Shown: positions 1 to 64,000 of the stretch, piece by piece | Layout: each line of letters starts with the position of its first letter | Position numbering within the stretch: position 1 is the stretch's first letter | Assembly: GCF_022846255.1 (NCBI RefSeq) | Contig: NZ_AP025682.1 | From: Escherichia coli | GTDB taxonomy: Bacteria; Pseudomonadota; Gammaproteobacteria; Enterobacterales; Enterobacteriaceae | Reading direction: 5' to 3' (one strand) | DNA length: 64,000 bases | The notes under the pieces: model-generated | Told to the model about the DNA's origin: nothing | The model's input: the letters and a program-made list of their open reading frames with translations, nothing else | Database searches by the model: none | Translations under genes and position numbers: made by a program

Positions 1-14639: not shown

Positions 14640-15062
14640 TTACCGGTTCTGGTGCAGAAGCTGCAGGTGACGAAGAGTACGGACATCCTCCCGGGCCTGT
14701 TCGATACAGGGCAACAGTGCTGCCGAATCCGTTTTATCCTCATCGTTGTCAAAGATAATTCCCGATTCGCAGTCGATATTGTCCTGCAGCCACGCAATGA
14801 GGATATCCAGCGCTGTTTCAGTGGTTAATGGCATCACGCTCTGTATCACTGTATTGTCTTCCGGCAACTGATGAGGACTGGCAGAAGTCGCCGGTGTTTC
14901 GGTAGCGTCACGTTCATCCACCACGCGGAGTGAATAACCGTTTTCAGCGACCTTGTTAATCAGTTCAATGAGATTAACACCATCGACGTCAACGACAATT
15001 CGCCCCATGTTCAGCGCCTGCACGTTAACGCTGTCGGCTTCCAGCGTCAGGGCCAGTTTCAT
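14640..15062 (-). CDS. YeeW/YkfH-like hypothetical protein downstream of the toxin gene
   Basis: 140-aa ORF whose start overlaps the toxin gene stop; position matches the gene after yeeV in CP4-44-type modules. Confidence 0.45.
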   Translation of the reverse strand: MKLALTLEADSVNVQALNMGRIVVDVDGVNLIELINKVAENGYSLRVVDERDATETPATSASPHQLPEDNTVIQSVMPLTTETALDILIAWLQDNIDCESGIIFDNDEDKTDSAALLPCIEQAREDVRTLRHLQLLHQNR

Positions 15063-15436
15063 TGTTTCGCCTCCGGATGCTTACCCAGAGTAATGTTATT
15101 TACTGTTCGGTAATTGTCGCGGGTCATCAGGCCGGTCGCCCTGCGAGCCCGGAGGATATCGATGCTGTTTATTAACTGAGAGCGGGTACAGGCGCTGAAT
15201 CCCGGCTGGTCGGTACGCACCAGCGCGTATTTTTCCACGAGAAAGTTCACCGCATCACACAGTGAAATGCCTGCCTCAATATGCTGCTCAATCACACGTT
15301 CATCAGCGAACGGTGTGTCATTCAGTGTGAGGCCGTAATGCTGGTCCAGCAGTCGGGTGAGCAGTGTATGCCAGATGGTGACGGGAGACGGGCAGCACGA
15401 TGCCTCCCGTACGTGTGTGTCAGGTAATGTTTTCAT
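15059..15436 (-). CDS. cbtA: CbtA/YeeV-family type IV toxin (cytoskeleton-binding toxin)
   Basis: Start moved to MKTLPDTH (about 125 aa). C-terminal region ...LLDQHYGLTLNDTPFADERVIEQHIEAGISLCDAVNFLVEKYALVRTDQ... recalled as YeeV-like. Confidence 0.7.
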   Translation of the reverse strand: MKTLPDTHVREASCCPSPVTIWHTLLTRLLDQHYGLTLNDTPFADERVIEQHIEAGISLCDAVNFLVEKYALVRTDQPGFSACTRSQLINSIDILRARRATGLMTRDNYRTVNNITLGKHPEAKQ

Positions 15437-15482
15437 CTTAAGTTCTCTGTAACTGGTAGTGCTAAAGGTGAGATATTCGGGG

Positions 15483-15857
15483 TTATGAGGTGGTTGCGGG
15501 TGCCAGTGTCGGATAAACAGCCATATAAACGTAACCACAGGAGCCGAGGGTGTCGGCTTCACAGGCCAGCCCCTTCGCATACAGTGTCACGGTATGCTGA
15601 TGGCGGGGATTCAGTTCACCGCTGGTGAGCATGAGCTCCAGTTGTTTCATCAGCAGCGGAAAGGCCTGGTCCAGGTGGTACGCATCTGCATCGCTGAACA
15701 GGCCTCTGATACCGGCGCGGTCGGCAAGGTAATGCAACCGGTTACCCTCCTGCACCAGACGTGCCCCGAAACAGGGCGTCACGGTGCAGGGCAGCCCCCA
15801 CCAGGGGCGGTCGTGATTGTCGTCGGGAAGTGTTGTCCCGGGGAGTGTGTCTGACAC
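15483..15857 (-). CDS. cbeA: CbeA/YeeU-family antitoxin
   Basis: 124-aa ORF immediately upstream of the toxin; sequence MSDTLPGTTLPDDNHDRPWWGLPCTVTPCFGARLVQEGNRLHYLADRAGI... recalled as YeeU-like. Confidence 0.7.
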   Translation of the reverse strand: MSDTLPGTTLPDDNHDRPWWGLPCTVTPCFGARLVQEGNRLHYLADRAGIRGLFSDADAYHLDQAFPLLMKQLELMLTSGELNPRHQHTVTLYAKGLACEADTLGSCGYVYMAVYPTLAPATTS

Positions 15858-15932
15858 GATAAAATCCTCACAGAAAATCGGTTAAGAATGGTCCGGTAGT
15901 GGCGATAATTCTGCTCATCAGAATGCCCTGAC

Positions 15933-16154
15933 TCAGTTCAGGGTGACACTCATCAGGCGGACATACGGGCCAAAACTGTCCTTACGGCGTTCAGCAAACA
16001 CGGCAAGAACGCCGGGAATATCCTGCACTTCACGACCGGTATACGCTTCAGCGCTGCCGTGCCAGCGGTACTTACCGGTACAGAACGGAAAAAGACGGGA
16101 TGCAGGATGCTGTTGGTGAATACGCATGGCTTCACCACGGGTGATAATTTTCAT
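15933..16154 (-). CDS. yeeT: YeeT-like small protein (DUF987)
   Basis: 73-aa ORF MKIITRGEAMRIHQQHP... between the RadC-like and antitoxin genes, as in CP4-44. Confidence 0.6.
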   Translation of the reverse strand: MKIITRGEAMRIHQQHPASRLFPFCTGKYRWHGSAEAYTGREVQDIPGVLAVFAERRKDSFGPYVRLMSVTLN

Positions 16155-16216
16155 GATGGGATACCTCTGAAGACAGAAGATAAAAGTGAAAACAAGTGTG
16201 ATGTAGTTGTGACGGG

Positions 16217-16693
16217 TTAAAGCAGACCGTGTTCCGCAAAGGAGAAAACCTGGTTGCCACCGACTATCAGATGGTCCGGCACCCGGATATCCACCAGGGC
16301 CAGTGCCTGTACCAGACGTTCGGTGATAAGCCGGTCTGCCTTACTGGGTGTGACTTCACCGGACGGGTGATTGTGTGCCAGCACCACGGCAGCGGCATTG
16401 TGATACAGGGCGCGTTTAATCACTTCCCGGGGATGGACTTCCGTGCGGTTGATGGTGCCGGTGAAGAGGGTTTCACCGGCAATCAGCTGATTCTGGTTGT
16501 TCAGATACAGCACCCGGAATTCTTCACGCTCCAGTCCCGCCATGTTCAGAATCAGCCATTCCCGTGCCGCATGCGTGGAGGTGAAGGCCACGCCGGGTTC
16601 ATGAAGATGGCGGTCCAGGGTTTTCAGGGCCCGCTGAATGAGGCTGCGCTCACCGGGCGTCATTTCTCCGGGCAGAAAGGAAATCTGTTGCAT
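16217..16693 (-). CDS. RadC-like JAB-domain protein (YeeS/YfjY/YkfG family)
   Basis: 158-aa ORF with the JAB metalloprotease motif HNHPSG and the position expected for yeeS. Confidence 0.75.
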   Translation of the reverse strand: MQQISFLPGEMTPGERSLIQRALKTLDRHLHEPGVAFTSTHAAREWLILNMAGLEREEFRVLYLNNQNQLIAGETLFTGTINRTEVHPREVIKRALYHNAAAVVLAHNHPSGEVTPSKADRLITERLVQALALVDIRVPDHLIVGGNQVFSFAEHGLL

Positions 16694-16707
16694 TGTTCCG
16701 GCCCCTT

Positions 16708-17217
16708 TCAGTCAATGATGCGCATAATGGCGCTGCATTCCGGATGTTGCAGGGCGTAATCCCGCAGCCGGTAATAGTGGACCGTCATGGCATAACACTC
16801 CGTACGACAGGCATGATGGCTGTACGCCATCAGACAGGCGGCAATGCCGGCAGCTTCCGGGCTCATTTCAGCGCGGTTACCGTTCATGGCATTGAACAGT
16901 ATCCAGGTTTCTCCATCATCTTCATCCGGTTCAGGTGCTATAAATGCGCCACCGTTGTTCAGGGTGTACAGATTCCAGATACCCCCGCAGTAGTCTTCAC
17001 ACAGACGGTCCATCCAGCCGAAGACACGGGGCTCCAGGGTCACCCACTGTGGAATGAGGCCAAAGTGCTGCGGCCAGAAGCTGATGCGCTGTTCATCAGG
17101 GACGGGAGTGGCAACCAGCTGAGGTGGGTTATTCCCTGATGCAGTAGTTACGGAAACAGAAGATGTGGTGGAATTATGCGCAGAGGTTGTCATGAGATTA
17201 TTCCTTATAAAAAGCAA
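16708..17217 (-). CDS. Antirestriction protein (KlcA/ArdB-like, YfjX/YafX family)
   Basis: 169-aa ORF; position and acidic C-terminal region typical of the antirestriction genes of E. coli cryptic prophages. Confidence 0.6.
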   Translation of the reverse strand: MLFIRNNLMTTSAHNSTTSSVSVTTASGNNPPQLVATPVPDEQRISFWPQHFGLIPQWVTLEPRVFGWMDRLCEDYCGGIWNLYTLNNGGAFIAPEPDEDDGETWILFNAMNGNRAEMSPEAAGIAACLMAYSHHACRTECYAMTVHYYRLRDYALQHPECSAIMRIID

Positions 17218-17284
17218 ATGAATGGAAGAATGCCCGGGGGAAGGGACAGCCGTGAGTCAGAACTGCGCTTTCAGGGAAACGGCA

Positions 17285-18103
17285 TCAGCGCATACTCTCC
17301 AGCAGTGTTTCTGCCATCACCCACAACGCCCGGTTGAGCTTAATGTCGGTGTCGATGCTGTGAATGGCACGGGTATGGATACGTTTTCCTTTTGCACTGC
17401 GACCGGAAATCCCGCCTTTCAGCATATTCTCCTGGATGGTCTGATATGCGCTCCACAGGTCCTTACCGTAATCTTCCCGGCGTCGTGGTGTCAGAATGTC
17501 GGCAGTGGTGACGGGCTGATGTTCATCGCCATAACGGTAAGTCAGTGCCGCCTGTGCCAGCGCCTGACGTGCCGGTGGCGGCAGAACCAGAGACTGCATG
17601 GCATCACGCTTTTCCTCAATCCGGTCAAAAACGCCCACTACCTCGTAAGCCCCTTCAATAACTTTCTCCACCACGTCTCCCCGGTGTGGAACACGCACTT
17701 CCCCCAGAGACAGACCACAGACGCAGCCGTTCTGGCAGACGAACCTGAAGTAACCCGGCAGCATCTGGTAGCTGGAGGTACCGTCATGGGAGTTCAGCAG
17801 GATGATTTCAGGGACATGTTGTCCGTTTCTCTCCCCGTCACGGCGCAGACGCAGCATGTGTTTGGTGTATCCCCGGCGGCTCTGGTCGCGCACGCGGGTC
17901 TGGCAGGCGAAGAATGGCTGAAAACCTTCCCGCTGCAGGCTTTCCAGTACGGTGATGGTGGGAATGTACGCATACCGTTCACTGCGGGAGGTATGCCGGT
18001 CTTCCCCAAAAATACTGGGTACATAGTGCATCAGTTCTTCATGTGTCAGCGGACGGTCACGGCGTATCTGGTTTACATGACCAAAACGACTTGCTAATCG
18101 CAT
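17285..18103 (-). CDS. DUF932-family protein (YfjQ/YafZ-like)
   Basis: 272-aa ORF upstream of the antirestriction gene in the same orientation; assigned by recalled similarity and gene order. Confidence 0.55.
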   Translation of the reverse strand: MRLASRFGHVNQIRRDRPLTHEELMHYVPSIFGEDRHTSRSERYAYIPTITVLESLQREGFQPFFACQTRVRDQSRRGYTKHMLRLRRDGERNGQHVPEIILLNSHDGTSSYQMLPGYFRFVCQNGCVCGLSLGEVRVPHRGDVVEKVIEGAYEVVGVFDRIEEKRDAMQSLVLPPPARQALAQAALTYRYGDEHQPVTTADILTPRRREDYGKDLWSAYQTIQENMLKGGISGRSAKGKRIHTRAIHSIDTDIKLNRALWVMAETLLESMR

Positions 18104-18384
18104 GATTTGCTCCTTATGAATGAGTTAGCGGTATAAATGAAAAAGCTGCGTCTCCCGGAGAAGACGCGGCCTGACAAATGAAATGAATGACGTTTATTGT
18201 CTGAGAAGCCCTTCACTGGCGAGCTGCGTATTTTTATGGAAGGAGATCACCCAATAACCCCATCGGGATCCGGTAATAACCGGCCAGACTGTGATCGATT
18301 CAGATGCCATTTGGCAGCAAAAGGGCCTTCGGGCAATAAACGTGATGTACAACCCGGCATATCTGTTACTCCCTGAAAGTAAAA

Positions 18385-18409
18385 GGCCCCGGTCATAATG
18401 ACCGGGGCC
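18385..18409 (-). terminator. Rho-independent terminator-like hairpin 3' of the Ag43 gene
   Basis: Perfect 10-bp inverted repeat GGCCCCGGTC/GACCGGGGCC with a 5-nt loop, followed by TTTTA on the - strand, about 20 bp after the stop codon. Confidence 0.5.
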
Positions 18410-18430
18410 TGAAGGGGAGTGACCTGATTA

Positions 18431-21277
18431 TCAGAAAGTCACGTTCAGTGTGGCCTGACCGTTATAACCTTCAGCGCTGCTGCCGCTGACGCTGTGGGCA
18501 TAACCGGCCTGAACGCCCAGGGTGATATTTTCCCGGACACGGGCTTCCAGTCCGGCCTGCAGGTCCAGTGACGTGCCATTCTGTGAGGGTGAGAACGTCA
18601 TGTTACTCCCGGCTGCGGCTGTTCCCATGCTCATGTCACCCCGTGAGCTGAAGGTGCGGATAACAGAAGGCTGTACCCACCAGTTCACCGGCAGTTCACG
18701 CACACTGTGTTTTGCACTGTCGCGCAGGGTGTCACGGGATGAGGTGCCTTTACCAAAGTTCATATCGTTGTGGCTGCCCAGACGGAAGCCGGCACGCACA
18801 TGTTGTGCACTGCCATGCCCGAACTTCACATAACCGGCGTTATCCTGGCCGTCATCCAGGGAGAGTCCCTGCCAGGTGTACTGCAGTTGTGGCTCCAGCA
18901 TCAGATTGTCAGTGATACTGAAGGGCAGACCTGTTTCCAGTGAGCCCAGCCAGCCCCAGCCCCGGGCGCGGAAGTCGTTATTGTCCGATGACGCTTTCAT
19001 GCTGTGGCGGGTTCCCTGTGCCACAATGTCAGCCCACAGGCCGGAGGACGTGTGTACCAGATTCAGGTATCCGCCCAGACTGCCGGCATCATCCCGGACC
19101 GTGCCGGCACGGGAGCCGTCATCATCCTTAACATCAACGGAAGAATGGCCTGCAGCACCATACACTCCTGTCGTCAGTGACATACCGGCAACCTCTGTTC
19201 TCAACAGGTCACCCTCCAGACGGACGAGGCCATAGCTGCCGCTGCTTTCCGGCGTGGCCCCACGGGCAATACCGCCGTTGTTATCGTGACCGAGATGACC
19301 GCCCTGAATGCTGAGACGGATGCTGTTATTTTCACCGTTTACACCGGTCTGATGGCTGCGGGAGCCTGCCAGAATCCGGTCATAGTCCATTGCCTGTGTC
19401 AGCATGGAGGCATACAGGGGGACTTCTGCACGATAAGCATTTTCACTGCGCAGGTACCAGTCTTCATCGCTGTCACGGTTCAGGGTGTAGTTAAAGGCGC
19501 CGGCCTGAAGCGGGCGACTCAGGGCAAACGCACCTTCTTCTGTGGTGGCACCATTCTGTGCATCCACAACCCGGATACCCTGTCCGGAGGTTGCCACCCC
19601 GAGGTTACTGTTTCCGACATTTGTAAATGCAAGCCAGGTTTTGCCGGTTGCCTGACCACCATTAATCACCAGCTGGTCAGAGGCATTGCTGCCATCAAGG
19701 CGAACACGCATATTGATGGTGCCACCCTGACCGGTGAGGTTACTGGTGGTCAGTTTATGGAACGTTACCGGGGAGGCGCCTTTTGCAACAGCACGGCTCA
19801 GTACGGCATCCTGTGTCATCTGAGTATCAAAGTGAATCTCCCCTGCGTTAACAATATCGCCGGTACTGACCACATCGCCATTCAGTACCATGCTGGCGCC
19901 TTTACTGAGCTGTGTTCTGCCACTCAGACTTCCCCCGGCAGCCAGCGTCAGTGTTCCGCGATGTCCGACAGTGGTGTTGCCTGCCTGTCCCCCGGCATTA
20001 ACCGTAAAGCTGCCGCCATTTTCCAGCAGCAGGCCGCTGGCCTGACCAGATATGCCATCAATACTGAACCTACCGCTGGCATTGGTCCCCTCAACAGTGG
20101 CACCACTGTCTGCAATCAGGGCACCACCGGATGTCATGGTGACACCGGTTGCCTTACCGCCGGCAGACACTGCCAGGGTACCGCCGTCATCCACCCGTGT
20201 TTTCTGCGCTGAATGGCCCTCCAGTACATCCAGGCGACCGCCGGACTCCAGAACAACGCCGTCAGCCTTACCGTTTTCCACCGTGAAATTGCCCAGACGG
20301 TTGCTGCCGGTGACGGTTGCCGCCGTACTGGTGACCAGTGCGCCGCCCTGCTTCAGGGTGACATTCGTGGCTGTACCACCGGCGTTCACCTGCAGTTTAC
20401 CTTTCTGGTTAACGGTGGTGAAATCCGCCAGACCACCTTCCTTGATAATCTGCCAGCCGTCACTGTTAACAACAGTGTCAGATGCTGTACCTCCGTTGTG
20501 CACATACTGGTACCCCCCATTCAGCGTGGTATCCAGTGCGTGACCATGTACAGTCTGGTCGCCGCCGGCATAAACCACAGTGGTATTTGCCGTTCCTTCA
20601 GCAGCCACAATCTGACGACCATTTTTATTGATGGTGGTGCGTACGGCATCTCCGTAGACGGTCTGCCCGGTATCACCATTTTCCGCATCCGGTCCTCCTT
20701 CCGCGCCAGTATTCACAACCGTGTCGGTTGCCATTGCGCCGGATTTGACGGCCTGCCAGCCCTTCTCATTAATGACGGTACCCGTTGCAATCCCGCCTTC
20801 ATGTACCCACTGCTCACCGCCGTTCAGAGTGGTGTTCACTGCCTGCCCCTGAAGGCTCTGTCCGCCTCCGGCCCTGATAACCGTGTCTGAAACGCTTCCT
20901 CCGGCATTCACTCTCTGAAGACCACCACCGGTGACAGTAGTGTTGTTGGCGATACCGCCATTTTGTATCCATTGCCCGCCGGTATTGGCCTCGTTATCTG
21001 GCCCATACTCCAGACCGGTACTGATGGTCATTCCGTTGGCTGTACCGAAGACAATCTGGTTGTCATGATTTTCCAGTGCTCCGCCGCTCACGGTTTCTCC
21101 CGCCTGTACAACCGTGTCAGCAGCCAGTACCGGGAGTGATGTGACAGCAGCAAGAGACAGCGCAACCGCCACACCGGCGCGTTTTCCCCGTGAGCGGGCC
21201 AGTTCGGAGGCCACCACCAGGGTGCCCGTAATGTGATTCCATACCAGCCTGTAGCTGGTGTTCAGATGTCGTTTCAT
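18431..21277 (-). CDS. flu: Antigen 43-like self-associating autotransporter adhesin
   Basis: Start moved to MKRHLNTSYRLVWNHITGTLVVASELAR (extended autotransporter signal peptide) with an AAGGA RBS. Gly/Thr-rich beta-helical passenger repeats; C-terminal beta-barrel ending in Phe. Confidence 0.8.
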   Translation of the reverse strand: MKRHLNTSYRLVWNHITGTLVVASELARSRGKRAGVAVALSLAAVTSLPVLAADTVVQAGETVSGGALENHDNQIVFGTANGMTISTGLEYGPDNEANTGGQWIQNGGIANNTTVTGGGLQRVNAGGSVSDTVIRAGGGQSLQGQAVNTTLNGGEQWVHEGGIATGTVINEKGWQAVKSGAMATDTVVNTGAEGGPDAENGDTGQTVYGDAVRTTINKNGRQIVAAEGTANTTVVYAGGDQTVHGHALDTTLNGGYQYVHNGGTASDTVVNSDGWQIIKEGGLADFTTVNQKGKLQVNAGGTATNVTLKQGGALVTSTAATVTGSNRLGNFTVENGKADGVVLESGGRLDVLEGHSAQKTRVDDGGTLAVSAGGKATGVTMTSGGALIADSGATVEGTNASGRFSIDGISGQASGLLLENGGSFTVNAGGQAGNTTVGHRGTLTLAAGGSLSGRTQLSKGASMVLNGDVVSTGDIVNAGEIHFDTQMTQDAVLSRAVAKGASPVTFHKLTTSNLTGQGGTINMRVRLDGSNASDQLVINGGQATGKTWLAFTNVGNSNLGVATSGQGIRVVDAQNGATTEEGAFALSRPLQAGAFNYTLNRDSDEDWYLRSENAYRAEVPLYASMLTQAMDYDRILAGSRSHQTGVNGENNSIRLSIQGGHLGHDNNGGIARGATPESSGSYGLVRLEGDLLRTEVAGMSLTTGVYGAAGHSSVDVKDDDGSRAGTVRDDAGSLGGYLNLVHTSSGLWADIVAQGTRHSMKASSDNNDFRARGWGWLGSLETGLPFSITDNLMLEPQLQYTWQGLSLDDGQDNAGYVKFGHGSAQHVRAGFRLGSHNDMNFGKGTSSRDTLRDSAKHSVRELPVNWWVQPSVIRTFSSRGDMSMGTAAAGSNMTFSPSQNGTSLDLQAGLEARVRENITLGVQAGYAHSVSGSSAEGYNGQATLNVTF

Positions 21278-21489
21278 CAGCTTTTCCTTACAGAGGGTGA
21301 ATAAAAAAGCCGGTACCCACAAATGTGGATACCGGCAGGTACAAAACAGCATGGTCAGATAAAGTGGTTTTTCCCGGACATAAATGCTTCCCCTCTCTCA
21401 TCCGCCTGAGAAGTATCAGTCCGTTGTGTGCAATTCCGTTCTGCATGATGAAGAGATTCAGCTGCCTTTTCGCAGGCCATTAACCACTA

Positions 21490-21545
21490 TAAACGATCGA
21501 TGGTGACGATCGATACCTGTTTTATCGATCGTTTTATTCTATTAA
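21490..21545 (-). promoter_or_regulatory. Ag43 phase-variation switch: three clustered GATC (Dam) sites in the flu regulatory region (OxyR/Dam epigenetic switch)
   Basis: GATC at 21495-21498, 21508-21511 and 21537-21540 within about 45 bp, roughly 220-260 bp upstream of the flu start codon; matches the known architecture of the agn43 regulatory region. Confidence 0.6.
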
Positions 21546-21649
21546 TAACAAGGCAGCCACGCAAGAGAAACAGGAGGAGTATGAGGGGTTTGTGTCATGT
21601 TTTCAGTTGGTTAACGCAATGTAATCAGGCATTTCCTCTGGCAGAGTGT

Positions 21650-22522
21650 TCAGAAGAAAATCCAGTTCCATACCGCGCGGGCAACAGAGACCACGGTGTC
21701 ACGGACGGCACGCAGAACCGTACGAGCCACAGAGGCAACACAGACGCTCTCCGCCGTGTCAAATATCCGGTCCACCGCACCGGTAAACTGTTCACGGGCC
21801 TGCCCCCGGACAGATTCCGTGCACAGCTCGTCCTGCAGGCGGGTCATCAGGGGACTGGCGGCATGGTCGGGAAGTGCTGTCATGAGCGCACTGACCAGCG
21901 TATCCAGTTCCCAGCCGGTGCGGGCCGATACGGCCACAACCGGATGTACGGGCCGGAACAGCCGGAATACCGCATCTGTTTTCTCACGAATGTTCTGTTC
22001 CTGTGCGGGAGAAGGCTGAATACCTGCCATATCCCATTCATGGCAGGGCTCCGTTTTGTCGGCCTGCGTCACCACAAACAGCACCTGCTGATGTCCCCGG
22101 TGCAGGATGTGTCGCCAGAAATAGTCATCCACAGACAGGGCCCGGTCATCGGCTTTAATCAGCCACAGTACCAGGTCAAGTTCAGGCAGAATGTCACGGT
22201 ACAGGGCTTCATACTCTGCATCCCTGTCCCGGCTCTCGCCCACCCCGGGCAGGTCAGTGATAACCATGCTGTGACCATGGCCACTCAGACGGAAGCGCTG
22301 CACTTCCCGGGTGCCGGCGTGAACATCACTGACCGGGGTGACCTCCCCCTGAAACAGTGCATTACAGAGTGAGGATTTACCGGCCCCGCTTTTTCCCATA
22401 ATGCCAATCACGGGTTCGTGGCTGGTGAGTTTGCGCAGATGTTCCAGGATGTGACGGGAAAGTGAGTAAGGCAGGGAGGAGAGCGGTTTTTCAATTGCCT
22501 CAATGGCATCAGACGGATTCAT
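21650..22522 (-). CDS. YeeP/YkfA/YfjP-family GTPase (cryptic-prophage GTP-binding protein)
   Basis: P-loop GKSGAGKSS and G3 motif DLPG; located upstream of flu as yeeP is in CP4-44. Start placed at MNPSDAIEA. Confidence 0.65.
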   Translation of the reverse strand: MNPSDAIEAIEKPLSSLPYSLSRHILEHLRKLTSHEPVIGIMGKSGAGKSSLCNALFQGEVTPVSDVHAGTREVQRFRLSGHGHSMVITDLPGVGESRDRDAEYEALYRDILPELDLVLWLIKADDRALSVDDYFWRHILHRGHQQVLFVVTQADKTEPCHEWDMAGIQPSPAQEQNIREKTDAVFRLFRPVHPVVAVSARTGWELDTLVSALMTALPDHAASPLMTRLQDELCTESVRGQAREQFTGAVDRIFDTAESVCVASVARTVLRAVRDTVVSVARAVWNWIFF

Positions 22523-22751
22523 ACATGTATTCCCGGTGAAAAAAGACAAAACCCCGCGCACCGGAAAGGTGGCGGGGGGATTCACGGAGATAATATCTGC
22601 CTGAAATTATTTGGAATGCAGGTATATGTGGCTGATTTGTATCAGCTAATGAGTACAGGTCTGAATCTAATCTGACAGTCCGCTCTGTGCCAGGAGCGGA
22701 CATTGTTTTCCAACTATTACCTAAGCCTGCGAACCATCTCATCTTCACCCC

Positions 22752-23639
22752 TTAAATTCTCAATGTATCGATAACCGCTCGTAGGGCGGGTGACACATTG
22801 CGGTGCGGATAATAGATATATGAACCCTCCAGGCGTTGGCTGTAGCATTGCAAAACTCTGATTAGCGCCCCCTGTTCTATATCATCAGACACTAATTCCT
22901 CCGGAACATAAGCCAGCCCCAGACCTAGCCTTGCGGCTTTGGCTTCCATATAACTGTCAGCAAAGGCCCATTGTCCCTGAGGCTGATGGGTGATCTTTTT
23001 ACCGTCCTGATTGAGTTCCCAGGCATACAGACTGCCGTCGCCGAACTGGTAAGCGATGCAGGGATGACCTACTAAATCGGTGGGGGTTTGTGGAAATCCG
23101 TAGCGCTGAAAGTGCCCGGGCGTGCCGACAACAGCCATCTCCATATCGGGCGAAATGCGCACCGCAACCATACCGCTATCCACTTCCGAGCCCAGACGTA
23201 TACCGGCATCGAAGCGCTCAGTAATAATATCGACAAACCGGCTTTCGCTGATGAGCTCCAGCCGAATATCCGGGTATCGTTGTTTAAACACCGCCAGCTT
23301 CGGCAGCAGCACTTTATCAATGGCGTGCTGGCTCGCATTAATTCGGACCGTACCCGATGGTGTATGGCGATAATGGGCCAGCGTGGCAAGCCCCATATCT
23401 AAGGCGTCAAATCCAGATTCGACGTTTCGATATAGTAACTCGCCGGCATGGGTGAGCGATAACTTGCGCGTGGTGCGTACCAGAAGCTGCACGCCCAGTC
23501 GCTCTTCCAGCTCGCGCACTGCACGGCTAATTCCTGACTGCGCCAGGCCAAGCCTCTGCGCGGCGGCGGTAAAACTCCCTTCTCGCACGACCTGCATAAA
23601 CAGATAGAGATCGTTATAGTTTTCCCGTTTCGCCATCAT
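22752..23639 (-). CDS. LysR-family transcriptional regulator
   Basis: N-terminal HTH (FTAAAQRLGLAQSGISRAVRELEERLGVQLL) followed by a LysR substrate-binding domain; divergent from the hydrolase gene. Confidence 0.8.
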   Translation of the reverse strand: MMAKRENYNDLYLFMQVVREGSFTAAAQRLGLAQSGISRAVRELEERLGVQLLVRTTRKLSLTHAGELLYRNVESGFDALDMGLATLAHYRHTPSGTVRINASQHAIDKVLLPKLAVFKQRYPDIRLELISESRFVDIITERFDAGIRLGSEVDSGMVAVRISPDMEMAVVGTPGHFQRYGFPQTPTDLVGHPCIAYQFGDGSLYAWELNQDGKKITHQPQGQWAFADSYMEAKAARLGLGLAYVPEELVSDDIEQGALIRVLQCYSQRLEGSYIYYPHRNVSPALRAVIDTLRI

Positions 23640-23806
23640 CCTTCCCCTGCTGCATCACAATTCAGAACAATATGTTATTAATCTTAGCATTTTTTACCCT
23701 CTAATTAGCACTATTAATGCTAACTATAATGTGCGCGTTGCAACAAAGCACAGCAGTGTTATCCGTATGAAACCAGTATCTGGCACATTTTATGAGGGGG
23801 ATTTTG

Positions 23807-24943
23807 ATGACTGCTTTCACCCAAAAATTGACAGCCGCGATATCCACCATGCTGTTATGCGTATCATTAAGTGGAGTCACAAATATGAGTTACGCTGATA
23901 CAACCAATCCGAACGCGCCCGTTTCGCAGGTCGAGAAATGGGATAAAACTTTTGCTGAGAGCACGAAAGTTGATCACCGTAAGGTGACCTTTCCGAACCG
24001 GTACGGGATCACCTTAGTCGGGGATCTCTATATACCGAAGGATCGTGGCGATCGCAAGATGGCAGCAATTGCTGTTAGTGGCCCCTTCGGGGCGGTGAAA
24101 GAGCAATCCAGTGGCCTGTATGCGCAGACGCTGGCTGAACGGGGGTTTGTCACTCTGGCTTTTGACCCTTCATACACGGGTGAAAGCGGCGGCTACCCGC
24201 GAAACGTCGCATCTCCGGATATCAACACCGAGGATTTCAGCGCGGCGGTTGATTTCTTAGGCCTGCAAAAAGAGGTGGATCGCAACCGTATCGGGTTGCT
24301 CGGCATCTGCGGATGGGGTGGCATGGCCTTAAACGACGCCGCGATGGACACACGTGTCAAGGCGGTGGCGAGCAGCGTGATGTATGACATGAGCCGTGCA
24401 ATGGGGCATGGCGTGGGCGATGGCAAAGACCGCTATACCACTGCCGATCGTCGTGCCGTATTGCAGTATTTGAACATGCAGCGCTGGAAGGATGCTGAAA
24501 ATGGCGCTTTCGCGCCAGGCGGGCATGATATTTACGTTGATGAGAAGGGCAACGTCACCGCTTCCGATCGTATTTTACCGGAAACTTTGCCAGCGAATTC
24601 TAATCCGGTATTGAAAGAGTTCTTTGATTATTACCGCATGCCGCGTGGTTTCCATGCGCGTTCGGTCAACTCAACCAGTGCCTGGAATGCAACCATGCCG
24701 CTGTCATTTATGAATATGCCGCTGCTGAGTTACGCTAATGAAGTTACTATCCCTACACTCATCGTGACCGGTGAAAAAGCCCATTCACGCTATTTTGCTG
24801 AAGATGCCTTTAAGGCAATCGGCAGCAAAGAGAAAGAGTTAGTGATTGTCCCCGAGGCAAACCATGTTGATCTGTACGACAACGTTGCGGGTAAGATCCC
24901 ATTTGCCAAATTTGAGCAATTTTTCAAGGCAAACTTAAGATAA
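23807..24943 (+). CDS. Secreted alpha/beta hydrolase, dienelactone-hydrolase-like (Cys nucleophile elbow)
   Basis: Start moved to MTAFTQKL with a GAGGGGG RBS; signal-peptide-like N-terminus; G-I-C-G-W-G nucleophile elbow. Confidence 0.6.
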   Translation: MTAFTQKLTAAISTMLLCVSLSGVTNMSYADTTNPNAPVSQVEKWDKTFAESTKVDHRKVTFPNRYGITLVGDLYIPKDRGDRKMAAIAVSGPFGAVKEQSSGLYAQTLAERGFVTLAFDPSYTGESGGYPRNVASPDINTEDFSAAVDFLGLQKEVDRNRIGLLGICGWGGMALNDAAMDTRVKAVASSVMYDMSRAMGHGVGDGKDRYTTADRRAVLQYLNMQRWKDAENGAFAPGGHDIYVDEKGNVTASDRILPETLPANSNPVLKEFFDYYRMPRGFHARSVNSTSAWNATMPLSFMNMPLLSYANEVTIPTLIVTGEKAHSRYFAEDAFKAIGSKEKELVIVPEANHVDLYDNVAGKIPFAKFEQFFKANLR

Positions 24944-25119
24944 CCCGAAAGGTTTACCAGGCCACCTGTCGTAAACGGGTGGCTTTTAACTGCCTAGTGT
25001 GATGCAGAATATGCCGCATCTCCCTATATTCTCACCCAACTATTATGTCGTTATTCCCTGAATAACTTCTGACCCGATTGCGCTTGAATCTGGCTGGTTC
25101 GATATTAAGGGGGCTAATA

Positions 25120-26313
25120 ATGTCCACTGTAAGTCTCAAACAATTATACGGAAAAACGCATGCATACTGGAGCGGCGTATTCGCCATGACGCTTTGCGTG
25201 TTTGTGCTGATCGCTTCTGAGTTTATGCCAGTCAGCCTGCTTACGCTCATTGCCCATGATTTGCACGTTACCGAAGGGCTGGCAGGGCAAGGAATTGCTG
25301 TCTCTGGTGCGCTGGCGGTGCTTACCAGTCTGACTATCTCCCGTATTACCGGAGACCTGAATCGAAAATATCTTCTGCTGGGGCTGACGGCCTTAATGGC
25401 CATATCGGGAATAGTTATCACCATAGCACCTGACTATCCGGTTTATATGCTGGGGAGGGCCCTGATTGGTATCGTCATTGGAGGGTTCTGGTCAATGTCG
25501 GCTGCAACCGCCATTCGGCTCGTGCCGAAGCAGCATGTCCCCCGCGCACTGGCAATTTTTAACGGCGGAAACGCACTGGCCACCGTTGTGGCAGCGCCAC
25601 TTGGTAGCTATCTGGGGACAACCATCGGCTGGCGTGGGGCCTTTTTATGTCTGGTCCCCCTTGCGATAGCTGCGTTCATCTGGCAATGGGTCAGTCTGCC
25701 TCCGATGGAAAGTGATAAAACACAAAAGCCACAGAGATCTGTGCTTCGCCTGTTCAGCGTTGCCATCGTACCAACGGGACTGCTGGCCTGCGGACTCTTC
25801 TTTATGGGACAGTTTGCTTTATTTACCTACGTGCGCCCCTTTCTGGAGAGCGTCACCAGAGTGGGACCTTCTGATCTTTCTCTGATTTTGCTCGCAATAG
25901 GTGTAGCAGGTTTTGTCGGCACAATGATCGTCTCAACATTCCTGAACACCATATTTTATAAGACCTTAATAATGATCCCGTTGCTTATGGCAGCGATTAC
26001 CGGTGCGTTACTGCTGGTCGGACACCATATCTGGGCTGTTGCCGTTTTACTCAGCCTGTGGGGGCTACTTGCGACAGCTGCGCCAACGGGGTGGTGGACA
26101 TGGATAGCACGCGCGTTACCCGAAGATGCAGAGACGGGGGGAGGCCTCATGGTTGCAGTGATTCAGTTATCTATTGCACTTGGTTCAACGGCTGGAGGTC
26201 TGGTATTCGACAGTCTGGGATGGAGAAGTGCTTTTGGTTTAAGTGGTTTGTTACTTCTGGGAGCGGTAGCGATGACATGTGCCACATCCCGTCAAAACAG
26301 GAAGGCGCAGTAG
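25120..26313 (+). CDS. MFS transporter (12 predicted TM segments)
   Basis: Start moved to MSTVSLKQ with an AAGGGGG RBS; hydrophobic throughout with MFS-like loop motifs. Confidence 0.75.
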   Translation: MSTVSLKQLYGKTHAYWSGVFAMTLCVFVLIASEFMPVSLLTLIAHDLHVTEGLAGQGIAVSGALAVLTSLTISRITGDLNRKYLLLGLTALMAISGIVITIAPDYPVYMLGRALIGIVIGGFWSMSAATAIRLVPKQHVPRALAIFNGGNALATVVAAPLGSYLGTTIGWRGAFLCLVPLAIAAFIWQWVSLPPMESDKTQKPQRSVLRLFSVAIVPTGLLACGLFFMGQFALFTYVRPFLESVTRVGPSDLSLILLAIGVAGFVGTMIVSTFLNTIFYKTLIMIPLLMAAITGALLLVGHHIWAVAVLLSLWGLLATAAPTGWWTWIARALPEDAETGGGLMVAVIQLSIALGSTAGGLVFDSLGWRSAFGLSGLLLLGAVAMTCATSRQNRKAQ

Positions 26314-27427
26314 CGCAATCCTTTTATTTCTGGCGTACGCTCTTTAAGGCATCCGGCTGAGAGGCTAATGATCACTCCTCGCTCACAACGGACCTTCAGC
26401 TCAGCTGCTCCGGCCGCTTCATGCCATGAATGTACGCAGCCAGCCAGAATATTAAGGTGCGGATTTCAGTTCACTTGCCAGCCCAGTGATACAGGACAGT
26501 AATGACCAACAATTTTGTATTGACACAACAAGTTGCGGCCCCGGTTCGTGGAGGAGATTAAACGACTGTAGCCGGGGCCACTGAAATGAAGAATTCAGAG
26601 AGACTGAATGATATGTCGCACCTTCAGTGAATAGTGTAAAAACCGGGATATTCTCATCCGGGATTACCCACTCATACTCAATGCGTAACTTTAGTGCGGC
26701 CCCACAGGTAAGAGCCGGACACATTTGTTGAGTACGCTGCAGAATTGGTAACCGGGGCCCTGCAGTCTTTAACTCTGTGTCTTGTGTTGCTCATTTGCCA
26801 CAAAATCCTGGTACGCCTGCTCAATCATTTCATTCAGCAGTTTTTTTGAGGGGACACCACGACTTTGGGTAATACTTTCAGGCTGTTTGTGGATTTTTCC
26901 GGACAGTTTCAGCGGACGGAACCATCAGCATGTTCATCACGCCTTTTTTGTTGCTCCCGGGCACTTTTTCAGCTCATCCACAATATAGCTGCTCTTCTCG
27001 CATTTTTGCCGATTTTAAAAATGCGAACAAAACATCCGTACATGATGTACAGATTAAACTGCCAGGGACTGGTGTCAGAAAGCCTCCGGTTAGCCTGCTC
27101 TTTCCGGAATGTGCCGGTTATGAAAAACCGGAAATTCAGTCTCTGTTGTAAGATGTACCCTCTGATACTACGTTTTCGTTTTCTCTGTGTATTTAACTCA
27201 CTGTATTTATTGTCTTTTTAAGCCTGACTGATATTCTCCGGTCATAGTGTGCCGGATAGACATCCCGTAACCTTCTCATTTTTATATAAAAATACCTGCA
27301 CTGTCTTCAGCGCATCTGTCTCCTTTAAGTAAAAAATGTTTTCACGTATTGCTGTAAATTCATTTTAAATCAGTATGTTATCCTGATATTGCTGTCTCCT
27401 GGTTTGATGCGTAATCGTTCTGCCTTT

Positions 27428-27461
27428 CTGGATGATTCTGGATGATTCTGGATGATTCTGG
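27428..27461. repeat. 10-bp tandem repeat (CTGGATGATT)x3 in a non-coding decayed stretch
   Basis: Direct reading. Confidence 0.9.
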
Positions 27462-28797
27462 TGCTTCCGGGTGCATTCTCCTCTGCACATGCAACAGTTC
27501 GTCATCGCCACGTGCCCAAAAAGCATATAAAAACGAATCGAATCTGATCGTTTTTTCAATCGTTTTTCACAGGAATTTCGTAGGGTGTTCTCCGCTATAG
27601 CCTCCATATTTGCTGTCTTTTTCTTCATAAATCGTATGCAATATAACCAGTCTGTCAAGACATCTTCCCTGCTGTTGAGGTGACGATCTCATTTCTGGTC
27701 TTTTCCGGGAGAGAGACGGTCAGATGAGCGAGCCGGATTTACTGCCAGAGGTACTCCCCGCGGCAGAAAATAGTGCTCCTGTTTCCGCAATCCGGGATCG
27801 GTAACGTCCCATGGTTAATGCCACTTGCAGCGTCAGGCACTGCAGGTTTACGTCGTGATCTGATTTCTTCTGCACTTATCCCGATCACGGAAGCTCCCCC
27901 TGCGCAGACATCGGTTCCTGCCGACATCTCACAATACCGCCAGGCTGTCATGCAGTAACACCCGCAATGCGGTCTGCGGTTTTAAGCGCACTCTCCTGTT
28001 TTCAGTGCACCGATAAGCGTTATAGAAAGTCTGGGGTGAGTTACTGAATGTCTGTTAAGTGGTGCCGTGGGTGGAGACTGCTTACTTTTCCACAGCAACT
28101 GCAGTCATTCAGGATGCTCAGGAGAGAATATGTCAACGCCACGAGCCGGGCCATTTTCATGCCAGCCAGTATATTTTCTACACTGATGCAGTCTGATTTT
28201 CACCATTCCATCCTCACTGATTGTCGTGTTGTTTTGGGTCATCACCACAGCTTTCCGTTTCTCTTTTAATCGGTAACGCTCTCCTTTGATATTCAGCGTG
28301 GTTGAGTGATGCAGCAGTCAATCCAGGAGCGCTGTTGTCCGGCAACCACCATATCAACTTCTTCCCGGCGTGCCGGCGCTGGTATCCAGGCCGGGTTTCG
28401 AAGCGAAGCGTTCCTGACGGACTCATTGACATCCGGGCCGGATGTAGTCATGCAGCATGGAACGTCCGCCCGTATACACTGACGGCGTCCGGCCGTGTAC
28501 AGAGATCGGTAAAATTCGTTACTACAACTGTTCCTGAATATCTGACGAAGAAACATTCAGCAATAACATCCGGCCGTGTACATCTCTTTTGCGGTGCAGG
28601 GAGCACTGTCGCCATGTACTTATTGTCACCAGGGTGAGGCATGTACCGCAGCATGCCAGCTCAGCAATGACAGGATGCCCTTAAGACATCCGTCATGGCT
28701 CAGTATGATGACGACGAACACGCTCTGCAGGTGAGCATGCAGGACCGGGGGTATCATCATTTCCGTATTTTGCCGCAGCTTCCGGAAACAACCGGCA

Positions 28798-29400
28798 TCA
28801 GTTACGGTTACCGTCAACCGTTGTGCGGTATGCCAGGAGCACGTACTGATCCATCAGATCCGTCAGTGCTGCGTTCTGCTTCTGACGGTCGATGATCCAT
28901 TCCCCCAGCTCTTTTTCTGATTTCCGTTTCAGGTTCTCCGTCCAGTCGTCAAGGCTGTTTCCGGTCATTAAATCAAGCCAGCAAAGCCAGACCAGTTTGA
29001 GGCGCAACTCCGTGCCACCAAACTGACGGAAGAGGCTGATCAGTTTATTTGCCAGAGAACGCTGCCTCAGACGTTCACATTCAGACAGCAGAATCCCTTC
29101 CAGCATCGGATGATGAACCAGCAGATGTTCGCTGGTGCATAAGTTCACCACCAGATCATCATCCAGGGGCGGCGTGGCCCGTTTGTCAGAGCCATAAATC
29201 AGCCGGTGCAGACTCCGGGGTACGATGGCAATCTTCGGTTTTTCACCATTGAATGACACCCACCCGGGCGTCAGATTATGGAAGTAGTGGATATTCGGAT
29301 GACACACGCCCCAGGATACGGCGTGCCGGGTGAAGCCGGTCAGCCATTTCTGGTAGCTTTCGTGGAGCAGCTCGTAACGGGTCTGATACTGTGGTTTCAT
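28798..29400 (-). CDS. Hypothetical protein immediately downstream of alpA (P4-like/satellite-type cargo)
   Basis: About 200-aa ORF; start placed at MKPQYQ because GAGGAA lies 7 nt upstream; co-oriented with alpA. Confidence 0.4.
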   Translation of the reverse strand: MKPQYQTRYELLHESYQKWLTGFTRHAVSWGVCHPNIHYFHNLTPGWVSFNGEKPKIAIVPRSLHRLIYGSDKRATPPLDDDLVVNLCTSEHLLVHHPMLEGILLSECERLRQRSLANKLISLFRQFGGTELRLKLVWLCWLDLMTGNSLDDWTENLKRKSEKELGEWIIDRQKQNAALTDLMDQYVLLAYRTTVDGNRN

Positions 29401-29493
29401 TTTCATATTCCTCACGGGGGATAACAGGCAGCAGAGTGCCGCCGGCAGGCCGGAGATTGCGTCTGCTGTGGGCGAAGGGCCAGTGGTTAAAAA

Positions 29494-29700
29494 TTACGGA
29501 CGGGACTGTGCAATACGCGCCTGCAGCCAGGCTTCCACTTCACTTTTCAGCCAGCGGGAGCTGCGGCCGAGTTTGATGGGAGCCGGAAAGGCCCCATCCT
29601 TGATGAGCTTGTAAAACCACTTATCGGTCAGGCCGGTCAGCTGAGTGATAAACGTCATATCGACCATCTGGTCATCCATCAGCGAAACTGGGGTGGTCAT
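29494..29700 (-). CDS. alpA: AlpA-family phage transcriptional regulator (prophage regulatory protein)
   Basis: 68-aa ORF with the AlpA signature ...ITQLTGLTDKWFYKLIKDGAFPAPIKLGRSSRWLKSEVEAWL... Confidence 0.7.
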   Translation of the reverse strand: MTTPVSLMDDQMVDMTFITQLTGLTDKWFYKLIKDGAFPAPIKLGRSSRWLKSEVEAWLQARIAQSRP

Positions 29701-30083
29701 AAAAATCTTCTCCGGATGTTGTTAATCTCAGCCGGCGTTGATGATGAAAACAACGCACCACCTTCACCGGCATAACAACCGGGGAGAAACGTAAAAAATC
29801 AGTAGGGGAATATTCCTGCCAGGAGAGAAACTGTTGTGTACAGGCAATACAGGTTGTCTGTTTTGTCAGTGAAGCCGGTATAAACGGAAGATGATTTTGT
29901 GTTGCCGGAATATGGGATGGCGTTTTGCCGTGACAGGATCAGTATTTTCAGTGATGATTATTACTGTGCAGGGGAGTACCGGAGAGAAACCACGCCCTGT
30001 ACCTGCCAGAGCGGTGGTTTGTATTGACTGAACGGAAGATAAAGCGAGGTAAACACTGTTGTGGTGAGCGGAGAAGACTGAGA

Positions 30084-30875
30084 TTATTCTCTGTAATTAC
30101 AAACAACAGTGATCTTATCCGGTTTTTTTACCGTTACGGGTTTCAGGGGATCAATTTTATAGACCGGGGTAATGACCACGCCGGAATTTATGGAGAAAAG
30201 CGGGATCCAGCAATAAACGTCAGGATATTTCTGTGTCTCCGGAATACCTTTTGTGCCAGAGGCCATCAGATCTTTAACGCTCACGAAAAATGACTTCCTA
30301 AGATCAAAAAAGTACTCGTTATATATCACATCCTTTGCCAGCAGGATGACTGCATTACCAACAGCCGATTTTACAGGTGTTTCATCAGGTGGATTATCGT
30401 GATTGTATATTGTTCTTTCTATATAAATAAAGCAGGCATATTTCGTCTTCTCCCCGGACAGTTGCATCTGGTATTCGCAAATGTCTTTGATACGCCGGCT
30501 TTCAACCCGTCCAATCATCTTATCCCGGCGATAGTGTCTTTTATGTTTCAGCGCGTACAGAACACCATTTGAACTGTCAAACTCCAGGATTTTTTTGGTG
30601 AAAAGTTTGTTTTCCCAGATTTCCAGACAATACTTCTCTGCGCTGACGACATTGCGTTTGTGGGGAAGATCCCGTTGATACACTCCATTTAATAAGCGTG
30701 ACTGCAGTTCGCCTGCAAGTTGATAGTAACAGTTAATGTCATTAAGGACAGGTGCTGTGGCGTTGAGTAATGTGTTGATTACCTTAGAGCGCGAAAGTTT
30801 GTGGATATGACAGTACTCATCCACAATTCGCAGCGTCTCATCACTGGTCATATTGAAAGTTATACGTGTTGTCAT
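30084..30875 (-). CDS. Hypothetical protein, possible N-terminal ribbon-helix-helix DNA-binding domain plus about 220-aa domain of unknown function
   Basis: 263-aa AT-rich ORF; N-terminus RITFNMTSDETLRIVDEYCHIHKLSRSKVINTLLNA is RHH-like by pattern; no strong RBS seen. Confidence 0.4.
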   Translation of the reverse strand: MTTRITFNMTSDETLRIVDEYCHIHKLSRSKVINTLLNATAPVLNDINCYYQLAGELQSRLLNGVYQRDLPHKRNVVSAEKYCLEIWENKLFTKKILEFDSSNGVLYALKHKRHYRRDKMIGRVESRRIKDICEYQMQLSGEKTKYACFIYIERTIYNHDNPPDETPVKSAVGNAVILLAKDVIYNEYFFDLRKSFFVSVKDLMASGTKGIPETQKYPDVYCWIPLFSINSGVVITPVYKIDPLKPVTVKKPDKITVVCNYRE

Positions 30876-31207
30876 GATGAAGTTTTCTGTTAATCATACT
30901 GGTTGATATGCATAACATTTCATAAAAAATGCTTTTAATTCATATAATTGATTTTTTGACTGGTTTTATCCTCGTGTGGTGGAAAGCAGTATTACTGCCA
31001 CTGTAGTCAGCATAACGCTATCACACAGAACCACCGAAAATGAAGCATTGCTCAGGGGGAAGCTGCCACTCGTATGAGTTCTCTGAACCATGATAACCAG
31101 TATTTTTCGTTTTGGGTGATTTGTTTATCGTTACAGCCATAAGCAGTTCATGTACCATTAAAAAATAATTAAGGTTAATTAGTATTATTTATAGAAGTAT
31201 GTTTATG

Positions 31208-31345
31208 TAACTCTACCTTGTAACTCTACCGTGTAAATGAACCCTGTAATTCTACCTTGTAAATGAACTCTGTCATTGTACCCTGTAATTCTACCTCTAC
31301 CTCTACCTCTACCTCTACCTCTACCTCTACCTCGTAAATACACCT
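31208..31345. repeat. Iteron-like repeat block: seven imperfect 12-13 bp direct repeats (TGTAA[C/T]TCTACC type) followed by (CTACCT)x7
   Basis: Direct reading; the hexamer array spans 31291-31332; about 0.9 kb upstream of a Rep-like gene. Confidence 0.8.
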
Positions 31346-32227
31346 TGTAACCAAGTCCTGTAGAAGTCTGTCTCATAGAAATATGTTCCTGTGCAGTGAT
31401 ACTCTCTGTAGTAGTACTTGTAACTCTGTCCTTAACTCTCTCTTCAGTAATGTAGTCCCGCAACACCTGAATATAAATCTGTAATGTACACACACTGACT
31501 GTAACGTGCTTTGTTAAGTAATACCTGTTATTTCTTCTGTTATTTTTCCTGTTGTTTTCTGTATTTTGTTGTATGGAGTAATAACTCTTCTGAACCCGTC
31601 ATCACCTTTATAGCTAAGAGTATGACTTCGCCAGTGTTGATACTGTGGATAACGGTGATTAAGGAATTACTGTTAATGATCTGTTCCTGCAGCTCACCTG
31701 ATGAGTTTTGGTAGTAATACGTAAAAGAGTATGCCTTATGCCATTAAACAGCCTTACGGAATGTTGTTTAACCCTGTACCTCTGTTACTCATGTAGTACG
31801 TTGCGGAAAGCTACGTTAATTGTAATATCTGGTTATGGCGTTATGCCTTCAGTATTAAAAACATCTTTTACCGGAGAAACAGGGAAGTGGGGAAAGGCTT
31901 TCGGGATAACGTCAGGCCATTCTGACGGTATTACGTTAATCACAGTACAGGATAACGGGAGGGTAATGGAATTTTAAACCAGAGTAGTTCCACTGTTGTT
32001 CACTGGAAAAAGTGATTTCCCACGCGCGTTATAAACGCCTTTCCGCTTCAGTCTGGTTACCAGAGCTTCAGGCGTTATATGCGCTGTAACTGGCTGTTAC
32101 GTATGCTGTTCTCTGTCTGCTTCTGATACCCCTGGACGTCGTTACCGGAGGTCACCCTGCCTGATAACGTTTTCTTCAAAAATTACGCCAGCGCTTCTTC
32201 CTGTGTTACAGAACACGAGGAAGAAAC

Positions 32228-32827
32228 ATGAAGACTTACAACACCAATCCCGGTTACGAAATGGATCCCCAGCTCCTGACACACTTTAACCAGCATCTGG
32301 ATTCATTATTCGGGGTATATTCGAAACTGTTACCGTTCAGAATGGATTTTGCTTACCGAAAAAACACCCTCAGCTACAGGTGTGCCTGCAGGTACGCCAT
32401 GTGCGCGGAGATACTGCGACTGATTAACGAAGTGGGAGAGAAACTGGTCGGGTATGCCTGGGTAATGGAATATACGGAACGTAAAGGGCTTCACATTCAT
32501 TTTGTGGGCTATCTGAACGGTCAGAGCCACAGGAGTTCGTATCTGGTATCCAGATTGATGGGAGATATCTGGAGGCGGGTTACCGAGGGTGATGGTTACT
32601 ACCACTGGTGCCGGTTTAATAAAAATTATCCGGTAAACATTAACCACGTCATTCACTATTCAGATCACAAAGCGGTGAATGCCTTACGCTATGCCCTCAG
32701 CTACCTGGCCAAACGAGAACAGAAAGAATGTGGCATCATCCTGAAATGCAGCGGGCTTCCTGAAAAAAGTAACCGGGGTCGACCGCGACTGGGCAGCACC
32801 CTGCCGGAGACTTATTCTCTGGTGTAA
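32228..32827 (+). CDS. Putative HUH-type replication initiator-like protein (YagK/YfjJ, inovirus Gp2-like family)
   Basis: 199-aa ORF with a GAGGAAG RBS; HUH-like motif LHIHFVGY and downstream Tyr-containing motif YALSYLAKRE; family assignment from memory. Confidence 0.45.
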   Translation: MKTYNTNPGYEMDPQLLTHFNQHLDSLFGVYSKLLPFRMDFAYRKNTLSYRCACRYAMCAEILRLINEVGEKLVGYAWVMEYTERKGLHIHFVGYLNGQSHRSSYLVSRLMGDIWRRVTEGDGYYHWCRFNKNYPVNINHVIHYSDHKAVNALRYALSYLAKREQKECGIILKCSGLPEKSNRGRPRLGSTLPETYSLV

Positions 32828-33192
32828 GACCCTGAACGACAACTACGGGCTGGCGCTAATTGTTACGGTCGGTTCCGGAGGCCACTTCAGGGACTCTGCG
32901 CATTTTTTACGACATGGCTATTCCGTATGAACCATACGGAGATTTAACCATGGCACATTCTTTACCATTCCTTCCGGCAACCGATACAGCGCATCCCCCG
33001 ATGTCCATCCCTGCCTGCTGACAGTTTTTTACGCCGGTGGGCCATTGTGTGACAACCACAGTGCTGTAACAGCAACCAGCCTGCTTTACCCAAACTCCAG
33101 TCCAGATTTTAACTGAACCGCCATTCACCCCCTGACCACACTGCCCGTACCGGGACAGCTGTTGCCTGCGTGTCGTCTGGCGGCTGAGGAAT

Positions 33193-33582
33193 ATGACGAT
33201 GTACGCAAAATCCTTTATTGCATTTGATGGCAACGGGCGTCTGACGGGTGCCCGTACCGCACAGACTGCACCTTACGATCGCTACACTTACCACCTTTGC
33301 GGCAGTGCGCTCAGATACCACCCGCAATACGACACTGAGCGTCCCTGGTTTGAACACACTGACGACGGGCTGACGGAGCACGGTCAGCAGTGCCCTTATG
33401 TCAGACCGGAACGCAGGGAGATACAACTGATTAAGCGTCTGCAGCAATTCGTACCGGATGCCTTACCCGTGGTGCGTAAAGCCAGCCGGCACTGCAGACA
33501 ATGTCATCACGATTATTATGGGGAGCGGTACTGCACGCACTGCCATACCGGGCACTTCAGTGAGGAGGGGGTGGCAGAATGA
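33193..33582 (+). CDS. Cys-rich hypothetical protein (zinc-ribbon-like), paralog 1
   Basis: 129-aa ORF with a TGAGGAA RBS; motifs C-x2-C ... WFEH ... C-x2-C-x8-C-x2-C-H-TG. Confidence 0.45.
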   Translation: MTMYAKSFIAFDGNGRLTGARTAQTAPYDRYTYHLCGSALRYHPQYDTERPWFEHTDDGLTEHGQQCPYVRPERREIQLIKRLQQFVPDALPVVRKASRHCRQCHHDYYGERYCTHCHTGHFSEEGVAE

Positions 33583-34004
33583 ACGGTATAAAAACGGGGC
33601 TGGGGATCACGCCGGGTGAACACATAATCAGTGCTGATTCTGCACTCAGCAGAAATATCCGGCAGTGTTTCTGCCTTTCCTGTCATGGCCGGTTGATTTT
33701 GCAGACAGATGCTCAGGGGGCATGGTTTGAGCATGATTTATATGCCCTGAGCGAGCAACAGAAGGCAGCCTGCGTGGTGCTGAATCCGGAGAAGTCCCAC
33801 CCTTACATTGAGGATATGGCGATGTTTTTATCGCCATTACCGGTCGTGCTGGAGTGGCATTGTATGATGTGCGAGGGGCTTTTTCATGGGAAGAAGTTCT
33901 GTGAGGCCTGTGGTACGGGGATTTATTGCAGAGCAACATGTACGAAGTATGTTTACAGGTACCAGCCAGATTTGTACCAGGACTGCGGAGGTGCACTCAC
34001 TTAA
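33579..34004 (+). CDS. Cys-rich hypothetical protein (zinc-ribbon-like), paralog 2, translationally coupled to paralog 1
   Basis: 141-aa ORF; ATGA start/stop overlap at 33579-33582 with a GAGGAGGGGG SD; same C-x2-C ... WFEH ... C-x2-C ... C-x2-C-G-TG pattern as paralog 1. Confidence 0.45.
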   Translation: MNGIKTGLGITPGEHIISADSALSRNIRQCFCLSCHGRLILQTDAQGAWFEHDLYALSEQQKAACVVLNPEKSHPYIEDMAMFLSPLPVVLEWHCMMCEGLFHGKKFCEACGTGIYCRATCTKYVYRYQPDLYQDCGGALT

Positions 34005-34706
34005 TCCGAAATGCCCGCTCTGCTCAGGGCGTTCAGGCTGACTATCAATGGCATACATTTTATCCGGTGTTTCGCACCCACACCGTGCAACGACTCGACA
34101 CCGGATATCCGCAGTCCCGCTTACCTGAATAAAACCCGGGGGATTGATTGTGTACTGTGGTGTGAAATCGCACCGTGATCGCTGATTCGCCGAATCCGCA
34201 CTGTGGTGTCAATCAACCACACGCGAGAGTCGTCTCAGGCTTCGCCTGCCTCAGGACGATTTCTGCATAGCTAATTCCCGGGGCAACATTTATAGAGGCG
34301 CTGTGCGCTCTGATGGTCGCCACTTCTGACCCGGACCATGCTCCTGATATGTCGGAATATAATGTGATGTTAGGCATCAGAGAGGAATATTTCGATGCCC
34401 CTAATCTGGGGCGTTTGATTCTGGATGTCTGGAGCAATCCGGGCTTTGTGTCACCGGACGAATCAAAGCAGTACCACCCGGGATGTGGCGCTGGATCGTC
34501 ATTCACCGGACTGTGAAGACATACTTAAAGAGCTGATATGGGCGTTCAGTGATTTCGCCCGCGATCATCGTGGTGTGTGTGATCCGGAAGCCCGTTACCT
34601 CGCCGGTAATCCTTGGTATCCGTAGCAGGCCAGCTCTGAAAGCACAGCTCAGCAGATTCCCCGCATTCGCACAACCTTCATAAATCTCACAGAGGACATT
34701 GTGGCC

Positions 34707-34916
34707 ATGTTGACCACAACAAGCCACGACAGCGTATTGCTGCGTTCCGATGATCCCCTGCTCGACATGAACTACATCACCAGTTTCACCGGCATGACCG
34801 ACAAATAGTTTTATAAACTGATCAGTGAAGGCTATTTTCAAACTGGGCGGTACAAAAGCGAAGTGGAGCAGTGGATGCAGCAGCGAATAGAGGGAGCGTG
34901 GGGGCAGCAGGATGAA
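34707..34916 (+). pseudogene. alpA-like regulator pseudogene (in-frame amber at codon 34 replacing the conserved Trp; normal stop lost)
   Basis: Translation MLTTTSHDSVLLRSDDPLLDMNYITSFTGMTDK-stop-FYKLISEGYFQTGRYKSEVEQWMQQRIE parallels the intact AlpA at 29494-29700; TAG at 34806-34808. Confidence 0.5.
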
Positions 34917-35816
34917 ATGTGTTGTGATGCCGGTACGCTGGCATTGTGCAAAATGCCGGCGCTACTATTGTGGAAATCAGCCCTGTCCCTGGTGCTGGCG
35001 ATACTCCCTGCAGACATTCTCCGGTCAGCCAATAGGTTGTTGCTCTTTCCTGATCGATTCGTCATTCCATTCTTTTTGTTTATAATGGGCATTACACTGG
35101 TGTTGGCGTGTTTACCTGCGTGTCTGCACCGGTTCAGTAAAATTAGAAAAGTTCAGAGTCGGGGGAAATCCGGCGTTTTGTTCAGCAGGCGGTGGATCAC
35201 TGGCCAAATCTGTTGGCATTTCACTTCACGTTCCATTCGACAGAAGGAAACATCTACGGGCAACAGATTCATGCATTCTGCACTTCCTTTTACCAACAGA
35301 TACACAAACGTATTACTGCACGTACTCACACGACCAGTCCATCATCGCCGTTGGTGTTACACTGGCTGCTGGAACAACATGGAGGAGCAGTAATACGATG
35401 CGTATTGCTCCTCAGCCAGACGAGTATTTGTCATCCGCGAGCCAGCGTCACGGTTGATGAAGAATGTTCGAAACTGGTGGATTTATTGCAACAGATCTGG
35501 CCAGTGATAAGCACTGGCGGACAATGCCAAGTGGAAAGGTGTTTTCAGGTTGCCCGGGGTGATACATCAGAGCAATACGTTGCGTTAAAAACAGATGCGT
35601 TGTCGTTTGCTGTGTCGGATCACAAATCATCCGGTGCAGAGTAGTATTCTGGCTGTATTCTGGTAAATCAGCGTATTATCGATATATTATCGTACTATCA
35701 GAAACCGTATCGTCTGTTGATGGCTAGACTGGCCCCCCTGAATCTTCAGACAACCAATATCACTTATTTAAGTGATAGTCTTACTACTAGTTTTTAGACT
35801 AGTCATTGGAGAACAG

Positions 35817-36182
35817 ATGATTGATGTCTTAGGACCGGAGAAACGCAGACGGTGTACCACTCAGAAAAAATCGATATTGTTCAGCAGAGCCTTGAACCGG
35901 GGATGACAGTCTCTCTCGTTGCACGGCAACACGGTGTGGCAGCCAGTTATATCTCTGGCGCAAGCAATACCAGGAAGGAAGTCTCACTGCTGTGGCTGCC
36001 GGAGAGCAGGTTGTTCCGGCCTCTGAGCTTGCTGCCGCCATGAAGCAAATTAAAGAACTCCAGCGCCTGCTCGGCAAGAAAACGATGGAAATGAACTCCT
36101 TAAAGAGGCCGTCGAATATGGACGGGCAAAAAAGTGGATAGCGCACGCCCCTTATTGCCCGGGGATGAGGAGTAAACGTCGT
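35817..36182 (+). pseudogene. insC: IS2 orfA (insC) disrupted by frameshifts
   Basis: The frame from ATG 35817 stops after 29 codons; the conserved InsC segments ([53 protein letters not shown]) appear in three different frames. Confidence 0.5.
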
Positions 36183-36198
36183 CAGTCGTTGTCGCCGG

Positions 36199-37038
36199 GT
36201 GTCGCATGAGCAGTTGCACATCATTCTCAGACGAAGTGATGACTGGAAGGATGGCCGCCGCAGTCTTCACACTGATGATACGGATGTGCTTCTCCGGATA
36301 CATCATATCATCGGAGAGTTGCCCACGTATGGTTATCGTCGGGTATGGGCGCTGCTTCGCAGACAGGCAGAACTTGATGGTATGTCTGCGATCAATGCCA
36401 AACGTGTTTACCGGAACATGCGCCAGAATGCGCTGTTGCTTGAGCGAAAACCCGCTGTACCGCCATCGAAACAGGCACATACCGGCAGAGTGGCCGTGAA
36501 AGAAAGTAATCAGCGATGGTGCTCTGACGGGGTCGAGTTCCGCTGTGATAACGGAGAGAGACTGCGTGTCACATTCGCGCTGGACTGCTGTGATCGTGAG
36601 GCACTGCACTGGGCGGTGACCACCGGCGGCTTCAACAGTGAAACAGTACAGGACGTCATGCTGGGAGCGGTGGAACGCCGCTTCGGCAACGATCTTCCGT
36701 CGTCTCCAGTGGAGTCGCTGACGGATAATGGTTCATGCTACCGGGCTAATGAAACACGCCAGTTCGCCCGGATGTTGGGACTTGAACCGAAGAACACGGC
36801 GGTGCGGAGTCCGGAGAGTAACGGAATAGCAGAGAGCTTCGTGAAAACGATAAAGCGTGACTACATCAGTATCATGCCTAAACCAGACGGGTTAACGGCA
36901 GCAAAGAACCTTGCAGAGGCGTTCGAGCATTATAACGAATGGCATCCGCATAGTGCGCTGGGTTATCGCTCGCCACGGGAATATCTGCGGCAGCGGGCTT
37001 GTAATGGGTTAAGTGATAACAGATGTCTGGAAATATAG
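36199..37038 (+). CDS. insD: IS2 transposase orfB (InsD, DDE integrase-fold catalytic domain)
   Basis: 279-aa ORF recalled as InsD-like (...[13 protein letters not shown]...NQRWCSDG...[10 protein letters not shown]...[14 protein letters not shown]...). Confidence 0.8.
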
Positions 37039-37049
37039 GGGCAAATCCA

Positions 37050-37508
37050 AACATAGGTTGAGGTGTTTTGTCCATGCAGACGAATGCAATTAGCGACGTT
37101 GACTCCGGCCTGACGAGTTTGCTCTAGTAATGTTTCTCCATAAAAATCATTGCCTACAGCAGATATCAGATGTACATCCCGGCCCAGCAAAGCGAGATTA
37201 TGAGCGATATTGCGACCTACCCCACCAGCAGAGCAATAAATTCTGCCTGGATTAGAGGAGGTCTGTGGATAACTTATATCCGCTACACCACGAATATCCA
37301 TGTTAATCGCACCCAATGCGACACAATATTTTTGTTGAGTCAAGATGTAACCTTTACCTTTGATAGCCCCTTTACGCATTAGATCCATTATGTGCGCAGC
37401 GACACGCGAACGACTGATCTGCAAAATATCAGCAATTTCACTCTGTTGAATCAGTGGATTACGTCGCAGGATGCTGAGTATTTCTTTTTCTCTGTGATCC
37501 ATCGGCAT
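37050..37508 (-). pseudogene. HTH-containing PfkB-family sugar kinase (YeiI-like) gene truncated by the IS2 insertion
   Basis: N-terminal HTH (EKEILSILRRNPLIQQSEIADILQISRSRVAAHIMDLMRKG) followed by a ribokinase-type motif (GGVGRNIAHNLALLG). The reading frame runs straight into the IS2 right end at 37049. Confidence 0.5.
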
Positions 37509-38491
37509 GCTCCTGTCTGTTTATTTAATGTTCATAAAAATGATATTCAATGTCCTCTCATGAGTATTACTCAGGAAATAATATCGTCGAATTTTTTTCT
37601 GAGTAATAAGATATAATATATCAGTTTTTCTTAACAAATTGTAGGCTGATTTGAGTTGAATCCAGATGATTGAACTCATTCAGTCAAGCCAAATGATTGA
37701 GAAATTTCGTTTTCCGATATGTGATTGTTGCGTTGTGGTTGGGATAATGTAATCTATTTTCCATGTGGGAGAAAAAACCTTCACTATCGTGTAATCGTGG
37801 ATTCAATCTGGAACGACAACGTCCAACCATTGTTCTGCAACATGATGTGAGTGTCAGTTGGTGGTTCCGGATAAAGGAATAAAAGAAGATAGATTATTAA
37901 TCCCCTGATATATAACGCGATTTGTAATTAAATAGTCTTATTTGATGTTGAACGTTAAATAGCTTCTCTATTGTGATGTAACAATATACAGTGATTAATG
38001 ACAAGCATCTTGCAATGCATCTTACAATGTTATACTTTGATATTTTTGGCTGTGTTGGTCAGAGGCTGACTTCGCGGAATATTTATTTCGTAATTCAAAA
38101 AAATATTGATGTCTTTTTTATAAACCCAAAAATCGAATGAAAGAATCAGATTGTATATCTGATACAGATCATGGAAAAATGAATGTTCACTCGTATAGAC
38201 TCCTGATAAGTCAATAGTGAGTATAGTAAATATGATCATTTATTGTTTCGTTTTATCAATCTTATTGATTATTCTTCTGTTTTTCTTCTATTCTAAGAGA
38301 TGGGTGTCTGCTTTTTATAGATATCGTCAAAAGCGCTATCATCAGAAAGTCAGGGACAAAGCGTTTAATGCTTATGCAGAGGAAATGAAGAAAAAGAACA
38401 AAGATATAAAAAAATATAAACATTTCTGGCTTCCTCCACTCTGATTCATTAGTGTGTGTAGTTCCGATATCTTGTTTTACAGGAGAATATC

Positions 38492-38722
38492 ATGATCAAA
38501 GATTCAAAATCATCGAATAATGGCGAATATTTAACGACGAATGAAATTGTTAAGATGCAGTGGCTAATGAGTAAAGCTCGTGTTAATGCTGGCAAGTTAA
38601 AGAAACAAAACACCTCTGCATCTTCACAATCAGGAAAGAATGCCTCATATTTTCTAGAAGAATTAGTATCTAATAATCCAAAAAAATTAAAATCAGGTTG
38701 TGATAGCACAAGAGAAGAGTAA
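38492..38722 (+). CDS. Small hypothetical hydrophilic protein (76 aa) in an AT-rich region
   Basis: Good SD (AGGAGAA, 6-nt spacer) before the ATG; otherwise unsupported. Confidence 0.25.
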   Translation: MIKDSKSSNNGEYLTTNEIVKMQWLMSKARVNAGKLKKQNTSASSQSGKNASYFLEELVSNNPKKLKSGCDSTREE

Positions 38723-40732
38723 TACACCGATAAACTGCTCAGCAGGAATGTTCTCGGTCACGAGTCGCTCAACTGTTGTAAATATGGCATCGGGAACTAT
38801 ATATTTGAGTTTAGTTTATCTAATGACAGGAATCCTTGTGGTCGTCTTTTTCTTGAACGATGTAGGGGCTGCGCAAAGTGATTTTCCTGCTTCTGCATGC
38901 AGTCCTTCTAAGATCGTGAGAGAGAAAACATGGACATTGGGGAAAGCTGAGAGCATCAAATTATTTAACCACGACGATTTATCCCTGCTTTGTTGTACTG
39001 CCGTAATGCTTGAGCTGGATAGTCCTGAATCACGGGGAAATCTACGGCTCCCGATTTTTAATAGTTGCGACCTGATAAAACAGCACCGTATATCCTCGCA
39101 CTGAAGGGCCGGGTTTTACAGCGTACTGGATAATTGACTATGCGTTGAAGTACAAATTGATAATGCCAGCCTGAAAACAGAATTCTCTGATCTATTTACA
39201 AGACTATATACTTGACAACGACTCTCTTGTCAAGATATATTATTTGAGAGTACCCCTGTGCCACCCTGTTATGGCTATGACTCGTGTTGGTGGTATAGGG
39301 TACGCTCTGATACTTTTAATTAGGTGAATATAGCGGTTCATTTTGGAGTTTTAACGGGTAATGTGGTTGGATTGTAATCGTCCTCTGTATTATAAAGTCT
39401 GGAGGTTGCTTTTGTAGCAATATTCTGATCTGACTCCTGCAATTGGTTTCCAATGTTTACATCATAAAATCCATTTATAATGAGGATCAATTTGTAAACT
39501 ACCGAGATCCTTATTTGGGCTTTATACCAAACTTACCTACGGTTCACTCTAAATTAAGTCATTCTGTTAGTAGCTGGATTTGCTGCGAGCTGATATTTTT
39601 CATATTTTTATATCGTGATTACCTGTTATGGACTGTTCTGCAGCTTAGATCTTAGTCAAAGCTGTGTATATTCATTACTATCGTTATCTTTTACTCGTAG
39701 GATGATTATATTGCTACCTGTACCGTTTAGTCATCGTAAGTGTAGTGGTGGCCGAGGAACACCGGATCGGTATAAGGTGAAAAAGTGCTTTTTCAGGTAT
39801 CCGCGTCAATGTTATCGTAATTTTTAGTATGACGATAACCTGCCGTGACCAGCATTTTGGTTAATAATTTCAGTATAGTATCCAGTTGTAGGTCCTGGCG
39901 TGAATAGGACAAACGTATTATCTGCAAAAACAATGCTCGTTCGGAGTGTCAGTCAGTTATTCTGGTTGTATTGGATCGAGCCCTGATTGCGTGTGATATG
40001 GAAATACTCAGTTTCATAATTGGCGATATCCCGGGAAGAACTAACAAGCTGCGTTGTAGTTTTAACTTTTGCCACAATTTCGTCATATGCTGAATTACGG
40101 TTGCAGTTCCCGCCAGAATAATCGACAAAATCGTAGCCAGCGCTAATGAAATTTAATCAGTCATAAATGAAGAGTACGCTAAAGGTTTCTGGTACTAACA
40201 AAATTCGTTTTGCCATTTCAATCCTCTGTGCAGATAATTTATTGTTGGAATGAACAGATTCCGGTTAGAAAATCACATGTTGCAATCACGAGTGGGGCAG
40301 GTTGCTTGTTCGGGGAAATAATTTACCTTGATAAAATATTAAAATTGTATATCAAGTTCTAAATACATCTCAATAAAATAAACTAATTTATTTTATTCGT
40401 TAATAATAGTTTATTCTGGAGAGGTACAGACGCGGGCAGTTCACCCAGAATATGATTACTGATACGTACCTGGTTAAACAGCCCCGATGTTGATATTCAG
40501 TAATACGAAGTTTACGACTATTTATCTGATTTCATTGTTGGGGATTTTTAATCTCGACTTAATGCTAAATACGGGCCACTTTGATGTCAGCCTTATCTGA
40601 AGGTACCGATAATGAACGGACATTCTACTATATAAATAGTTCACGATTAGAACTAATTTGTAGTACTATTATGAGTAATAGTGAATCTGGGGAAAATCAG
40701 GACATGGAGCATGGCATCATCATTTTCACGCT

Positions 40733-41800
40733 TTGCAAAGCATGCAGCTGTTAATTTTACTGATACAGCAAATGAAAGATAAATTACGATTTGAAGTGAA
40801 TGATACTCAGGGCCGTTTCATCTTTCCGGAAACATGGTTCAATACACTTATAGATGAATTTGAGGAACTGGTTGAGGCATATGATGCGGAAAAAATATGT
40901 GGGAAAAACTATATAAGTGAACTCCAGCGTCTTACCGAGCAGGTGCCTGATTTTATCGATGCGTACGCTCATTTGGCATACGTGTTTCTGGAACAGAATG
41001 CGCCATATCAAGCCCTGGATATGGCGCTTAAAGGTTTAGCTGTAGGTAACCGTTTAATAACAGAAGGGTTCAATGGAGAAATTCTCTGGATATATCCAGA
41101 GAATCAACCCTACCTGCGGGCCCTTTATGCTACAATCCTTGCCAATATACATCTTCAACATCATCAGGATGCCGTCATACTTACGGATAAAATATTGACG
41201 TATAACCCAGAAGATAATCAGGCTGCACGATGGTTACTGGGACAAGAACTGTTACGTGCAGGCGAGCGTGATCGGGCGCTGACCCGGTATTCTGATGAAT
41301 TTTCACCTTATTGGTATGAACTTGGATTTCTGCTCTTTCTTAACGGAGAGTTCGTGACGGCAGCAACTGCTTTTCGCCACGGTTTTGCCACTAATATCTA
41401 TATTGCAGATATTTTATGTGGAAATCTACATCCCTTTCCACTTCCTCTGTGGCATAGTTTCTTGGGAGGACCAGACATCGCTGAAGATTATTATGCAACA
41501 TATGGTCTGTTCTGGGGGCAATATCCGGAAGCATTACTTTTCGTAAATTGGCTCTACAATCAGTCATCTGTGTTGAATGAAAGAGCAACAATAATTAAGT
41601 GTGCAGAAGCATTGTTGCGAGAAGATGATTACGAGGCATGCGAGAAGATTCTTAAAGAACAGAAGAGATTACAGGATAATATTGACGACAGGATTTCTGA
41701 GAAAATAGTTAGGAAATACCGAACATTGCAAGGGGATGAGATTTGGCCATGGATGTTACCGTCTTCAATTGATAAGGAGCTGTCCCCTTTTGATGAATAA
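40733..41800 (+). CDS. Hypothetical helical-repeat (TPR-like) protein
   Basis: 355-aa ORF of moderate GC inside an AT-rich region; repeated amphipathic helix pairs; true start may be the internal MKDKLRF. Confidence 0.5.
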   Translation: MQSMQLLILLIQQMKDKLRFEVNDTQGRFIFPETWFNTLIDEFEELVEAYDAEKICGKNYISELQRLTEQVPDFIDAYAHLAYVFLEQNAPYQALDMALKGLAVGNRLITEGFNGEILWIYPENQPYLRALYATILANIHLQHHQDAVILTDKILTYNPEDNQAARWLLGQELLRAGERDRALTRYSDEFSPYWYELGFLLFLNGEFVTAATAFRHGFATNIYIADILCGNLHPFPLPLWHSFLGGPDIAEDYYATYGLFWGQYPEALLFVNWLYNQSSVLNERATIIKCAEALLREDDYEACEKILKEQKRLQDNIDDRISEKIVRKYRTLQGDEIWPWMLPSSIDKELSPFDE

Positions 41801-42428
41801 ATATGTGTTGCACGTTTAATATATTAATCATGGCTGGGCGTATAAATCATCATGAAGAGGTATAAATTATAATTATACCATGATTATGAACACGCCCTTC
41901 ATTCTACATCTGTAGGGCGTGATCTTCTACTGAATTTGATTGTAATTATAGCAGTATCTGTATAATGGCTTTATCAGTGAGTTAATATTATGTCGTATGT
42001 AATATAGTAACAGAACAATAATATAAAAATTAAGCTGAGTGTGGATATAAAAGAAAGTTTGTTATAGATTAAATGAAATACCCTCAGAAATATTCTGATG
42101 TAAGGTTATACATAATTGTCGACTATAATCGTATGATATTACATGAGTTTTTAGTGAGTGTGCGATTTCATGTCAGAAATGGATTGTAATGTTTTGTACA
42201 TAAGCATATTTGAGTGCTAAGTGCCTGATGGATATATGTTAAAATATATAACCCTTTGAGTACATTGTCCAAATGGATATAAGAGATAATTTATTATATC
42301 AAAAAATCTGATAACTGAAAACCTCTTGTGTCCCAATAAATAAGCTTAGTTTTAGAAAAATGAGATGAATTTATACAGTGATGCCCTATGAAGCTATTAT
42401 CATGATAGTCATGACACATAATTCTCGT

Positions 42429-43739
42429 TTATTTTAATGGACTAATATCACTATTATTATCGCTATCTGTGATTTTTTCCCCATTCACGGAGATCATTCC
42501 CTGGATATATGAATCCCATAGATGTACGTCACCTTTATGAAAAATAATGCATGACATTGCGATTTTTTGTACTTTATATATCTGTTTATAGTATTCTTCT
42601 GAGTTTAATGGTGTATCTTTCAAGCTTTCATTCCTTGCTGGAAGAATCTTGACGGGACAGATAAAATCTGTATCCCCGAGTGAAAAGACATTAACTCCGG
42701 TTATAAAAAAGATACCCGGAATGTCTTGATGCAATCTCGTATTCCAGACTTGAGGATTAAACAGTTTATATGAATATTTATTTACATCTATATAATATTG
42801 ATGAGGACGCCAATCACTGATACCCGACATACTCATCGTCATATTGATAATTATATCAGGAATAGGTTTGAATAATACACTTAGAATGAACAATATGGCA
42901 GGAGGGAGTATTGCGATAGATAGCAAAGAGTTCAACCCTTCTTCTTGTTTTTCTTCTTGCTCATTTATCACTATCACACCTGGCAACATTCCTAAAAAGA
43001 TAAAAGCTAATGCAATGCAAGAAAATGATAGAAACTGTGATAAGATATCTGCACTCTCTTCAAGTCTGATCTTATTTGTCAAAAATAGCAGGGGGATAAT
43101 CTGAACAAGCCCGGGTAGAATTAAACATAAAGGAAGAGTGTATCTTATCCTGTTCCTGGGACGATATTGTTCGTGATTCTCGTGATTCTCGTGATTCTCG
43201 TGATTCTCGTGATTCTCGTGATTCTCAATGTTCTGTTCCCGAGGGGTATTTTTAGTGAATATTAATTTTTCTGAGAGGAAATATGAGACGAAATAATTAA
43301 ATAATACTATTAGTATTACTTCTGATATGGATGGATATAGAGTATTTTCTTCTGAAAAGGTAGACAGAACTGACTTTAGCACTAATGAAAAATAGAAAAC
43401 AACACTGTTCATATAGCAAATTATAGCAATTCTGTGCGCGATTCCTTTGTGATTTTTATAATAGTCTTTATGCCATGTATATGTATACACCAATACATGA
43501 GAAGATATAAAAATCAGTGAGGTTAGAGCCATTAGAGATAAAAGGATAAATATAAAGATAACACTTAAATAAAACTTTATGTCTATTGAGTCGAAAAACA
43601 AATCAAGTCTACCGAGTCCTTGCAGATAGAACCATATTGCAGATATGGCGCATCCTGTACTAAATACAGAAGACGTTAACATGGCGAGAAAAGCTTTATT
43701 ATTTAAATGTGAAAAGATAGATCTATTCATTATAAGCAC
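42429..43739 (-). CDS. Hypothetical polytopic membrane protein with an (ENH)6 His-rich repeat loop and a C-terminal soluble domain
   Basis: 436-aa very AT-rich ORF with multiple hydrophobic segments; 9-bp tandem repeat encodes ENHENHENHENHENHENH. Confidence 0.5.
   Translation of the reverse strand: MLIMNRSIFSHLNNKAFLAMLTSSVFSTGCAISAIWFYLQGLGRLDLFFDSIDIKFYLSVIFIFILLSLMALTSLIFISSHVLVYTYTWHKDYYKNHKGIAHRIAIICYMNSVVFYFSLVLKSVLSTFSEENTLYPSISEVILIVLFNYFVSYFLSEKLIFTKNTPREQNIENHENHENHENHENHENHEQYRPRNRIRYTLPLCLILPGLVQIIPLLFLTNKIRLEESADILSQFLSFSCIALAFIFLGMLPGVIVINEQEEKQEEGLNSLLSIAILPPAILFILSVLFKPIPDIIINMTMSMSGISDWRPHQYYIDVNKYSYKLFNPQVWNTRLHQDIPGIFFITGVNVFSLGDTDFICPVKILPARNESLKDTPLNSEEYYKQIYKVQKIAMSCIIFHKGDVHLWDSYIQGMISVNGEKITDSDNNSDISPLK
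43172..43225. repeat. 9-bp tandem repeat (CGTGATTCT)x6 inside the membrane-protein CDS (in-frame, encodes (ENH)6 on the - strand)
   Basis: Direct reading. Confidence 0.9.
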
Positions 43740-43945
43740 ATCATATTCTGTTGAGTATATGTCGATTTTATAATGTCATGTTCATGCAGATAATATCATA
43801 AGTAACATTAGTTGAACAAGAACAGAGTTGTAACAGATAAAGATCTCGTTGTTAGTTACATGATCTGATAAATGTTAGCATGAAATAGTAACTATATGAA
43901 GGATATAAGAACCTGTATCATAATGTCATATGCGTTATATCTGAT

Positions 43946-44707
43946 TCAGATATATTTTAATTTTGCTGATAGTTCTCGACATGCTTCAAGAACCAAAGTG
44001 GAATAATATTCTACTTTTTCTTTTGGCATTTGAATTTCCACACCACTAATGCTGATAGCAGCAATTGCTTCTCGAGCCTGATTAAACACCGGGGCGGCAA
44101 TGCAATAAATTCCTGGTGAATCTTCTGCGTTATCAAAAGCCCATCCTCGCTCACGAATACGTGCAAACTCTAGTATTAGATCAGATTTCCGAGTGATTGT
44201 CGTTTGCGTAAATCGAGGCAATGCCTCCTCAGGTAGTAAAGTGTCAATGACGTCTTGAGGTAACCATGCGCATAACGCTTTCCCCACCCCTGAGCTATGG
44301 AGTGGCAGCTTCTTACCTACCCACGTTCTGATACCAATTGGTTGAGTGCTTTCGAGTTTTAAGATATAGATTGGAGCGACTTCCTCAAGAATGCCTAAAT
44401 GGCAGATAAGATCAGTACTATCTCTCAGTTTTTCCAGCACCGGTCTCGCTACCTTACTTATGTCAAACTGTTCTAGCGAGCGATTTCCCCATTCATATAA
44501 TTTCAGTCCAAGGAAAAAACGCCCCCTTTCCTGACGTAACAAATGGTGTTCGACCAGAGCATTCAGTAAAGATGATGTGCTGCTTTTAGGCAGAGCCAGA
44601 TCTTGCTGGATTTGACTGAATGTGGCACCAGGAGAGTTGAAAAGATAATTGCAGATTCTGACTGTTTTATCGAGTGCTGGTACTGGTGTTCTTGTTTGAT
44701 TATTCAT
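43946..44707 (-). CDS. IclR-family transcriptional regulator
   Basis: 253-aa ORF with N-terminal HTH and C-terminal IclR effector domain; divergent from the catabolic operon. Confidence 0.8.
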   Translation of the reverse strand: MNNQTRTPVPALDKTVRICNYLFNSPGATFSQIQQDLALPKSSTSSLLNALVEHHLLRQERGRFFLGLKLYEWGNRSLEQFDISKVARPVLEKLRDSTDLICHLGILEEVAPIYILKLESTQPIGIRTWVGKKLPLHSSGVGKALCAWLPQDVIDTLLPEEALPRFTQTTITRKSDLILEFARIRERGWAFDNAEDSPGIYCIAAPVFNQAREAIAAISISGVEIQMPKEKVEYYSTLVLEACRELSAKLKYI

Positions 44708-45204
44708 AAAAAAATAACATATGATTTCTTACCAATGCTAAATAGTATACCCCAATCTTTATTAATGCATAGTGATGCTTAATCATTATGTTGCAGTTGA
44801 TCGACACAGGGGGACAAGAGTAGTTGTGTCACTGCCACATCACCCGGCATGCGATTTCACATCGGGATGTTCGAGAAGCATCAATGCTGCGCCCAAGATC
44901 CACCGAAAAGAAACGTGGGAATCACCGGCGGTGGGATTCATTGTCTATGCCCGTGTAGATTAGTGTGGATTTGCTGCACAGATGGTTCCGGTCTGAGAAA
45001 TGGGTAAATTCGTCGTTTACGACGGGAAGCTGCCTACACATGTTATACATCGTCTTCGTGTATCAACATGCTCCTATAAACTCGACTCAACTCACATTTT
45101 TCATTTCACATTGTAAAAACCTTTGACATGCAGAACCTTATTCTGATTCATTATATTCAACATGAAGAACTTTTGTTCCATATACAGAACTTAGTGAGAG
45201 CGAT

Positions 45205-46104
45205 ATGTTGACAGCGTTTAGAGGTATTTTTCCGCCGGTTCCTACTATTGTTGACGCACAGGGGAAACTGGATAAGACGGGTATGGCCCGAATGATTGAC
45301 CATGTAATAGAGAATGGTGCAAACGGAATGCTGATCCTAGGCAGTGGGGGCGAATTCTCACAATTTTCTTCCCAACAACGAAAAGAGATAGCAGCATTTT
45401 GTTTAAATCATGTAGATGGAAGAGTGCCTGTACTGGTGGGGGTTGCTTGTGCCGGGACAGCAGAAACTATTGAGCTGGGACGCCATGCTTATGAGCACGG
45501 AGCTGATGGTGTGCTGGTTGTTAATCCGTATTATGCAAAACTCAGCGATGATGCCCGGTTTATGCATTATAAATCTATTGCTGATACACTTGAAATCCCG
45601 GTGTTTCTCTATAACTTTCCTGATTTAACCGGCCAGGATATTGGACTTGAAGTCATTACCCGGCTGGCCCGGGAAGTTCCTAATATCGTGGGTATCAAAG
45701 ATACAATCGATAACATCAGTCATACCCGAGAAATTATCAACCGTGTACATTCATTTCGTCCGGATTTCATTATATTCAGTGGTTATGACGAATATATGCT
45801 GGACACTCTGTTACTGGGTGGTCATGGCGGTATTCCGGCAACATTCAATTTTGCTCCGGAAATCACACGGGGTATTTATCAGGCTGTTATGGAAAATGAT
45901 CTTGATAAGGCGCGTTATTTCCAACAACAACTGGCAAAATTGTCTCCGTTGTATGCGCTTGAGCAACCTTTCTTTGGGGTGATAAAGACCGCCATCAAAC
46001 TGAGTGGACTGGACATATCTACTGCAGTTATGGCACCGGCTCTTCCGCTCAGTGATGAGAAAATATCCAGAGTAAAATCCATTCTGGAACAAATTCATCA
46101 GTAA
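45205..46104 (+). CDS. DapA/NanA-family class I aldolase/lyase (dihydrodipicolinate synthase-like)
   Basis: 299-aa ORF with family motifs (GSGGEF, NPYY, Schiff-base lysine context IVGIKDT). Confidence 0.8.
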   Translation: MLTAFRGIFPPVPTIVDAQGKLDKTGMARMIDHVIENGANGMLILGSGGEFSQFSSQQRKEIAAFCLNHVDGRVPVLVGVACAGTAETIELGRHAYEHGADGVLVVNPYYAKLSDDARFMHYKSIADTLEIPVFLYNFPDLTGQDIGLEVITRLAREVPNIVGIKDTIDNISHTREIINRVHSFRPDFIIFSGYDEYMLDTLLLGGHGGIPATFNFAPEITRGIYQAVMENDLDKARYFQQQLAKLSPLYALEQPFFGVIKTAIKLSGLDISTAVMAPALPLSDEKISRVKSILEQIHQ

Positions 46105-46120
46105 TCACGAGGGACGCAGG

Positions 46121-47638
46121 ATGAATAACTCTCAGGTACTCAAACTCAATAATCTGGATGATGTTGTGATTGCCATAACAGAGCTTCCTGCCGGAAGCTG
46201 GTTGAAGGCAGAAAATATCGAAACGCGTGACCTTATTCCGGCCGGACACAAAATTGCTCTTCGTGATATTCCTGCTGGTAGTGCGGTTAAGCGCTATGGA
46301 CAAATTATCGGCTTTGCCACTCGTGATATCCGCCAGGGGGAACATATTCATGTTCATAATCTCGGTATGGGAAATTTTGAACGTGATTATGCCTGGGGAA
46401 TAGACAGCCATCTTCCTGAGCGGGATGTCCATCAGGATACTTTTATGGGGATCAGAAGAAAAGACGGGCGAGTGGCAACCCGTAATTTTATCGGTGTGCT
46501 GAGTTCGGTGAACTGTAGCGCAACCGTGGTCAGAGCCATTGAGGATCATTTCCGTACCCGAGGCCTGAGCGATTACCCGAATGTTGATGGTATTGTCGCA
46601 TTGCCTCAGAGCTTCGGCTGCGCCTTTGGCTCTAATACTGAAATGATGAAAGTCATGCGGAGAACGATAGCAGGCTATGCCACTCACGTAAACTTTGCCG
46701 GGATTGTGATAGTGGGACTGGGATGTGAATCATTCCAGATTAAGGACATGATGAATGCCCATGGACTACATGAAAACCCGATGTTTCATACACTGACAAT
46801 TCAGGAAAGTGGCGGAACACGCAACGCTATCGAAAAGGGTATTTCGTTTATTCTTGATATGCTGCCGGAAGCCAACAATGTTAAACGTGAACCTGTTCCA
46901 GTGTCAGAAATTATCCTGGCCCTTGAGTGTGGTGGCTCAGACAGTTACTCAGGAATTTCTGCCAACCCGGCACTCGGTTATGCAGTTGATCGTCTGGTCC
47001 GTCAGGGAGGGACGGCCATTCTGTCCGAAACATCAGAAATCTACGGAGCTGAGCATCTTCTGACACGCCGTGCTATTAATCGTGAAGTGGGAGAAAAGCT
47101 AATCCGCAGGATTAAGTGGTGGGAGGAGTACTGTAAACGTACGGGTAGTGAAATGAATAACAATCCCTCCGCAGGTAATAAAGCGGGAGGGCTGACTACT
47201 GTTCTGGAGAAATCACTGGGTGGAATCGCTAAAGCCGGGACAACCAGCTTAATGGATGTGTATGAATATGCTGAACCTGTAACAGCAAAAGGGCTTGTCT
47301 TTATGGATACCCCCGGGTACGACCCGATGGCGGTAACTGGGCAAATTGCCGGAGGCGCTAATCTACTGTGTTTTACCACGGGTAGGGGATCTGCCTTTGG
47401 AGCAAAACCCACGCCTTGTCTGAAACTGGCGACCAATAATGCATTATGGCAACGACAGCGTGATGACATGGATTTAAACTGTGGCACGATCGTTGATGGT
47501 GAAGAAACGATTGAACAGGTAGGGGAACGTATTTATCAGAGAATTATTGAGCTGGCTTCAGGTAACCGTAGCCGAAGTGAAGAACTTGGGTATGGGAGTC
47601 TGGAATTTGTTCCTTGGATAATGAACTCAATAATGTAA
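46121..47638 (+). CDS. UxaA/GarD-family sugar-acid dehydratase (altronate/galactarate dehydratase-like)
   Basis: 505-aa ORF with a GAGGGA RBS; N-terminal SAF-like domain and C-terminal dehydratase domain by recalled similarity. Confidence 0.7.
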   Translation: MNNSQVLKLNNLDDVVIAITELPAGSWLKAENIETRDLIPAGHKIALRDIPAGSAVKRYGQIIGFATRDIRQGEHIHVHNLGMGNFERDYAWGIDSHLPERDVHQDTFMGIRRKDGRVATRNFIGVLSSVNCSATVVRAIEDHFRTRGLSDYPNVDGIVALPQSFGCAFGSNTEMMKVMRRTIAGYATHVNFAGIVIVGLGCESFQIKDMMNAHGLHENPMFHTLTIQESGGTRNAIEKGISFILDMLPEANNVKREPVPVSEIILALECGGSDSYSGISANPALGYAVDRLVRQGGTAILSETSEIYGAEHLLTRRAINREVGEKLIRRIKWWEEYCKRTGSEMNNNPSAGNKAGGLTTVLEKSLGGIAKAGTTSLMDVYEYAEPVTAKGLVFMDTPGYDPMAVTGQIAGGANLLCFTTGRGSAFGAKPTPCLKLATNNALWQRQRDDMDLNCGTIVDGEETIEQVGERIYQRIIELASGNRSRSEELGYGSLEFVPWIMNSIM

Positions 47639-47705
47639 TAACACAGGGCAGAGTTTATCCTGCCCTGTTGAAGTAAACACCGTTTTAGATAATTAGAGGT
47701 GAATA

Positions 47706-48713
47706 ATGGAACAGAAACCTGTGTTGGGAATTTTTTTAGGTGAAGCTGCCGGTATCGGACCAGAATTGATTGCTAAGGTTGTTGCTGATGGTACTGTCTA
47801 TAAATATTGCAGACCCGTTCTGATTGGTGATGCCCGTGTTCTTGCTCTTGGACAAAAGATTGCGGGTGTTCATTTTCAATGGGATGTAATAAGTGACCCA
47901 TCAGAGGCAGACTGGAGCACAGGAAATGTACCATTACTTGATTTAAAAAATTTCAACCCCGAAAAACTAACTATGGGGACCATTGATACCGATTCAGGTT
48001 ATGCAACCGGGGAATCATTGGTAACCTGTATGTCATTACTCAAATCAGGAAAGATTGATGGTTTTGTTTTTGCTCCATTGAATAAAGAGGCGTTCAAGAA
48101 AGGGGGCTGGGATATTGAAGACGAACATTATCTGTTTGCAGAGCAGTTAGGATGCCTGGATAGACCTCGCGGCCTGTTGAATGTCCTGGATGATCTCTGG
48201 GTTTTCCGTGTGACCGGACATATTCCGTTCAAAGATATTGCCAGCCATATTACTCCAGAAAATGTTAGCCGTTCGATTCAGTTATGCTATGACACACTAC
48301 GTATGGCAGCTATTGAAAATCCGCGAATTGCAGTTGCTGCACTTAATCCCCACGCCGGGGATGGTGGAACCTGCGGCACCGAAGAAATAGACGTGCTCAT
48401 TCCAGTAATTGAAAGTTTTCGAAAGAAAGGAATGGACATGTATGGGCCAGTTCCAGGTGACACCATTTTTATTCATGCGTTTAATCATGAATATGATGCG
48501 GTTGTTACCCTGTTCCATGACCAGGGACAAATTGCTACTAAACTGCATTCCTTTGACGTGGGAATAACTGTTGCCGCAGGACTTCCGTTCGCTATTACAA
48601 CACCAGAACATGGCACTGCATTTGATATTGCAGGTAAGGGGATCGCAAAAACAATGGCTACAGAGAGGGCTATTGCCGTGGCGGCCAGAATGGCTTCTAC
48701 AACACATAAATAA
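47706..48713 (+). CDS. PdxA-family NAD-dependent dehydrogenase/decarboxylase (4-hydroxythreonine-4-phosphate dehydrogenase-like)
   Basis: 335-aa ORF; PdxA-like motifs (NPHAGDGG, HDQG). Confidence 0.7.
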   Translation: MEQKPVLGIFLGEAAGIGPELIAKVVADGTVYKYCRPVLIGDARVLALGQKIAGVHFQWDVISDPSEADWSTGNVPLLDLKNFNPEKLTMGTIDTDSGYATGESLVTCMSLLKSGKIDGFVFAPLNKEAFKKGGWDIEDEHYLFAEQLGCLDRPRGLLNVLDDLWVFRVTGHIPFKDIASHITPENVSRSIQLCYDTLRMAAIENPRIAVAALNPHAGDGGTCGTEEIDVLIPVIESFRKKGMDMYGPVPGDTIFIHAFNHEYDAVVTLFHDQGQIATKLHSFDVGITVAAGLPFAITTPEHGTAFDIAGKGIAKTMATERAIAVAARMASTTHK

Positions 48714-48983
48714 AAATTCATAATAGCAGATAATATAATGTCTAATCTATACAGATAGATGTGAATATTATCTGCGTTATAATAAACTGTATAAGGCTAT
48801 TATAAATAACAGTCGGTGTTTTGATAAGTTGCTGGTTGTTATATCTTTAAAACGAGTTGATGATATTTATTTACTAGATATTCAGTGCGATTATAGCAGT
48901 ACTGTATCGCAAGAAAATAGCAGTGCTGGGGAAGTAGAAAGAATAAATTGCGATTTGCATGCTCATAGATAAGGATAGATCTC

Positions 48984-50342
48984 ATGTATTCAGAATCATT
49001 TGTGATGATAAGTGGGCTTGTTGCAATAGTTATACTTATCATCTTGATCACCCGATTTAAGCTTCATCCTTTTTTTTCATTGCTTATATCGTCTGTATTT
49101 TTGGGAATTGTGAACAATATTGGAGTGGCGAAAAGTGTAGATATATTTACGCACGGGTTTGGTAGTCAACTGTCTGTCACGGGGGTAGTTATCGGCTTAG
49201 GCGCAATGTTGGGGGGGCTATTGGTACAGTCTGGAGGAGGGGACAAAATAGCCGATATTATTATTGGGTCTAGAAAAATTGTTTGGATGCCTCTGTGTAT
49301 TGGTATAGTTTCGTTAATCATCGGTCTACCTAACTTGTTTGAAGTTACTTTTGTACTGATGGTACCCCTTGTGTTCTCTATTACCAAACGTTTGGGGTTA
49401 CCTGTTCTCAGAGTTGCACTCCCAATGTCTGCAGGATTAATGACAGCTCATGCGTTATTACCGCCTGGTCCGGCAACTATTATCGCTGCTACGGCTTATG
49501 GTGCCAGCATCGGAGAAACTACGCTTTATGGGGTGATTATTAGTATACCTGTTCTACTCTCAGGAGCTTATCTTTTCCCAAAAATAATGCACAAACATCT
49601 TAACGTGGGAGAACCTTTGGCACTGAATGAAACTGAACATAGACGGGGAAATAACGAACGTCAATTATATCGCCAACCATCGCTGACTGTCGCTTTGATA
49701 ACAGTTATGATCGCCCCTTGTCTGATGATTGTTGGGACTATTGGACTTGACTTTTTGCCAAAAACAGGTGTGGTCACAGAGGTATTCCAGGCACTAGGCA
49801 ATCCAGTAATAACTCTTGGACTTGCTCTGGTTTATGCCATGATATTTCTGGGACGGGGAGTGGGTTTTAGTAATGAAGAAATCCTGTCTATCAGTAAGAA
49901 AAGTATTGTGCCTATTGTTGGTTTGTTGCTAATTATCGGTGGAGGCGGTGGATTAAAAAACATACTAACAGCAATTGGTCTAAGTGATATTATCAGTAAC
50001 TTTGCTACGGATTGGTCTATTCCTCCGCTATTATTTGCATGGCTGGTGGCAGCTATTTTCCGCATTGCGCTTGGCTCTGGAACGGTGGCGGTCTCAGCTT
50101 CAGGAGGAATCGTTGCCGCGTTACTTACAGCACATCCAGAAACTAACGCAGCTCTATTGGTACTTTCAACTACGACTGGGGCAATGATTTTTTCACATGT
50201 CAGTGATGGGGCATTTTGGTTATTCAAAGAATACTTTGGACTTAGCGTACCACAAACTATTCGCACATGGAGTTATTTAGTCACGATACAGTCCATTGTC
50301 GGGCTTATAGGTGTATTGGTTCTAGGCGCTATTCTCAGTTAG
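48984..50342 (+). CDS. GntP-family sugar-acid permease
   Basis: 452-aa hydrophobic ORF with GntP-like topology and motifs. Confidence 0.7.
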   Translation: MYSESFVMISGLVAIVILIILITRFKLHPFFSLLISSVFLGIVNNIGVAKSVDIFTHGFGSQLSVTGVVIGLGAMLGGLLVQSGGGDKIADIIIGSRKIVWMPLCIGIVSLIIGLPNLFEVTFVLMVPLVFSITKRLGLPVLRVALPMSAGLMTAHALLPPGPATIIAATAYGASIGETTLYGVIISIPVLLSGAYLFPKIMHKHLNVGEPLALNETEHRRGNNERQLYRQPSLTVALITVMIAPCLMIVGTIGLDFLPKTGVVTEVFQALGNPVITLGLALVYAMIFLGRGVGFSNEEILSISKKSIVPIVGLLLIIGGGGGLKNILTAIGLSDIISNFATDWSIPPLLFAWLVAAIFRIALGSGTVAVSASGGIVAALLTAHPETNAALLVLSTTTGAMIFSHVSDGAFWLFKEYFGLSVPQTIRTWSYLVTIQSIVGLIGVLVLGAILS

Positions 50343-50427
50343 TGGTTCTGTATTCAATATATAAGAAAGCAATATCAAGTTTTAACATCTTTAATTTAAT
50401 AGATATAGTATTAAAGGAGAGTAATTT

Positions 50428-51693
50428 ATGTCCTCCAATGAGAAAGCAACAAATATAAGATGGAGAATATTTTTTGTACTTTTTCTTCTTGTTGTTGTCA
50501 GTATGATTGATCGAGCCTCAATATCTATAGCTATGCCTACTATCGCTAAAGATTTGGGATTAAGCGATACGATGCAGGGATTAATACTAAGCGGTTTTTT
50601 CTGGACTTATGCTTGTATGCAAATACCCGGTGGGTTTCTGGCCGATAAATTTGGGGCAAGAATTGTACTGACATGTTCTGCCATTATTTGGGGAACTGCA
50701 GAAGCCTTATTAGGATTATGCCCAACAGGTTTCGCTTTACTTGCTGCTAATCTATTGCTTGGTGCAAGTGAAGCACCTGTGTTTCCCTCAGGCGCTAGAC
50801 TTAATGCAATTTGGTTAAATAAAAATGAAAGAGCTCGTGGAGCAACATTAATGGATGCCGGAGGTCCATTTGGGGCTGCAATTGGTGGAATATTAGTAGC
50901 TGAAATGATGCTTTATTTTGCATCGTGGCGGGTTACATTCATTATCTGTGGTGTTGCGGCTATCACTCTGGGGTTAATAGCTTACTGGATTATTCGCGAC
51001 AAACCTGAAGATTCACCAAATGTAAATGATAAAGAATTAAGTATTATTAATCTCGATCGTGTTGAGCAACATATAGTAGCAGAAAACAATGAGCCATTAT
51101 TAAAGGTTATTCCTCTACGTTCTTTTATTGGTATGCTTTTAGGTCGTTGTTCATGGGCAATGTGTTTCTTTGGTTTATTAACCTGGGGACCAGGATATCT
51201 TACACGAGCATTAAATCTGGATTTAAAAGCTGTTGGTTTTGCCACAATGATTATATTTTGCGCAGGTGGTTGTGGTAGTCTTTGTGGCGGATGGCTGGCA
51301 GATAAACTCGCAAGTAAAGGATTTGGGCGAGCTAGAACGTGTAAATTTCTATTAACTGTATCAGGTATCTGTACACTAATATCATTTGCTTTATTACCAA
51401 GCATACCAGATGTAAAAACATCAATTATTCTGCTGTCCTGCGCCGCGTTTGTTTTGATGTGGGGTAGTATGTACTGGACGTTTCCTCCTTTATTAGCTCC
51501 CCGTTCCCGTGTAGCTACTGTCGGGGGCATGATGAATATGGCTGGAAGTGTTGGAGGTATTTGCATTCCACTATTGGTAGGACTTATTTTGGATGTGACG
51601 AACTCATTCAATCCTGTACTCTACTTTTTTGCTGGTTGTGCTGTAATATTTATTTTAATGACTAATATTATCGATTTACGACACGTGCGATAG
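50428..51693 (+). CDS. MFS transporter (anionic sugar/sugar-acid type)
   Basis: 421-aa ORF with an AAGGAGAG RBS; 12 TM segments. Confidence 0.75.
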   Translation: MSSNEKATNIRWRIFFVLFLLVVVSMIDRASISIAMPTIAKDLGLSDTMQGLILSGFFWTYACMQIPGGFLADKFGARIVLTCSAIIWGTAEALLGLCPTGFALLAANLLLGASEAPVFPSGARLNAIWLNKNERARGATLMDAGGPFGAAIGGILVAEMMLYFASWRVTFIICGVAAITLGLIAYWIIRDKPEDSPNVNDKELSIINLDRVEQHIVAENNEPLLKVIPLRSFIGMLLGRCSWAMCFFGLLTWGPGYLTRALNLDLKAVGFATMIIFCAGGCGSLCGGWLADKLASKGFGRARTCKFLLTVSGICTLISFALLPSIPDVKTSIILLSCAAFVLMWGSMYWTFPPLLAPRSRVATVGGMMNMAGSVGGICIPLLVGLILDVTNSFNPVLYFFAGCAVIFILMTNIIDLRHVR

Positions 51694-51702
51694 GAGATAA
51701 AC

Positions 51703-52653
51703 ATGAACATCAAGCCACTAAATTTATATGATGGCCCTGTAATTGATGCGCATCATCACTTCTGGGATCCGATAGAAAATGATCATCCTTGGCTAAAGCC
51801 GGATGTTTTAATTCCTTTTAGATATGGTGATTATACGGCGATTAAGAAAAAATATTATCCTGAAGATTATTTTGCAGATGTAGGTGATATTAATGTCGTT
51901 GAAACCTGTTATATGGAGACTGAATGGAATCCAGCGGATCCATGTGGTGAAAGCGATTTCATTACATCAGTAGCAAAAATGACAGGTTATCCAAATGCTG
52001 TTGTCGGACAGGCTTGGTTAAATCATGATGATATAGATTCTGTGTTGAAGATGCAGAGTTCATATGAGTTGATGCGAAGCATCAGGCATAAGCCAGAGGG
52101 GCCTGATAAACCAGAGGATGTTGGATCGTATACAACTCTGATGAGTGATGAAAGATGGCGATATGGGTATTCATTACTTTCAAAATACAATCTAATGTTT
52201 GATCTGCAAACCCAGTGGTGGAATTTGCATGAAGCTGTAAAACTGGCAAATGATTTCCCAGACACAGTAATAATCCTTAATCATACAGGGCTCCCTGCAC
52301 AACGTTCTGTTGAAGGGTTGGCCGGGTGGCATTCAGCAATGGCTTCTTTGGCTGAATGTGAAAATGTGATGGTTAAAATATCGGGTATAGGTTTAAAAGG
52401 GATTCCATGGACAGTGGAGAATAATCTATGGATAATATCTGAAACGTTATCAATGTTTGGTCCTGACAGGGTCATGTTTGCAAGTAATTTCCCCGTGGAC
52501 AGTCTTTGTGGCAGTTTCAGTGATATATTTCATGGCTTTATGACTGTTTGCGAGATGAAAGGGTATTCACATGCGGCTCAGCGGAAAATGTTTCATGACA
52601 ATTGTAAGAGAATCTATCGAACAATCCCACCAAGTGAATTGAAGGAAGTATAG
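51703..52653 (+). CDS. Amidohydrolase-2 family metal-dependent hydrolase (lactonase/decarboxylase-like TIM barrel)
   Basis: 316-aa ORF with an AGGAGA RBS; N-terminal HHHFWD metal-binding motif. Confidence 0.65.
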   Translation: MNIKPLNLYDGPVIDAHHHFWDPIENDHPWLKPDVLIPFRYGDYTAIKKKYYPEDYFADVGDINVVETCYMETEWNPADPCGESDFITSVAKMTGYPNAVVGQAWLNHDDIDSVLKMQSSYELMRSIRHKPEGPDKPEDVGSYTTLMSDERWRYGYSLLSKYNLMFDLQTQWWNLHEAVKLANDFPDTVIILNHTGLPAQRSVEGLAGWHSAMASLAECENVMVKISGIGLKGIPWTVENNLWIISETLSMFGPDRVMFASNFPVDSLCGSFSDIFHGFMTVCEMKGYSHAAQRKMFHDNCKRIYRTIPPSELKEV

Positions 52654-52805
52654 CTGATAATCATATTTAATGATATCTGAGGTTTATTATTGTATAACTC
52701 ATGGAAATTCATGATTCGTAAATGTGAGTTATATCTATATGCTGTTGAATAGTGATACGCAAGAAGCACATAAAAATATAACATAATAATACTCCGTAAA
52801 CATTT

Positions 52806-52832
52806 CCCCCTTTTAAAAGAGGGGGAGTTTTT
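52806..52832 (+). terminator. Rho-independent terminator after the sugar-acid operon
   Basis: Hairpin CCCCCTTTT/AAAGAGGGGG followed by TTTTT, about 150 bp after the amidohydrolase stop. Confidence 0.5.
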
Positions 52833-52972
52833 ATTGTCATTGCTATACCATAGCTTGGAGAGGATTATTGGAATGGTAGAAGAGTCATTATGAGATAATA
52901 TTATTATCTGAGCTGGCCCCCTGAAATACCAGACAGTAGATGTATCTTAAAATAAGAGATAGGCTTGGATAT

Positions 52973-53368
52973 ATGTCTAACACTAGTTCTAATTTTGAGA
53001 TGGCTGGCGTTTTGTTAGGAAAAGAGGTGCGTAAACGTAAAACACCTCAGGAAAAAATCGCAATTATTCAACAGACTATGGAGCCGGGCATGATGGTGTC
53101 CCACGTGGCGCGTTTGCATGGAATTCAGCCCAGTCTGTTGTTTAAGTGGAAGAAACAATACCAGGAAGGAAGCCTCACTGCTGTGGCTGCCGGTGAAGAC
53201 GTTGTTCCTGCTTCTGAACTGACCGCTGCAATAAAGCAGATTAATCAGCTTCAGCGTTTACTGGGTAAGAAAACCATGGAAGTTGAGATCCTCAAAGAAG
53301 CGGTGGAGTATGCACAATCGCGAAAATGGATAGCGCATGTGCCCTTGTTACCTTCGGACAAGGAATAG
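52973..53368 (+). CDS. IS2-group transposase orfA (InsC-like HTH protein)
   Basis: [50 protein letters not shown]... parallels IS2 InsC. Confidence 0.7.
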
Positions 53369-54207
53369 CCCCGGTAAGCCGTGTTCTGGGCGTGTCACGT
53401 GCGCAGTTAACATTACGGATGAAGGCATCTGATAACAAGCCAGATAAACGGCGCCAGAGGCGCGATGAGGCTGCGGATGCAGAAGTCTTATCGCGCATCC
53501 TGGATATCATTGGCGATATGCCAGCATACGGGTATCGCCGTGTCTGGGCGATACTCAGGCGGCAGTCCCGAAATGAAGGACTACCGTTCGTGAATGCAAA
53601 GCGTGTTTACCGGATAATGAGCGAAAATAGTCTGTTGTTGTTACATGACAAACCATCACGACGGCAGCGGGAACATAAAGGCCGAATATCGGTGAAGGAA
53701 AGCGACCAGCGTTGGTGTTCCGATGGCTTTGAGTTCGGTTGCGATGATGGCGAAAAACTGCGTGTTACGTTCGTCCTGGACTGTTGCGATCGTGAAGCCA
53801 TAGACTGGGTCGCAAGCACGGGAGGTTACGATAAAGCGACAGTGCAGGATGTGATGTTAGGAGCGATAGAAAAACGCTTTGGCGATAAAGTACCGGAACA
53901 GTCCATCCAGTGGCTGACAGATAACGGTTCAGCGTACAGAGCGCATGAAACACGGCAGTTCGCCAGAGAGCTGAATCTGAAGCCCTGCACAACAGCAATC
54001 AGTAGCCCTCAGAGTAATGGAATGGCAGAACGGTTCGTGAAAACGATGAAGGAAGACTACATCGCGTTCATGCCGAAACCGAATGTAAGAACGGCATTGC
54101 ATAACCTTGCAGTGGCGATCGAGCATTACAATGAAAACCATCCGCATAGTGCGTTGGGTTATCGCTCTCCGCGAGAATATCGACGTCAGCGGGTAATGTT
54201 AACTTAA
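53326..54207 (+). CDS. IS2-group transposase orfB (InsD-like DDE domain)
   Basis: 293-aa ORF overlapping orfA in the -1 frame, as in IS3-family programmed frameshifting. Confidence 0.75.
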
Positions 54208-54311
54208 GATACAACCCCTGTCTGGAAATAAGGGGGCAAGAACACCGTCTCAGATCTGTTTTCAATGAAAACAGATCATTCTGGAACTACTCGTCCCAGT
54301 TACTTGAAGCG

Positions 54312-55397
54312 ATGTCCATTCTTCGTCCGAACGAAAATCTTGCAGCAGCTCTCAGCGATGATTCAGAGTTCAGCAATAGCATGCAGTTCAGGTTAATCCT
54401 GGCAAAGACTGTTGATGCAGGAGCCCCGGTTCCAGCGGATCTGGCTCTGACGTGGGTGACAAACCATATTGAATACTCATTACGAACCCCCGCCCGCCGC
54501 TGTGCGAAAGAATTTGCTGCACTATTTAAACGGCGTTACACCCTTAAATACGGTGAAGGGATGGTAGTGAAGCCGAATAAAGCGCGTCTGCGTTTAGATT
54601 ACACGCCTGCAAGTCCCAGTTTGAGAGGTATTCGGCTTCCTGTTCCTGACTTGCCTGATCCAAGTGCATTGAAAGGCCCTGTTCAGAAGCTTATGACTCT
54701 TGCTGATATATGCACAGATGAACTGGATGCTTACAGTCGTTACCTTGGTAGAAAAGGCACTTCAGCAAATGATACCGCTGCAATTTTGTTGCTGCCTTCA
54801 GAAATCGTTAACGAAAGCGCAGATAAATTATTAAGTGCATTCAAACGCTGGGCTGATGACGCGATCCTCAGTAAGGGGGGAGTAGTTTCAGTTGCTGACT
54901 TCTGGTCACACATGAATGCTACCTGTCCGGCAAAGATCAACAAAAAAGAGGCCGACTTGATGCAGGCCTTTGCACAGAAAATGGGGTACTGCCTGGCTCC
55001 TGACCCCTATTACCACCACGTAAAAGCAAATGTCGATGGTGTTCTTGTTTTATTCCCTGCTGGTGAAAGTGGCCGCTTCTCTCCTTCTCCTGAATTTATC
55101 ACAGCTGTATTGACGCTCCGATTAGGTTCGGTAGTCGCCTTGATTGACAATTCTTTCGATCAAGCCGAACAGAAAGTGCTTGAGAATGCCATCAACAACA
55201 ATGTCAGCTTCAGCGATGATGAAAAGCGCTCTCTGCACGCATATTTAACGTGGCAGCTTCATACCCCGGCGAATATGACGGGAATGAAAAGCCGGATTGA
55301 ATTACTCGGTGCAGCGGAAAAATCAGCTGTGGGTAAGGTTATCGTTAGTGTCGCTTGCTCTGACGGCAGAATTACGCCTGCCGAAATCAAACTGTAG
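54312..55397 (+). pseudogene. IS-flanked gene fragment, possibly a TerB-like domain protein, 3'-truncated by the IS911 insertion
   Basis: 361-aa ORF lying exactly between the IS2-group right end and the IS911 left end. Its stop codon TAG lies within the first bases of the IS911 terminus. The TerB-like call rests only on the weak pattern DNSFDQAEQKVLENAINNN...DDEKRSL. Confidence 0.35.
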
Positions 55398-55464
55398 TGG
55401 CACACTGAATTTGGCCACCTGAACAGAGGTGATATGCTCACCTCAGAACAACACAGGTGCTCCA

Positions 55465-56633
<1,169 letters not shown>

Positions 56634-57056
56634 CCACTACAAATATCATTATATTGGAATAATTATAAAACTGAACAAAATGGTCAATGTAATCTGGTTA
56701 ATTTATAAATATTTACATTGCGTGATGATATTTAATTCCAGTGTTAAGTAATGTCACATGCCTATTATTGGTTACTACTTTGTAGGTGTTTTGGTTCGGC
56801 GTTAATATCATTGGTCATAATCACCTGTGAAAGTTTATTCTTGAAATGTTATAGGTATATTACTTGCAATTAAAAATGAGAAATTTATTATTATTGTGTT
56901 TTGCAAATATAATAATTAAAAATTTATTATAAATTATGATTAGAACTGACAATATAAAAGAATAATAAAACTCAATATGAAAATAATTATCATCTGGTAT
57001 GATACTTTTGCTGTTGATTACAGGAATAAAGTGTCAGAATAATATTGTTATTGGGT

Positions 57057-57084
57057 AAAAAAAGCCTCCACTATATGTGGAGGC
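57057..57084 (-). terminator. Strong Rho-independent terminator-like hairpin on the - strand in AT-rich DNA downstream of the integrase gene
   Basis: Perfect 8-bp inverted repeat GCCTCCAC/GTGGAGGC with loop TATAT, followed by a 7-T tract on the - strand. Confidence 0.45.
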
Positions 57085-57758
57085 AAACCCTTAGATAGTT
57101 CTATTGAGGCAAGTATGTTATAAATCTGCCTTATCTTTTATAGCATATAAAGATATGTATGCTATATTGTTTTTTGAAGAAATTTTTCCAGAAATTACAG
57201 TAATACAAGAAATATTAACCGGTGTGATTTTTGGATGTTTAATAAGTACAGTGTAGTGTACTTATATTTTTGTAATAAAGATGAACGCGTCCTTTAGATA
57301 AACTGAAAAATATTAAGCATGTCTCATGTGGTTTTCTGAATCAAAACTCTTTTCAGTCTTTGGTTTTTTGTTAAAAACAGGTTTATTGCAAGGGTGTTGT
57401 TGTGAAATGTGTTTTGGTGTCGTTGTGATTTTATGGTGATAATGTGAATTTTTATCCTTTCAAGATGGCTCCCTGGACGTTAAATACAGTGGAAATTTAT
57501 ATTAAGATATAAATATAACTATTGCGTTATTTAAATTATTGTCTATTACAGCTCCAGTTAATAGAGCCTGAAGTAATTTCTTAGTATTTCATCATAAGCG
57601 TTTATCTATCGTCTCTTTCTAAATTAACCGGTCGTATTACAAGGTGCTGAATCTGATTAAGGAATGATACTTAGGGGATTATGGCTGACTTAATAATTAG
57701 ATAACTGATAAATGACTATCAGGGGGATATCGTTAAGTCAGCCTTTAAAATCAAGCGA

Positions 57759-58949
57759 TTATATAGCTGGTGACTCTTTTCGAAGAGCATCAAGGTAGTC
57801 AGCGTACCATTGCATCATTTCTCGTCTTCCTTCAAGGTAACGAGCATGGTTGTATGTACCACGAATGCTGTTTTTGTCCGTATGTGCAAGTTGCATTTCA
57901 ATCCATGCACTATTGAATCCTTGCTCGTGTAGAACAGTACTCATTGTATGACGAAATCCATGCCCGGTAGCTTTTTTGTCATAGCCAATCTTCTTCAAAA
58001 CCATATTGACGCTTGCATCGCTGATAGGCCTGTTAACATCATTTCTTCCGGCAAAGATGTATCTGTATCTTCCAGTCAGTTCTTTGAGGATTTGCAGAGA
58101 CTGGATTGCCTGATCTGACAGAGGGACGATATGCTCCTTCCTCATTTTCATCCGGGTCGGAGGAACTTCCCATATCTTTTGGGTAAAATCGATCTCACAC
58201 CATTCCCCCATACGTAATTCTACTGTTCTCAGCCCTGTGAGCATCAACAATTTTGTAGCTTCACGGGTTACAATACTGCCGGTGTAGTTTTCGAGTTTGT
58301 ATAAAAACTCTGGTAGTTCAGGAGGAAGCAGGAAAGGGTAATGTGTTCGCTTATAGCTTTTCATTGCTATAACCAGATCAGAAGCTGGATTGTATCGTGC
58401 CCGACCTGTAACAATGGCATACCGAAACACTTCACCACATCGTTGGCGAACTTTATTAGCTAGCTCGCAGGCTCCTCGGCTTTCGATACGCTGAAGAACT
58501 GCGAGAAGTTCAAGAGGTTCGATTTCACTAATGGGTCTGTTTCCAATGTAGGGAAACACATTATTTTTGAATGCTCTGTCGACATAATCAGCGTAGCTGG
58601 CAGACCAGCCTGAAACTTTTGCGTTGTACCACTCGGTGGCGATTGCGGCAAAAGTTCTTCCTTCGGAAAGGTTTTTCTCAAGATTTTCAGCTTTCTTGAC
58701 TTCACCGGGATCTTTACCATCGGCATGTATTTTCTTGGCTTCATCCCGACGTTTGCGAGCTTCAGCCAATGTAATAGTTGGATAGGTGCCAAATGATAGT
58801 TTCTTTTCCTTCCCCGCATAGTGGTACTTCATTCGCCAGTACTTTGAGCCGTTAGGATTGACCTGAAGGTAGAGCCCACCACCATCGGCAATCTTATAAA
58901 TTTTATCTTTGGGTTTGGCTGTTTCAACTTGTCGAGCTGTCAGTGGCAT
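57759..58949 (-). CDS. P4-type tyrosine integrase
   Basis: Start placed at MPLTARQVETAKPKDKIYKIADGGGLYLQV (typical P4-Int N-terminus); C-terminal catalytic motifs HGFRHT...Y. Confidence 0.8.
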   Translation of the reverse strand: MPLTARQVETAKPKDKIYKIADGGGLYLQVNPNGSKYWRMKYHYAGKEKKLSFGTYPTITLAEARKRRDEAKKIHADGKDPGEVKKAENLEKNLSEGRTFAAIATEWYNAKVSGWSASYADYVDRAFKNNVFPYIGNRPISEIEPLELLAVLQRIESRGACELANKVRQRCGEVFRYAIVTGRARYNPASDLVIAMKSYKRTHYPFLLPPELPEFLYKLENYTGSIVTREATKLLMLTGLRTVELRMGEWCEIDFTQKIWEVPPTRMKMRKEHIVPLSDQAIQSLQILKELTGRYRYIFAGRNDVNRPISDASVNMVLKKIGYDKKATGHGFRHTMSTVLHEQGFNSAWIEMQLAHTDKNSIRGTYNHARYLEGRREMMQWYADYLDALRKESPAI

Positions 58950-59076
58950 CTGGGGGCCTCGCAATAGATTGACCAAGATGTGCCCCTAAATAGGCCCCCA
59001 AATGTGACTTGATTTACGTTCCCCTGAGGAGAATTAAGGCGACTATTTGAGTAACATAAGTAAGGGTATGTGCTGA

Positions 59077-59640
59077 TTATAAAGGCTTTTTGTGGGGTAT
59101 GGTAGATTTCAGGAGAGGTGTGCATGGTGTCCCCTGCAGAATGATGTAAACACCTGCTGCGAAGGTAATAGATTGCATGATGGAGAACATGAACCAGTTT
59201 TTACCACCACTAAGCTCTTTCACCACATCTGCACGCGCAAACAGGCACGTCACCAGGAAAATTATGCTCATGGTAAAAGAGATAGCAACCGGCGTGTCGC
59301 GCAAGAACAGCAGACTTTTCGGCACATTCATGTCTTCAGTCGAGTGGTCTTTATTACCAAACTTGCTGCCGATGAAACCGGCCAATACATAATATAATGT
59401 TGAGAAGTGGCCGATGGCAACGTCATCAGAACCGGTCACTTTCTTCATGTACGGATGCGCAATAGCCGGGAAAAAGACCATTGCCACGCCAACAACCAAA
59501 GAGCCAACGGCTATAAGCGTAATGCCGGTCATGCCTGCTGTTGCCAGAATTACCGCTACCATCATCGACATAAACAACGTGTGATGACCGGTCAGGAAGA
59601 TAAATTTCCACGGTGTGAAACGGGCAATCAGAATGTTGAT
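59077..59640 (-). pseudogene. Internal fragment of a PTS ascorbate-family (SgaT/UlaA-like) EIIC gene
   Basis: Minus-strand translation ...FLTGHHTLF...IGH...STEDMNVPKSLLFLRDTPVAISFTMSIIFLV...ILQG parallels the central region of UlaA-type IIC proteins; no N-terminus, and it diverges before the C-terminal half. Confidence 0.4.
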
Positions 59641-59642
59641 AA

Positions 59643-60014
59643 CCATCAGAACCGCTGGACTATCCCTCGGAAACGTTAGCTGAGATCCGCCATACCGGCG
59701 CACGAGCCGGGCTGGCATTTAATCCGGCGACCCCAATCGACGCCTGGCAATATCTAGCGTCTGAGCTGGACGGCGTGATGGTGATGACCTGTGAGCCCGA
59801 TGGGCACGGACAGCGGTTTATTCCCTCTATGTGCGAGAAAATCCAAAAAGTACGCACGGCTTTTCCTCAGACCGAGTGCTGGGCCGACGGTGGAATTACG
59901 CTGGCGGCAGCACAGCAACTGGCTGCAGCCGGGGGGCAGCATATGGTGATTGGGCGCGTCTTGTTCTTTTCATCTGACTATCGCGCGACCTTAGCTCAAT
60001 TCGCCACCCTGTAA
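59643..60014 (+). pseudogene. 3' fragment of a ribulose-phosphate 3-epimerase-family gene (SgcE/Rpe-like)
   Basis: In-frame translation ...TLAEIRHTGARAGLAFNPATPIDAWQYLASELDGVMVMTCEPDGHGQRFIPSMCEKIQKVR...ECWADGGITLAAAQQLAAAGGQHMVIGRVLF matches the C-terminal half of Rpe (GLVFNPATP ... GFGGQSFIP ... VDGG ... AAGAD). A TAA at 59640-59642 closes the frame upstream. Confidence 0.55.
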
Positions 60015-60030
60015 GAGGAGATTGTTTCTG

Positions 60031-60813
60031 ATGAGCCAACAGAGACCTGACCGTATCAAACAGATGCTGCACTACCTGTGGCAACATCGTCACCTCTCCA
60101 CACAGCAGGCCATGGAGCTTTTTGGCTATGCGGAGGCGACTGTCCGTCGTGATTTTCAGTATATTGCCAACCAGTACCCAGGAATGATCCGCGGTCACGG
60201 TTGTCTCGACTTCGACGACAGTACTGACGACAAAGAGTACGTTTTCGATGTGAAACGTACATTGCAATCTGTGGCGAAGAGAGAAATAGCCGCCCTTGCC
60301 CGAACGATGATCAAAGATGGCGACTGCTTTTTTCTCGACTCCGGCTCAACCTGCCTCGAACTGGCGAAATGCCTGGCCGATGCACGGGTGAAGGTCTCCT
60401 GCAACGACATTAAAATCGCCAATGAGCTGGGCTGTTTTCCCCATGTGGAAAGCTATATTATCGGTGGACTGATTCGCCCGGGTTATTTTTCGGTAGGAGA
60501 GAGTCTGGCGCTGGAGATGATCAATGCCTTTTCCGTAGAACGTGCGTTTATCTCCTGCGATGCGCTGTCGCTGGAGACGGGGATCACCAATGCCACCATG
60601 TTTGAGGTCCGGGTGAAAACACGGATTATTCAACGCTCGCGTGAAGTTATTCTCATGGCCGAACACTCAAAATTTGATGCCGTTGAGCCGCATGCTGTAG
60701 CAACACTCTCATGTATTAAAACGATCATTAGTGACAGCGGGTTACCTGAGACTATTGCACAGCGTTATCAGCGAGCCGGATGTCAGTTGTTTTTACCTCA
60801 TTCAATAAAGTGA
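60031..60813 (+). CDS. DeoR-family transcriptional regulator (SgcR-like)
   Basis: GAGGAG RBS before ATG 60031; N-terminal HTH and C-terminal DeoR sugar-binding domain; sits between the epimerase fragment and the yjhI-like gene as sgcR does in KpLE2. Confidence 0.7.
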   Translation: MSQQRPDRIKQMLHYLWQHRHLSTQQAMELFGYAEATVRRDFQYIANQYPGMIRGHGCLDFDDSTDDKEYVFDVKRTLQSVAKREIAALARTMIKDGDCFFLDSGSTCLELAKCLADARVKVSCNDIKIANELGCFPHVESYIIGGLIRPGYFSVGESLALEMINAFSVERAFISCDALSLETGITNATMFEVRVKTRIIQRSREVILMAEHSKFDAVEPHAVATLSCIKTIISDSGLPETIAQRYQRAGCQLFLPHSIK

Positions 60814-61115
60814 TAGGTAAGTTCGTTCGAGAGGGATTTCAAGCAAAAACAATCAATGGCACCCAATAGAAAATATTGGCGATGCGCTCGAACGAATAAA
60901 GAAGCCCTATGCGCAATCCACACGCTACGATGTTGCAACAACACTCCATCTACTTTTTATTCTCATTCACTAAATGTGGCTGTTCTGGATTCATTATTCA
61001 AAGTGTGTACAAGATCACATTTAATCACTTCATTACGGTTCAGCATGCTGAACAAAGCATATTTTCCACTATGTAATGCCGATACCATTTATTCCATGAG
61101 CAAGGAGGAGCCATT

Positions 61116-61904
61116 ATGGTTCGCAAAGGGTGTAATTCATTAGTCCGTGCTGAAAAAATATTAACCCACATTGCATGGGTTGGTATGGCAAGTTATATGG
61201 AGTTATTAAATAAATTTCAGTACCCAAAAAGCAGCCTGCTTAATTTATTGAATGTAATGGTGGAGTGTGGTTTCTTAATTAAAAACAAAAACGGCTACTA
61301 TTCACTGGGAATAAAAAACTACGAATTGGGTTGTCAGGCGTTACACCGCCAAAATATATTTGAGGTGACTAAGCGGCCAATGCAGGAGTTGTCGCTGAAA
61401 AGTGGACTGGTTTGTCATCTTGGGGCGATGGAGAGCATTTCGGCTATTTATCTCGACAAGATCGAAAGTCCGGACTCTGTACCGACGAGCAAAAGCTGGA
61501 TTGGCAAAAAACTTGAGTTGCATATTACCGCGTTGGGTAAGGCATTATTAGCCTGGAAGACACGAGAAGAATTAGATTATTTTTTAGAAGCACTCACGTT
61601 AACTCCGCATACGCGCAATACATTTACCGATAAAAAATCATTTCTGGAAGAATTACAAAAAACACGCCTTCGGGGATGGGCCATAGACAACGAAGAATCA
61701 ACCTATGGTGCGGTATGTTTAAGTATGCCGGTATTCAATATGTATAACAGAGTTAACTATGCAATCTCACTTTCTGGCGATCCGGTAATTTATTCAGGAA
61801 ATAAGATAGACAGCTATCTGGAGTTGCTCCGGAAATGCACAGGGCAAATATCATATGGGCTGGGATACAGAAACGAAAATGAGCATTTACGAAAAGGAAA
61901 CTGA
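61116..61904 (+). CDS. yjhI: IclR-family regulator (YjhI/XynR-like)
   Basis: 262-aa ORF with an AAGGAGGAG RBS, directly upstream of yjhH/yjhG-like genes. Confidence 0.65.
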
Positions 61905-61908
61905 GGTA

Positions 61909-62814
61909 ATGAAAAAATTCAGCGGCATTATTCCACCGGTATCCAGCACGTTTCATCGTGACGGAACCCTTGATAAAAAGGCAATGCGCGAAGTTGCCGA
62001 CTTCCTGATTAATAAAGGGGTTGACGGGCTGTTTTATCTGGGTACCGGTGGTGAATTTAGCCAAATGAATACAGCCCAGCGCATGGCGCTCGCCGAAGAA
62101 GCTGTAACCATTGTCGACGGGCGAGTGCCGGTATTGATTGGCATCGGTTCCCCTTCCACTGACGAAGCGGTCAAACTGGCGCAGCATGCGCAAGCCTGCG
62201 GCGCTGATGGTATCGTCGCCATCAACCCCTACTACTGGAAAGTCGCCCCACGAAATCTTGACGACTATTACCAGCAGATCGCCCGTAGTGTCACCCTACC
62301 GGTGATCCTGTACAACTTTCCGGATCTGACGGGTCAGGACTTAACCCCGGAAATCGTGACGCGTCTGGCTCTGCAAAACGAGAATATCGTTGGCATCAAA
62401 GACACCATCGACAGCGTTGGTCACTTGCGTACGATGATCAACACAGTTAAGTCAGTACGCCCGTCGTTTTCGGTATTCTGCGGTTACGATGATCATTTGC
62501 TGAATACGATGCTGCTGGGCGGCGACGGTGCGATAACCGCCAGCGCTAATTTTGCTCCGGAACTCTCCGTCGGCATCTACCGCGCCTGGCGTGAAGGCGA
62601 TCTGGCGACTGCCGCGACGCTGAATAAAAAACTACTACAACTGCCCGCTATTTACGCCCTCGAAACACCGTTTGTCTCACTGATCAAATACAGCATGCAG
62701 TGTGTCGGGCTGCCTGTAGAGACATATTGCTTACCACCGATTCTTGAAGTTTCAGAAGAAGCCAAAGAAAAAGTCCGCGCACTGCTGTCCGCGCAAGGTA
62801 TTTTATCGGACTGA
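61909..62814 (+). CDS. yjhH: DapA-family 2-dehydro-3-deoxy-D-pentonate aldolase (YjhH-like)
   Basis: Start at [50 protein letters not shown], recalled as near-identical to K-12 YjhH. Confidence 0.8.
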
Positions 62815-62824
62815 GGAGAGGATC

Positions 62825-64000
62825 ATGTCTGTTCGCCATATTTTTGCTGACGAAAGTCGCGATATCTACACCGTCAGAACCCACGCAGATGGCCCTGACG
62901 GAGAACTGCCTCTGACGGCGGAAATGCTCATCAACCGCCCGAGTGGGGATCTGTTCGGGATGACCATGAATGCCGGAATGGGCTGGTCTCCGGACGAGCT
63001 GGATCGGGACTGTATTCTACTGCTCAGCACACTGGGAGGGGTACGCGGGGCAGACGGTAAGCCCATCGCGCTGGCGTTGCATCAGGGCCACTACGAGCTG
63101 GATATCCAGATGAAAGCGGCTGCGGAGGTAATCAAAGCGAACCGTGTCCTGCCCTATGCCGTCTATGTTTCCGATCCGTGCGACGGACGAACTCAGGGTA
63201 CGACGGGTATGTTTGACTCGCTACCGTACCGTAATGACGCCGCCATGGTGATGCGTCGTCTTATCCGCTCTCTGCCCGATGCAAAAGCCGTCATAGGCGT
63301 GGCGAGCTGCGACAAGGGACTTCCGGCCACCATGATGGCGCTTGCCGCGCAGCATAACAAAGCGACGGTGCTGGTGCCCGGTGGCGCGACTCTACCCGCA
63401 GGGGATGGGGAAGATAACGGCAAGGTGCAGACCATCGGTGCCCGCTTCGCCAATGGCGAGTTATCACTACATGATGCCCGCCGTGCGGGTTGTAAAGCCT
63501 GTGCCTCCTCCGGCGGCGGCTGCCAATTTCTGGGCACCGCCGGGACATCACAGGTAGTAGCTGAAGGATTAGGACTGGCTATCCCGCACTCAGCACTGGC
63601 CCCATCCGGCGAACCGGTGTGGCAGGAGATAGCCAGAGCCTCCGCGAAGGCGGCGTTGAACTTATGTAAACAAGGCATCACCACCCGGGAAATACTTACC
63701 GATAAAGCGATTGAGAATGCGATGACGGTCCATGCGGCGTTCGGTGGTTCAACAAATCTGTTGCTGCATATTCCGGCGATTGCCCATCAGGCCGGCTGCC
63801 ATATTCCAACCGTTGACGACTGGATCCGCATCAACAAGCGGGTGCCCCGACTGGTAAGCGTACTCCCCAATGGTCCGGTTTATCACCCGACAGTGAATGC
63901 CTTCATGGCGGGAGGTGTGCCGGAGGTGATGCTGCATCTTCGTAGTCTGGGATTGCTGCATGAAGACGTGATGACGGTCACCGGCAGCACGCTGAAAGAA
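62825..64000 (+). CDS. yjhG: D-xylonate dehydratase (IlvD/EDD family, YjhG-like); partial, 3' end beyond the window
   Basis: ATG at 62825 with open frame to the window end (392 codons). N-terminus [61 protein letters not shown] recalled as YjhG. Confidence 0.75.

Follow-up and report, generated by a model that had tools for sequence, protein, structure and literature searches.

The longest gene-free gap in the window, by which we mean the whole 64,000-nucleotide stretch of Escherichia coli DNA that was analysed, sits in a horizontally acquired accessory island of a rare lineage of this species, and is probably a non-functional scar of recombination and deletion within that mosaic island. Two modules have been joined here. 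The first is a second, Citrobacter-like block of yeiI, nucleoside transporter, psuG and psuK, from which the upstream nfo has been lost, and the other a module with a TPR-protein gene, of the kind that is found elsewhere directly after a P4-type integrase; between the two there is a truncated yaiO–acetyltransferase pair, derived from a cluster of the yaiS-yaiP-yaiX-yaiO type. The remaining 2.4 kb could be wreckage of the same kind, too decayed to be recognized, or else intergenic orphan DNA, and for this 72% without a parent gene the scar would be an extension of what is seen in the other part. The stretch would yield no conserved protein or structured RNA, and any present-day roles would probably be only incidental, namely promoters for the kinase and TPR genes that flank it and the predicted binding of H-NS to AT-rich foreign DNA of this type.

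An earlier note on this DNA had described positions 37509-40732 as AT-rich, with neither strand holding an open reading frame (ORF) longer than 134 aa, a situation unusual for a bacterial chromosome, and in these respects it was accurate. The ORF listing gives nothing longer on the two strands (the 134-aa ORF measures 137 aa from stop to stop), the GC content is 0.35-0.40 per kb, where GC-normal parts of the window have 0.50-0.57, the full range over the stretch being 0.32-0.40, and this is the window's largest interval between ORFs of at least 150 aa. In composition-matched random sequence the expected longest ORF is 102 ± 20 aa, with a probability of 0.06 of attaining 137 aa or more, and the 3-base periodicity has an S/N of 0.3-1.7 within the stretch vs 3.9-8.9 in the flanking genes. 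Since the ORF lengths of the stretch are as in such random sequence, it behaves like non-coding DNA, a real feature rather than an artefact; its short ORFs would simply be those that sequence of such composition yields. The right edge probably lies 39 nt further to the right, as the TPR gene shows homology with its paralogue loci only from 40755 onwards, and its start is placed at ATG 40772 in other assemblies. Equal or greater AT-richness is found elsewhere in the same island, at 1-4000 and 42000-44000 (29-32% GC).

Table 1. Features of the gene-free stretch and of its two flanks (positions in the window).
Feature	Position	Strand	Characteristics
IS2-like insertion sequence (left flank)	35714-37049	+	Cuts kinase gene short; 95% identity to IS2-family elements
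yeiI-like HTH/PfkB sugar kinase gene, 5' part (left flank)	37050-37508	-	About 153 of 364 codons
Gene-free AT-rich stretch	37509-40732, more likely to 40771		From ORF listing and base composition
AT-rich segment replacing nfo and native kinase promoter	37509-38231		32.5% GC; no DNA or protein relatives; holds imperfect palindromes
70-aa ORF (75 aa from GTG 38217)	38232-38444	+	N-terminal hydrophobic helix, Lys/Arg-rich tail; orphan
76-aa hydrophilic ORF (ATG 38492)	38481-38722	+	AGGAG at 38481-38485; orphan
134-aa ORF	38700-39104	+	Disrupted alleles; length within random expectation
Two adjacent imperfect palindromes	39211-39312		8-bp stem 39211-39234, then A/T-rich tail; hairpin of ~70 nt at 39242-39312
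YaiO-family outer-membrane beta-barrel pseudogene	39574-40216	-	Codons 1-220 of 257; C-terminal 37 codons missing
Hexapeptide-type (LbetaH) acetyltransferase pseudogene, yaiX-like	40221-40481	-	Codons 107-193 of 193; 4 in-frame stops
Junction DNA, acetyltransferase remnant to TPR gene	40482-40771		No relatives
TPR-repeat protein gene, intact (right flank)	40772-41800	+	Pfam TPR/ANAPC3

The stretch gave no match by megablast in E. coli, so that it can be considered lineage-specific, and the homology with the relatives of both flanking modules ends at its edges. On the left, an IS2-like element whose orfB (36199-37038) has rve/HTH_21 domains interrupts the kinase gene, which is intact at 364 aa (P0026, P0029) in the loci L010-L012, and the homology between those intact loci and the window stops at 37049. 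The kinase is recognized by NCBIfam PRK09954 (312 bits) and by Pfam HTH_24 and PfkB, its nearest relatives are in Citrobacter (79-81% at the amino acid level), and the fragment keeps a periodicity S/N of 4.9. With 24 yeiI loci from other genera or species, in which nfo precedes the kinase gene, the homology is lost no more than about 20 nt from the kinase start; the segment found here in place of nfo has a periodicity S/N of 0.26. On the right, the TPR gene has 41 homologues, a periodicity S/N of 8.9, a pN/pS of 0.34 and a sole indel, of 9 nt and in frame. Its promoter presumably lies within the junction DNA that precedes it, where a 56-aa ORF (P0005) is called in a few assemblies only. A P4-type integrase or att relic 5' of the TPR gene was considered and rejected: no integrase or tRNA-att remnant was found upstream of the gene, the integrase of locus L014 matches the window solely at 57771-58949 and nowhere in the stretch, and no tRNA genes were found in the window. 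The window does contain IS2 copies, Ag43, a YeeP-like GTPase and an integrase at 57759-58976, and no repeats are common to the stretch and the rest of it.

The suggestion in the earlier note that the region could hold decayed genes was borne out for 28% of it, a two-gene wreck on the minus strand (39574-40481) made up of yaiO and acetyltransferase remnants; the rest has no recognizable genes, and pseudogenes thus do not account for the whole region, about 72% being left over. The yaiO remnant keeps its ATG at 40216, is interrupted by no fewer than 8 in-frame stops and, near codon 104, by at least one frameshift, and is recovered by tblastn in two frames, as aa 1-189 (E=2e-29) and aa 104-220 (E=4e-9) of 257 aa. 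The acetyltransferase remnant, in which the 5' part of the gene is deleted, is found by the same means with a plasmid protein (E=1e-6) and with the K-12 fragment (2.6e-9), and the two remnants together have at least 12 stops and at least one frameshift. By blastn they are ~70% identical to E. coli yaiO/acetyltransferase over 744 nt, with a protein identity of about 40%, and the end of the acetyltransferase at 40221, next to the yaiO ATG, repeats the arrangement of the E. coli and plasmid loci. No intact YaiO frame matching PF19413 was encountered, the Pfam search on the six-frame translation being without a match at E ≤ 1, and the yaiO remnant has no 3-base periodicity.

The age of this wreck can be read in its substitutions. 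The differences per codon position are nearly equal (27.5, 30.9 and 29.1%) and changes from GC to AT exceed those from AT to GC by 131:58, which together indicate a long neutral decay, of about 0.38 substitutions per site without selection, in which GC has fallen from about 48% to 38%. Single-nucleotide indels separate the haplotypes in both remnants, at 40162 in yaiO (L011) and at 40297 in the acetyltransferase (L010). Gene conversion from the chromosomal yaiO, considered as the origin of a polymorphism hot spot at 40100-40450, was rejected, since of 29 sites K-12 agrees with the window at 13 and with the alternative allele at 9. No closer intact YaiO donor was found, the best being E. coli YaiO with 43%. 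A search with 17 queries for remnants of nfo, frmRAB, yaiL, mhpT, yaiP, yaiS and the plasmid AraC-type gene gave two marginal matches (E≈0.02 each), which were read as chance, that of nfo being wrongly positioned, and the literature searched had nothing relevant to the strain or to the yaiO cluster.

For the other 2.4 kb, relatives were sought at several levels. HMMER with 16 stop-to-stop segments against 1.84e9 cluster representatives found self matches only, and nothing related was found by blastn or tblastn in E. coli genomes, plasmids or phages, by tblastx against the 24 yeiI loci, or as a family in Pfam, NCBIfam, PHROGs, PADLOC or Rfam; on single ORFs, NCBIfam, PHROGs and PADLOC gave sub-threshold noise only. 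The protein clusters comprise three sequence variants only. These searches have a limited reach: the protein search needed segments of at least 50 aa and, by estimate, about 58 bits, so that wreckage decayed like the acetyltransferase remnant would have escaped it, and the Pfam scan of six-frame translations, which found nothing in the stretch, missed the two known remnants too and is therefore insensitive here.

The earlier note also allowed for small proteins, and it drew attention to an ORF at 38492-38722 with a strong SD. This ORF is present, with an AGGAG 6 nt ahead of its ATG; it corresponds to BDH31967.1, “hypothetical protein [Escherichia coli],” is carried by 79 contigs, and gene callers predict it in all loci. 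With its neighbor of 70 aa it gives rise to a different explanation of the region, which we regard as unlikely, whereby 38232-38722 would contain tandem, real, lineage-restricted small-protein genes, the first encoding a membrane helix with a basic tail, and the remainder would be regulatory surroundings and pseudogenes. None of the six haplotypes or of the cluster variants disrupts either frame, the two ORFs are co-directional and 47 nt apart with a terminator-like hairpin downstream (39211-39234), 38232-38722 is free of indels, and L009 and the window have no substitutions between them over 38290-38722 as against about 1.2% elsewhere. The segregating sites of the 70-aa ORF, a tiny sample, are three synonymous to one non-synonymous and conservative, a weak hint of coding. 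Intact frames in every known haplotype, the near-ideal SD of the 76-aa ORF and the 3:1 ratio of the 70-aa ORF also count against the scar.

However, several observations oppose such genes: (i) no homologue beyond self was found for any small ORF, in 1.84e9 clusters or by tblastn, the 70-aa ORF giving self matches (P0003) and weak sub-threshold family matches, and the 76-aa ORF self matches only; (ii) neither ORF has 3-base periodicity (for the 76-aa ORF, S/N 1.66, p=0.12); (iii) in the 76-aa ORF, again a tiny sample, the ratio is 0 synonymous to 2 non-synonymous, and the binomial p≈0.02 estimated for the 70-aa ORF, one of six ORFs tested, is lost on correction; (iv) both lengths are well inside the random expectation; (v) the SD-ATG motif is frequent by chance, with 15 occurrences of AGGAG-N4-9-ATG in the window, where a rough estimate expects ~11 by chance and real gene starts account for only about half of the 15; and (vi) there is no strong SD at the 70-aa ORF and no outstanding promoter upstream of the pair. 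That these two would be real small-protein genes of this lineage only, which may have arisen de novo in deeply decayed, AT-rich pseudogene DNA, seems quite improbable to us, although, if true, it would explain the retention of the tract.

The remaining ORFs are of a different kind. The 134-aa ORF is most likely spurious and is not maintained: a 1-nt deletion at 38939 disrupts it in L011, the change Q128* shortens it in L010, and its predicted length varies with the gene caller (88, 118, 131, 134 or 207 aa). Its 207-aa form (P0001), a read-through of TGA, was rejected, because the TGA codons are still in L009 and the call is hence an artefact of gene calling with an alternative code. A 69-aa ORF on the minus strand has a nonsense allele. 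In other words, the idea of small proteins mostly fails, with these two ORFs disrupted and no ORF having periodicity or a homologue, and what stands of it is the integrity of the 76-aa and 70-aa frames in all haplotypes.

A regulatory RNA, the third possibility in the earlier note, found no confirmation, as the Rfam cmscan of 34000-45000 on both strands gave 0 matches at E ≤ 1, and the only stable folds are palindromes at the DNA level, without covariation. Two such palindromic spots do fold better than shuffles, which counts against the scar. One, at 37520-37700 (z-score -4.2, plus strand), includes imperfect palindromes at 37565-37608 and 37644-37690; the other, at 39195-39335, has z-scores of -3.4 on the plus strand and -3.0 on the minus strand, and its first stem, with 3 GC pairs followed by ATATATTATT, was flagged as terminator-like by a pattern scan that found 2 such sites where shuffles would give 2.1. 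From these folds one could suppose a new non-coding RNA or cis-acting regulatory element, either a long structured 5' leader of the kinase at 37509-37700 or an sRNA with its end at the hairpins of 39211-39312, an explanation that we consider highly improbable. It would be favored by the change T→C at 37598, which turns a G-U pair into G-C, and by a strong -35/-10 match (11/12) at 39212-39241 overlapping the first hairpin. But the structures fold on both strands, and are therefore inverted repeats of the DNA; the 37520-37700 fold is antisense to the kinase gene; the haplotype changes in the 39211-39312 palindromes are mixed, one breaking a pair and one repairing a mismatch; no related sequence was found outside the lineage; and the counts of promoter and terminator consensus are at chance level. 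The 39211-39312 palindromes, of which no repeat was found elsewhere, may be relics of terminators.

The haplotypes differ by 0.3-1.9%, and the indels within the stretch, of 1, 1, 1, 10 and 12 nt (the longest a tandem-repeat indel at 38024 in L010), pay no heed to reading frame, vs 9, 27 and 36 nt in the neighboring genes. E. coli has a deletional bias, and that no deletion longer than 12 nt is seen among the haplotypes, despite such deep decay, is a further point against the scar. It leads to another explanation, in which the AT-rich DNA would have been kept as a putative platform of silencing or insulation, where H-NS/StpA would nucleate and so control how the foreign genes on its two sides are expressed, and which, if real, would explain why so decayed a tract has not been deleted. 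H-NS favors AT-rich, horizontally acquired DNA, the GC content of the stretch is 32-40% throughout, and the native upstream regions have been lost from both flanking genes. Nevertheless, haplotypes so little apart are too shallow for many deletions to be expected, the AT-richness is accounted for by the mutational bias and an AT-rich donor, and H-NS binding would be a generic property of DNA of this type and no selected function; we consider this explanation very unlikely.

In summary, the result is mainly negative, in that the window's longest gene-free gap would be a junction scar and no hidden RNA gene or new system. The yaiO and acetyltransferase wreck is nevertheless datable, and offers a clean example of how neutral decay and a GC→AT bias erase the coding signal: periodicity and detectability by Pfam have already gone at about 0.38 substitutions per site, and so, in what remains of tracts like this one, the absence of a homologue means little. 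Both orphan ORFs that stay intact would be cheap small-protein candidates for a Ribo-seq run on a carrier strain.

Among known systems, the 70-aa ORF, with one N-terminal hydrophobic helix and a strongly basic tail, resembles the small membrane proteins and type I toxin-like ORFs of enterobacteria; unlike type I toxins, it is longer than most of them, matches no Pfam, NCBIfam, PHROGs or PADLOC family, and has no identified antisense RNA or characteristic leader. The wreck at 39574-40481 resembles the E. coli yaiO–yaiX–yaiP–yaiS cluster (the K-12 b0358 region and its plasmid copies) in the start of yaiO, the gene order, the orientation and the spacing of 1-4 nt to the acetyltransferase stop, and in K-12 the acetyltransferase of the cluster is a pseudogene too, interrupted by IS2. 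It differs from this cluster in that both genes are dead, in its genomic place, and in that yaiO codons 221-257, acetyltransferase codons 1-106, yaiP and yaiS are missing. The decay of the stretch, with about 0.38 substitutions per site and equal rates at the codon positions, is deeper than that of typical recent pseudogenes of E. coli or Shigella, and most of it, unlike the typical pseudogene tracts at island junctions, is without an identifiable parent gene. It shares with those tracts of enterobacterial islands (of the pheV/pheU type, or CP4-44-like) its mosaic, IS-rich and AT-rich character and the abrupt breaks of homology at the edges of the modules.

Between the start of the yeiI-like kinase gene (37508, minus strand) and the TPR gene there is no ORF above 134 aa on either strand, and this is the largest interval separating ORFs of at least 150 aa in the 64 kb of the window; its AT-richness, likewise pointed out in the earlier note, is borne out by a GC content of 0.35-0.40 per kb, where GC-normal parts of the window reach 0.50-0.57. 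The right edge probably lies at 40771 rather than at 40732, since nucleotide homology with the TPR paralogues begins at 40755 and an ATG start at 40772 is called in several assemblies. The TPR gene itself most likely starts at that ATG rather than at TTG 40733, and at 41277 it lacks 9 nt that are present in all 11 other loci. None of the ORFs within the stretch is beyond chance length, because in composition-matched random sequences of the same length the longest stop-to-stop frame is expected to reach 102 ± 20 aa, and a frame of at least 137 aa arises in about 6% of them.

Decayed genes, small proteins or a regulatory RNA had been proposed as possible contents, and the first of these applies to more than a quarter of it (about 908 nt, 28%), which consists of remnants of yaiO and of an acetyltransferase gene; for the remaining 2.4 kb (37509-39573 and 40482-40771) the searches described below gave no relatives outside the lineage. 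Sensitive blastn returned a single piece of 744 nt (39729-40472) that shares about 70% identity with E. coli DNA; it covers 5′ sequence of yaiO together with 3′ sequence of the neighboring acetyltransferase gene, both on the minus strand. The yaiO remnant retains its ATG, but its frame is shifted near codon 104 and interrupted by at least eight in-frame stops; the acetyltransferase remnant, with four stops, has lost its 5′ part. By tblastn, the stretch lacks yaiP and yaiS. Compared with K-12, the differences are even across codon positions (27.5, 30.9 and 29.1%), GC→AT changes stand at 131 to 58, the GC content is 38% vs 48%, and the raw difference of about 30% amounts to about 0.38 substitutions per site (Jukes-Cantor, our own calculation). 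The pair is the product of long neutral decay, which by itself explains some of the AT-richness. The best candidate for an intact donor is E. coli YaiO, at 43%, and the search turned up none closer.

The haplotypes of the region are only 0.3-1.9% apart outside 40100-40450, a segment of about 350 nt that spans the acetyltransferase remnant and the 5′ end of yaiO; its alleles fall into two classes about 8% apart, vs about 1.2% in the flanks. Neither of the two lies nearer to functional (K-12) yaiO, which disfavors gene conversion and points to an old, recombining island locus; the segment has the look of a mosaic recombined from old alleles of the island.

Coding tests and homology evidence for the stretch, its remnants and the control genes
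Feature	Position	Strand	3-base periodicity S/N	p	Syn : non-syn	Disrupting alleles or tblastn match
TPR gene (control)	40733-41800		8.9	<0.002	8 : 10 (pN/pS 0.34)	none
Kinase fragment	36963-37508	-	4.9	<0.002
IclR			4.1	<0.002
436-aa gene	42429-43739	-	4.0	<0.002
IS2 orfB			3.9	<0.002
All parts of stretch, ORFs and pseudogene remnants			0.3-1.7	>0.12
134-aa ORF	38700-39104	+			4 : 5	1-nt deletion in L011, Q128* in L010
69-aa ORF	38030-38239	-			1 : 2	W38* in three haplotypes
76-aa ORF	38492-38722	+			0 : 2	none
70-aa ORF	38232-38444	+			3 : 1 (conservative)	none
yaiO remnant	40216-39574	-				YaiO residues 1-189 (E=2e-29) and 104-220 (E=4e-9) of 257, two frames
Acetyltransferase remnant	40481-40221	-				residues 107-193 of 193, E=1e-6

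The proposal of small proteins is mostly contradicted, as the 134-aa and 69-aa ORFs have disrupted alleles, and the indels among haplotypes measure 1, 1, 1, 10 and 12 nt in the stretch vs 9, 27 and 36 nt in neighboring genes. The 70-aa and 76-aa ORFs are undisrupted and could be real lineage-specific small proteins, although we consider this unlikely. The latter, which has been deposited as an E. coli hypothetical protein (BDH31967.1, strain TRECRb50), is indeed present with AGGAG 6 bases ahead of its ATG; this signal is suggestive, not decisive, since AGGAG-N4-9-ATG occurs 15 times in the window, about half at real starts. The substitutions in the 70-aa ORF give a binomial p≈0.02 (our own estimate), which fails correction for the six ORFs tested, and the counts of the TPR control imply that segregating-site data have little power. 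A longer form of the 134-aa ORF (P0001, a public 207-aa protein) was rejected, as its contig retains the TGA codons. The 207-aa calls (L009, a further haplotype, at 411-1034; P0001; cluster members P0016, P0019, P0021 and P0023) read through three stop positions of the window frame: at two of them a TGA is translated as Trp, and at the third L009 has TTA in place of TGA; they are gene-calling artefacts of an alternative genetic code in metagenome or Logan contigs.

For the remaining 2.4 kb, all 16 stop-to-stop segments of at least 50 aa from both strands were joined and searched with HMMER against 1.84 billion cluster representatives, and the sole matches were five ORFs called from the same lineage, P0001 among them. 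Nothing was found by blastn against E. coli genomes, plasmids and phages, by tblastn of the three tandem ORFs against plasmids and phages, by tblastx against 24 yeiI loci, or by tblastn of the genes that flank yaiO, yeiI or TPR paralogues elsewhere, and Pfam, NCBIfam, PHROGs and PADLOC gave sub-threshold noise only. As the cluster search demanded about 58 bits (our own estimate) and neither known remnant was picked up by Pfam, remains of rarer genes in an equally decayed state would go undetected.

A regulatory RNA is unsupported by covariance models (Rfam, 34000-45000, E ≤ 1), which gave no match. Sliding fold scans picked out two spots, 37520-37700 (z=-4.2) and 39195-39335 (z=-3.4 on the plus strand, -3.0 on the minus), both of them imperfect palindromes, which is why they fold on either strand, and without a second copy in the window or in E. 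coli. Haplotype changes within them are mixed (G-U to G-C, one G-C pair broken, one mismatch repaired), and promoter-like and terminator-like counts equal the shuffle expectation. A novel RNA or cis-element is a very improbable reading; the first hairpin of the second spot (39211-39234), terminator-like with its A/T-rich tail, could be a relic terminator between formerly convergent units.

The window is accessory DNA of E. coli; its Ag43–GTPase segment matches E. coli chromosomes at 99.9% identity, yet 37300-41000 has no megablast match among 5,426 complete E. coli genomes. The lineage is rare (the 76-aa ORF is found on 79 contigs): six loci, fetched via the neighboring IclR gene, match the window at 99.6-99.9% identity, and five more (L009-L013) are haplotypes with 98.2-99.7% identity. 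Three of these (L010-L012) are without IS2 and read IclR, membrane protein, TPR, the stretch, a 364-aa yeiI-like kinase, nucleoside transporter, psuG, psuK and MFS. The kinase shares 79-81% aa identity with Citrobacter proteins, against only 73% with E. coli YeiI; it is one gene of an additional, Citrobacter-like yeiI–nucleoside transporter–psuG–psuK module without nfo (L010, 7688-11998). In the window an IS2-like element (35714-37049) interrupts it after about 153 codons, all downstream DNA being replaced. In 24 species of other genera, homology stops within about 20 nt of the kinase start codon, with nfo directly upstream, a gene absent from that position in the window lineage. In common E. 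coli, islands at two separate chromosomal sites carry paralogues of the TPR gene (69% aa, about 2,700 member sequences) as the first gene behind a P4-type integrase; the stretch holds no integrase remnant and the window no tRNA. The breaks in homology on the kinase side, where nfo is lost, and on the TPR side indicate that the stretch is bounded by two recombination junctions.

Elsewhere in the window, the 436-aa gene, a multi-pass membrane ORF without family match, carries at 43171-43226 9-nt units (TCGTGATTC × 6.2) in perfect tandem, which encode HEN repeats; strains differ there in copy number, by 9, 18, 27 or 36 nt, invariably in frame, and this looks like contingency-type length variation. 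Positions 1-4056 (29% GC), with a 1117-aa ORF containing a HAD-hydrolase-like region and then a hexapeptide O-acetyltransferase (WbbJ-like), may be part of a surface-polysaccharide locus. Equal-length ORF pairs (16229-16759 and 34863-35393, 176 aa; 36199-37038 and 55794-56633, 279 aa) suggest repeated mobile-element copies, two IS2-like elements among them, and an integrase gene lies at 57759-58976 (minus strand).

In summary, the best-supported reading, and probably the correct one, is that the stretch is a non-functional junction scar. Recombination and deletion would have joined fragments of unrelated modules, leaving the yaiO–acetyltransferase pair behind to decay amid DNA that is itself decayed or orphan, and the flanking genes would use ad hoc promoters from it, in an incidental role. 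Binding by H-NS, predicted from composition, is probable and would be incidental too. One oddity is that the decay is very deep, yet sizeable deletions are not seen among the haplotypes; selected retention as a silencing platform would be a further reading, and a very improbable one. No description of the stretch was found in the literature. Tracts of pseudogenes and junctions are a known kind of feature in enterobacterial islands, and the junction scar described here would be an undescribed instance of it, with unusually deep decay.

Follow-up and report, generated by a model that had tools for sequence, protein, structure and literature searches.

Two convergent genes of a mosaic Escherichia coli island are probably unrelated passengers of mobile genetic elements

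The stretch of E. coli DNA analysed here (the window, 64,000 nucleotides) carries a convergent pair of genes, one for a tetratricopeptide repeat (TPR)-like protein and one for a membrane protein. We consider it probable (about 0.7) that these are two unrelated passengers of mobile genetic elements (MGEs), which ended up with their 3' ends facing each other in an AT-rich, decayed part of a mosaic E. coli island and do not form a two-gene system. At present, the locus is ordinary island cargo that consists of two genes for hypothetical proteins and a repeat prone to slippage. The relatives of both genes elsewhere are of wider concern: the TPR family is coupled to site-specific recombinases, and the membrane protein belongs to a family that recurs on integrative and conjugative elements (ICEs) and on plasmids.

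Results

Gene pair and island setting

ORF calls confirmed the convergent pair that had been reported in the first-pass annotation. The TPR-like protein gene is located on the plus strand at 40,772–41,800 and encodes 342 amino acids from the ATG at 40,772; in its longest form, the ORF occupies 40,733–41,800 and encodes 355 amino acids from a TTG at 40,733. The 342-residue product is identical to WP_244331662, which is named 'tetratricopeptide repeat protein' by NCBI, and the ATG at 40,772 is likely to be the true start. The membrane protein gene is located on the minus strand at 42,429–43,730 and encodes 433 amino acids from the ATG at 43,730 (MNRS...); its longest form, at 42,429–43,739 on the same strand, encodes 436 amino acids from a GTG at 43,739. 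Comparison with homologues, which use the same start, suggests that the ATG at 43,730 is likely to be the genuine start of this gene.

The intergenic spacer between the convergent genes (41,801–42,428; 628 bp, 29.5% GC) contained no Rfam family when Rfam was run on the whole window and no convincing terminator, and a scan for promoters and terminators performed no better than on shuffled sequence. The GC contents of the membrane gene and the TPR gene are 33.3% and 41.6%, respectively, compared with 45.6% for the whole window, which bears out the AT-richness noted at first pass. The surroundings of the pair contain IS elements, YagK/YfjJ genes, and integrase fragments, and between 37 and 40.7 kb there is nothing but short ORFs and remnants of IS elements. 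With its GC content of 29–42% against 45.6%, its mobile debris, and its patchy distribution, this is horizontally acquired island DNA. The earlier view of the block as AT-rich foreign DNA was therefore correct, and the island in which it sits is laden with IS elements.

In many assemblies, NCBI pipelines annotate only a 180-amino-acid fragment of the membrane ORF, an under-calling that could mislead pan-genome analyses. A literature search using the protein accessions found no paper.

The TPR-like protein and its recombinase-linked family

Single-sequence Pfam matches of the TPR-like protein were all below threshold, the best being ANAPC3 (E = 0.02). When the family profile was searched against the PDB, the TPR region of human OGT and MamA were matched with E values of 6e-6 and 2e-3, respectively. 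There are 42 homologue clusters with thousands of members, which bear the NCBI name 'tetratricopeptide repeat protein', and most of the homologues carry precomputed Pfam matches to TPR_19, ANAPC3, or TPR_16. Across 19 sequences, with identity down to 33%, 38 columns are invariant. As judged from these profiles and names, the protein encoded at 40,772–41,800 belongs to the TPR superfamily, and its TPR character, which the first-pass annotation had described as TPR-like helical repeats, is weak but real. Matches to the type III secretion chaperone SctY (NF052415; 23.6 bits, with the cut-off at 70) and to the PEP-CTERM protein PrsT (TIGR02917; 19.6 bits, with the cut-off at 312.2) were rejected as generic TPR similarity only. 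Across Pfam, NCBIfam, PADLOC, and PHROGs, no usable family assignment emerged for this protein.

The window protein is a diverged copy (approximately 69% amino acid identity) of a TPR family that travels on MGEs. A contiguous module of a P4-type integrase gene and a TPR gene was found in 1361 of 5426 complete E. coli genomes, and such modules occupy three different chromosomal insertion sites. In Tn3-type transposons of Morganella, Yersinia ruckeri, and Pseudomonas amygdali, the gene order is tnpA-TPR-tnpR, and the TPR gene overlaps the start of tnpR by 4 to 34 nt. This overlap implies co-expression with the resolution module. Thus, a common E. coli 'TPR protein', which about one in four complete genomes encodes beside an island integrase, shows a tight coupling to Tn3 resolvases in other genera.

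The association is not universal, since no recombinase adjoins the TPR gene at three further loci (L040, L043, and L044) or in the window. No integrase, integrase remnant, or resolvase was found in the approximately 16 kb upstream of the window TPR gene, and the sole integrase homologue in the window lies at 57,771–58,949. An adjacent, co-oriented recombinase gene is thus a feature of the paralogues and not of the window copy. Because its recombinase partner is missing, the window TPR gene most likely survives from the former edge of an island. It is an orphan, diverged member of a family that normally sits directly beside a site-specific recombinase of an MGE, after a P4-type integrase in E. 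coli islands and between tnpA and tnpR in Tn3-type elements. Tentatively, the family may provide a protein-interaction adaptor that is expressed with the recombination module and acts on or alongside it. The coupling to both integrases and resolvases suggests a testable role in recombination modules.

The membrane protein family

Hydropathy and a confident AlphaFold model (pLDDT 87.8, pTM 0.86) with approximately seven long helices support the membrane character proposed at first pass. The membrane protein and 67 members of its family gave no match at E ≤ 0.001 in Pfam-A, NCBIfam, PHROGs, or PADLOC, and the family profile recovered 160 cluster representatives. In the PDB, sequence searches with the family profiles gave only transmembrane noise for the membrane protein and nothing for its C-terminal domain. 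Nearly all matches listed by Foldseek against AFDB50 bore the name 'Uncharacterized protein', and none of the annotations was informative. The earlier statement that neither protein matches a recognised family therefore holds for the membrane protein, which has no curated match, and fails for the TPR-like protein, which belongs to a large family named by NCBI; as had been said, neither has an assigned function. We flag the membrane family as one that is missing from Pfam and has no match in fold among solved structures.

From 67 sequences, the positive-inside rule predicted a cytoplasmic N-terminus. Based on the AlphaFold model, the positive-inside rule, and conservation, a transmembrane region of approximately seven helices was assigned to residues 17–290 (436-amino-acid numbering; 42,870–43,691, minus strand). 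A small alpha/beta soluble domain, predicted to be periplasmic, forms the C-terminus (residues 306–436; 42,432–42,824, minus strand) and showed no significant fold match among solved structures. A conserved W36-x-Y-L...R-L-D-x-F motif is located at the predicted periplasmic end of TM1, and P253 in TM6 is invariant. In the C-terminal domain, C361 and C397 are invariant, and G306, W332, and P362 are nearly so; the two cysteines probably form a disulfide that holds the domain. Conservation was highest in the predicted periplasmic loops and domain and lowest in the predicted cytoplasmic loops. The gene encodes a member of an undescribed family from gammaproteobacteria, with its N-terminus predicted to lie inside, approximately seven transmembrane helices, and a C-terminal domain predicted to be disulfide-held. 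In this family, the conserved positions lie on the predicted periplasmic face, and the predicted cytoplasmic loops are free to vary.

The dN/dS of the membrane gene was 0.25 against the 93%-identical allele of locus L002; distant homologues were unusable for this purpose owing to saturation of synonymous sites. The window and L036 carry the ORF intact and at full length, and truncated or frameshifted copies occur in L025 and L035/L037. No near-identical copy was present in the 5426 complete E. coli genomes.

The family occurs in varied genomic contexts. In Enterobacter (L008/L009), the membrane gene is flanked by DtrJ-like and RAQPRD genes within the type IV secretion operon of an ICE, and in a decayed ICE (L028), it directly follows TraG_N. 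Elsewhere in Enterobacter and in Serratia, it stands alone beside genes for type I restriction-modification, ScoMcrA-HNH, Mrr, AbiE, SymE, and CbtA/CbeA. A distant paralogue was found on about 1250 sequenced plasmids, mostly IncFIB and including many IncF plasmids of E. coli with clinical relevance, beside RepB/RepFIB and int. Other contexts are metabolic or beside plasmid replicons. A location in a transfer operon accounts for only two of approximately 14 distinct contexts (L008/L009 and L028), and the window copy and most others lie outside such operons. A search of 50,697 phage records found no family homologue, which leaves no signature of prophage superinfection exclusion. The membrane gene always travels alone, whether it lies in the type IV secretion operons of ICEs, adjoins restriction and toxin genes, or, as the distant paralogue, is carried beside RepFIB/int on plasmids.

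A length-variable ENH repeat

The membrane gene contains a perfect tandem repeat at 43,171–43,226 (minus strand), in which six copies of the 9-bp unit GAGAATCAC on the coding strand encode (ENH)6 at residues 172–189 (436-amino-acid numbering). TRF reported a period of 9, 6.2 copies, 100% matches, and a score of 112, which is far from chance. The repeat described in the first-pass annotation is therefore real, and the proneness to length variation that it foresaw was evident from a comparison of alleles: copy numbers of 2, 3, 5, 6, and 11 were found among alleles otherwise 93–100% identical, and the 5-copy allele showed no other difference over an alignment of 1532 nt. The array is thus a hypervariable in-frame simple-sequence repeat (VNTR). 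It lies in the TM4–TM5 loop, which is predicted to be cytoplasmic and is the least conserved loop of the protein, and it is specific to the Escherichia allele, being absent from every homologue outside. The array arose in the Escherichia allele, and its lengthening and shortening by slippage outpace point mutation. Its length is most likely nearly neutral, and it is not a conserved metal site.

Distribution of the gene pair

A related-locus search based on a shallow alignment recovered just five genome loci. The two genes are adjacent in only one E. coli island lineage (the window, L015, and L035–L037), which contradicts the proposal of a horizontally acquired functional unit. In the sister lineage (L002–L007), the TPR gene is cut to its last approximately 100 codons, and the intact membrane gene stands beside this stump and an IS110 fragment. 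By tblastn, no TPR gene was detected within the fetched flanks of 19 loci with more divergent membrane homologues, and no membrane gene was detected at seven loci with the E. coli TPR paralogue. At six further TPR loci (L038, L039, and L041–L044), judged by gene tables alone, no neighbour had the size of a membrane-family gene. The confinement of adjacency to one E. coli lineage comes close to the two genes never co-occurring in other genomes, the outcome that the first-pass annotation had named as telling against its own proposal. Within that lineage, adjacency is kept across two left-flank contexts (L036 vs L035/L037), and some linkage may therefore exist.

The flanking regulator, which had been taken as a sign of a unit, does not belong to this block. 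It is an IclR-type protein and the divergent regulator of the adjacent DHDPS/UxaA/PdxA/GntP sugar-acid operon. In 452 complete E. coli genomes, this regulator and operon are present and both genes are missing.

Discussion

If the two proteins were one acquired two-gene unit, such as a sensor or transporter in the membrane served by a TPR adaptor and possibly controlled by IclR, their convergent adjacency in the window, L015, and L035–L037, including two upstream contexts, and the AT-richness of both genes relative to the genome would be readily explained. We regard this reading as very improbable and close to refuted, and it was rejected: outside the lineage, tblastn detected no co-occurrence at any of 26 loci with more divergent homologues, the TPR gene of L002–L007 is truncated beside a membrane gene that is intact under purifying selection, and the GC contents differ (33% vs 42%). 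In addition, convergent genes cannot share a transcript, and the IclR operon exists in 452 genomes without either gene. Still less credible is the view, to which we give the lowest weight, that at least one of the ORFs is a spurious or decaying frame, without a functional product, in AT-rich junk DNA. The short ORFs and IS debris at 37–40.7 kb, the 180-amino-acid calls of the NCBI pipelines, and the truncated or frameshifted copies in L025 and L035/L037 would fit such decay. However, the dN/dS of 0.25, the intact full-length ORF in the window and L036, the 160 membrane-family clusters with invariant residues, the confident structure predictions, and the 38 invariant columns of the TPR family (19 sequences, down to 33% identity) all oppose it. 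Both ORFs are genuine protein-coding genes.

For the membrane protein alone, a function as a metal transporter or sensor, with the cytoplasmic His-rich (ENH)n loop as its metal site, was also weighed. The array places six His and six Glu residues in the predicted cytoplasmic TM4–TM5 loop, CDF transporters have a His-rich loop in a comparable position, and one distant family member gave a ZIP Pfam match (E = 0.015, not significant). The likeness to CDF (ZitB/ZnT) and ZIP proteins is that of a His-rich segment in a cytoplasmic inter-TM loop of a polytopic membrane protein. In contrast to those families, to which it shows no homology, the membrane protein owes its ENH histidines to a recent perfect 9-bp repeat of one allele group with 2–11 copies; membership of CDF or ZIP was not borne out, and this highly improbable reading was rejected. 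An anti-phage defence or abortive-infection protein of the single-gene, defence-island kind is unlikely but deserves more weight than the metal reading. The lone gene beside restriction, AbiE, SymE, and CbtA/CbeA genes in Enterobacter and Serratia and its carriage on plasmids and ICEs speak for such a protein, and the lack of any PADLOC match, the lack of a homologue in 50,697 phage records, and the metabolic or replicon-associated setting of the other contexts speak against it.

Two unrelated MGE passengers thus remain the preferred reading of the locus. An envelope-level role serving mobile elements is our best guess for the membrane protein, held with low confidence. In a more specific form, it may be an element-carried exclusion or immunity factor acting at the periplasmic face of the envelope, which is possible at best; IncF plasmids already carry traS/traT for exclusion, which counts against it. 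A broader reading, in which an undescribed envelope family of MGEs, with a distant paralogue on more than a thousand IncF virulence and resistance plasmids, would provide a new kind of exclusion of or immunity to incoming DNA, phage, or toxins and, separately, the TPR family would assist P4-type integrases and Tn3 resolvases as an accessory factor that had escaped notice, is rather doubtful.

The TPR-like protein resembles generic TPR scaffolds (the OGT TPR domain, MamA, and SctY) at the profile level over stretches of approximately 60–90 residues, and differs from them in the conserved C-terminal half of its own family, for which there is no match. Passenger genes adjoining the resolvase gene have been described in the Tn3 family, in the form of toxin-antitoxin pairs (Lima-Mendez et al., PMC7157771); the word 'tetratricopeptide' does not occur in that paper. 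The TPR homologues are found in that position too, between tnpA and tnpR, and overlap the start of tnpR. In contrast to the toxin-antitoxin pairs, they encode a single protein of 340 amino acids, and in the window the recombinase is absent.

The ENH array shares with VNTRs of bacterial surface and membrane genes a perfect repeat, a unit that is a multiple of 3, and a copy number that outpaces point substitutions. Classic contingency loci switch on and off by frameshift, whereas the in-frame ENH repeat cannot do so; in addition, its loop is predicted to be cytoplasmic and not surface-exposed, and antigenic variation is therefore unlikely. The entry-exclusion proteins TraS of F and Eex of SXT/R391 are inner-membrane proteins encoded by single genes on conjugative elements, typically right after TraG. 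They consist of approximately 140–170 amino acids without a large periplasmic domain. The membrane family shows no similarity to them in sequence or fold, and most of its members, including the window copy, lie outside transfer operons. On the other hand, one member is encoded right after TraG_N and another inside an ICE type IV secretion operon, locations that recall those of TraS/Eex genes.

Coding regions and composition

ORF scanning recovered a 355-aa frame for the TPR protein at 40733..41800 (+) and a 436-aa frame for the membrane protein at 42429..43739 (−), in agreement with the two convergent ORFs of the first-pass annotation. Rare start codons open the longest frames of both. The true start of the TPR protein is probably the ATG at 40772, giving a 342-aa product that exactly matches NCBI WP_244331662 / BDH31968.1, 'tetratricopeptide repeat protein'. 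The membrane protein probably begins at the ATG at 43730 (433 aa, MNRS...), judging from the same start in all homologues. The two genes converge on a 628-bp spacer. The GC contents of the spacer and the membrane gene were 29.5% and 33.3%, respectively, versus 45.6% for the window, which bears out the AT-richness claimed earlier; that of the TPR gene was 41.6%.

In many E. coli assemblies, NCBI calls only a C-terminal fragment of 180-185 aa for the membrane gene (entries P0221 and P0230), despite a full ORF of 430-436 aa that is intact in the DNA (window 42429-43739 (−); locus L036, 5242-6543). This start-site under-call will skew pan-genome clustering. The window TPR allele has three residues fewer near 41330 (RAFRVLTRY to RALTRY) than the otherwise 99%-identical alleles of loci L035-L037.

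The ENH array

Tandem Repeats Finder detected one strong array, at 43171-43226 (−), with a period of 9, 6.2 copies, 100% identity and a score of 112. Its coding strand consists of GAGAATCAC repeated six times and encodes six E-N-H units, as had been described from the sequence; that description of the sequence features was right in every detail. The array lies in loop 4-5, the most positive, predicted cytoplasmic and least conserved segment of the membrane protein. The copy number was 2 in L002-L007, 3 in P0233 and P0234, at least 3 in L015 (the sequence of which ends inside the array), 5 in L036 (which has no other difference over 1532 nt), 6 in the window, and 11 in L035/L037, where an IS has also truncated the membrane gene at its 5' end. 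The suspected proneness to length variation was thus evident among near-identical alleles. Assemblies frequently break at the array (P0225, P0228), and none was present in homologues outside the Escherichia alleles. These results show that the array is hypervariable and lineage-specific. Because the unit is 9 bp long, copy changes stay in frame, and the variation is one of length, not on/off phase variation.

The surrounding genomic island

The flanks of the window are E. coli DNA. The kps capsule cluster at 1-12.5 kb is 98% identical to E. coli, the right end matches yjhG/H/I-sgc genes, and 26-37 kb matches IS elements and CP4-like island genes (dynamin-family, YagM, YagK/YfjJ) at 96%. A P4-type homologue, a 405-aa tyrosine integrase, is encoded at 57759-58976 (−) (homologous part 57771-58949). 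Based on these capsule, IS, CP4-like and integrase matches, the TPR/membrane block is part of a mosaic genomic island riddled with IS elements. A near-identical membrane gene was found in 0 of 5426 complete RefSeq E. coli genomes and is present in draft assemblies and metagenomes.

The kps-type cluster at 1-12500 encodes KpsE, a KpsF/GutQ-type isomerase and export proteins; the window therefore belongs to a capsule-bearing island. The sole Rfam match in the window, IS102 RNA (RF00124; 70.7 bits) at 21296-21532 (−), marks an IS element. The 405-aa integrase shares 41% identity with the one of P4 type that precedes the TPR paralogue elsewhere in E. coli islands; its distance from the window TPR gene is 16 kb, with the sugar-acid operon in between.

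Relationship between the TPR and membrane genes

Four other readings of the block were weighed: that the genes form a two-gene unit, that the membrane protein is a metal transporter, that it is a single-gene phage defence, and that the ORFs are junk. The first of these, proposed by the first-pass annotation as a horizontally acquired functional unit flanked by a regulator, would be suggested by the window allele group (L015, L035-L037; 99-100% identical), in which the two genes are adjacent. E. coli loci also include a sister group (L002-L007 and 16 similar places), which encodes a membrane protein 92-95% identical to that of the window and is collinear with window 42033-52909 at 97%. There, the TPR gene is reduced to its last ~100 codons, after which come an IS110 fragment and then a type I secretion cluster. 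The sister-group membrane gene is intact; relative to the window allele, it carries 21 synonymous and 20 non-synonymous changes (dN/dS 0.25), and it is maintained without the TPR gene. By tblastn, the TPR gene was not found in the fetched flanks of 19 loci with membrane homologues (21-44% identity), and the membrane gene was not found at seven loci with the E. coli TPR paralogue. The tblastn table covered loci fetched before L038, L039 and L041-L044; these six TPR loci were judged from gene tables and had no membrane-family-sized neighbour. The two genes therefore occurred together only in the window group. The flanking IclR gene (43946-44707) is paired divergently with a sugar-acid operon (DHDPS, UxaA-family dehydratase, PdxA, GntP, MFS and amidohydrolase genes), and this arrangement was found without the TPR or membrane gene in 452 complete genomes. 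These results show that the two genes have unrelated distributions and that mobile elements carry both families; they are not a unit.

That both are real genes was also shown, contrary to a reading as junk ORFs. A metal transporter would be suggested by the His-rich array; since the array is not conserved, metal binding by it would not be the core function of the membrane protein. As for single-gene phage defence, membrane homologues occur beside type I R-M, HNH, Mrr, SymE and CbtA/CbeA genes, and the family was found in 0 of 50,697 phage records. The block is real but ordinary island cargo of unassigned function, with a slippery repeat.

The membrane protein family

A word-indexed search of 5.8 billion proteins returned only 15 membrane-family clusters, all from Enterobacterales, and a profile search of 1.84 billion representatives gave 160 matches, mostly of 375-430 aa. 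Foldseek extended the family to Pseudomonas and Chromohalobacter, and almost all matches listed were 'Uncharacterized protein'. Pfam, NCBIfam, PADLOC and PHROG gave no family match for the protein or any of 67 members. A 9-kb contig labelled MAG: Collinsella sp. (Actinomycetota) (L022) carries a homologue; the other close relatives are all from Enterobacterales, and this placement is probably a binning contaminant.

In the AlphaFold model built with a 67-sequence alignment (pLDDT 87.8, pTM 0.86), about seven long helices span residues 17-290, and a short amphipathic linker leads from them to an alpha/beta C-terminal domain at 306-420, the fold of which had no significant match among solved structures. 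Topology and fold are predicted features, neither with a known relative. A cytoplasmic location is predicted for the N-terminus (family net charge +1.3), loop 4-5 (+2.6) and loop 6-7 (+1.1), and a periplasmic one for the negative loops 1-2 and 5-6. Since these charges fit the positive-inside rule, the C-terminal domain is predicted to be periplasmic. P253, C361 and C397 are invariant, and W36, L39, G306, W332 and P362 nearly so; the invariant C361 and C397 in this predicted periplasmic domain suggest a disulfide. The best-conserved parts are the linker, the C-terminal domain and predicted periplasmic loop 1-2 with its RLDxF motif; the predicted cytoplasmic loops are the least conserved.

The membrane gene is always a lone gene whose neighbours change from locus to locus. 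In Enterobacter hormaechei, it stands within an ICE type IV secretion operon, flanked in the same orientation by a DtrJ-like gene and a RAQPRD gene at gaps of 108 and 67 nt, and in a decayed ICE it directly follows a split TraG_N gene. Other homologues lie near phage tail genes, near a giant toxin with immunity-like genes, and between metabolic genes. A distant paralogue (22-27% identity), adjoining the RepFIB initiator and a tyrosine recombinase, is carried by about 1230-1270 of 72,556 plasmids, mostly conjugative E. coli IncFIB plasmids. Such a lone gene in varied contexts points to an accessory gene riding on mobile elements; the pattern gives no function. We propose, with low confidence, that the protein might be an exclusion or immunity factor borne by these elements and acting on the periplasmic side. 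A family with no Pfam entry or solved-structure fold match and a relative on many IncF plasmids is one of two leads worth noting.

On Cronobacter sakazakii plasmid pCrono589-2 (L032, 6968-13763), a homologue is convergent with a lasso-peptide or RiPP-like-looking cluster (asparagine synthase-related protein, PqqD-family protein, cupin, methyltransferase and MFS exporter).

The TPR protein family

Clustering at 90% identity divides the TPR family into 42 clusters, whose members number in the thousands, come chiefly from E. coli and Shigella, and are named 'tetratricopeptide repeat protein' by NCBI. Curated matches of the window protein, to SctY (23.6 bits, cut-off 70) and PrsT (19.6 bits, cut-off 312), were generic only, and those to Pfam TPR and ANAPC3 were below threshold; its family profile matches the TPRs of OGT and MamA.

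In E. coli, the gene for the ~69%-identical paralogue always comes directly after that of a P4-type tyrosine integrase, at three chromosomal sites (tRNA-Sec beside yicJ, yqgA/speC and cutA/dsbD), and 1361 of 5426 complete E. coli genomes carry the contiguous int-TPR module of 2.5 kb. A recombinase neighbour is absent at L040, L043 and L044; the TPR-recombinase link is frequent, not universal. No recombinase remnant was found upstream of the window TPR gene, which looks like a stranded island-edge gene.

Downstream of the int-TPR module in L016-L021 (~4480-13044) are a sulfatase-family gene, genes for a CxxCxxCC protein and for two large proteins of 523 and 359 aa that lack annotation, and a WYL/WCX regulator, a layout that looks like a possible defence island. 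In L039 (6001-13038), a 33%-identical homologue lies directly upstream of a Wadjet (JetA/JetB/JetC/JetD) cluster, with an integrase (2.8 kb away) and two TnpB genes just before it. Aeromonas media plasmid pE31A (L043, 4001-6704) carries two tandem paralogues after an HTH regulator, and three TPR-family places by tblastn.

The tight coupling of this family to integrases and Tn3 resolvases is the other lead worth noting. The family could be an adaptor working with the recombination module, likewise a low-confidence proposal. In Morganella, Yersinia ruckeri and Pseudomonas amygdali, a Tn3-family transposase gene and a serine resolvase gene flank the homologue (46-52% identity), which overlaps the resolvase start by 34, 4 and 7 nt, respectively. 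The slot beside the resolvase in Tn3-family transposons is known to house toxin-antitoxin passengers that are regulated together with the transposition module (PMC7157771), and the TPR homologues occupy this same slot.

Follow-up and report, generated by a model that had tools for sequence, protein, structure and literature searches.

The stretch of DNA analysed here (the window) comprises 64,000 nucleotides of Escherichia coli (contig NZ_AP025682.1) and holds seven intact open reading frames at positions 43946-52653 (Table 1), all of them full length compared with their homologues in E. coli, Hafnia and Citrobacter. Families were assigned from NCBIfam matches and from the Pfam annotation of proteins that are identical to those of the window or nearly so. 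Reading frames, strands and domains agree with the earlier note, which had described a seven-gene cluster with a divergent IclR regulator and named the same enzyme and transporter families. The cluster sits in a rare, low-GC, IS-flanked part of a pathogenicity island.

Table 1. Features of the sugar-acid cluster (positions in the window)
Feature	Positions	Strand	Basis or remark
IclR-family transcriptional regulator	43946..44707	-	253-aa ORF, divergent from operon
Extra intergenic DNA, ~280 bp	44757..45036		missing from other cluster versions
Candidate operator, overlapping palindromes GAAC-N4-GTTC-N8-GAAC	45167..45190	+	just 5' of first operon gene
DHDPS/NAL-family (DapA-family) class I aldolase, YagE/YjhH-like	45205..46104	+	homology
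UxaA/GarD-family sugar-acid dehydratase, D-arabinonate/D-idonate subfamily	46121..47638	+	homology, SAF + GD_AH domains
PdxA-family NAD/metal enzyme, non-phosphate clade	47706..48713	+	homology, motifs, tree
GntP-family acid-sugar:H+ symporter	48984..50342	+	TIGR00791
MFS transporter, relative of D-galactonate transporter subfamily, paired with lactonase	50428..51693	+	homology
Amidohydrolase-2 (PF04909) lactonase	51703..52653	+	homology
Terminator-like hairpin with T-run	52804..52837	+	150 bp past last stop codon

Of 5426 complete E. coli genomes, 451 carry a six-gene version that lacks GntP and is approximately 86% identical; this core is collinear in all 451 and in Citrobacter werkmanii. 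The exact seven-gene form, in which GntP accompanies the MFS-amidohydrolase pair, occurs in none of the 5426. Genes for IclR, DHDPS, MFS, amidohydrolase, a split UxaA and PdxA recur in altered order in two distant metagenome-derived loci. Given this recurrence and the version shared by 451 E. coli genomes, the set of reading frames is not a product of chance; the reordered recurrence shows the gene set behaving as a single unit. The variants are nested. Serratia carries IclR-DHDPS-UxaA-MFS alone, plus a GldA-type dehydrogenase; PdxA and GntP are added in the four-gene versions of Hafnia and Citrobacter, from which the lactonase is absent; MFS and lactonase are added in E. coli. This nesting suggests the step order lactonase, PdxA, UxaA and aldolase. 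GldA-type dehydrogenases adjoin the cluster in both Serratia and Citrobacter.

E. coli, Hafnia, Citrobacter, Serratia and a distant metagenomic locus all have an IclR gene next to the cluster; for the window protein, the best NCBIfam matches are BhcR, KdgR and IclR, every one under the equivalog cut-off. The GAAC and GTTC half-sites of the overlapping palindromes are invariant in the window, E. coli, Hafnia and C. werkmanii promoters, whose mean column identity is 79%, and represent a putative operator. The extra intergenic segment is flanked by a 10-nt inverted repeat (44714-44723 and 45037-45046); it gave no alignment to the E. coli DFL.5 version and no megablast match in a search of 5426 E. 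coli genomes. The terminator named in the earlier note would correspond to a hairpin with a 10-bp stem containing five G-C pairs and followed by TTTTTATTGT, a match to the consensus only.

The aldolase finds its best solved relatives in E. coli YagE (E 2.7e-87, 47% identity), carries the Schiff-base Lys165 within a GIKDT motif and scores below the DapA equivalog of NCBIfam (184.3, cut-off 206.15). It is proposed to be a 2-keto-3-deoxy-L-pentonate aldolase. For the dehydratase, SAF and GD_AH domains are on record for a 100% identical protein. Its sole NCBIfam match is galactarate dehydratase, but at 401.6 bits it falls short of the GarD cut-off (730.85), and assignment as GarD was rejected. Moreover, the enzyme is of the UxaA type and not, like the yagF dehydratase, of the IlvD type, so that the earlier exclusion of the galactarate, altronate and D-xylonate routes holds. 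Cys132, 167, 202 and 270 are invariant across 119 homologues and agree with the four conserved cysteines described for the D-arabinonate/D-idonate dehydratase subfamily (PMC6336799). An Acinetobacter homologue (70% identity) adjoins an AraD1/GguC protein and an aldehyde dehydrogenase. This neighbourhood can be read as a route from pentonate to alpha-ketoglutarate and supports the proposal that the window enzyme is a pentonate dehydratase. To our knowledge, the characterised UxaA/GarD substrates all have the threo configuration at C2/C3, while that of L-lyxonate is erythro, so that either L-xylonate would have to be the compound supplied to the enzyme or a new dehydratase specificity would be needed.

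The PdxA-family enzyme falls under every PdxA and PdxA2 equivalog cut-off of NCBIfam. No histidine of its THI, NPH and HDQG motifs varies in the alignment, and the phosphate-type motifs are lost, with DEHY in place of GHTE and ITTPEH in place of RTSVDH. The same holds for the 25 homologues examined that are linked to the cassette or to UxaA: all keep the invariant histidines and lack GHTE and RTS. The split between non-phosphate and phosphate-substrate PdxA proteins was recovered in 60 of 60 bootstraps. Within the non-phosphate clade, the window protein belongs to a separate subclade (100% support), sister to the PdxA linked to L-lyxonate dehydratase (LyxD) in Pseudomonas; it is 38-40% identical to the latter, with PDB 4jqp about equally far (38%). 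Because of this distance and separate placement, the two reactions may differ. The closest relatives outside enterobacteria, from Clostridium (56% identity), adjoin TctABC tricarboxylate-type transporters, sugar isomerases and transketolase, with no lactonase or UxaA beside them.

In the lactonase, whose PDB relatives include 4dlf, the alignment shows no variation at the HxH motif, His194 or Asp266. Pseudomonas fulva and Metapseudomonas furukawaii each have neighbouring genes whose products match the amidohydrolase and the MFS transporter at 58-60% and 49% identity, respectively; there the gene order is MFS-Amidohydro_2-PdxA-...-MFS-MR_MLE and the P. fulva MFS gene lies directly 5' of its amidohydrolase. 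The MR_MLE protein of these loci scores 626 bits against PDB 3STP, which we take to be LyxD as solved by Ghasempur et al. 2014. In Pseudomonas and Caballeronia, the MFS-amidohydrolase pair adjoins a PdxA-family gene and LyxD. A scan of one genome per species, confined to loci whose amidohydrolase shows 53% identity or more (n = 25), found a PdxA-family gene in 24 loci and a homologous MFS gene directly upstream of the amidohydrolase in 22. The attached module contained LyxD in 15 cases, a Dak kinase in 4, mostly with a sugar isomerase, and UxaA plus DapA in 2. MFS, lactonase and PdxA hence form a conserved cassette that is joined to three alternative downstream modules. The earlier note had left the substrate unassigned; the linkage of this cassette to L-lyxonate dehydratase narrows it, pointing to ascorbate-derived 2-carboxy-L-pentonolactones. 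The GntP protein exceeds the TIGR00791 cut-off (353 bits, cut-off 292.75), and its gene shows 74% DNA identity to the Hafnia counterpart. It is missing from the common E. coli version and is the sole transporter in the four-gene Hafnia and Citrobacter versions. Since GntP goes with lactonase-free versions and MFS always with the lactonase, the two transporters, previously taken to indicate more than one substrate, are more plausibly there for two forms of a single family of substrates than for unrelated compounds.

With slightly better than even confidence, we regard the cluster as an enterobacterial variant of a pathway that consumes branched C6 acids from vitamin C decay. Substrates, products, step order and regulation are all proposed from homology and gene context. 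Such branched acids, together with L-lyxonate and L-xylonate, arise spontaneously from 2,3-diketogulonate (PMC11066805). The targets would be 2-carboxy-L-lyxonolactone, 2-carboxy-L-xylonolactone and open-chain 2-carboxy-L-threo-pentonate, the lactones entering through the MFS transporter and the open-chain or a related acid through GntP. The amidohydrolase-2, as a 2-carboxy-L-lyxono/xylono-lactone hydrolase, would open the lactone to 2-carboxy-L-pentonate. The PdxA-family enzyme would act as 2-carboxy-L-pentonate decarboxylase, removing one of the pair of carboxylates at C2 by way of a transient NAD+-dependent oxidation at the neighbouring hydroxyl and leaving L-xylonate or L-lyxonate. The UxaA-family dehydratase would convert this pentonate to 2-keto-3-deoxy-L-pentonate, which the YagE-like aldolase would split into pyruvate and glycolaldehyde, and the IclR protein would repress the operon until an intermediate builds up. 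As 2-carboxy-pentonate has no alpha-hydrogen, chemical reasoning argues that a UxaA-type dehydratase cannot precede the decarboxylation. Lactone opening, dehydration and aldol cleavage of an acid sugar, as envisaged in the earlier note, can thus be retained, whereas its oxidation step is more likely an NAD+-assisted decarboxylation ahead of the dehydratase, because the cassette points to 2-carboxy-L-pentonolactones.

Two pathways, when joined, offer a comparison: that for L-ascorbate catabolism reported from Cupriavidus necator H16 by Stack et al. 2020 and that for L-lyxonate reported from Pseudomonas aeruginosa by Ghasempur et al. 2014. The LyxD loci of Pseudomonas and Caballeronia stand for this combination here. 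The former pathway is said to contain a module that hydrolyses 2-carboxy-L-lyxonolactone, an ascorbate decay product, and then decarboxylates the product to a pentonate; judging from gene context, the Pseudomonas cassette presumably corresponds to these characterised Cupriavidus enzymes. The logic of lactone opening, decarboxylation to pentonate and dehydration would be shared, as are the adjacent MFS-amidohydrolase-2 pair (49%, 60%) and, in the same operon, a non-phosphate-clade member of the PdxA family. In contrast, LyxD (enolase superfamily), the 2-keto-3-deoxy-L-lyxonate dehydratase and the alpha-ketoglutarate semialdehyde dehydrogenase give way here to a dehydratase of the UxaA family and an aldolase resembling YagE, so that carbon would end as pyruvate and a C2 aldehyde and not as alpha-ketoglutarate. 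The regulator is of the IclR and not the LysR type, and ascorbate-oxidising or rearranging genes (cytochrome b561, gluconolactonase, beta-propeller) are absent from the seven. With the Dahms-type D-xylonate clusters of E. coli K-12, yagEF-xynR and yjhIHGF, the cluster shares an IclR-type repressor, a DHDPS-family aldolase gene directly followed by a dehydratase gene, an acid-sugar transporter gene close by (presumably GntP-type in the yjh cluster) and the expected end products. It differs in its UxaA/GarD dehydratase (IlvD/Edd family in K-12), in a regulator only 31% identical to XynR and in the addition of PdxA, MFS transporter and lactonase.

The D-arabinonate dehydratase of Herbaspirillum huttiense (C785_RS13685) and the D-idonate dehydratase of Paracoccus (Watanabe et al., 2019; PMC6336799) belong to the subfamily of the window enzyme, as judged from its 63-66% identity to Burkholderiales relatives. 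The four cysteines are common to both, as would be the transfer of a 2-keto-3-deoxy acid to a downstream module, whereas the Watanabe enzymes are accompanied by an FAH-type dehydratase/hydrolase and dehydrogenases instead of PdxA, lactonase and aldolase. Uncharacterised loci of Leminorella, Budvicia, Cricetibacter and Rhizobium, ordered MFS-PdxA-Dak1-Dak2-MFS-Amidohydro_2-sugar isomerase, hold the same MFS-lactonase pair (51%, 60%) and a non-phosphate-clade PdxA, but their dihydroxyacetone-kinase-type kinase and TIM-barrel isomerase suggest a ketose product and not a pentonate. A search for a near-identical and experimentally characterised operon found none.

It is unlikely that the cluster serves a non-phosphorylative D-arabinonate, L-fuconate or L-galactonate lactone route, in which the lactonase would open D-arabinono- or L-fucono-lactone, the UxaA enzyme would be a D-arabinonate dehydratase, the aldolase would release pyruvate and glycolaldehyde or lactaldehyde, and PdxA would be accessory or unrelated. 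JGI calls two of the Burkholderiales relatives arabinonate dehydratase, D-arabinonate dehydratase is the name that the NCBI pipeline (PGAP) gives to the E. coli orthologue, which counts against the vitamin C reading, and the D-arabinonate-specific Herbaspirillum enzyme takes L-fuconate as second substrate (PMC6336799). However, 63-66% identity cannot fix the substrate in a subfamily where 67% already divides D-arabinonate from D-idonate enzymes (PMC6336799). The GldA-type dehydrogenases beside the Serratia and Citrobacter versions would suit a small aldehyde product. The only named family that the lactonase matches is L-fucono-1,5-lactonase (E 1.3e-21), an activity that also extends to D-arabinono-1,4-lactone; the match is weak (77.5 bits, cut-off 400) compared with the 60% identity to the PdxA- and LyxD-linked lactonase. 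Moreover, this route leaves no role for PdxA, which is kept in the E. coli, Salmonella, Citrobacter, Hafnia and distant versions.

There is a minor but appreciable chance that the substrate is another acid sugar, branched or dicarboxylic, for instance an aldarate, a hexarate monolactone, D-apionate or some carboxy-sugar of plant origin; PdxA would then be a true oxidative decarboxylase that shortens the chain before dehydration and cleavage. Classically, enzymes of the PdxA family, for example PdxA2, TphB and ApnO, decarboxylate beta-hydroxy acids oxidatively, and the separate subclade of the window protein, the gene company of its Clostridium relatives and the galactarate dehydratase match are consistent with this possibility. 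Yet the GarD score lies far under the cut-off, the lactonase and MFS identities favour the lactone of the LyxD cassette or its epimer, and the DUF1537 kinase and RuBisCO-like protein typical of apionate routes are absent from the cluster. The reliance of the lactonase-free Hafnia and Citrobacter versions on GntP, a family usually tied to mono-anionic sugar acids and a poor fit to a dicarboxylate, counts against the vitamin C reading. Very improbable is an IS-assembled mosaic of unrelated genes without a common pathway, or one partly decayed: the island setting, the lack of the seven-gene arrangement in complete E. coli genomes and the unplaced promoter segment would fit, but all genes are intact, the core is collinear, the set recurs reordered in distant bacteria and the promoter-proximal palindrome is conserved.

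Taken as a whole, the earlier reading is partly supported. Most likely, a lactonase and a decarboxylase like those known from Pseudomonas and Cupriavidus are joined here to a different dehydratase and aldolase. If the vitamin C proposal is true, E. coli carrying the cluster could burn branched sugar-acid lactones from decaying vitamin C.

The seven genes that the earlier note had described as an IclR regulator divergent from a sugar-acid operon were all recovered as intact open reading frames at exactly the coordinates listed below. Every family name was supported by NCBIfam, and a terminator-like hairpin lies beyond the cluster end. Among the seven proteins, a curated NCBIfam cut-off was reached only by the GntP transporter, which falls into the subfamily of its model (TIGR00791, 353 bits against a cut-off of 292.75). 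This subfamily model aside, none of the proteins thus corresponds to a named, characterised orthologue.

Positions of the cluster genes, associated elements and further features of the window
Feature	Position	Strand	Remark
IclR regulator	43946-44707	-	intact ORF
DapA-family protein	45205-46104	+	intact ORF
UxaA/GarD-family protein	46121-47638	+	intact ORF
PdxA-family protein	47706-48713	+	intact ORF
GntP transporter	48984-50342	+	intact ORF
MFS transporter	50428-51693	+	intact ORF
Amidohydrolase-2	51703-52653	+	intact ORF
Terminator-like element	52804-52837		hairpin, then T-run
Insert	44757-45036		about 280 bp, relatively GC-rich
TTGACA element	45123-45128		conserved
Candidate operator	45167-45190		conserved GAAC-N4-GTTC-N8-GAAC palindrome
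Low-GC DNA	1-4000		29% GC
1117-aa ORF	37-3390		left end, beside capsule (kps) region
355-aa ORF	40733-41800	+	no NCBIfam match
Predicted membrane protein	42429-43739	-	436 aa, 32% GC DNA, no NCBIfam match
361-aa ORF	54312-55397	+	no NCBIfam match
P4-type tyrosine integrase	57759-58976	-	
PTS ascorbate-family IIC fragment	59077-59718		truncated
DeoR-family regulator	60022-60813		
Second IclR regulator	61116-61904		
DHDPS-family protein	61855-62814		

Capsule and Ag43 genes in the left part of the window are 98.9% identical to those of urinary E. coli isolates, which marks the window as an E. coli island. About 37.5-52.8 kb of it is a rare stretch. No near-identical operon with a defined substrate was found: the only match of the cluster in 5426 complete E. 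coli genomes is an uncharacterised six-gene version without GntP, about 86% identical and present in 451 of them, and the DNA upstream of the cluster is practically without counterpart in this set. A plasmid search returned one partial match. No description of the gene combination was found in the literature searched; PdxA comes up in a single E. coli paper, which deals with pdxA2-dtnK, an unrelated cluster. A recent recombination between Hafnia and E. coli as the source of the seven-gene form was rejected on the identities over all shared genes, which amount to about 86% with the E. coli version and about 74-78% with the Hafnia version and therefore place the window in a third lineage. IS2- and IS3-type elements are located downstream of the cluster. 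Upstream of the operon no convincing sigma-70 promoter was detected; the conserved TTGACA is not followed by a -10 element at suitable spacing. An insert with a 10-nt inverted repeat at its borders separates the IclR gene from the promoter region of the operon. The versions in the E. coli carrier DFL.5, Hafnia and Citrobacter lack this insert, and megablast found no counterpart of it in E. coli genomes.

The sole named relative of the amidohydrolase is L-fucono-1,5-lactonase, a weak match (PDB 4dlf), and its closest non-enterobacterial relatives are Pseudomonas proteins with 58-60% identity. Ascorbate is reportedly converted to 2,3-diketogulonate and then rearranged to 2-carboxy-L-lyxonolactone. 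An amidohydrolase-superfamily lactonase is said to open this lactone and a PdxA-family enzyme, with catalytic use of NAD+, to decarboxylate the product to L-lyxonate, which is reportedly broken down via the L-lyxonate dehydratase LyxD. The Pseudomonas cassette, consisting of an MFS-amidohydrolase pair and a PdxA-family gene, presumably encodes the enzymes characterised in Stack et al. 2020. The order in P. fulva and M. furukawaii is MFS-Amidohydro_2-PdxA-...-MFS-MR_MLE, and the MFS upstream of the amidohydrolase is 49% identical to that of the window. The MR_MLE protein of these loci scored 626 bits against PDB 3STP, which we take to be the LyxD structure of Ghasempur et al. 2014. With 58-60% identity to an amidohydrolase encoded beside PdxA and LyxD, and with a conserved MFS, the window protein is a predicted orthologue of the lactonase.

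A scan of one genome per species with the amidohydrolase alignment returned 80 tblastn-scored loci, and gene context was counted over the 25 in which the amidohydrolase shares at least 53% identity with that of the window. A PdxA-family gene is present in 24 of these, the lone exception lying at a contig end, and a homologous MFS is found directly upstream of the amidohydrolase in 22. Three different back ends are attached to the cassette: LyxD in Pseudomonas (15/25), a dihydroxyacetone-kinase-type kinase, mostly with a TIM-barrel isomerase, in Cricetibacter, Budvicia, Rhizobium and a MAG (4/25), and UxaA plus DHDPS in Citrobacter werkmanii and a chicken-gut MAG (2/25). The kinase type also occurs in Leminorella and the UxaA-DHDPS type in the metagenomic locus L018. 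In L018 and the chicken-gut MAG the genes are ordered IclR / DHDPS-MFS-amidohydrolase-split UxaA-PdxA; that the set recurs rearranged in a different lineage speaks for a single functional unit. Caballeronia and Paraburkholderia carry LyxD-MFS-PdxA-amidohydrolase-DHDPS-like arrangements with lower amidohydrolase identity. An uncharacterised MFS-PdxA-Dak1-Dak2-MFS-amidohydrolase-2-TIM-barrel isomerase cluster was seen in Leminorella grimontii (locus L019, 4054-11351) and in the loci L035 and L038; here the same lactone may be converted into a tetrulose phosphate. Genes for a transaldolase, RpiB and triose-phosphate isomerase lie nearby in L019.

The PdxA-family protein carries His172, His216 and His271 (THI, NPH and HDQG motifs), which are invariant in the family alignment, as in the PdxA superfamily, and whose counterparts in E. 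coli PdxA are presumably the metal ligands. The GHTE and RTS(V/A)DH motifs common to E. coli PdxA, Salmonella PdxA2, D-threonate-4-phosphate dehydrogenase and PDB 4jqp are replaced by DEHY and ITTPEH. We take GHTE and the RTS motif (Arg292) to be the phosphate binders described in the E. coli PdxA structure paper. A true PdxA or PdxA2 was rejected because the equivalog scores stay below their cut-offs (260.4 against 290.35, 284.7 against 470 and 204.9 against 583), the GHTE and RTS motifs are gone and no DUF1537 kinase is present. In a neighbour-joining tree with 60 bootstrap replicates, four phosphate-substrate enzymes split from all cassette- or UxaA-linked homologues in 60/60 replicates, and GHTE and the RTS arginine are missing in all 25 sequences of the latter group. 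The LyxD-linked enzymes form a clade within this non-phosphate group; another, with 100% support, unites the UxaA-linked enzymes with a TctABC-adjacent Clostridium enzyme. The window protein is 38-40% identical to the LyxD-linked enzymes, shares their non-phosphate clade and motif losses but falls into a separate, 100%-supported subclade, and thus probably belongs to a subfamily that is sister to the presumed 2-carboxy-L-lyxonate decarboxylase rather than being its orthologue. Its nearest non-enterobacterial relative (56% identity) is encoded in Clostridium swellfunianum (locus L008, 10001-20535) next to TctCBA, three sugar-phosphate isomerase/epimerase-type genes, an Asp/Glu racemase and a split transketolase under sigma-54 activator control, a cluster that is another pathway of this subclade.

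For a protein 100% identical to the dehydratase (P0001), PF08666, PF04295 and PF20629 are recorded, in agreement with the N-terminal SAF and the GD_AH domains of the UxaA/GarD family, and 119 homologues all retain Cys132, 167, 202 and 270. The galactarate (GarD) and altronate routes were discarded on account of the score (401.6 bits against a cut-off of 730.85 for the GarD equivalog TIGR03248) and the wrong gene context. The protein shares 63-66% identity with Burkholderiales proteins, of which JGI names two arabinonate dehydratase, and PGAP names its E. coli orthologue D-arabinonate dehydratase. The subfamily holds a D-arabinonate and a D-idonate dehydratase that are 67% identical to each other (Watanabe et al., PMC6336799). 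As this identity already separates two substrates, 63-66% cannot fix the substrate of the window enzyme. An Acinetobacter homologue (70% identity) adjoins an AraD1/GguC protein and an aldehyde dehydrogenase; this context, read as a pentonate-to-alpha-ketoglutarate route, would support a pentonate substrate for the window's dehydratase clade.

The predicted aldolase is not a true DapA (equivalog score 184.3, below the cut-off of 206.15). Its best solved relative is E. coli YagE (E 2.7e-87), to which it is closely similar with 47% identity over 282 residues, and the Schiff-base Lys165 lies in a GIKDT motif. The gene for YagE, which carries the annotation 2-keto-3-deoxy-sugar-acid aldolase, is directly upstream of the D-xylonate dehydratase gene yagF. 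Further along the window, a second IclR gene overlaps a DHDPS-family gene whose product is 59% identical to YagE. The pair (61116-62814) is taken to be a yjhI-yjhH-type D-xylonate module, so that the window carries two paralogous IclR-aldolase pairs.

The proposed order of steps follows from nested variants of the cluster. Serratia has IclR-DHDPS-UxaA-MFS and a GldA-type dehydrogenase without PdxA; PdxA and GntP are added in the Hafnia and Citrobacter portucalensis versions, PdxA and the MFS-lactonase pair in the common version of E. coli, Salmonella and C. werkmanii, and the window combines GntP with the MFS-lactonase pair. This nesting indicates that dehydratase and aldolase form a self-sufficient core for an imported sugar acid, that PdxA feeds this core and that the lactonase feeds PdxA. 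Moreover, a 2-carboxy-pentonate has no hydrogen on C2, so that decarboxylation would have to precede the action of an alpha-proton-abstracting dehydratase. The Fe-ADH found close to the Hafnia cluster was set aside as evidence, being the ordinary yqhD with an AraC-type regulator gene beside it.

On balance, we favour with moderate confidence a route from a lactone via a pentonate to pyruvate and glycolaldehyde. A carboxy-lactone would be imported by the MFS transporter and hydrolysed by the amidohydrolase, the opened lactone would be decarboxylated to a pentonate by the PdxA-family enzyme, and the UxaA-family enzyme would dehydrate this pentonate to 2-keto-3-deoxy-L-pentonate, which the YagE-like aldolase would cleave. 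GntP would probably import an open-chain or related form of the acid, and IclR would control the operon, possibly via the palindrome in the table.

Other readings were weighed against the same evidence. A lactone route for D-arabinonate or L-fuconate fits the automatic dehydratase label and the weak fuconolactonase match but leaves no role for PdxA; we consider it quite improbable. The distinct PdxA subclade, whose Clostridium relative occurs in another context, would also suit a different branched or dicarboxylic acid undergoing true oxidative decarboxylation, an option that we consider unlikely. That IS elements assembled a mosaic without common function is contradicted by the conservation of the gene set and appears highly improbable.

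One difficulty for the proposed lactone-to-pentonate route remains. Every characterised UxaA/GarD substrate known to us (D-altronate, galactarate, D-arabinonate, D-idonate and L-fuconate) is threo at C2/C3, whereas L-lyxonate is erythro; L-xylonate equals D-idonate from C2 to C4. The open-chain intermediate is prochiral at C2, so that L-xylonate could be the product of a diverged PdxA; this would account for the separate PdxA subclade as well as for the changed dehydratase family. Extended to all three back ends, a rather doubtful possibility is that three diverged PdxA subfamilies convert one prochiral 2-carboxy-L-threo-pentonate into three products, each with a matched downstream module. These would jointly be L-lyxonate for the enolase-type LyxD (the known case), L-xylonate for a threo-specific UxaA-type dehydratase and aldolase in the window cluster, and, after double decarboxylation, a tetrulose for the Dak-kinase and isomerase module of Leminorella, Budvicia and Cricetibacter. 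If so, the E. coli, Salmonella and Citrobacter cluster would comprise the first L-xylonate dehydratase of the UxaA family along with a stereodivergent decarboxylase, and vitamin-C decay products would be open to gut and urinary isolates.

The front end of the cluster and the lactonase-decarboxylase module of ascorbate breakdown are homologous and would work alike. LyxD and the alpha-ketoglutarate-forming enzymes of the module of Stack et al. 2020 are absent, their place being taken by a UxaA-family dehydratase and a DHDPS-family aldolase; no gene for an MR_MLE protein, FAH-type dehydratase or aldehyde dehydrogenase was found within 43946-52653. The back end would work like the Dahms-type yagEF and yjhHG module of E. 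coli, which employs an IlvD-family dehydratase in place of the UxaA-family enzyme. Lacking LyxD and the alpha-ketoglutarate branch, and with a PdxA that is probably not orthologous, the cluster stands outside both published systems.

Several other features of the window were recorded. The P4-type integrase adjoins a PTS ascorbate-family IIC fragment matching profile positions 100-273 of 415, with a DeoR-family regulator nearby; this region (57759-60813) may be an island boundary, and no tRNA gene was found anywhere in the 64-kb window. The 436-aa predicted membrane protein contains an (ENH)x6-type repeat NIENHENHENHENHENHENHEQ, and its surroundings (37.5-43.9 kb) have almost no match in the 5426 E. 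coli genomes. The 355-aa ORF has its sole E. coli DNA match in one genome (71.5% identity), where a tetratricopeptide repeat protein is annotated. The 361-aa ORF is located between the IS2-type and IS3-type elements, and the left end of the window has very low GC content.

Should the proposed pathway hold, a dedicated route for branched acids that arise spontaneously from dehydroascorbate would exist in about 8% of complete E. coli genomes and in Salmonella and Citrobacter relatives, with a Hafnia version devoid of the lactonase. To our knowledge, enterobacteria have not so far been associated with nutrients of this class; their known ascorbate genes are ula and yia. The cluster resides on an extraintestinal-pathogen-type island, and since products of ascorbate decay leave the body in urine and abound in plant food, it could be a niche-fitness trait. 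New functions would be assigned to three misleadingly annotated families ("PdxA", "altronate/D-arabinonate dehydratase" and "amidohydrolase"), and one front-end cassette plugged into three back ends would be a clean example of its kind.

Follow-up and report, generated by a model that had tools for sequence, protein, structure and literature searches.

The integrase gene and its att core

We analysed a 64-kb stretch of Escherichia coli DNA (the window), in which an integrase gene lies between AT-rich non-coding DNA and the broken end of a PTS pseudogene; the features discussed below are collected in Table 1. The integrase ORF in its full extent spans 57759..58976 on the - strand, and it contains neither an internal stop nor a frameshift. 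The earlier note had described the gene as a P4-type integrase, and this description was borne out by three Pfam domains, namely Arm-DNA-bind_3 (PF13356, E = 3.7e-28), Phage_int_M (PF22022, 1.3e-33) and Phage_integrase (PF00589, 3e-26), as well as by 48% identity over the full length to IntS of K-12. In a full-length ungapped-core alignment with IntS, the catalytic motifs Arg, His-x-x-Arg, His and Tyr were kept (LRT.ELR, HGFRH, LAH and RG.YNHA), and domain matches in the PDB were to CPS-53 and CP4-like integrases. The coding region showed no nucleotide difference from the gene in locus L002 (WP_001131472.1). Within the assembly collection, 11,757 blocks contain the identical protein, and in all 10 places that were read it was encoded downstream of yfdC and a tRNA-Arg. 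We are thus dealing with the integrase of the genomic island that E. coli carries at argW, a heterobivalent tyrosine recombinase of the P4/IntS type with the 3' end of tRNA-Arg(CCU) (argW) as its usual target.

Table 1. Features of the window, with positions counted from its first nucleotide, and sequences of two recombination sites
Feature	Position	Strand	Description
Left limit of argW-island DNA	32000..33000		homologous switch in a shared YagK/YfjJ-type backbone module; located by sliding identity
TerB-family gene of the argW island, internal fragment	54245..55392	+	99.6% identical to AHB24
IS3-family element	55393..56641	+	orfA and orfB; HTH_Tnp_1 and rve domains
AT-rich non-coding island DNA	56642..57758		25-33% GC, ~1.1 kb
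Intrinsic-terminator-shaped hairpin	57057..57084 (57084→57057)	-	GCCTCCAC-ATATA-GTGGAGGC then T7; 8-bp stem with 6 G-C pairs, 5-nt loop
Three consecutive hairpins, invariant 112-nt block ending in the terminator	57057..57168	-	candidate short non-coding transcript or 3' end
Nested hairpin directly after the int stop	57684..57745	-	GGCTGACTTAA … TTAAGTCAGCC, inner CTGATAG/CTATCAG; conserved
Integrase gene (int)	57759..58949	-	intact, 396 aa + stop; ATG at 58949
Segment between core and int start	58950..59123	-	174 nt; presumed P' arm and int promoter region; travels with the island
att core	59124..59139 (59139→59124)	-	16 nt, CTGCAGGGGACACCAT; argW/KplE1 core, 174 nt upstream of the ATG
Crossover interval	59132..59139	-	8-mer CTGCAGGG, common to the core and the native EIIC gene; from a four-way alignment
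PTS ascorbate-type EIIC pseudogene, 5' part	59140..59718	-	Pfam EIIC-GAT; broken at the pseudo-attB
attP of the integrase			…TTTCATTCCTGCAGGGGACACCATGCAC…
EIIC site			…CATCATTCTGCAGGGTGTGCGC…

No tRNA had been recognised within 200 bp of the integrase start, and an ARAGORN scan extended this to the whole 64-kb window, in which neither a tRNA nor a tmRNA was found. In canonical loci with the identical integrase, a complete tRNA-Arg(CCU) was located 175 nt upstream in 12 of 12 cases (ARAGORN). These canonical relatives fill the interval from yfdC-argW-int to dsdC, and in AHB24 the island is flanked by perfect direct repeats of the core, the second copy being next to dsdC. The att site, for which the earlier note had proposed a comparison with related islands, is present in the window as a core with the same 16 nt as in the argW-linked copies. 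This core is also identical to the published core of KplE1/CPS-53 (Panis et al., PMC2951348). Its first 15 nt (59125-59139, - strand) are the exact last 15 nt of argW and lie 175 nt upstream of the ATG; they are the sole match to the argW 3' end in the window, where 0.07 would be expected by chance. In the K-12 annotation, CPS-53 begins 15 nt before the argW 3' end. A second core copy was not found in the window with up to 2 mismatches allowed.

A tRNA 3' fragment upstream of the integrase had been named in the earlier note as evidence against its own reading. Such a fragment is present in the form of the last 15 nt of argW, but the reading survives: the fragment is the att core of the island itself, carried along with it, and no resident tRNA gene left it behind, so that it accounts for the arrangement instead of speaking against it. 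The segment between this core and the integrase start was identical to the canonical argW-linked copies except for one SNP in locus L004. By analogy with attL of KplE1 (PMC2951348), we presume that it comprises the P' arm and the int promoter region; a search with a 6-nt seed detected no arm-type direct repeats between the core and the ATG.

The junction with the EIIC pseudogene

On the far side of the core, the window continues into a gene fragment that matches positions 96-268 of the 394 positions of the EIIC-GAT profile. Past the break, its reading frame stays open into island DNA and ends at 59077, and the fused ORF of 213 aa was present in three independent assemblies. The uninterrupted EIIC gene has the sequence …CATT-CTGCAGGG-TGTGCGC… at this point and reads through the 8-mer in frame, as Leu-Gln-Gly codons; the native continuation …LQGVRMVIAEIVPAFKG… was found in SCEC020001. 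Homology to the native gene starts exactly at 59132 in all matches listed of 2,541 matching genomes, and argW-island homology ends at 59139-59142. Since the native gene reads through CTGCAGGG, the crossover lies inside the shared 8-mer. What the earlier note had put forward, a rearrangement or an integration at a non-tRNA site, is borne out and can be seen base by base, and with a crossover within the core of the element, a short identity and a target that is intact elsewhere, the site has the properties of a pseudo-attB. The 8-mer, which should turn up by chance ~1.4 times in 64 kb, is by itself a weak target, and an additional factor must have helped, or else the event must be very rare. Two further copies of CTGCAGGG in the window, at 26758 and 35006, were considered as att sites and set aside as chance matches because they had no further att similarity.

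The junction was carried by 0 of 5,426 complete E. coli genomes and was absent from the GTDB representatives. It was found, 100% identical, in three independent assemblies (Logan DRR322657, ENA ERZ929318 and Logan DRR727809), and a junction-bearing contig of 26.6 kb was 100% identical over 8.3 kb. ARAGORN detected no tRNA-Arg in the junction-bearing loci L023 and L024.

At its other end, as far as ~33 kb, the window matches the kps/pheV-region island of strain 82.0312 at ~100% identity, and from ~32 to 36.5 kb it is 99.6-100% identical to the argW island of AHB24. Some 26 kb of argW-type island are left in the window, within the kps/pheV region. Homology to canonical islands is present in the TerB-family fragment at 54245-55392 and resumes exactly at 56642, the PapB … DEAD-helicase part of the island having been replaced in this lineage by the IS3-family element, which we take to be IS911-like. 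On either side of the inserted DNA there is sequence of the kps/pheV-region island, and the chromosomal argW and EIIC sites are in direct orientation to each other. We therefore interpret the arrangement as an insertion and not as an inversion, and on the same two grounds an exchange of the two sites within one molecule is disfavoured.

We consider it likely that the argW island was recombined by its integrase into a pseudo-attB inside the kps/pheV-region island and was trimmed thereafter. A copy of the argW island would have recombined via the att core, its partner being a CTGCAGGG that occurs by accident in the EIIC pseudogene, a target located within another island in the kps/pheV region, and strand exchange would have taken place inside the 8-bp identity. 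The product would be an attL-like junction consisting of the EIIC 5' part, the 16-nt core, the 174-nt arm/promoter segment and int, with no tRNA gene. The far half of the incoming island, attR and the EIIC 3' part would subsequently have been lost by a homologous crossover at ~32-33 kb, where the CP4-type backbone modules that both islands possess form direct repeats, and the IS3-family element would have cut the island further short at 56641. The identity of integrase and core, the argW context of the canonical copies, the exact interval of the crossover, the existence of the junction and the homologous switch are shown by the data; that the integrase catalysed the event, and that the steps followed one another in this order, is what we infer. 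The window holds one junction only: no reciprocal junction was found in it, with neither a second core nor an EIIC 3' part. The predicted reciprocal hybrid 27-mer was absent from JGI metagenomes, and two guessed remainder proteins (from predicted remainder ORFs) had no record. On the basis of the sliding identity, we propose that the missing reciprocal junction reflects a secondary deletion.

Other origins of the junction were weighed against this one. The two partners share 8 bp only, with no further similarity in their flanks, and the region is rich in IS elements and has other breakpoints, all of which would suit an integrase-independent, illegitimate joining by microhomology at CTGCAGGG during a larger rearrangement of the argW and pheV regions. 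We nevertheless regard such joining as improbable: the break coincides exactly with the recombination core of the island, on which the integrase acts; the 16-nt core is complete and, like the arm segment, is kept at canonical spacing; and for a random break to meet an 8-bp match at that exact position would be a rare accident indeed. It is also conceivable that int still resides at argW and that an element with EIIC-sgcR-yjh genes was inserted between int and the tRNA gene, giving a tandem array of the kind known from O26:H11 str. 11368, in which this int has the core next to it and a torI prophage after that. This is highly improbable here, as the DNA past the core is the coding interior of EIIC, which in other genomes reads through the 8-mer uninterrupted, as the other side of the window enters the kps/yghD (pheV) neighbourhood and not dsdC, and as L023 has no tRNA-Arg in the 13.5 kb beyond the core. 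The contigs in question do break at IS copies, which might suggest an assembly chimera in place of a biological junction, but the identical junction in three independent assemblies from different projects, and its position in unique sequence instead of a repeat, make the probability of a chimera negligible.

The terminator and the AT-rich DNA beyond int

In canonical islands, an AT-rich spacer sits between int and a gene for a PapB-family regulator, PapB being found ~1.27 kb past int in canonical loci. Outside the 120 nt that adjoin int, no copy of this AT-rich region within E. coli falls below 98.6% identity. Among the matches listed of 270 matching RefSeq genomes, none had an annotated feature in the DNA corresponding to 56642..57758, and a six-frame Pfam search of this region revealed no coding remnants. 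The hairpin with a 7-T tract that had been reported ~670 bp past the integrase stop, with no ORF in between, was located here, at 675 nt past the stop; there was no ORF of >25 aa between the two on the - strand. With a folding energy of -14.6 kcal/mol, it has the G+C-rich stem-loop and the directly adjoining U tract of a Rho-independent terminator, and it is one of only three perfect, T-tailed hairpins with an 8-bp stem on both strands of the 64 kb. Its stem and loop were invariant in 11 relatives, in which the length of the T-run alone varied. It is a genuine intrinsic-terminator-shaped element that was inherited with the non-coding AT-rich spacer of the island.

What the element terminates was considered in several ways. 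The earlier note had taken the hairpin as a hint of an unannotated transcript; the hairpin itself is real and invariant, but no RNA family, convincing promoter or covariation was found to go with it. A short island-encoded ncRNA of ~110-130 nt, running over the three-hairpin block from roughly 57185 to 57057 (-) and ended by the terminator, appears doubtful to us. No ORF is present there that could be terminated, and the fold of 57055-57175, with its three consecutive hairpins, has a z-score of -4.1. The 112-nt block is free of SNPs in all 11 relatives, in contrast to its variable flanks, the surrounding AT-rich DNA having ~30 SNPs per 1.1 kb in L004. For any one position, the chance of an SNP-free stretch of this length is ~0.05, and the invariance is weak support for such a transcript. 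Rho prefers C-rich, G-poor sites, and a stretch of that composition at ~57445-57395 (-) could let Rho stop read-through from int before the hairpin is reached. On the other side of the argument, the covariance-model search that the earlier note had called for, run with Rfam on 56400-59400 at a permissive E-value, returned only a sub-threshold Arrc14 match on the terminator stem (31 bits against a threshold of 99 bits, Rfam 15). At the gathering threshold, Rfam found only an unrelated IS102 RNA in the whole window and nothing in the terminator region. There was no convincing sigma-70 promoter just upstream of the block (11 promoter-like sites were found and 9.5 expected by chance), sequence diversity was too low for covariation, and the hairpin was absent from 100,044 species representatives, in which an exact-stem scan gave only an unrelated Terribacillus match. 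That the terminator is the relic of a decayed gene is possible, if far from assured, and that it serves to stop int read-through is unlikely. An ORF of 25 aa at 57131-57208 (-) was rejected as a gene, since at 57169, within the ORF, relatives differ by an indel of 1 nt.

Directly after the int stop, the nested hairpin has a fold z-score of -5.1. In strain R1, whose argW island is divergent, it is retained, a G-C pair having become G-U in the int-sense RNA; in that island, homology is gone ~130 nt past the int stop. This hairpin is probably a 3' element of int.

Related systems and meaning of the arrangement

The IntS-argW module of KplE1/CPS-53 in E. coli K-12 (Panis et al., PMC2951348) uses the same target tRNA gene and the same core CTGCAGGGGACACCAT, and the two integrases have the same domain architecture at the 48% identity given above. 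In KplE1/CPS-53, int is directly beside attL and is transcribed away from the tRNA, as it is in the integrase's own element. This element differs in that it is no P22-like defective prophage but a ~68-kb genomic island, with modules for defence and metabolism and others of the CP4 type; no TorI-type excisionase gene was seen beside its integrase, and its attL is in the present case away from argW. As far as PMC7545054 describes the variable argW-dsdCXA genetic island of E. coli (Moritz & Welch 2006, cited therein), canonical relatives of the integrase occupy exactly that interval, whereas the DNA retained in the window is in the kps/pheV region. Secondary attachment-site integration has been described for the site-specific elements SGI1 (PMC2297512) and ICEBs1 (PMC3715440). 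There is likewise a strongly preferred primary site and a secondary site that has only a short identity to the core, within which the junction falls. For SGI1 and ICEBs1, the two junctions are known, as is the experimental context, whereas one junction survives in our case and we infer the catalysis. The integrases of satellite phage P4 (leuX) and of the CP4-57 type combine Arm-DNA-bind_3, central and catalytic domains in the same way, and their targeting of tRNA-gene 3' ends from an int at the island edge is also true of the argW island integrase. Unlike in P4, no P4 replication or capsid-size genes were beside the integrase in the loci read.

It would be a stronger claim, and a quite unlikely one, that the 112-nt block is a regulatory RNA specific to the argW island and, at the same time, that this IntS-type integrase is active on non-tRNA sites which share only CTGCAGGG with its core. 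If true, strand exchange would be assigned to the first 8 of the 16 nt of the core, and islands that target tRNA genes would be shown to be able to nest within others. Should the integrase have catalysed the event, the junction would map, by a natural experiment, the crossover region within the argW core to CTGCAGGG; it would also exemplify how one tRNA-targeting island came to be part of a second and was cut back by homologous recombination and IS activity. No general picture is changed by this; on the likely reading, the locus is an ordinary case of integration at a look-alike site. For annotation, the case is useful in that, where an island integrase has no tRNA gene next to it, the short att core is still readable and reveals where the element came from.

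The integrase, its usual home and the att core

The integrase is a protein of 396 aa with Arm-DNA-bind_3, Phage_int_M and Phage_integrase domains (Pfam), the P4/IntS-type set of three. Its nearest PDB relatives are solved domain structures of CPS-53 and CP4-like integrases, and an end-to-end alignment with K-12 IntS gave 48% identity with the catalytic motifs kept. ARAGORN detected no tRNA or tmRNA across the entire 64-kb window, in line with the earlier note, which had recognised no tRNA near the integrase and had suggested integration at a non-tRNA site. This suggestion was right, and it is explained by a junction at the att core that the note had overlooked.

The usual home of this integrase is argW, the tRNA-Arg(CCU) gene. 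Among 5,426 complete E. coli genomes, 242 records matched the 2.5-kb region 56642-59140 at ≥99% identity (megablast), and strains 201609 and AHB24 share the order yfdC, tRNA-Arg, int, ∼1.27 kb of unannotated DNA, a PapB-family gene and a defence-rich island. The index of the assembly collection lists the exact integrase protein for 11,757 blocks, with yfdC preceding it in 10 of the 10 places examined; in all 12 canonical loci, tRNA-Arg(CCU) lies 175 nt upstream of the integrase start codon (ARAGORN). The AHB24 island spans ∼68 kb, and its far end next to dsdC bears a perfect second copy of the 16-nt core CTGCAGGGGACACCAT. The argW-dsdCXA interval is a known variable region according to a reference listed in PMC7545054. 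O26:H11 represents the ordinary alternative, in which a torI prophage comes after the core, in tandem at argW. In its str. 11368 (locus L001, 9112-10302 and 10566 onward), this lambdoid/P22-like prophage lies between integrase and argW, and the annotation treats the same integrase as a pseudogene and gives it an internal stop; its sole coding-region difference from the window falls at window position 58284. The cargo behind this integrase is highly variable. The most divergent island copy (L004, ENA ERZ28761330 contig_8, 12459-19116) carries a full-length 76-aa PapB-family gene, a 175-aa protein without family match and, where defence genes would be, a 1,311-aa Peptidase_S6 (SPATE) autotransporter.

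Comparison with related islands located the att site in the window at the same core, 174 nt from the integrase ATG. The first 15 nt of the core equal the 3'-terminal 15 nt of argW, a match that occurs once in the window versus 0.07 expected. The same core has been published for the KplE1/CPS-53 prophage, which targets the same tRNA gene (PMC2951348), and the K-12 annotation begins CPS-53 15 nt ahead of the 3' end of argW. Since the 174 nt up to the ATG also agree with canonical copies, the island attL is intact, the missing part being the remainder of the tRNA.

Coordinates of features in the window
Feature	Position	Strand	Remarks
Stretch collinear with strain 82.0312 island	4505-34283		∼99-100% identity
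IS102 RNA (Rfam RF00124)	21296-21532	−	70.7 bits vs gathering score 46; inside CP4-type module near Ag43 and GTPase genes
HEN-repeat protein	42429-43739	−	436 aa, predicted multi-pass membrane protein; HEN tripeptide run (…NIENHENHENHENHENHENHEQY…); low-GC DNA; no match in two comparison islands
Sugar-acid catabolic cluster	43946-52653		Low GC (34-44%); IclR regulator, DHDPS-family lyase, UxaA-family dehydratase, PdxA-family dehydrogenase, GntP and MFS transporters, amidohydrolase
TerB-family gene of argW island, internal fragment	54245-55392		1.15 kb
IS3-family element	ends 56641		Between TerB-family fragment and last argW-island stretch
Final 2.5 kb of argW island			To the right of IS3-family element
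Terminator hairpin	57084→57057	−	Seven T follow
Invariant block	57168→57057		Three hairpins, terminator last; fold z-score −4.1
AGTGT insertion	57250-57254		5 bp, local tandem duplication
Nested hairpin past int stop	57745→57684		Fold z-score −5.1
Integrase ORF	57759..58976	−	Start ATG 58949
att core	59139→59124	−	16 nt
Start of EIIC homology	59132
EIIC pseudogene/sgcE' head-to-head join	59719-59775		EIIC on − strand, N-terminus missing
sgcE' fragment	59775-60014	+	C-terminal piece of sgcE-like ribulose-phosphate 3-epimerase

The junction with an EIIC gene

Past the core, the window runs on inside a PTS ascorbate-type EIIC gene (Pfam EIIC-GAT, positions 96-268 of 394), followed by a truncated sgcE-like epimerase, sgcR, yjhI and yjhH. 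The EIIC homology starts at the same position in all matches listed among 2,541 matching genomes. Eleven complete E. coli genomes have the EIIC'-sgcE'-sgcR arrangement without the integrase; the head-to-head join of EIIC' and sgcE' is an older rearrangement.

We mapped the junction with a four-way alignment. Around a shared 8-mer, the native EIIC gene reads …TTTACATCATT CTGCAGGG TGTGCGCATGG…, argW reads …GGTTCGATTC CTGCAGGG GACACCATGCACACC…, and the window reads …TTTACATCATT CTGCAGGG GACACCATGCACACC…. The window therefore combines the EIIC left flank with the argW right flank, which places the exchange inside the 8-bp identity. In the native gene these 8 nt code for Leu-Gln-Gly inside …VYIILQGVRMVIAEIVPAFKG….

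None of the 5,426 complete E. coli genomes has the junction, nor do the GTDB species representatives. A fused 213-aa ORF followed by the integrase was present in three independent assemblies (Logan DRR322657, ENA ERZ929318 and Logan DRR727809), each 100% identical to the window over the junction. This identical join rules out an assembly chimera; a small lineage really carries the junction.

The AT-rich DNA and its terminator

The strong − strand hairpin reported in the earlier note is real: GCCTCCAC-ATATA-GTGGAGGC followed by seven T, with a folding energy of −14.6 kcal/mol, one of three of its kind in the 64 kb. It lies in 1.1 kb of 25-33% G+C between the IS end and the integrase stop, where neither strand has an ORF above 50 aa and none of the frames resembles a Pfam family. 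The claim that no ORF separates integrase stop and hairpin was likewise borne out (− strand maximum 25 aa). Matches listed among 270 matching RefSeq genomes had no annotated feature there. Compared with L004, the most divergent relative, this DNA has ∼30 SNPs in its 1.1 kb; the integrase gene, at 1.2 kb, has 5. Overall constraint on the AT-rich DNA is therefore low. The AGTGT insertion is shared with L023, a junction-bearing locus outside the window, and is missing from 10 of 10 canonical relatives aligned; homopolymer lengths at 57056 (the terminator T-run) and 57169 differ among relatives.

The terminator has three readings of similar, low probability. It may be the relic of a decayed gene, by a small margin the likeliest of them; relatives carry a frameshift in the small − strand ORF directly upstream, which was rejected as a gene. 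That it ends a short ncRNA is only a little less likely. The block that it closes is invariant in 11 relatives; counting against a defined sRNA are the lack of an Rfam match for the region, a frequency of promoter-like sites that does not exceed that of shuffled sequence, with none of the sites well placed, too little diversity among copies for covariation, and absence of the element outside this island type. In canonical islands int and an orphan PapB-family regulator gene, both on one strand, are parted by the AT-rich DNA, and a stop for int read-through ahead of the PapB-family gene is the third reading, slightly less likely again. Given these points and the frameshifted ORF, we kept all three.

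Of this DNA, divergent argW islands keep only the 120 nt after the int stop. One of them is the island of strain R1 (L030, 1335-4119), whose related argW integrase is WP_001131474.1; there, the shared stretch gives way to a transposase remnant and DUF262-type defence genes. The nested hairpin in this part has a single change, from G-C to G-U, which fits a structure in the int-sense RNA. Since R1 shares only ∼130 nt, this conserved 3' hairpin marks the boundary between recombination module and variable cargo.

Island mosaic and proposed history

The 82.0312 island lies beside kpsF and yghD, the pheV neighbourhood. Sliding identity was ∼100% to 82.0312 up to ∼33 kb and 99.6-100% to the AHB24 argW island from ∼32 to 36.5 kb, a clean switch with both stretches overlapping in a shared YagK/YfjJ-type module. 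With argW-island DNA on the right, ∼26 kb of it is thus embedded in a pheV-region island, bounded by a homologous crossover (left) and the att core (right). In complete E. coli genomes, the nearest counterparts of the sugar-acid cluster reach only ∼87% identity; a same-lineage ENA contig has the cluster at 100% identity.

Because the window + strand runs opposite to K-12 coordinates in the pheV/yghD region and in the argW region alike, the argW core and the EIIC site are in direct orientation. If the two recombined within one molecule, the outcome would be excision or duplication of ∼0.65 Mb and not an inversion; the flanks observed on both sides come from the pheV region. In the simplest history, a circle of the island, excised or incoming, would first have integrated at the EIIC pseudo-site. 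Deletion between directly repeated backbone modules would next have removed the far half of the island together with attR and the 3' part of EIIC, and in a third step an IS may have mediated loss of the PapB-to-helicase segment. No reciprocal junction was found in the window, in JGI metagenomes or with predicted remainder proteins, which is consistent with the proposed deletion, yet leaves the integration as a step that we infer.

Tyrosine recombinases generally need identity in the overlap region, as stated in PMC2817482, and secondary-site integration, proposed here for the argW island, is documented for SGI1 (PMC2297512) and ICEBs1 (PMC3715440). The mechanism would therefore be conventional. 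The integrase-bearing element is already known and widespread as an island integrase, and the secondary-site junction is a rare yet conventional variant.

Follow-up and report, generated by a model that had tools for sequence, protein, structure and literature searches.

An antisense PTS IIC fragment abutting the 3′ part of sgcE in Escherichia coli, and a second junction at an argW-type attachment core

In the stretch of Escherichia coli DNA analysed here (64,000 nucleotides, the window in what follows), an internal piece of a phosphotransferase system (PTS) EIIC gene lies in antisense orientation directly against the 3′ part of the epimerase gene sgcE, and the comparison with other genomes confirms this arrangement as real. 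We consider it quite probable that two successive rearrangements inside a mosaic kps/pheV-type genomic island of an E. coli-like genome best explain the region as a whole. The older one would be a deletion that joined EIIC to sgcE (junction A), the younger one a recombination that brought the attachment core of an argW-type integrase element into the EIIC remnant (junction B). The coordinates of the features are collected in Table 1.

Table 1. Features of the window around the two junctions
Feature	Position	Strand	Description
IS3-family element	55393-56641	+	complete; left boundary of the integrase remnant; terminal inverted repeats TGTAGTGG...
argW-type island remnant	56642-59124	-	2.5 kb; intact P4-like tyrosine integrase and attachment-site-proximal arm
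Integrase ORF	57759-58976	-	complete; annotated start ~58949
Chimeric 213-aa ORF	59077-59718	-	crosses both junctions; 24 aa antisense sgcE, 171 aa EIIC, 18 aa attachment site/spacer
argW 3′-terminal 15 nt	59125-59139	-	CTGCAGGGGACACCA in tRNA sense; part of the 19-bp attachment-site identity block
Junction B	59132-59139		8 nt CCCTGCAG common to argW core and native EIIC; crossover between integrase element and EIIC
EIIC site at junction B			centred on CATCATTCTGCAGGGTGTG
EIIC pseudogene remnant	59132-59647	-	internal, codons 105-275 of 418; ascorbate/galactitol type; cut at both ends
sgcE pseudogene	59648-60014	+	3′ 58%, codons 90-210 plus stop; without N-terminal part
sgcR	60031-60813	+	DeoR-family regulator, intact; Pfam HTH_DeoR and DeoRC
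yjhI	61116-61904	+	intact; xylonate catabolism module
yjhH	61909-62814	+	intact; xylonate catabolism module
yjhG	62825-64000	+	open to the window end; xylonate catabolism module

Two gene fragments and the exact position of their join

Searching the complete E. coli genomes places the EIIC homology at 59132-59647 and the sgcE homology at 59644-60020. In the base-by-base three-way alignment EIIC identity stops at 59647 and sgcE identity runs from 59647/59648, so that mid-EIIC meets mid-sgcE at 59647/59648 and the C at 59647 is the only base common to both parents. An initial annotation of the sequence had assumed a breakpoint at about 59640; a true breakpoint does exist there, and its exact position is 59647/59648. 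The in-frame TAA (59640-59642) upstream of the sgcE fragment belongs to the antisense EIIC part and is found 6-7 nt to the left of the join. The overlap amounts to 1 nt and the three-way alignment reveals neither a repeat nor an attachment-site-like motif at junction A, which indicates a non-homologous (illegitimate) join. The same join, with 99-100% identity in the flanks, is present in independent assemblies of 11 of the 5426 complete E. coli genomes, and therefore it is neither a product of chance nor of misassembly.

The EIIC piece as well as the epimerase gene had been described as fragments, which agrees with our results (EIIC residues 105-275 of 418; SgcE residues 90-210 of 210). The alternative of two full-length genes in an unusual arrangement does not apply, each gene being truncated both in the alignments and in its Pfam coverage. 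On the minus strand 59132-59646 encodes 171 aa without stops, which match the Pfam profile PF03611 (EIIC-GAT) at positions 98-266 of 394 (E 1.4e-54; 186 bits with a cut-off of 24.2) and are 97% identical to residues 105-275 of the 418-aa IIC WP_000345347.1; at the DNA level the fragment is 98% identical to the intact gene in strain DP051. Its own start and stop and both ends of the profile are missing, and the IIB and IIA partner genes, which are found beside EIIC in DP051 and AH25, are absent beside the fragment of the window. On the plus strand 59649-60011 encodes 121 aa corresponding to residues 90-210 of the 210-aa SgcE, with a match to PF00834 (Ribul_P_3_epim; E 1e-36) at profile positions 90-198 of 198. 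Homology begins at sgcE nt 267 (codon 90), and instead of a complete barrel a protein lacking the N-terminal 89 residues would be encoded. The assignment to sgcE is based on the conserved downstream sgcR and on the protein identity, which is 95% with SgcE of AH25 and 92.6% with that of the K-12-like allele. Judged by their sequences, neither the EIIC nor the sgcE fragment should be able to encode a working protein.

The position 59077, from which the initial annotation let the feature begin, is merely the stop codon of the chimeric 213-aa ORF, and EIIC homology actually ends at 59132. No evidence was found that this ORF is a gene. Promoter-like sites around the region are no more common than in shuffled sequences, their total count corresponding to the shuffle expectation. 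The ORF is therefore better not annotated as a gene.

A deletion scar between two operons

The two fragments had been traced back to one former sgc/ula-like operon, and an alignment with the K-12 sgc operon had been proposed as a check. Once this comparison was run, the IIC fragment adjacent to sgcE did not match SgcC, neither the K-12-like nor the AH25 protein giving a blastp match at E<=10; its 97% counterpart is the IIC of a LacI-linked operon. The idea of a single source operon had thus to be given up. The sequence comparisons indicate that the EIIC piece is neither sgcC nor ulaA but derives from a separate LacI-linked IIA-IIB-IIC operon, and that two different operons, each of them truncated, are represented here. 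An intact IIA-IIB-IIC operon, with a LacI-family regulator encoded divergently from it, is found in the pheU island of DP051 and in the leuX island of AH25. The DP051 pheU island was rejected as the ancestral site, as no sgc genes are present within 40 kb of its intact EIIC operon.

The closest intact sgcE-sgcR allele is that of AH25 (97.3%). Written in the orientation of the window, AH25 has the order transposase(+), EIIC(-), IIB(-), IIA(-), LacI(+), about 16 kb with an aga-like PTS, a polysaccharide lyase and an autotransporter, and then ′sgcX, sgcB, sgcC, sgcQ, sgcA, sgcE(+), sgcR(+). Even in this strain sgcX is incomplete: only 120 bp of its 3′ end are left, and these are fused to a helicase pseudogene (L013 36514-36633; L013 is the AH25 locus). 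AH25 and the window share the same genes in the same order and relative orientation, but AH25 retains ~22 kb which are missing from the window, and its island is located at leuX while that of the window lies in the kps/pheV region. Both flanks of junction A align with AH25 at 97% identity (left, L013 16548-17738; right, 39886-41101), in collinear order and with unchanged relative strands. The junction itself maps to L013 positions 17738 and 39886-39890, which are ~22.15 kb apart, and taking out L013 17739-39889 (~22.15 kb) yields junction A exactly. This interval is absent from the window and from locus L001. As in a simple deletion scar, both sides keep the collinearity of an intact arrangement and the DNA between them is gone; neither side is inverted relative to AH25.

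The initial annotation had left open whether an inversion or a deletion was responsible, and of these two only the deletion stands. In AH25 the EIIC operon and sgcE are already on opposite strands, with EIIC ~22 kb upstream, so that the fragment has kept its native antisense direction; one deletion suffices and no inversion has to be assumed. An inversion with an endpoint at ~59640 could have flipped part of a single sgc/ula-like operon, whose own IIC would now be antisense to sgcE. This would fit the location of the fragments on opposite strands and the K-12 sgc operon, in which the IIC gene sgcC is on the strand of sgcE. However, such an inversion is hardly credible given that the fragment is not sgcC but 97% identical to a different IIC, that either side of the join aligns in the order and orientation of AH25, and that the window is without an inverted copy of the missing sgc genes.

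The K-12 sgc operon (KpLE2 region; sgcX-B-C-Q-A-E-R, yjhI-H-G-F-U) shares with the window the order and orientation of sgcE-sgcR-yjhI-yjhH-yjhG. In comparison to K-12, sgcE of the window is only ~94% identical, and sgcX-sgcA as well as the first 89 sgcE codons are lacking.

As the older of the two steps we propose that an ancestral AH25-like island, in which the LacI-linked PTS operon (-) was located divergently upstream of sgcX-B-C-Q-A-E-R (+), underwent a single non-homologous deletion of ~22 kb from IIC codon 104/105 to sgcE codon 89/90. It would have removed IIA, IIB, lacI, the block with the aga-like PTS and the polysaccharide lyase, and sgcX through sgcA, leaving two 5′-truncated genes head to head with 1 nt shared. 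Order and collinearity are observed in the alignment with AH25, and the deletion mechanism is what we infer from them. The reference for the ancestral interval differs in strain and tRNA site, the AH25 island being at leuX and the 11 join-bearing genomes having theirs in the pheV island, and the ancestral interval may have differed from that of AH25 in content and length.

The scar as such is already known, as it is annotated in other strains as two pseudogenes. In the RefSeq annotation of SCEC020001, one of the 11 genomes, C7V21_RS05505 is a ‘PTS ascorbate transporter subunit IIC, incomplete’ of 951 bp with a missing N-terminus, and C7V21_RS05510 (‘epimerase, incomplete, missing N-terminus’) is the same piece as the sgcE fragment of the window. 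The window is 99-100% identical to SCEC020001 from 59132 to ~62130, and the scar is therefore regarded as identical by descent. SCEC020001 and the 10 other complete genomes resemble the window in the EIIC/sgcE join and in the downstream sgcR-yjhI-yjhH-yjhG. They differ from it to the left: their EIIC remnant is 951 bp long, with the natural 3′ end kept and no adjoining integrase, whereas that of the window has been cut to 516 bp by the join to the argW attachment core and the integrase.

This difference bears on the suggestion that the integrase-bearing element had broken the operon. An intact integrase is indeed encoded 670 bp away from the join. However, insertion or excision of this element is a most improbable origin of junction A, since the identical join occurs in 11 genomes without the integrase and with more of EIIC kept to the left, since the 1-nt overlap comes without any attachment-site-like sequence, and since the element has its own boundary elsewhere, at 59132-59139. 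As judged from these sequences junction A predates the integrase element, which would have made a separate, later break at 59132-59139. Of the breakpoints in this region the initial annotation had found junction A and missed this second one.

A further, inverted remnant of the same IIC gene is found in the leuX island of DP033 (L011 15651-16098). It is cut at a position matching 59579 of the window and sits between transposase fragments, 3 kb from yjhI. DP033 was considered as an intermediate and rejected: with an EIIC remnant that is inverted and truncated at a different point it represents an independent rearrangement. The IIC gene has thus been disrupted on at least two independent occasions.

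The argW attachment core and the second junction

The homology to argW islands is confined to 56642-59142, and over the remnant the identity to the int-argW region of FDAARGOS_536 (L003 1947-4444) amounts to 99.4%. Its integrase contains the Pfam domains Arm-DNA-bind_3, Phage_int_M and Phage_integrase, and its DNA is 99.9% identical to the genes encoding WP_001131472.1. In 269 genomes the same integrase (99.9% identity) is found directly beside the tRNA-Arg gene argW, next to yfdC. In FDAARGOS_536 the argW island extends from argW to just before dsdC, with a 19-bp direct repeat, ATTCCTGCAGGGGACACCA, at its two ends; this repeat is the 3′ end of argW. If one missing G is allowed the repeat reaches 23 nt, from the first T-loop base. 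The attachment site at the far end of this island (L010 25895-25935) reads TTC-ATTCCTGCAGGGGACACCA, with one G missing in comparison to the T-loop-to-CCA block of argW, and the perfect repeat is there 19 bp long although the block would be 23 bp.

In the window, the homology of the integrase region runs to 59142 and that of EIIC starts at 59132. The crossover CCCTGCAG is located within the 19-bp repeat and a complete tyrosine integrase is encoded next to it, as is expected of an attL-type site. The window contains no second core at the far end of the element with the rest of the target beside it. The argW core has one exact match there, the missing 3′ 430 bp of EIIC, which correspond to L001 7571-8000, are likewise not found in it, and ARAGORN predicts no tRNA anywhere in the window. 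Junction B was not found among the 5426 complete E. coli genomes, and its exact 26-mer gave 0 matches in genome_contigs and 0 in metagenome_contigs. A synthetic reciprocal junction (EIIC 3′ part and argW 5′ part) gave no place covering both halves in the 5426 genomes.

The use of tRNA 3′ ends as attachment sites, with an adjoining integrase gene, is stated as a general principle in PMC1635311, and argW islands such as PAI-CFT073-argW are found among those listed in PMC7545054. For the position of the integrase crossover in tRNA T-loops our literature search gave just a general statement. Like the tRNA attachment sites of P4-like integrases in argW islands, junction B lies inside the identity block. 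In contrast to these islands, the partner here is not argW but a site within a PTS pseudogene; of the tRNA no more than 15 nt remain, an intact tRNA is absent, and the element comprises only 2.5 kb.

As the second, younger step the P4-like tyrosine integrase of an argW island could have recombined this island with a secondary site, located in the IIC remnant, that shares CCCTGCAG with the 19-bp core, and in this way integrase, attachment core and EIIC would have been joined at 59132-59139. On the basis of the sequence we give an even chance to the reading that the argW-specific P4-like integrase produced junction B by using a secondary site that lies within coding sequence of another island, one island being nested in the other through an 8-bp core identity. 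It is weakened because neither a second core nor the 3′ part of IIC is present in the window, because no reciprocal joint was found, and because joining by microhomology is possible.

In the latter case junction B would be due to microhomology-mediated illegitimate recombination or to an IS-driven deletion, with the integrase uninvolved and the position in the core coincidental. The overlap is just 8 nt, neither a reciprocal product nor a second attachment site was found, IS-mediated rearrangements are abundant nearby, and junction A demonstrates that illegitimate joins occur in this region. However, the break lies within the very 19-bp identity block in which this integrase family recombines, this block is directly beside an intact integrase gene, within a region of homology exceeding 2.5 kb, and a random endpoint would by our own estimate fall into the block in less than ~1% of cases. 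We therefore regard the microhomology or IS origin as possible but doubtful. An assembly artefact could be suspected as junction B is seen in this window alone and as none of the complete E. coli genomes covers 80% or more of 40000-64000. This we consider very unlikely, because the 8-nt overlap is far below the length of repeats that cause misassembly, and 11 independent complete assemblies contain junction A as well.

On its left side the argW-type element is truncated by the IS3-family element at 56641/56642. This IS, with an orfB ORF at 55794-56633, shares 88.5% identity with a copy of the ISEc52 family in DP033. It is without a target-site duplication, because the flanking triplets AAC and AAT differ, and the mismatched triplets point to an IS-associated loss of the rest of the island and of the left part of the IIC remnant. 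In a third step, integrase-mediated joining would then have been followed by an IS3-family-associated rearrangement which left only 2.5 kb of the argW island (56642-59139) and also took 430 bp at the 3′ end of the IIC remnant out of the neighbourhood. The left end of the IS provides the stop codon of an ORF at 54312-55397, which is probably truncated.

The private junction between attachment core and IIC is the only mildly novel element of the region, the rest being an ordinary deletion scar.

The surrounding island and the consequences for annotation

The left 34 kb of the window comprise the kps capsule region and genes of the pheV island. In detail, 4505-34283 contains the kps capsule export region, Ag43 and CP4-like pheV-island genes and is 98.8% identical to strain 82.0311. 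Positions 1-4500, including an ORF of 1117 aa (37-3390), have no match in strain 82.0311 and are probably the serotype-specific capsule region. Between 43946 and 50342 a module of IclR, DHDPS-family, UxaA-family, PdxA-family and MFS genes is ~87% identical to its counterparts in leuX islands such as that of DP033, and it is far more diverged than the remainder of the window.

To the right of the scar the regulator and the xylonate genes had been expected to be intact, and so they are as far as the window reaches (sgcR, yjhI and yjhH, with yjhG open to the window end). The start of sgcR follows 16 nt after the stop of sgcE, the gene aligns without gaps and with 99.5% identity to the annotated sgcR of SCEC020001, and every sgc gene normally upstream of it is missing. 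The yjhI-yjhH-yjhG region aligns ungapped to L001. Along with the other genes of its operon, sgcR has been deprived of any promoter formerly located upstream, and its expression may be reduced. A scan found no promoter-like site on the plus strand upstream of sgcR, which is uninformative, the total count being at the shuffle expectation. Between 62130 and 63630 (3′ end of yjhH and 5′ part of yjhG) the identity to SCEC020001 falls from 99-100% to 88-95% and then returns to 100%; this segment looks like a recombination patch within the xylonate genes.

For the annotation it follows that the EIIC and sgcE pieces should be entered as pseudogenes. The strain should be scored negative for the sgc PTS pathway and for the LacI-linked IIA-IIB-IIC PTS, and positive for the yjhIHG xylonate module, which it has kept. 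Beyond correct annotation the significance is small. Found in at least 12 genomes, the scar can serve as a marker for the common descent or the transfer of this island module. The private junction B illustrates on a small scale how an attachment core from a tRNA-targeting island can come to lie within another island, and if the integrase was indeed involved, it would represent a site-specific route of mosaic pathogenicity island assembly, besides the IS-mediated and homologous routes.

Follow-up and report, generated by a model that had tools for sequence, protein, structure and literature searches.

Among the closest described relatives of the locus analysed here is the yjhIHG(F) set of Escherichia coli K-12 KpLE2. 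The enzyme and regulator functions of this system come from work in K-12, where YjhI is an auto-activated activator of yjhIHG that responds to KDX (2-keto-3-deoxy-D-xylonate), the native promoter of yjhI is found no further than 199 bp from the ATG, and the chromosomal operon is poorly expressed (PMC13279387). A comparable set, xynR-yagEFGH of the CP4-6 prophage, likewise combines an IlvD/Edd dehydratase and a DHDPS-family aldolase with a KDX-responsive IclR-type regulator. However, its enzymes are paralogues of the yjh enzymes at 59-70% amino acid identity, the regulators share 33%, XynR is a repressor whereas YjhI is an activator, and the transporter family differs too. In the ExPEC strain ATCC 25922, the leuX-fim segment reads sgcXBCQAER-yjhIHGF-yjhU/mtnR-permease-ald2-mtnA-mtnK, and indeed most E. 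coli carry the sgcE'-sgcR-yjhIHGF-yjhU/mtnR-DHAP shunt block in the leuX-fim region. YjhU corresponds to MtnR, which represses the DHAP shunt; the shunt has been stated to be 'invariably' in the leuX island (PMC12632272). For K-12, genes, pathway and regulation have all been characterised before, and tRNA-linked islands of mosaic make-up are textbook knowledge for ExPEC.

We analysed a 64,000-nucleotide stretch of E. coli DNA (the window), the last part of which (60031-64000, plus strand) holds sgcR, yjhI, yjhH and yjhG up to codon 392, with zero internal stops. We are confident, if short of certain, that this segment carries the known D-xylonate operon yjhI-yjhH-yjhG in intact form, with yjhF next to it beyond the window; that it belongs to a block of about 13 kb in a composite island, most likely at pheV; that the left edge of this block was remodelled twice; and that its yjhG is recombinant. 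The features are:

57759-58976, minus strand: P4-type tyrosine integrase of the argW-adjacent kind; context, outside the xylonate unit
59125-59139, minus strand: last 15 nt of the tRNA-Arg gene argW (att core remnant), from a three-way comparison
59132-59646, minus strand: piece of a gene for a PTS EIIC-GAT protein (ascorbate-type IIC), joined tail-to-head to sgcE'
59647-60014, plus strand: 3' fragment of sgcE, about the C-terminal 122 codons and the stop; here the block in common with the leuX-fim region begins on the left
60031-60813, plus strand: sgcR, ATG start, 260 aa, DeoR/GlpR-family regulator
60814-61115, plus strand: sgcR-yjhI spacer, holding the putative yjhI promoter region
61037-61054, in this spacer: palindrome GGTTCAGCATGCTGAACA, about 62 bp upstream of yjhI
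61116-61904, plus strand: yjhI, 262 aa, IclR-family regulator
61909-62814, plus strand: yjhH, 301 aa, class I (DHDPS/NAL-family) KDX aldolase
62825 to beyond 64000, plus strand: yjhG, predicted IlvD/Edd-family D-xylonate dehydratase of 655 codons, of which 1-392 fall in the window
62712-64000: left part of a recombinant patch, comprising the last ~100 bp of yjhH and yjhG; the whole patch measures ~2.2 kb

A sequence-only reading had assigned these genes to the K-12 yjh set and described them as near-identical to it. Alignment confirms the orthology. Genes and spacers run collinearly with those of K-12 yjh, yjhI and yjhH being 4 bp apart and yjhH and yjhG 10 bp, and yjhI lies directly upstream and in the same orientation. 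Identity to K-12 is 96.7% (nucleotide) and 98.5% (amino acid) for SgcR, 97.8% and 98.1% for YjhI, 97.1% and 96.7-97.3% for YjhH, and 85.9% and 95.9% for the N-terminal part of YjhG, so that near-identity holds for the proteins (96-98.5%) but not for the DNA of yjhG (86%). Of 5,426 complete E. coli genomes, 1,674 gave a megablast match to 60031-64000 in which these four genes are annotated, sgcR being named as such in every genome matched; the top match reached 97.2%, and K-12 MG1655 matched at 93.8% over 100% of the query.

Could the genes instead be the CP4-6 set (xynR-yagE-yagF), or another DHDPS/IlvD pair? YagE and YagF do have fold and function in common with YjhH and YjhG, and YagE structures are the top solved-structure matches: YjhH, which carries the Pfam domain DHDPS, aligns end to end with 3n2x and 2v8z (E = 2.8e-111, or about 1e-111). 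However, the window proteins are only 33-70% identical to XynR, YagE and YagF (33% for YjhI against XynR, 59.4% for YjhH against YagE, 69.9% for YjhG against YagF), set against the 96-98.5% that they share with the yjh and SgcR proteins, and the collinear order and spacers speak for yjh as well. A yagE/yagF identity was rejected on these protein identities, and we give this alternative virtually no credence.

The yjh assignment is accompanied by family features in each protein. YjhI matches IclR-family models, and SgcR matches DeoR-family NCBIfam models, at scores below their equivalog cut-offs only. YjhH shows the motifs GTGGE at residue 45, YNFP at 135 and GIKDT, with the Schiff-base lysine, at 162. 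As the sequence-only reading had noted, the dehydratase runs off the window, with 392 of its 655 codons inside. A public contig, L009, matches the last 8.3 kb of the window (55713-64000) at 100% identity and holds the complete 655-aa protein, whose first 392 residues are the window translation; it scores 1202.8 bits on TIGR03432 (yjhG_yagF), with a cut-off of 808.15. The window part of YjhG contains the cysteine motifs DPCDG (117), SCDKG (161) and GGCQF (231), and the serine motif RFSG (535) lies in the off-window C-terminal part on L009; in IlvD/Edd enzymes these would supply the Fe-S cluster cysteines and the catalytic serine. As it is 96% identical to the K-12 enzyme, which has been characterised (PMC13279387), this YjhG is predicted to act as a D-xylonate dehydratase.

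Beyond the window, L009 continues with the rest of yjhG, then yjhF (GntP permease) 3' of it, which was the gene to be looked for there, and then yjhU (mtnR) and the mtnK-mtnA-aldolase "DHAP shunt" operon. The moved unit is larger than had been proposed: it starts at sgcE', takes in yjhU and reaches mtnK, some 13 kb in all. Genes, order, spacing and the putative intergenic promoter region of yjhIHG are as in K-12, where yjhF and yjhU also come next, but K-12 lacks the DHAP-shunt operon after yjhU because of an IS1 there. From sgcE' to mtnK the block is syntenic with the ATCC 25922 leuX-fim segment and 96-99% identical to it outside yjhG, and at least 80% of the 10.9-kb downstream part is covered in 1,086 complete genomes.

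The low identity of the yjhG DNA to K-12 is due to the 2.2-kb recombinant patch. In 100-bp steps, identity to K-12 falls from 0.98-0.99 to 0.81-0.91 at ~62712 and returns to 1.00 at the window equivalent of ~64912, about 900 bp past the window, so that the patch spans the final ~100 bp of yjhH, the whole of yjhG and the spacer before yjhF. The genes flanking it are 97-99% identical to K-12. The allele is rare, occurring in 22 of the 1,618 complete E. coli genomes that carry yjhG, and its identity to Citrobacter, about 90%, exceeds the 86% that it shares with other E. coli. A search of genome contigs with YjhG gave outgroups only, among them Citrobacter, Kosakonia and Klebsiella indica, and no Escherichia record. 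We posit that a divergent allele replaced yjhG through homologous recombination. The existence of two sharply different yjhG alleles within E. coli, 14% apart in DNA and 4% in protein, is relevant to metabolic engineering with YjhG.

By orthology with the K-12 system, YjhF would bring in D-xylonate as a GntP-family permease, and YjhH would act as a Schiff-base aldolase, splitting KDX into pyruvate and glycolaldehyde; KDX would also activate the IclR-type YjhI, which would switch on its own operon, probably via a conserved palindrome upstream of yjhI. The sgcR-yjhI spacer is 97.4% identical to K-12, and none of its eight substitutions falls in the palindrome at 61037-61054. When 14 sequences lying upstream of yjhI are compared (Escherichia, Citrobacter, Kosakonia, Klebsiella indica, Lelliottia and Phytobacter), the palindrome is nearly invariant and its flanks diverge, which makes it a ready candidate for the YjhI operator on which xylonate/KDX biosensors rely. 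A ribosome-binding site, AAGGAGG, lies immediately 5' of the yjhI ATG. A scan for the sigma-70 consensus returned sites at chance level (6 found, 5.8 expected). Terminator-like matches fell mostly within coding sequence and were set aside.

It is improbable that the operon is a decaying, non-functional relic carried as a passive passenger of the island. The adjoining sgc operon has indeed been destroyed, the surroundings are rich in pseudogenes and IS fragments, and weak expression of the chromosomal yjh operon in K-12 (PMC13279387) could be read in the same sense. However, all four reading frames are intact, the catalytic motifs, ribosome-binding site and upstream palindrome are all kept, and the 392 yjhG codons in the window differ from K-12 by 141 synonymous and only 16 non-synonymous changes, which argues for strong purifying selection on yjhG. 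An intact operon remains the reading that we prefer.

The same cannot be said of the neighbouring sgc genes. The sequence-only reading had counted sgcR as a member of the xylonate module; it belongs instead to the sgc operon, which is cut within sgcE at 59647. Collinearity with K-12 begins at this position, equivalent to 14617 of the K-12 locus (L002) and inside sgcE (14352-14984). Since the sgc PTS operon is missing except for the 3' piece of sgcE, sgcR is an intact but orphaned regulator of a truncated operon. In strain SCEC020001 the sgcE fragment is annotated as 'epimerase, missing N-terminus'. The IIC gene fragment fused to it is 99.8% identical to SCEC020001, and in contigs of identical sequence Pfam EIIC-GAT is matched on an ORF of 213 aa. 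Against K-12 sgcC the fragment gives no blastn match, nor is there any counterpart in the K-12 locus. Left of the fragment, window positions 56642-59142 are 99.6% identical to the integrase and tRNA-Arg loci that adjoin yfdC in many E. coli genomes. A three-way comparison of the window, an argW locus (L004) and SCEC020001 (L001) places the crossover between the argW remnant and the IIC fragment inside a shared 8 bp, CCCTGCAG, at 59132-59139. The missing half of the IIC fragment, sought elsewhere in the window as a test of simple insertion of an argW-type element, was absent.

These two junctions suggest two steps of remodelling: sgcE' would first have been joined to the PTS IIC fragment, and an argW-type integrase segment would then have been joined at the 8-bp att-core match. 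Both could in principle be assembly chimeras arising at repeats, considering that IS fragments are plentiful in the window and that one junction lies in an 8-bp repeat. Yet the order argW-integrase/IIC'/sgcE' recurs at 99.95-100% identity in assemblies of independent origin, three in number (Logan DRR322657, Logan SRR26932012 and NCBI GCA_023881025.1), and the IIC'/sgcE' junction, rare as it is, occurs in 11 closed genomes out of 5,426; the probability that we attach to an artefact is accordingly slight in the extreme. The eleven are SCEC020001, GTEN_97 and nine others, in which the junction is identical (99.5%). Their tRNA-Phe island variant has the same yjhG type as the window (97.9%) and the same downstream genes, but in the window the IIC fragment is cut further, at 59132, by the argW-type integrase segment. 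The window also differs in yjhH, most of which (62212-62711) is K-12-like, whereas SCEC020001 is there only 84-92% identical to the window.

Taking these edges as genuine, we may ask how they arose. Perhaps, although we hold this as a doubtful suggestion, the join at 59132-59139, which lies next to an intact argW-type integrase, records recombination by an integrase at a pseudo-att site within a different tRNA island; together with the gene-sized replacement of yjhG, it would then form a small natural record of module travel among the leuX, pheU, pheV and argW islands. If true, this would be a site-specific route for building 'island-in-island' composites, one that trims and relocates cargo such as the xylonate/DHAP-shunt segment.

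Where, then, does the block lie? The sequence-only reading had called it KpLE2-like and noted that the K-12 genes are associated with leuX. The latter is correct, as the K-12 yjh set sits between leuX and fimB; the former stands for gene content and fails for the locus, where no tRNA is present, collinearity with K-12 starts only at 59647, and the flanks consist of kps genes, IS elements and an argW-type integrase. Indeed, K-12 KpLE2 is linked to leuX, intB, fec and fim, links that the window block lacks; with KpLE2 taken as the leuX/intB-fimB site bearing fec, nan and a complete sgc operon, the block falls outside it, since its sgc operon is cut inside sgcE. ARAGORN, run on the whole window, found no complete tRNA, tRNA-Phe included. 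The window does hold kps region 1, 47 kb away on the left side of the block, and a CP4-type distal island end, together 98.8% identical to urinary isolates (strain 82.0311/82.0312).

Could the block nonetheless be in its normal leuX-fim location, with nothing moved? Its synteny and 96-99% identity with the ExPEC leuX-fim region outside yjhG would be expected in that case. On the other hand, sgcXBCQA, nan and fim are absent, collinearity stops inside sgcE, the left flank consists of the PTS IIC fragment, the argW-type integrase, IS elements and, at 47 kb, kps region 1, and the genomes that share the junction place the block in tRNA-Phe islands; we consider an unmoved block very unlikely. In contrast to ATCC 25922, the block here follows kps in what is probably a tRNA-Phe-type island, lacks its left part and carries a divergent yjhG. 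Among the relatives with the truncated variant, SCEC020001, the closest closed one, has the block 42 kb from pheV-yqgA, and GTEN_97 has it at pheU; strain 10 carries an untruncated sgc-yjh copy with window-type yjhG in its pheU island. The window's kps genes and these same-junction relatives make a pheV location, to the right of the kps genes in a composite island, the most likely one; the occurrence of the variant at pheU too, the argW type of the nearest integrase and the absence of a tRNA-Phe from the window count against it.

The exact arrangement of the window was found in none of 5,426 closed E. coli genomes (megablast of 44000-64000 and 56600-60031), and an exact-protein look-up intended to extend the 100%-identical contig returned related lineages only, at 96.3-99.7% identity. 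In strain Santai, tandem islands lie rightward of the module, with no tRNA within 49 kb. The proposal that the module occurs in different tRNA-linked islands is borne out, with leuX-fim in K-12 and ATCC 25922, pheU in strain 10 and GTEN_97, and pheV in SCEC020001, and the segment is an ordinary instance of gene blocks passing between islands. Neither the xylonate operon nor the adjoining DHAP-shunt operon is limited to the leuX island, which qualifies the 'invariably' of PMC12632272; the significance is modest, and goes little beyond bookkeeping. The integrase nearest to the block is of the argW type, 99.6% identical to those beside argW, and not of the pheV type.

The sequence-only reading correctly identified 60031-64000 as a known system, the xylonate module sgcR-yjhI-yjhH-yjhG: the ORF list for 56000-64000 shows four reading frames, all on the + strand, at the position it proposed, and these four genes are the annotated features under every megablast match of the segment. 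Such a match exists in 1,674 of 5,426 complete E. coli genomes; K-12 MG1655 aligns at 93.8% identity with 100% query coverage, whilst the best genome is SCEC020001 (97.2%). An ungapped comparison with K-12, gene by gene, gives the following identities, and no internal stops were found in sgcR, yjhI, yjhH or the in-window part of yjhG.

Genes of the module and their identity to K-12
60031-60813, + strand, sgcR: 96.7% nt, 98.5% aa
302 bp, sgcR-yjhI spacer: 97.4% nt
61116-61904, + strand, yjhI: 97.8% nt, 98.1% aa
61909-62814, + strand, yjhH: 97.1% nt, 96.7% aa
62825-64000, + strand, yjhG (392 in-window codons): 85.9% nt, 95.9% aa

Low identity to K-12 would have pointed to a yagE/yagF-like set; the CP4-6 paralogues of K-12, taken for comparison, were rejected at 59% (YagE to YjhH), 70% (YagF to YjhG) and 33% (XynR to YjhI). 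Full-length YjhG scores 1202.8 bits against TIGR03432, the 'YjhG/YagF family D-xylonate dehydratase' (cut-off 808 bits), and keeps the cysteine motifs DPCDG, SCDKG and GGCQF. The PDB copy searched held no YjhG or YagF structure, the nearest solved relatives there being dihydroxy-acid dehydratases; crystal structures of YagE align end to end with YjhH, which retains the DHDPS/NAL aldolase motifs GTGGE, YNFP and GIKDT. sgcR lies outside the yjhIHG unit. Its product is the DeoR-type regulator that belongs to the sgc PTS operon, of which only the final 368 bp of sgcE (59647-60014) remain here.

In K-12, yjhIHG is under an auto-activated activator, YjhI, with KDX (2-keto-3-deoxy-D-xylonate) as effector, and the 199 bp next to the yjhI ATG contain the native promoter (PMC13279387). 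By orthology to the system described there, D-xylonate would be taken up by YjhF (an assumption), YjhH would cut KDX into pyruvate and glycolaldehyde, and YjhI would switch on yjhIHG in the same auto-activated, KDX-responsive manner. Window and K-12 differ at only three positions in these 199 bp, which include a palindrome, GGTTCAGCATGCTGAACA (61037-61054), about 62 bp upstream of the start codon. When the regions upstream of yjhI are aligned for 14 sequences from six enterobacterial genera, this palindrome is almost invariant whilst the surrounding sequence diverges, and we propose it as a candidate YjhI operator.

The dehydratase was expected to run past the window, with yjhF possibly following, and both prove to be the case. 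A look-up of proteins identical to the window's YjhH returned 23 contigs, amongst them L009 (Logan DRR322657), 100% identical to 55713-64000 over 8,288 bp, and L010 and L011 (the latter NCBI GCA_023881025.1), 99.95% identical from about 56325. Within these contigs, a complete yjhG (655 aa) is followed by yjhF (449-aa GntP permease), then yjhU (328-aa SorC/DeoR-type regulator), a GRP-type sugar transporter, a class II aldolase, MtnA and MtnK. yjhU is not a xylonate gene; published work has identified its product as MtnR, which represses the neighbouring DHAP-shunt operon (PMC12632272). This regulator and its operon (permease, ald2, mtnA, mtnK; L009 10883-16074, just past the window's right end) accompany the xylonate genes into tRNA-Phe islands, at pheV in SCEC020001 and at pheU in GTEN_97.

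Identity to K-12 is 0.98-1.00 up to about 62711, falls to 0.81-0.91, and is back at 1.00 at the window-equivalent position of ~64912 (L009 coordinate + 55712 for positions past 64000). This patch of ~2.2 kb spans the end of yjhH, the whole of yjhG and the yjhG-yjhF spacer, and diverges from K-12 by 14% in DNA and 4% in protein, within flanks that are 97-99% identical overall (99% for yjhF and yjhU). yjhG is dimorphic in E. coli: amongst 1,618 closed genomes with the gene, 1,596 carry the K-12 type, which is 86% identical to the window, whilst the window type is found in 22, half of them (11) at 97.9% identity and the other 11 at 96.5%. The nearest outgroup to the window type is a set of Citrobacter amalonaticus alleles (about 90%), and that to the K-12 type, at 94.7%, is another Citrobacter, On2M. 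In the in-window part of yjhG, 141 of the codon differences between window and K-12 are synonymous and 16 non-synonymous, which indicates purifying selection. In SCEC020001 the left breakpoint of the patch lies at about 62212, unlike that of the window (~62712), and the patch has therefore been re-shuffled among lineages.

The association of these genes with leuX in K-12 is borne out, as they lie ~26 kb from it, between leuX/intB and fimB. The leuX-fim region of ExPEC ATCC 25922 reads fim-nan-sgcXBCQAER-yjhIHGF-yjhU-permease-ald2-mtnA-mtnK, and the 10.9 kb from yjhH past mtnK are at least 80% covered in 1,086 complete genomes. The window differs on its left side, where collinearity with K-12 begins only at 59647, inside sgcE, and where the following features adjoin.

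Features left of the module
57759-58976, - strand, P4-type integrase, in a segment 99.6% identical to loci adjoining argW-yfdC
59125-59139, last 15 nt of tRNA-Arg argW, left of the IIC fragment
59132-59646, - strand, fragment of a PTS EIIC-GAT gene (IIC'), left of the sgcE fragment (sgcE')

Of 5,426 closed genomes, only 11 (0.2%) have the IIC'/sgcE' junction and none the window's exact arrangement, which is, however, present in at least three draft assemblies; this positional variant is uncommon. SCEC020001 carries the block with the junction 42 kb from pheV-yqgA, and GTEN_97 20 kb from pheU-dicD, whilst strain 10 has an untruncated sgc-yjhIHGF in a pheU island, with the same yjhG type as the window. 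The presence of the module at leuX, pheU and pheV supports the proposed shuffling between tRNA-linked islands, and the variant is an ordinary outcome of recombination amongst them. A pheV location is likely for the window's copy, as kps lies on the same stretch and the orientation matches; ARAGORN found no tRNA in the window. Kps region 1 and a typical distal island end lie farther left in the window, at 98.8% identity to urinary isolates.

A three-way comparison places the crossover between the argW-type segment and the IIC fragment inside CCCTGCAG, 8 bp common to the argW 3' end (att core) and the fragment. An integrase acting at a pseudo-att site would account for this, as would joining through microhomology; pseudo-att recombination may have built a composite island here. 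The window lacks the IIC fragment's other half, so this is no simple insertion of the argW-type segment. IS elements lie farther left of the integrase. An IS3-family transposase orfB (55794-56633), 86.6% identical to an ISEc52-like copy in K-12 KpLE2, stops exactly at the start of the argW-type segment (56642), another mosaic junction.

Elsewhere in the window, 44001-52665 holds a second sugar-acid-type cluster, encoding a UxaA-family/D-arabinonate dehydratase, an MFS transporter, a PdxA-family dehydrogenase, an amidohydrolase and another DHDPS-family protein. Many E. coli strains have a corresponding cluster, to which this one is only about 86.6% identical in DNA; it is thus unusually divergent, the rest of the window being 98-99% E. 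coli. Adjoining kps region 1 (4487-12425, - strand), the very AT-rich 1-4056 (29% GC; ORFs of 1,117 and 209 aa) presumably corresponds to capsule region 2, which is serotype-specific.
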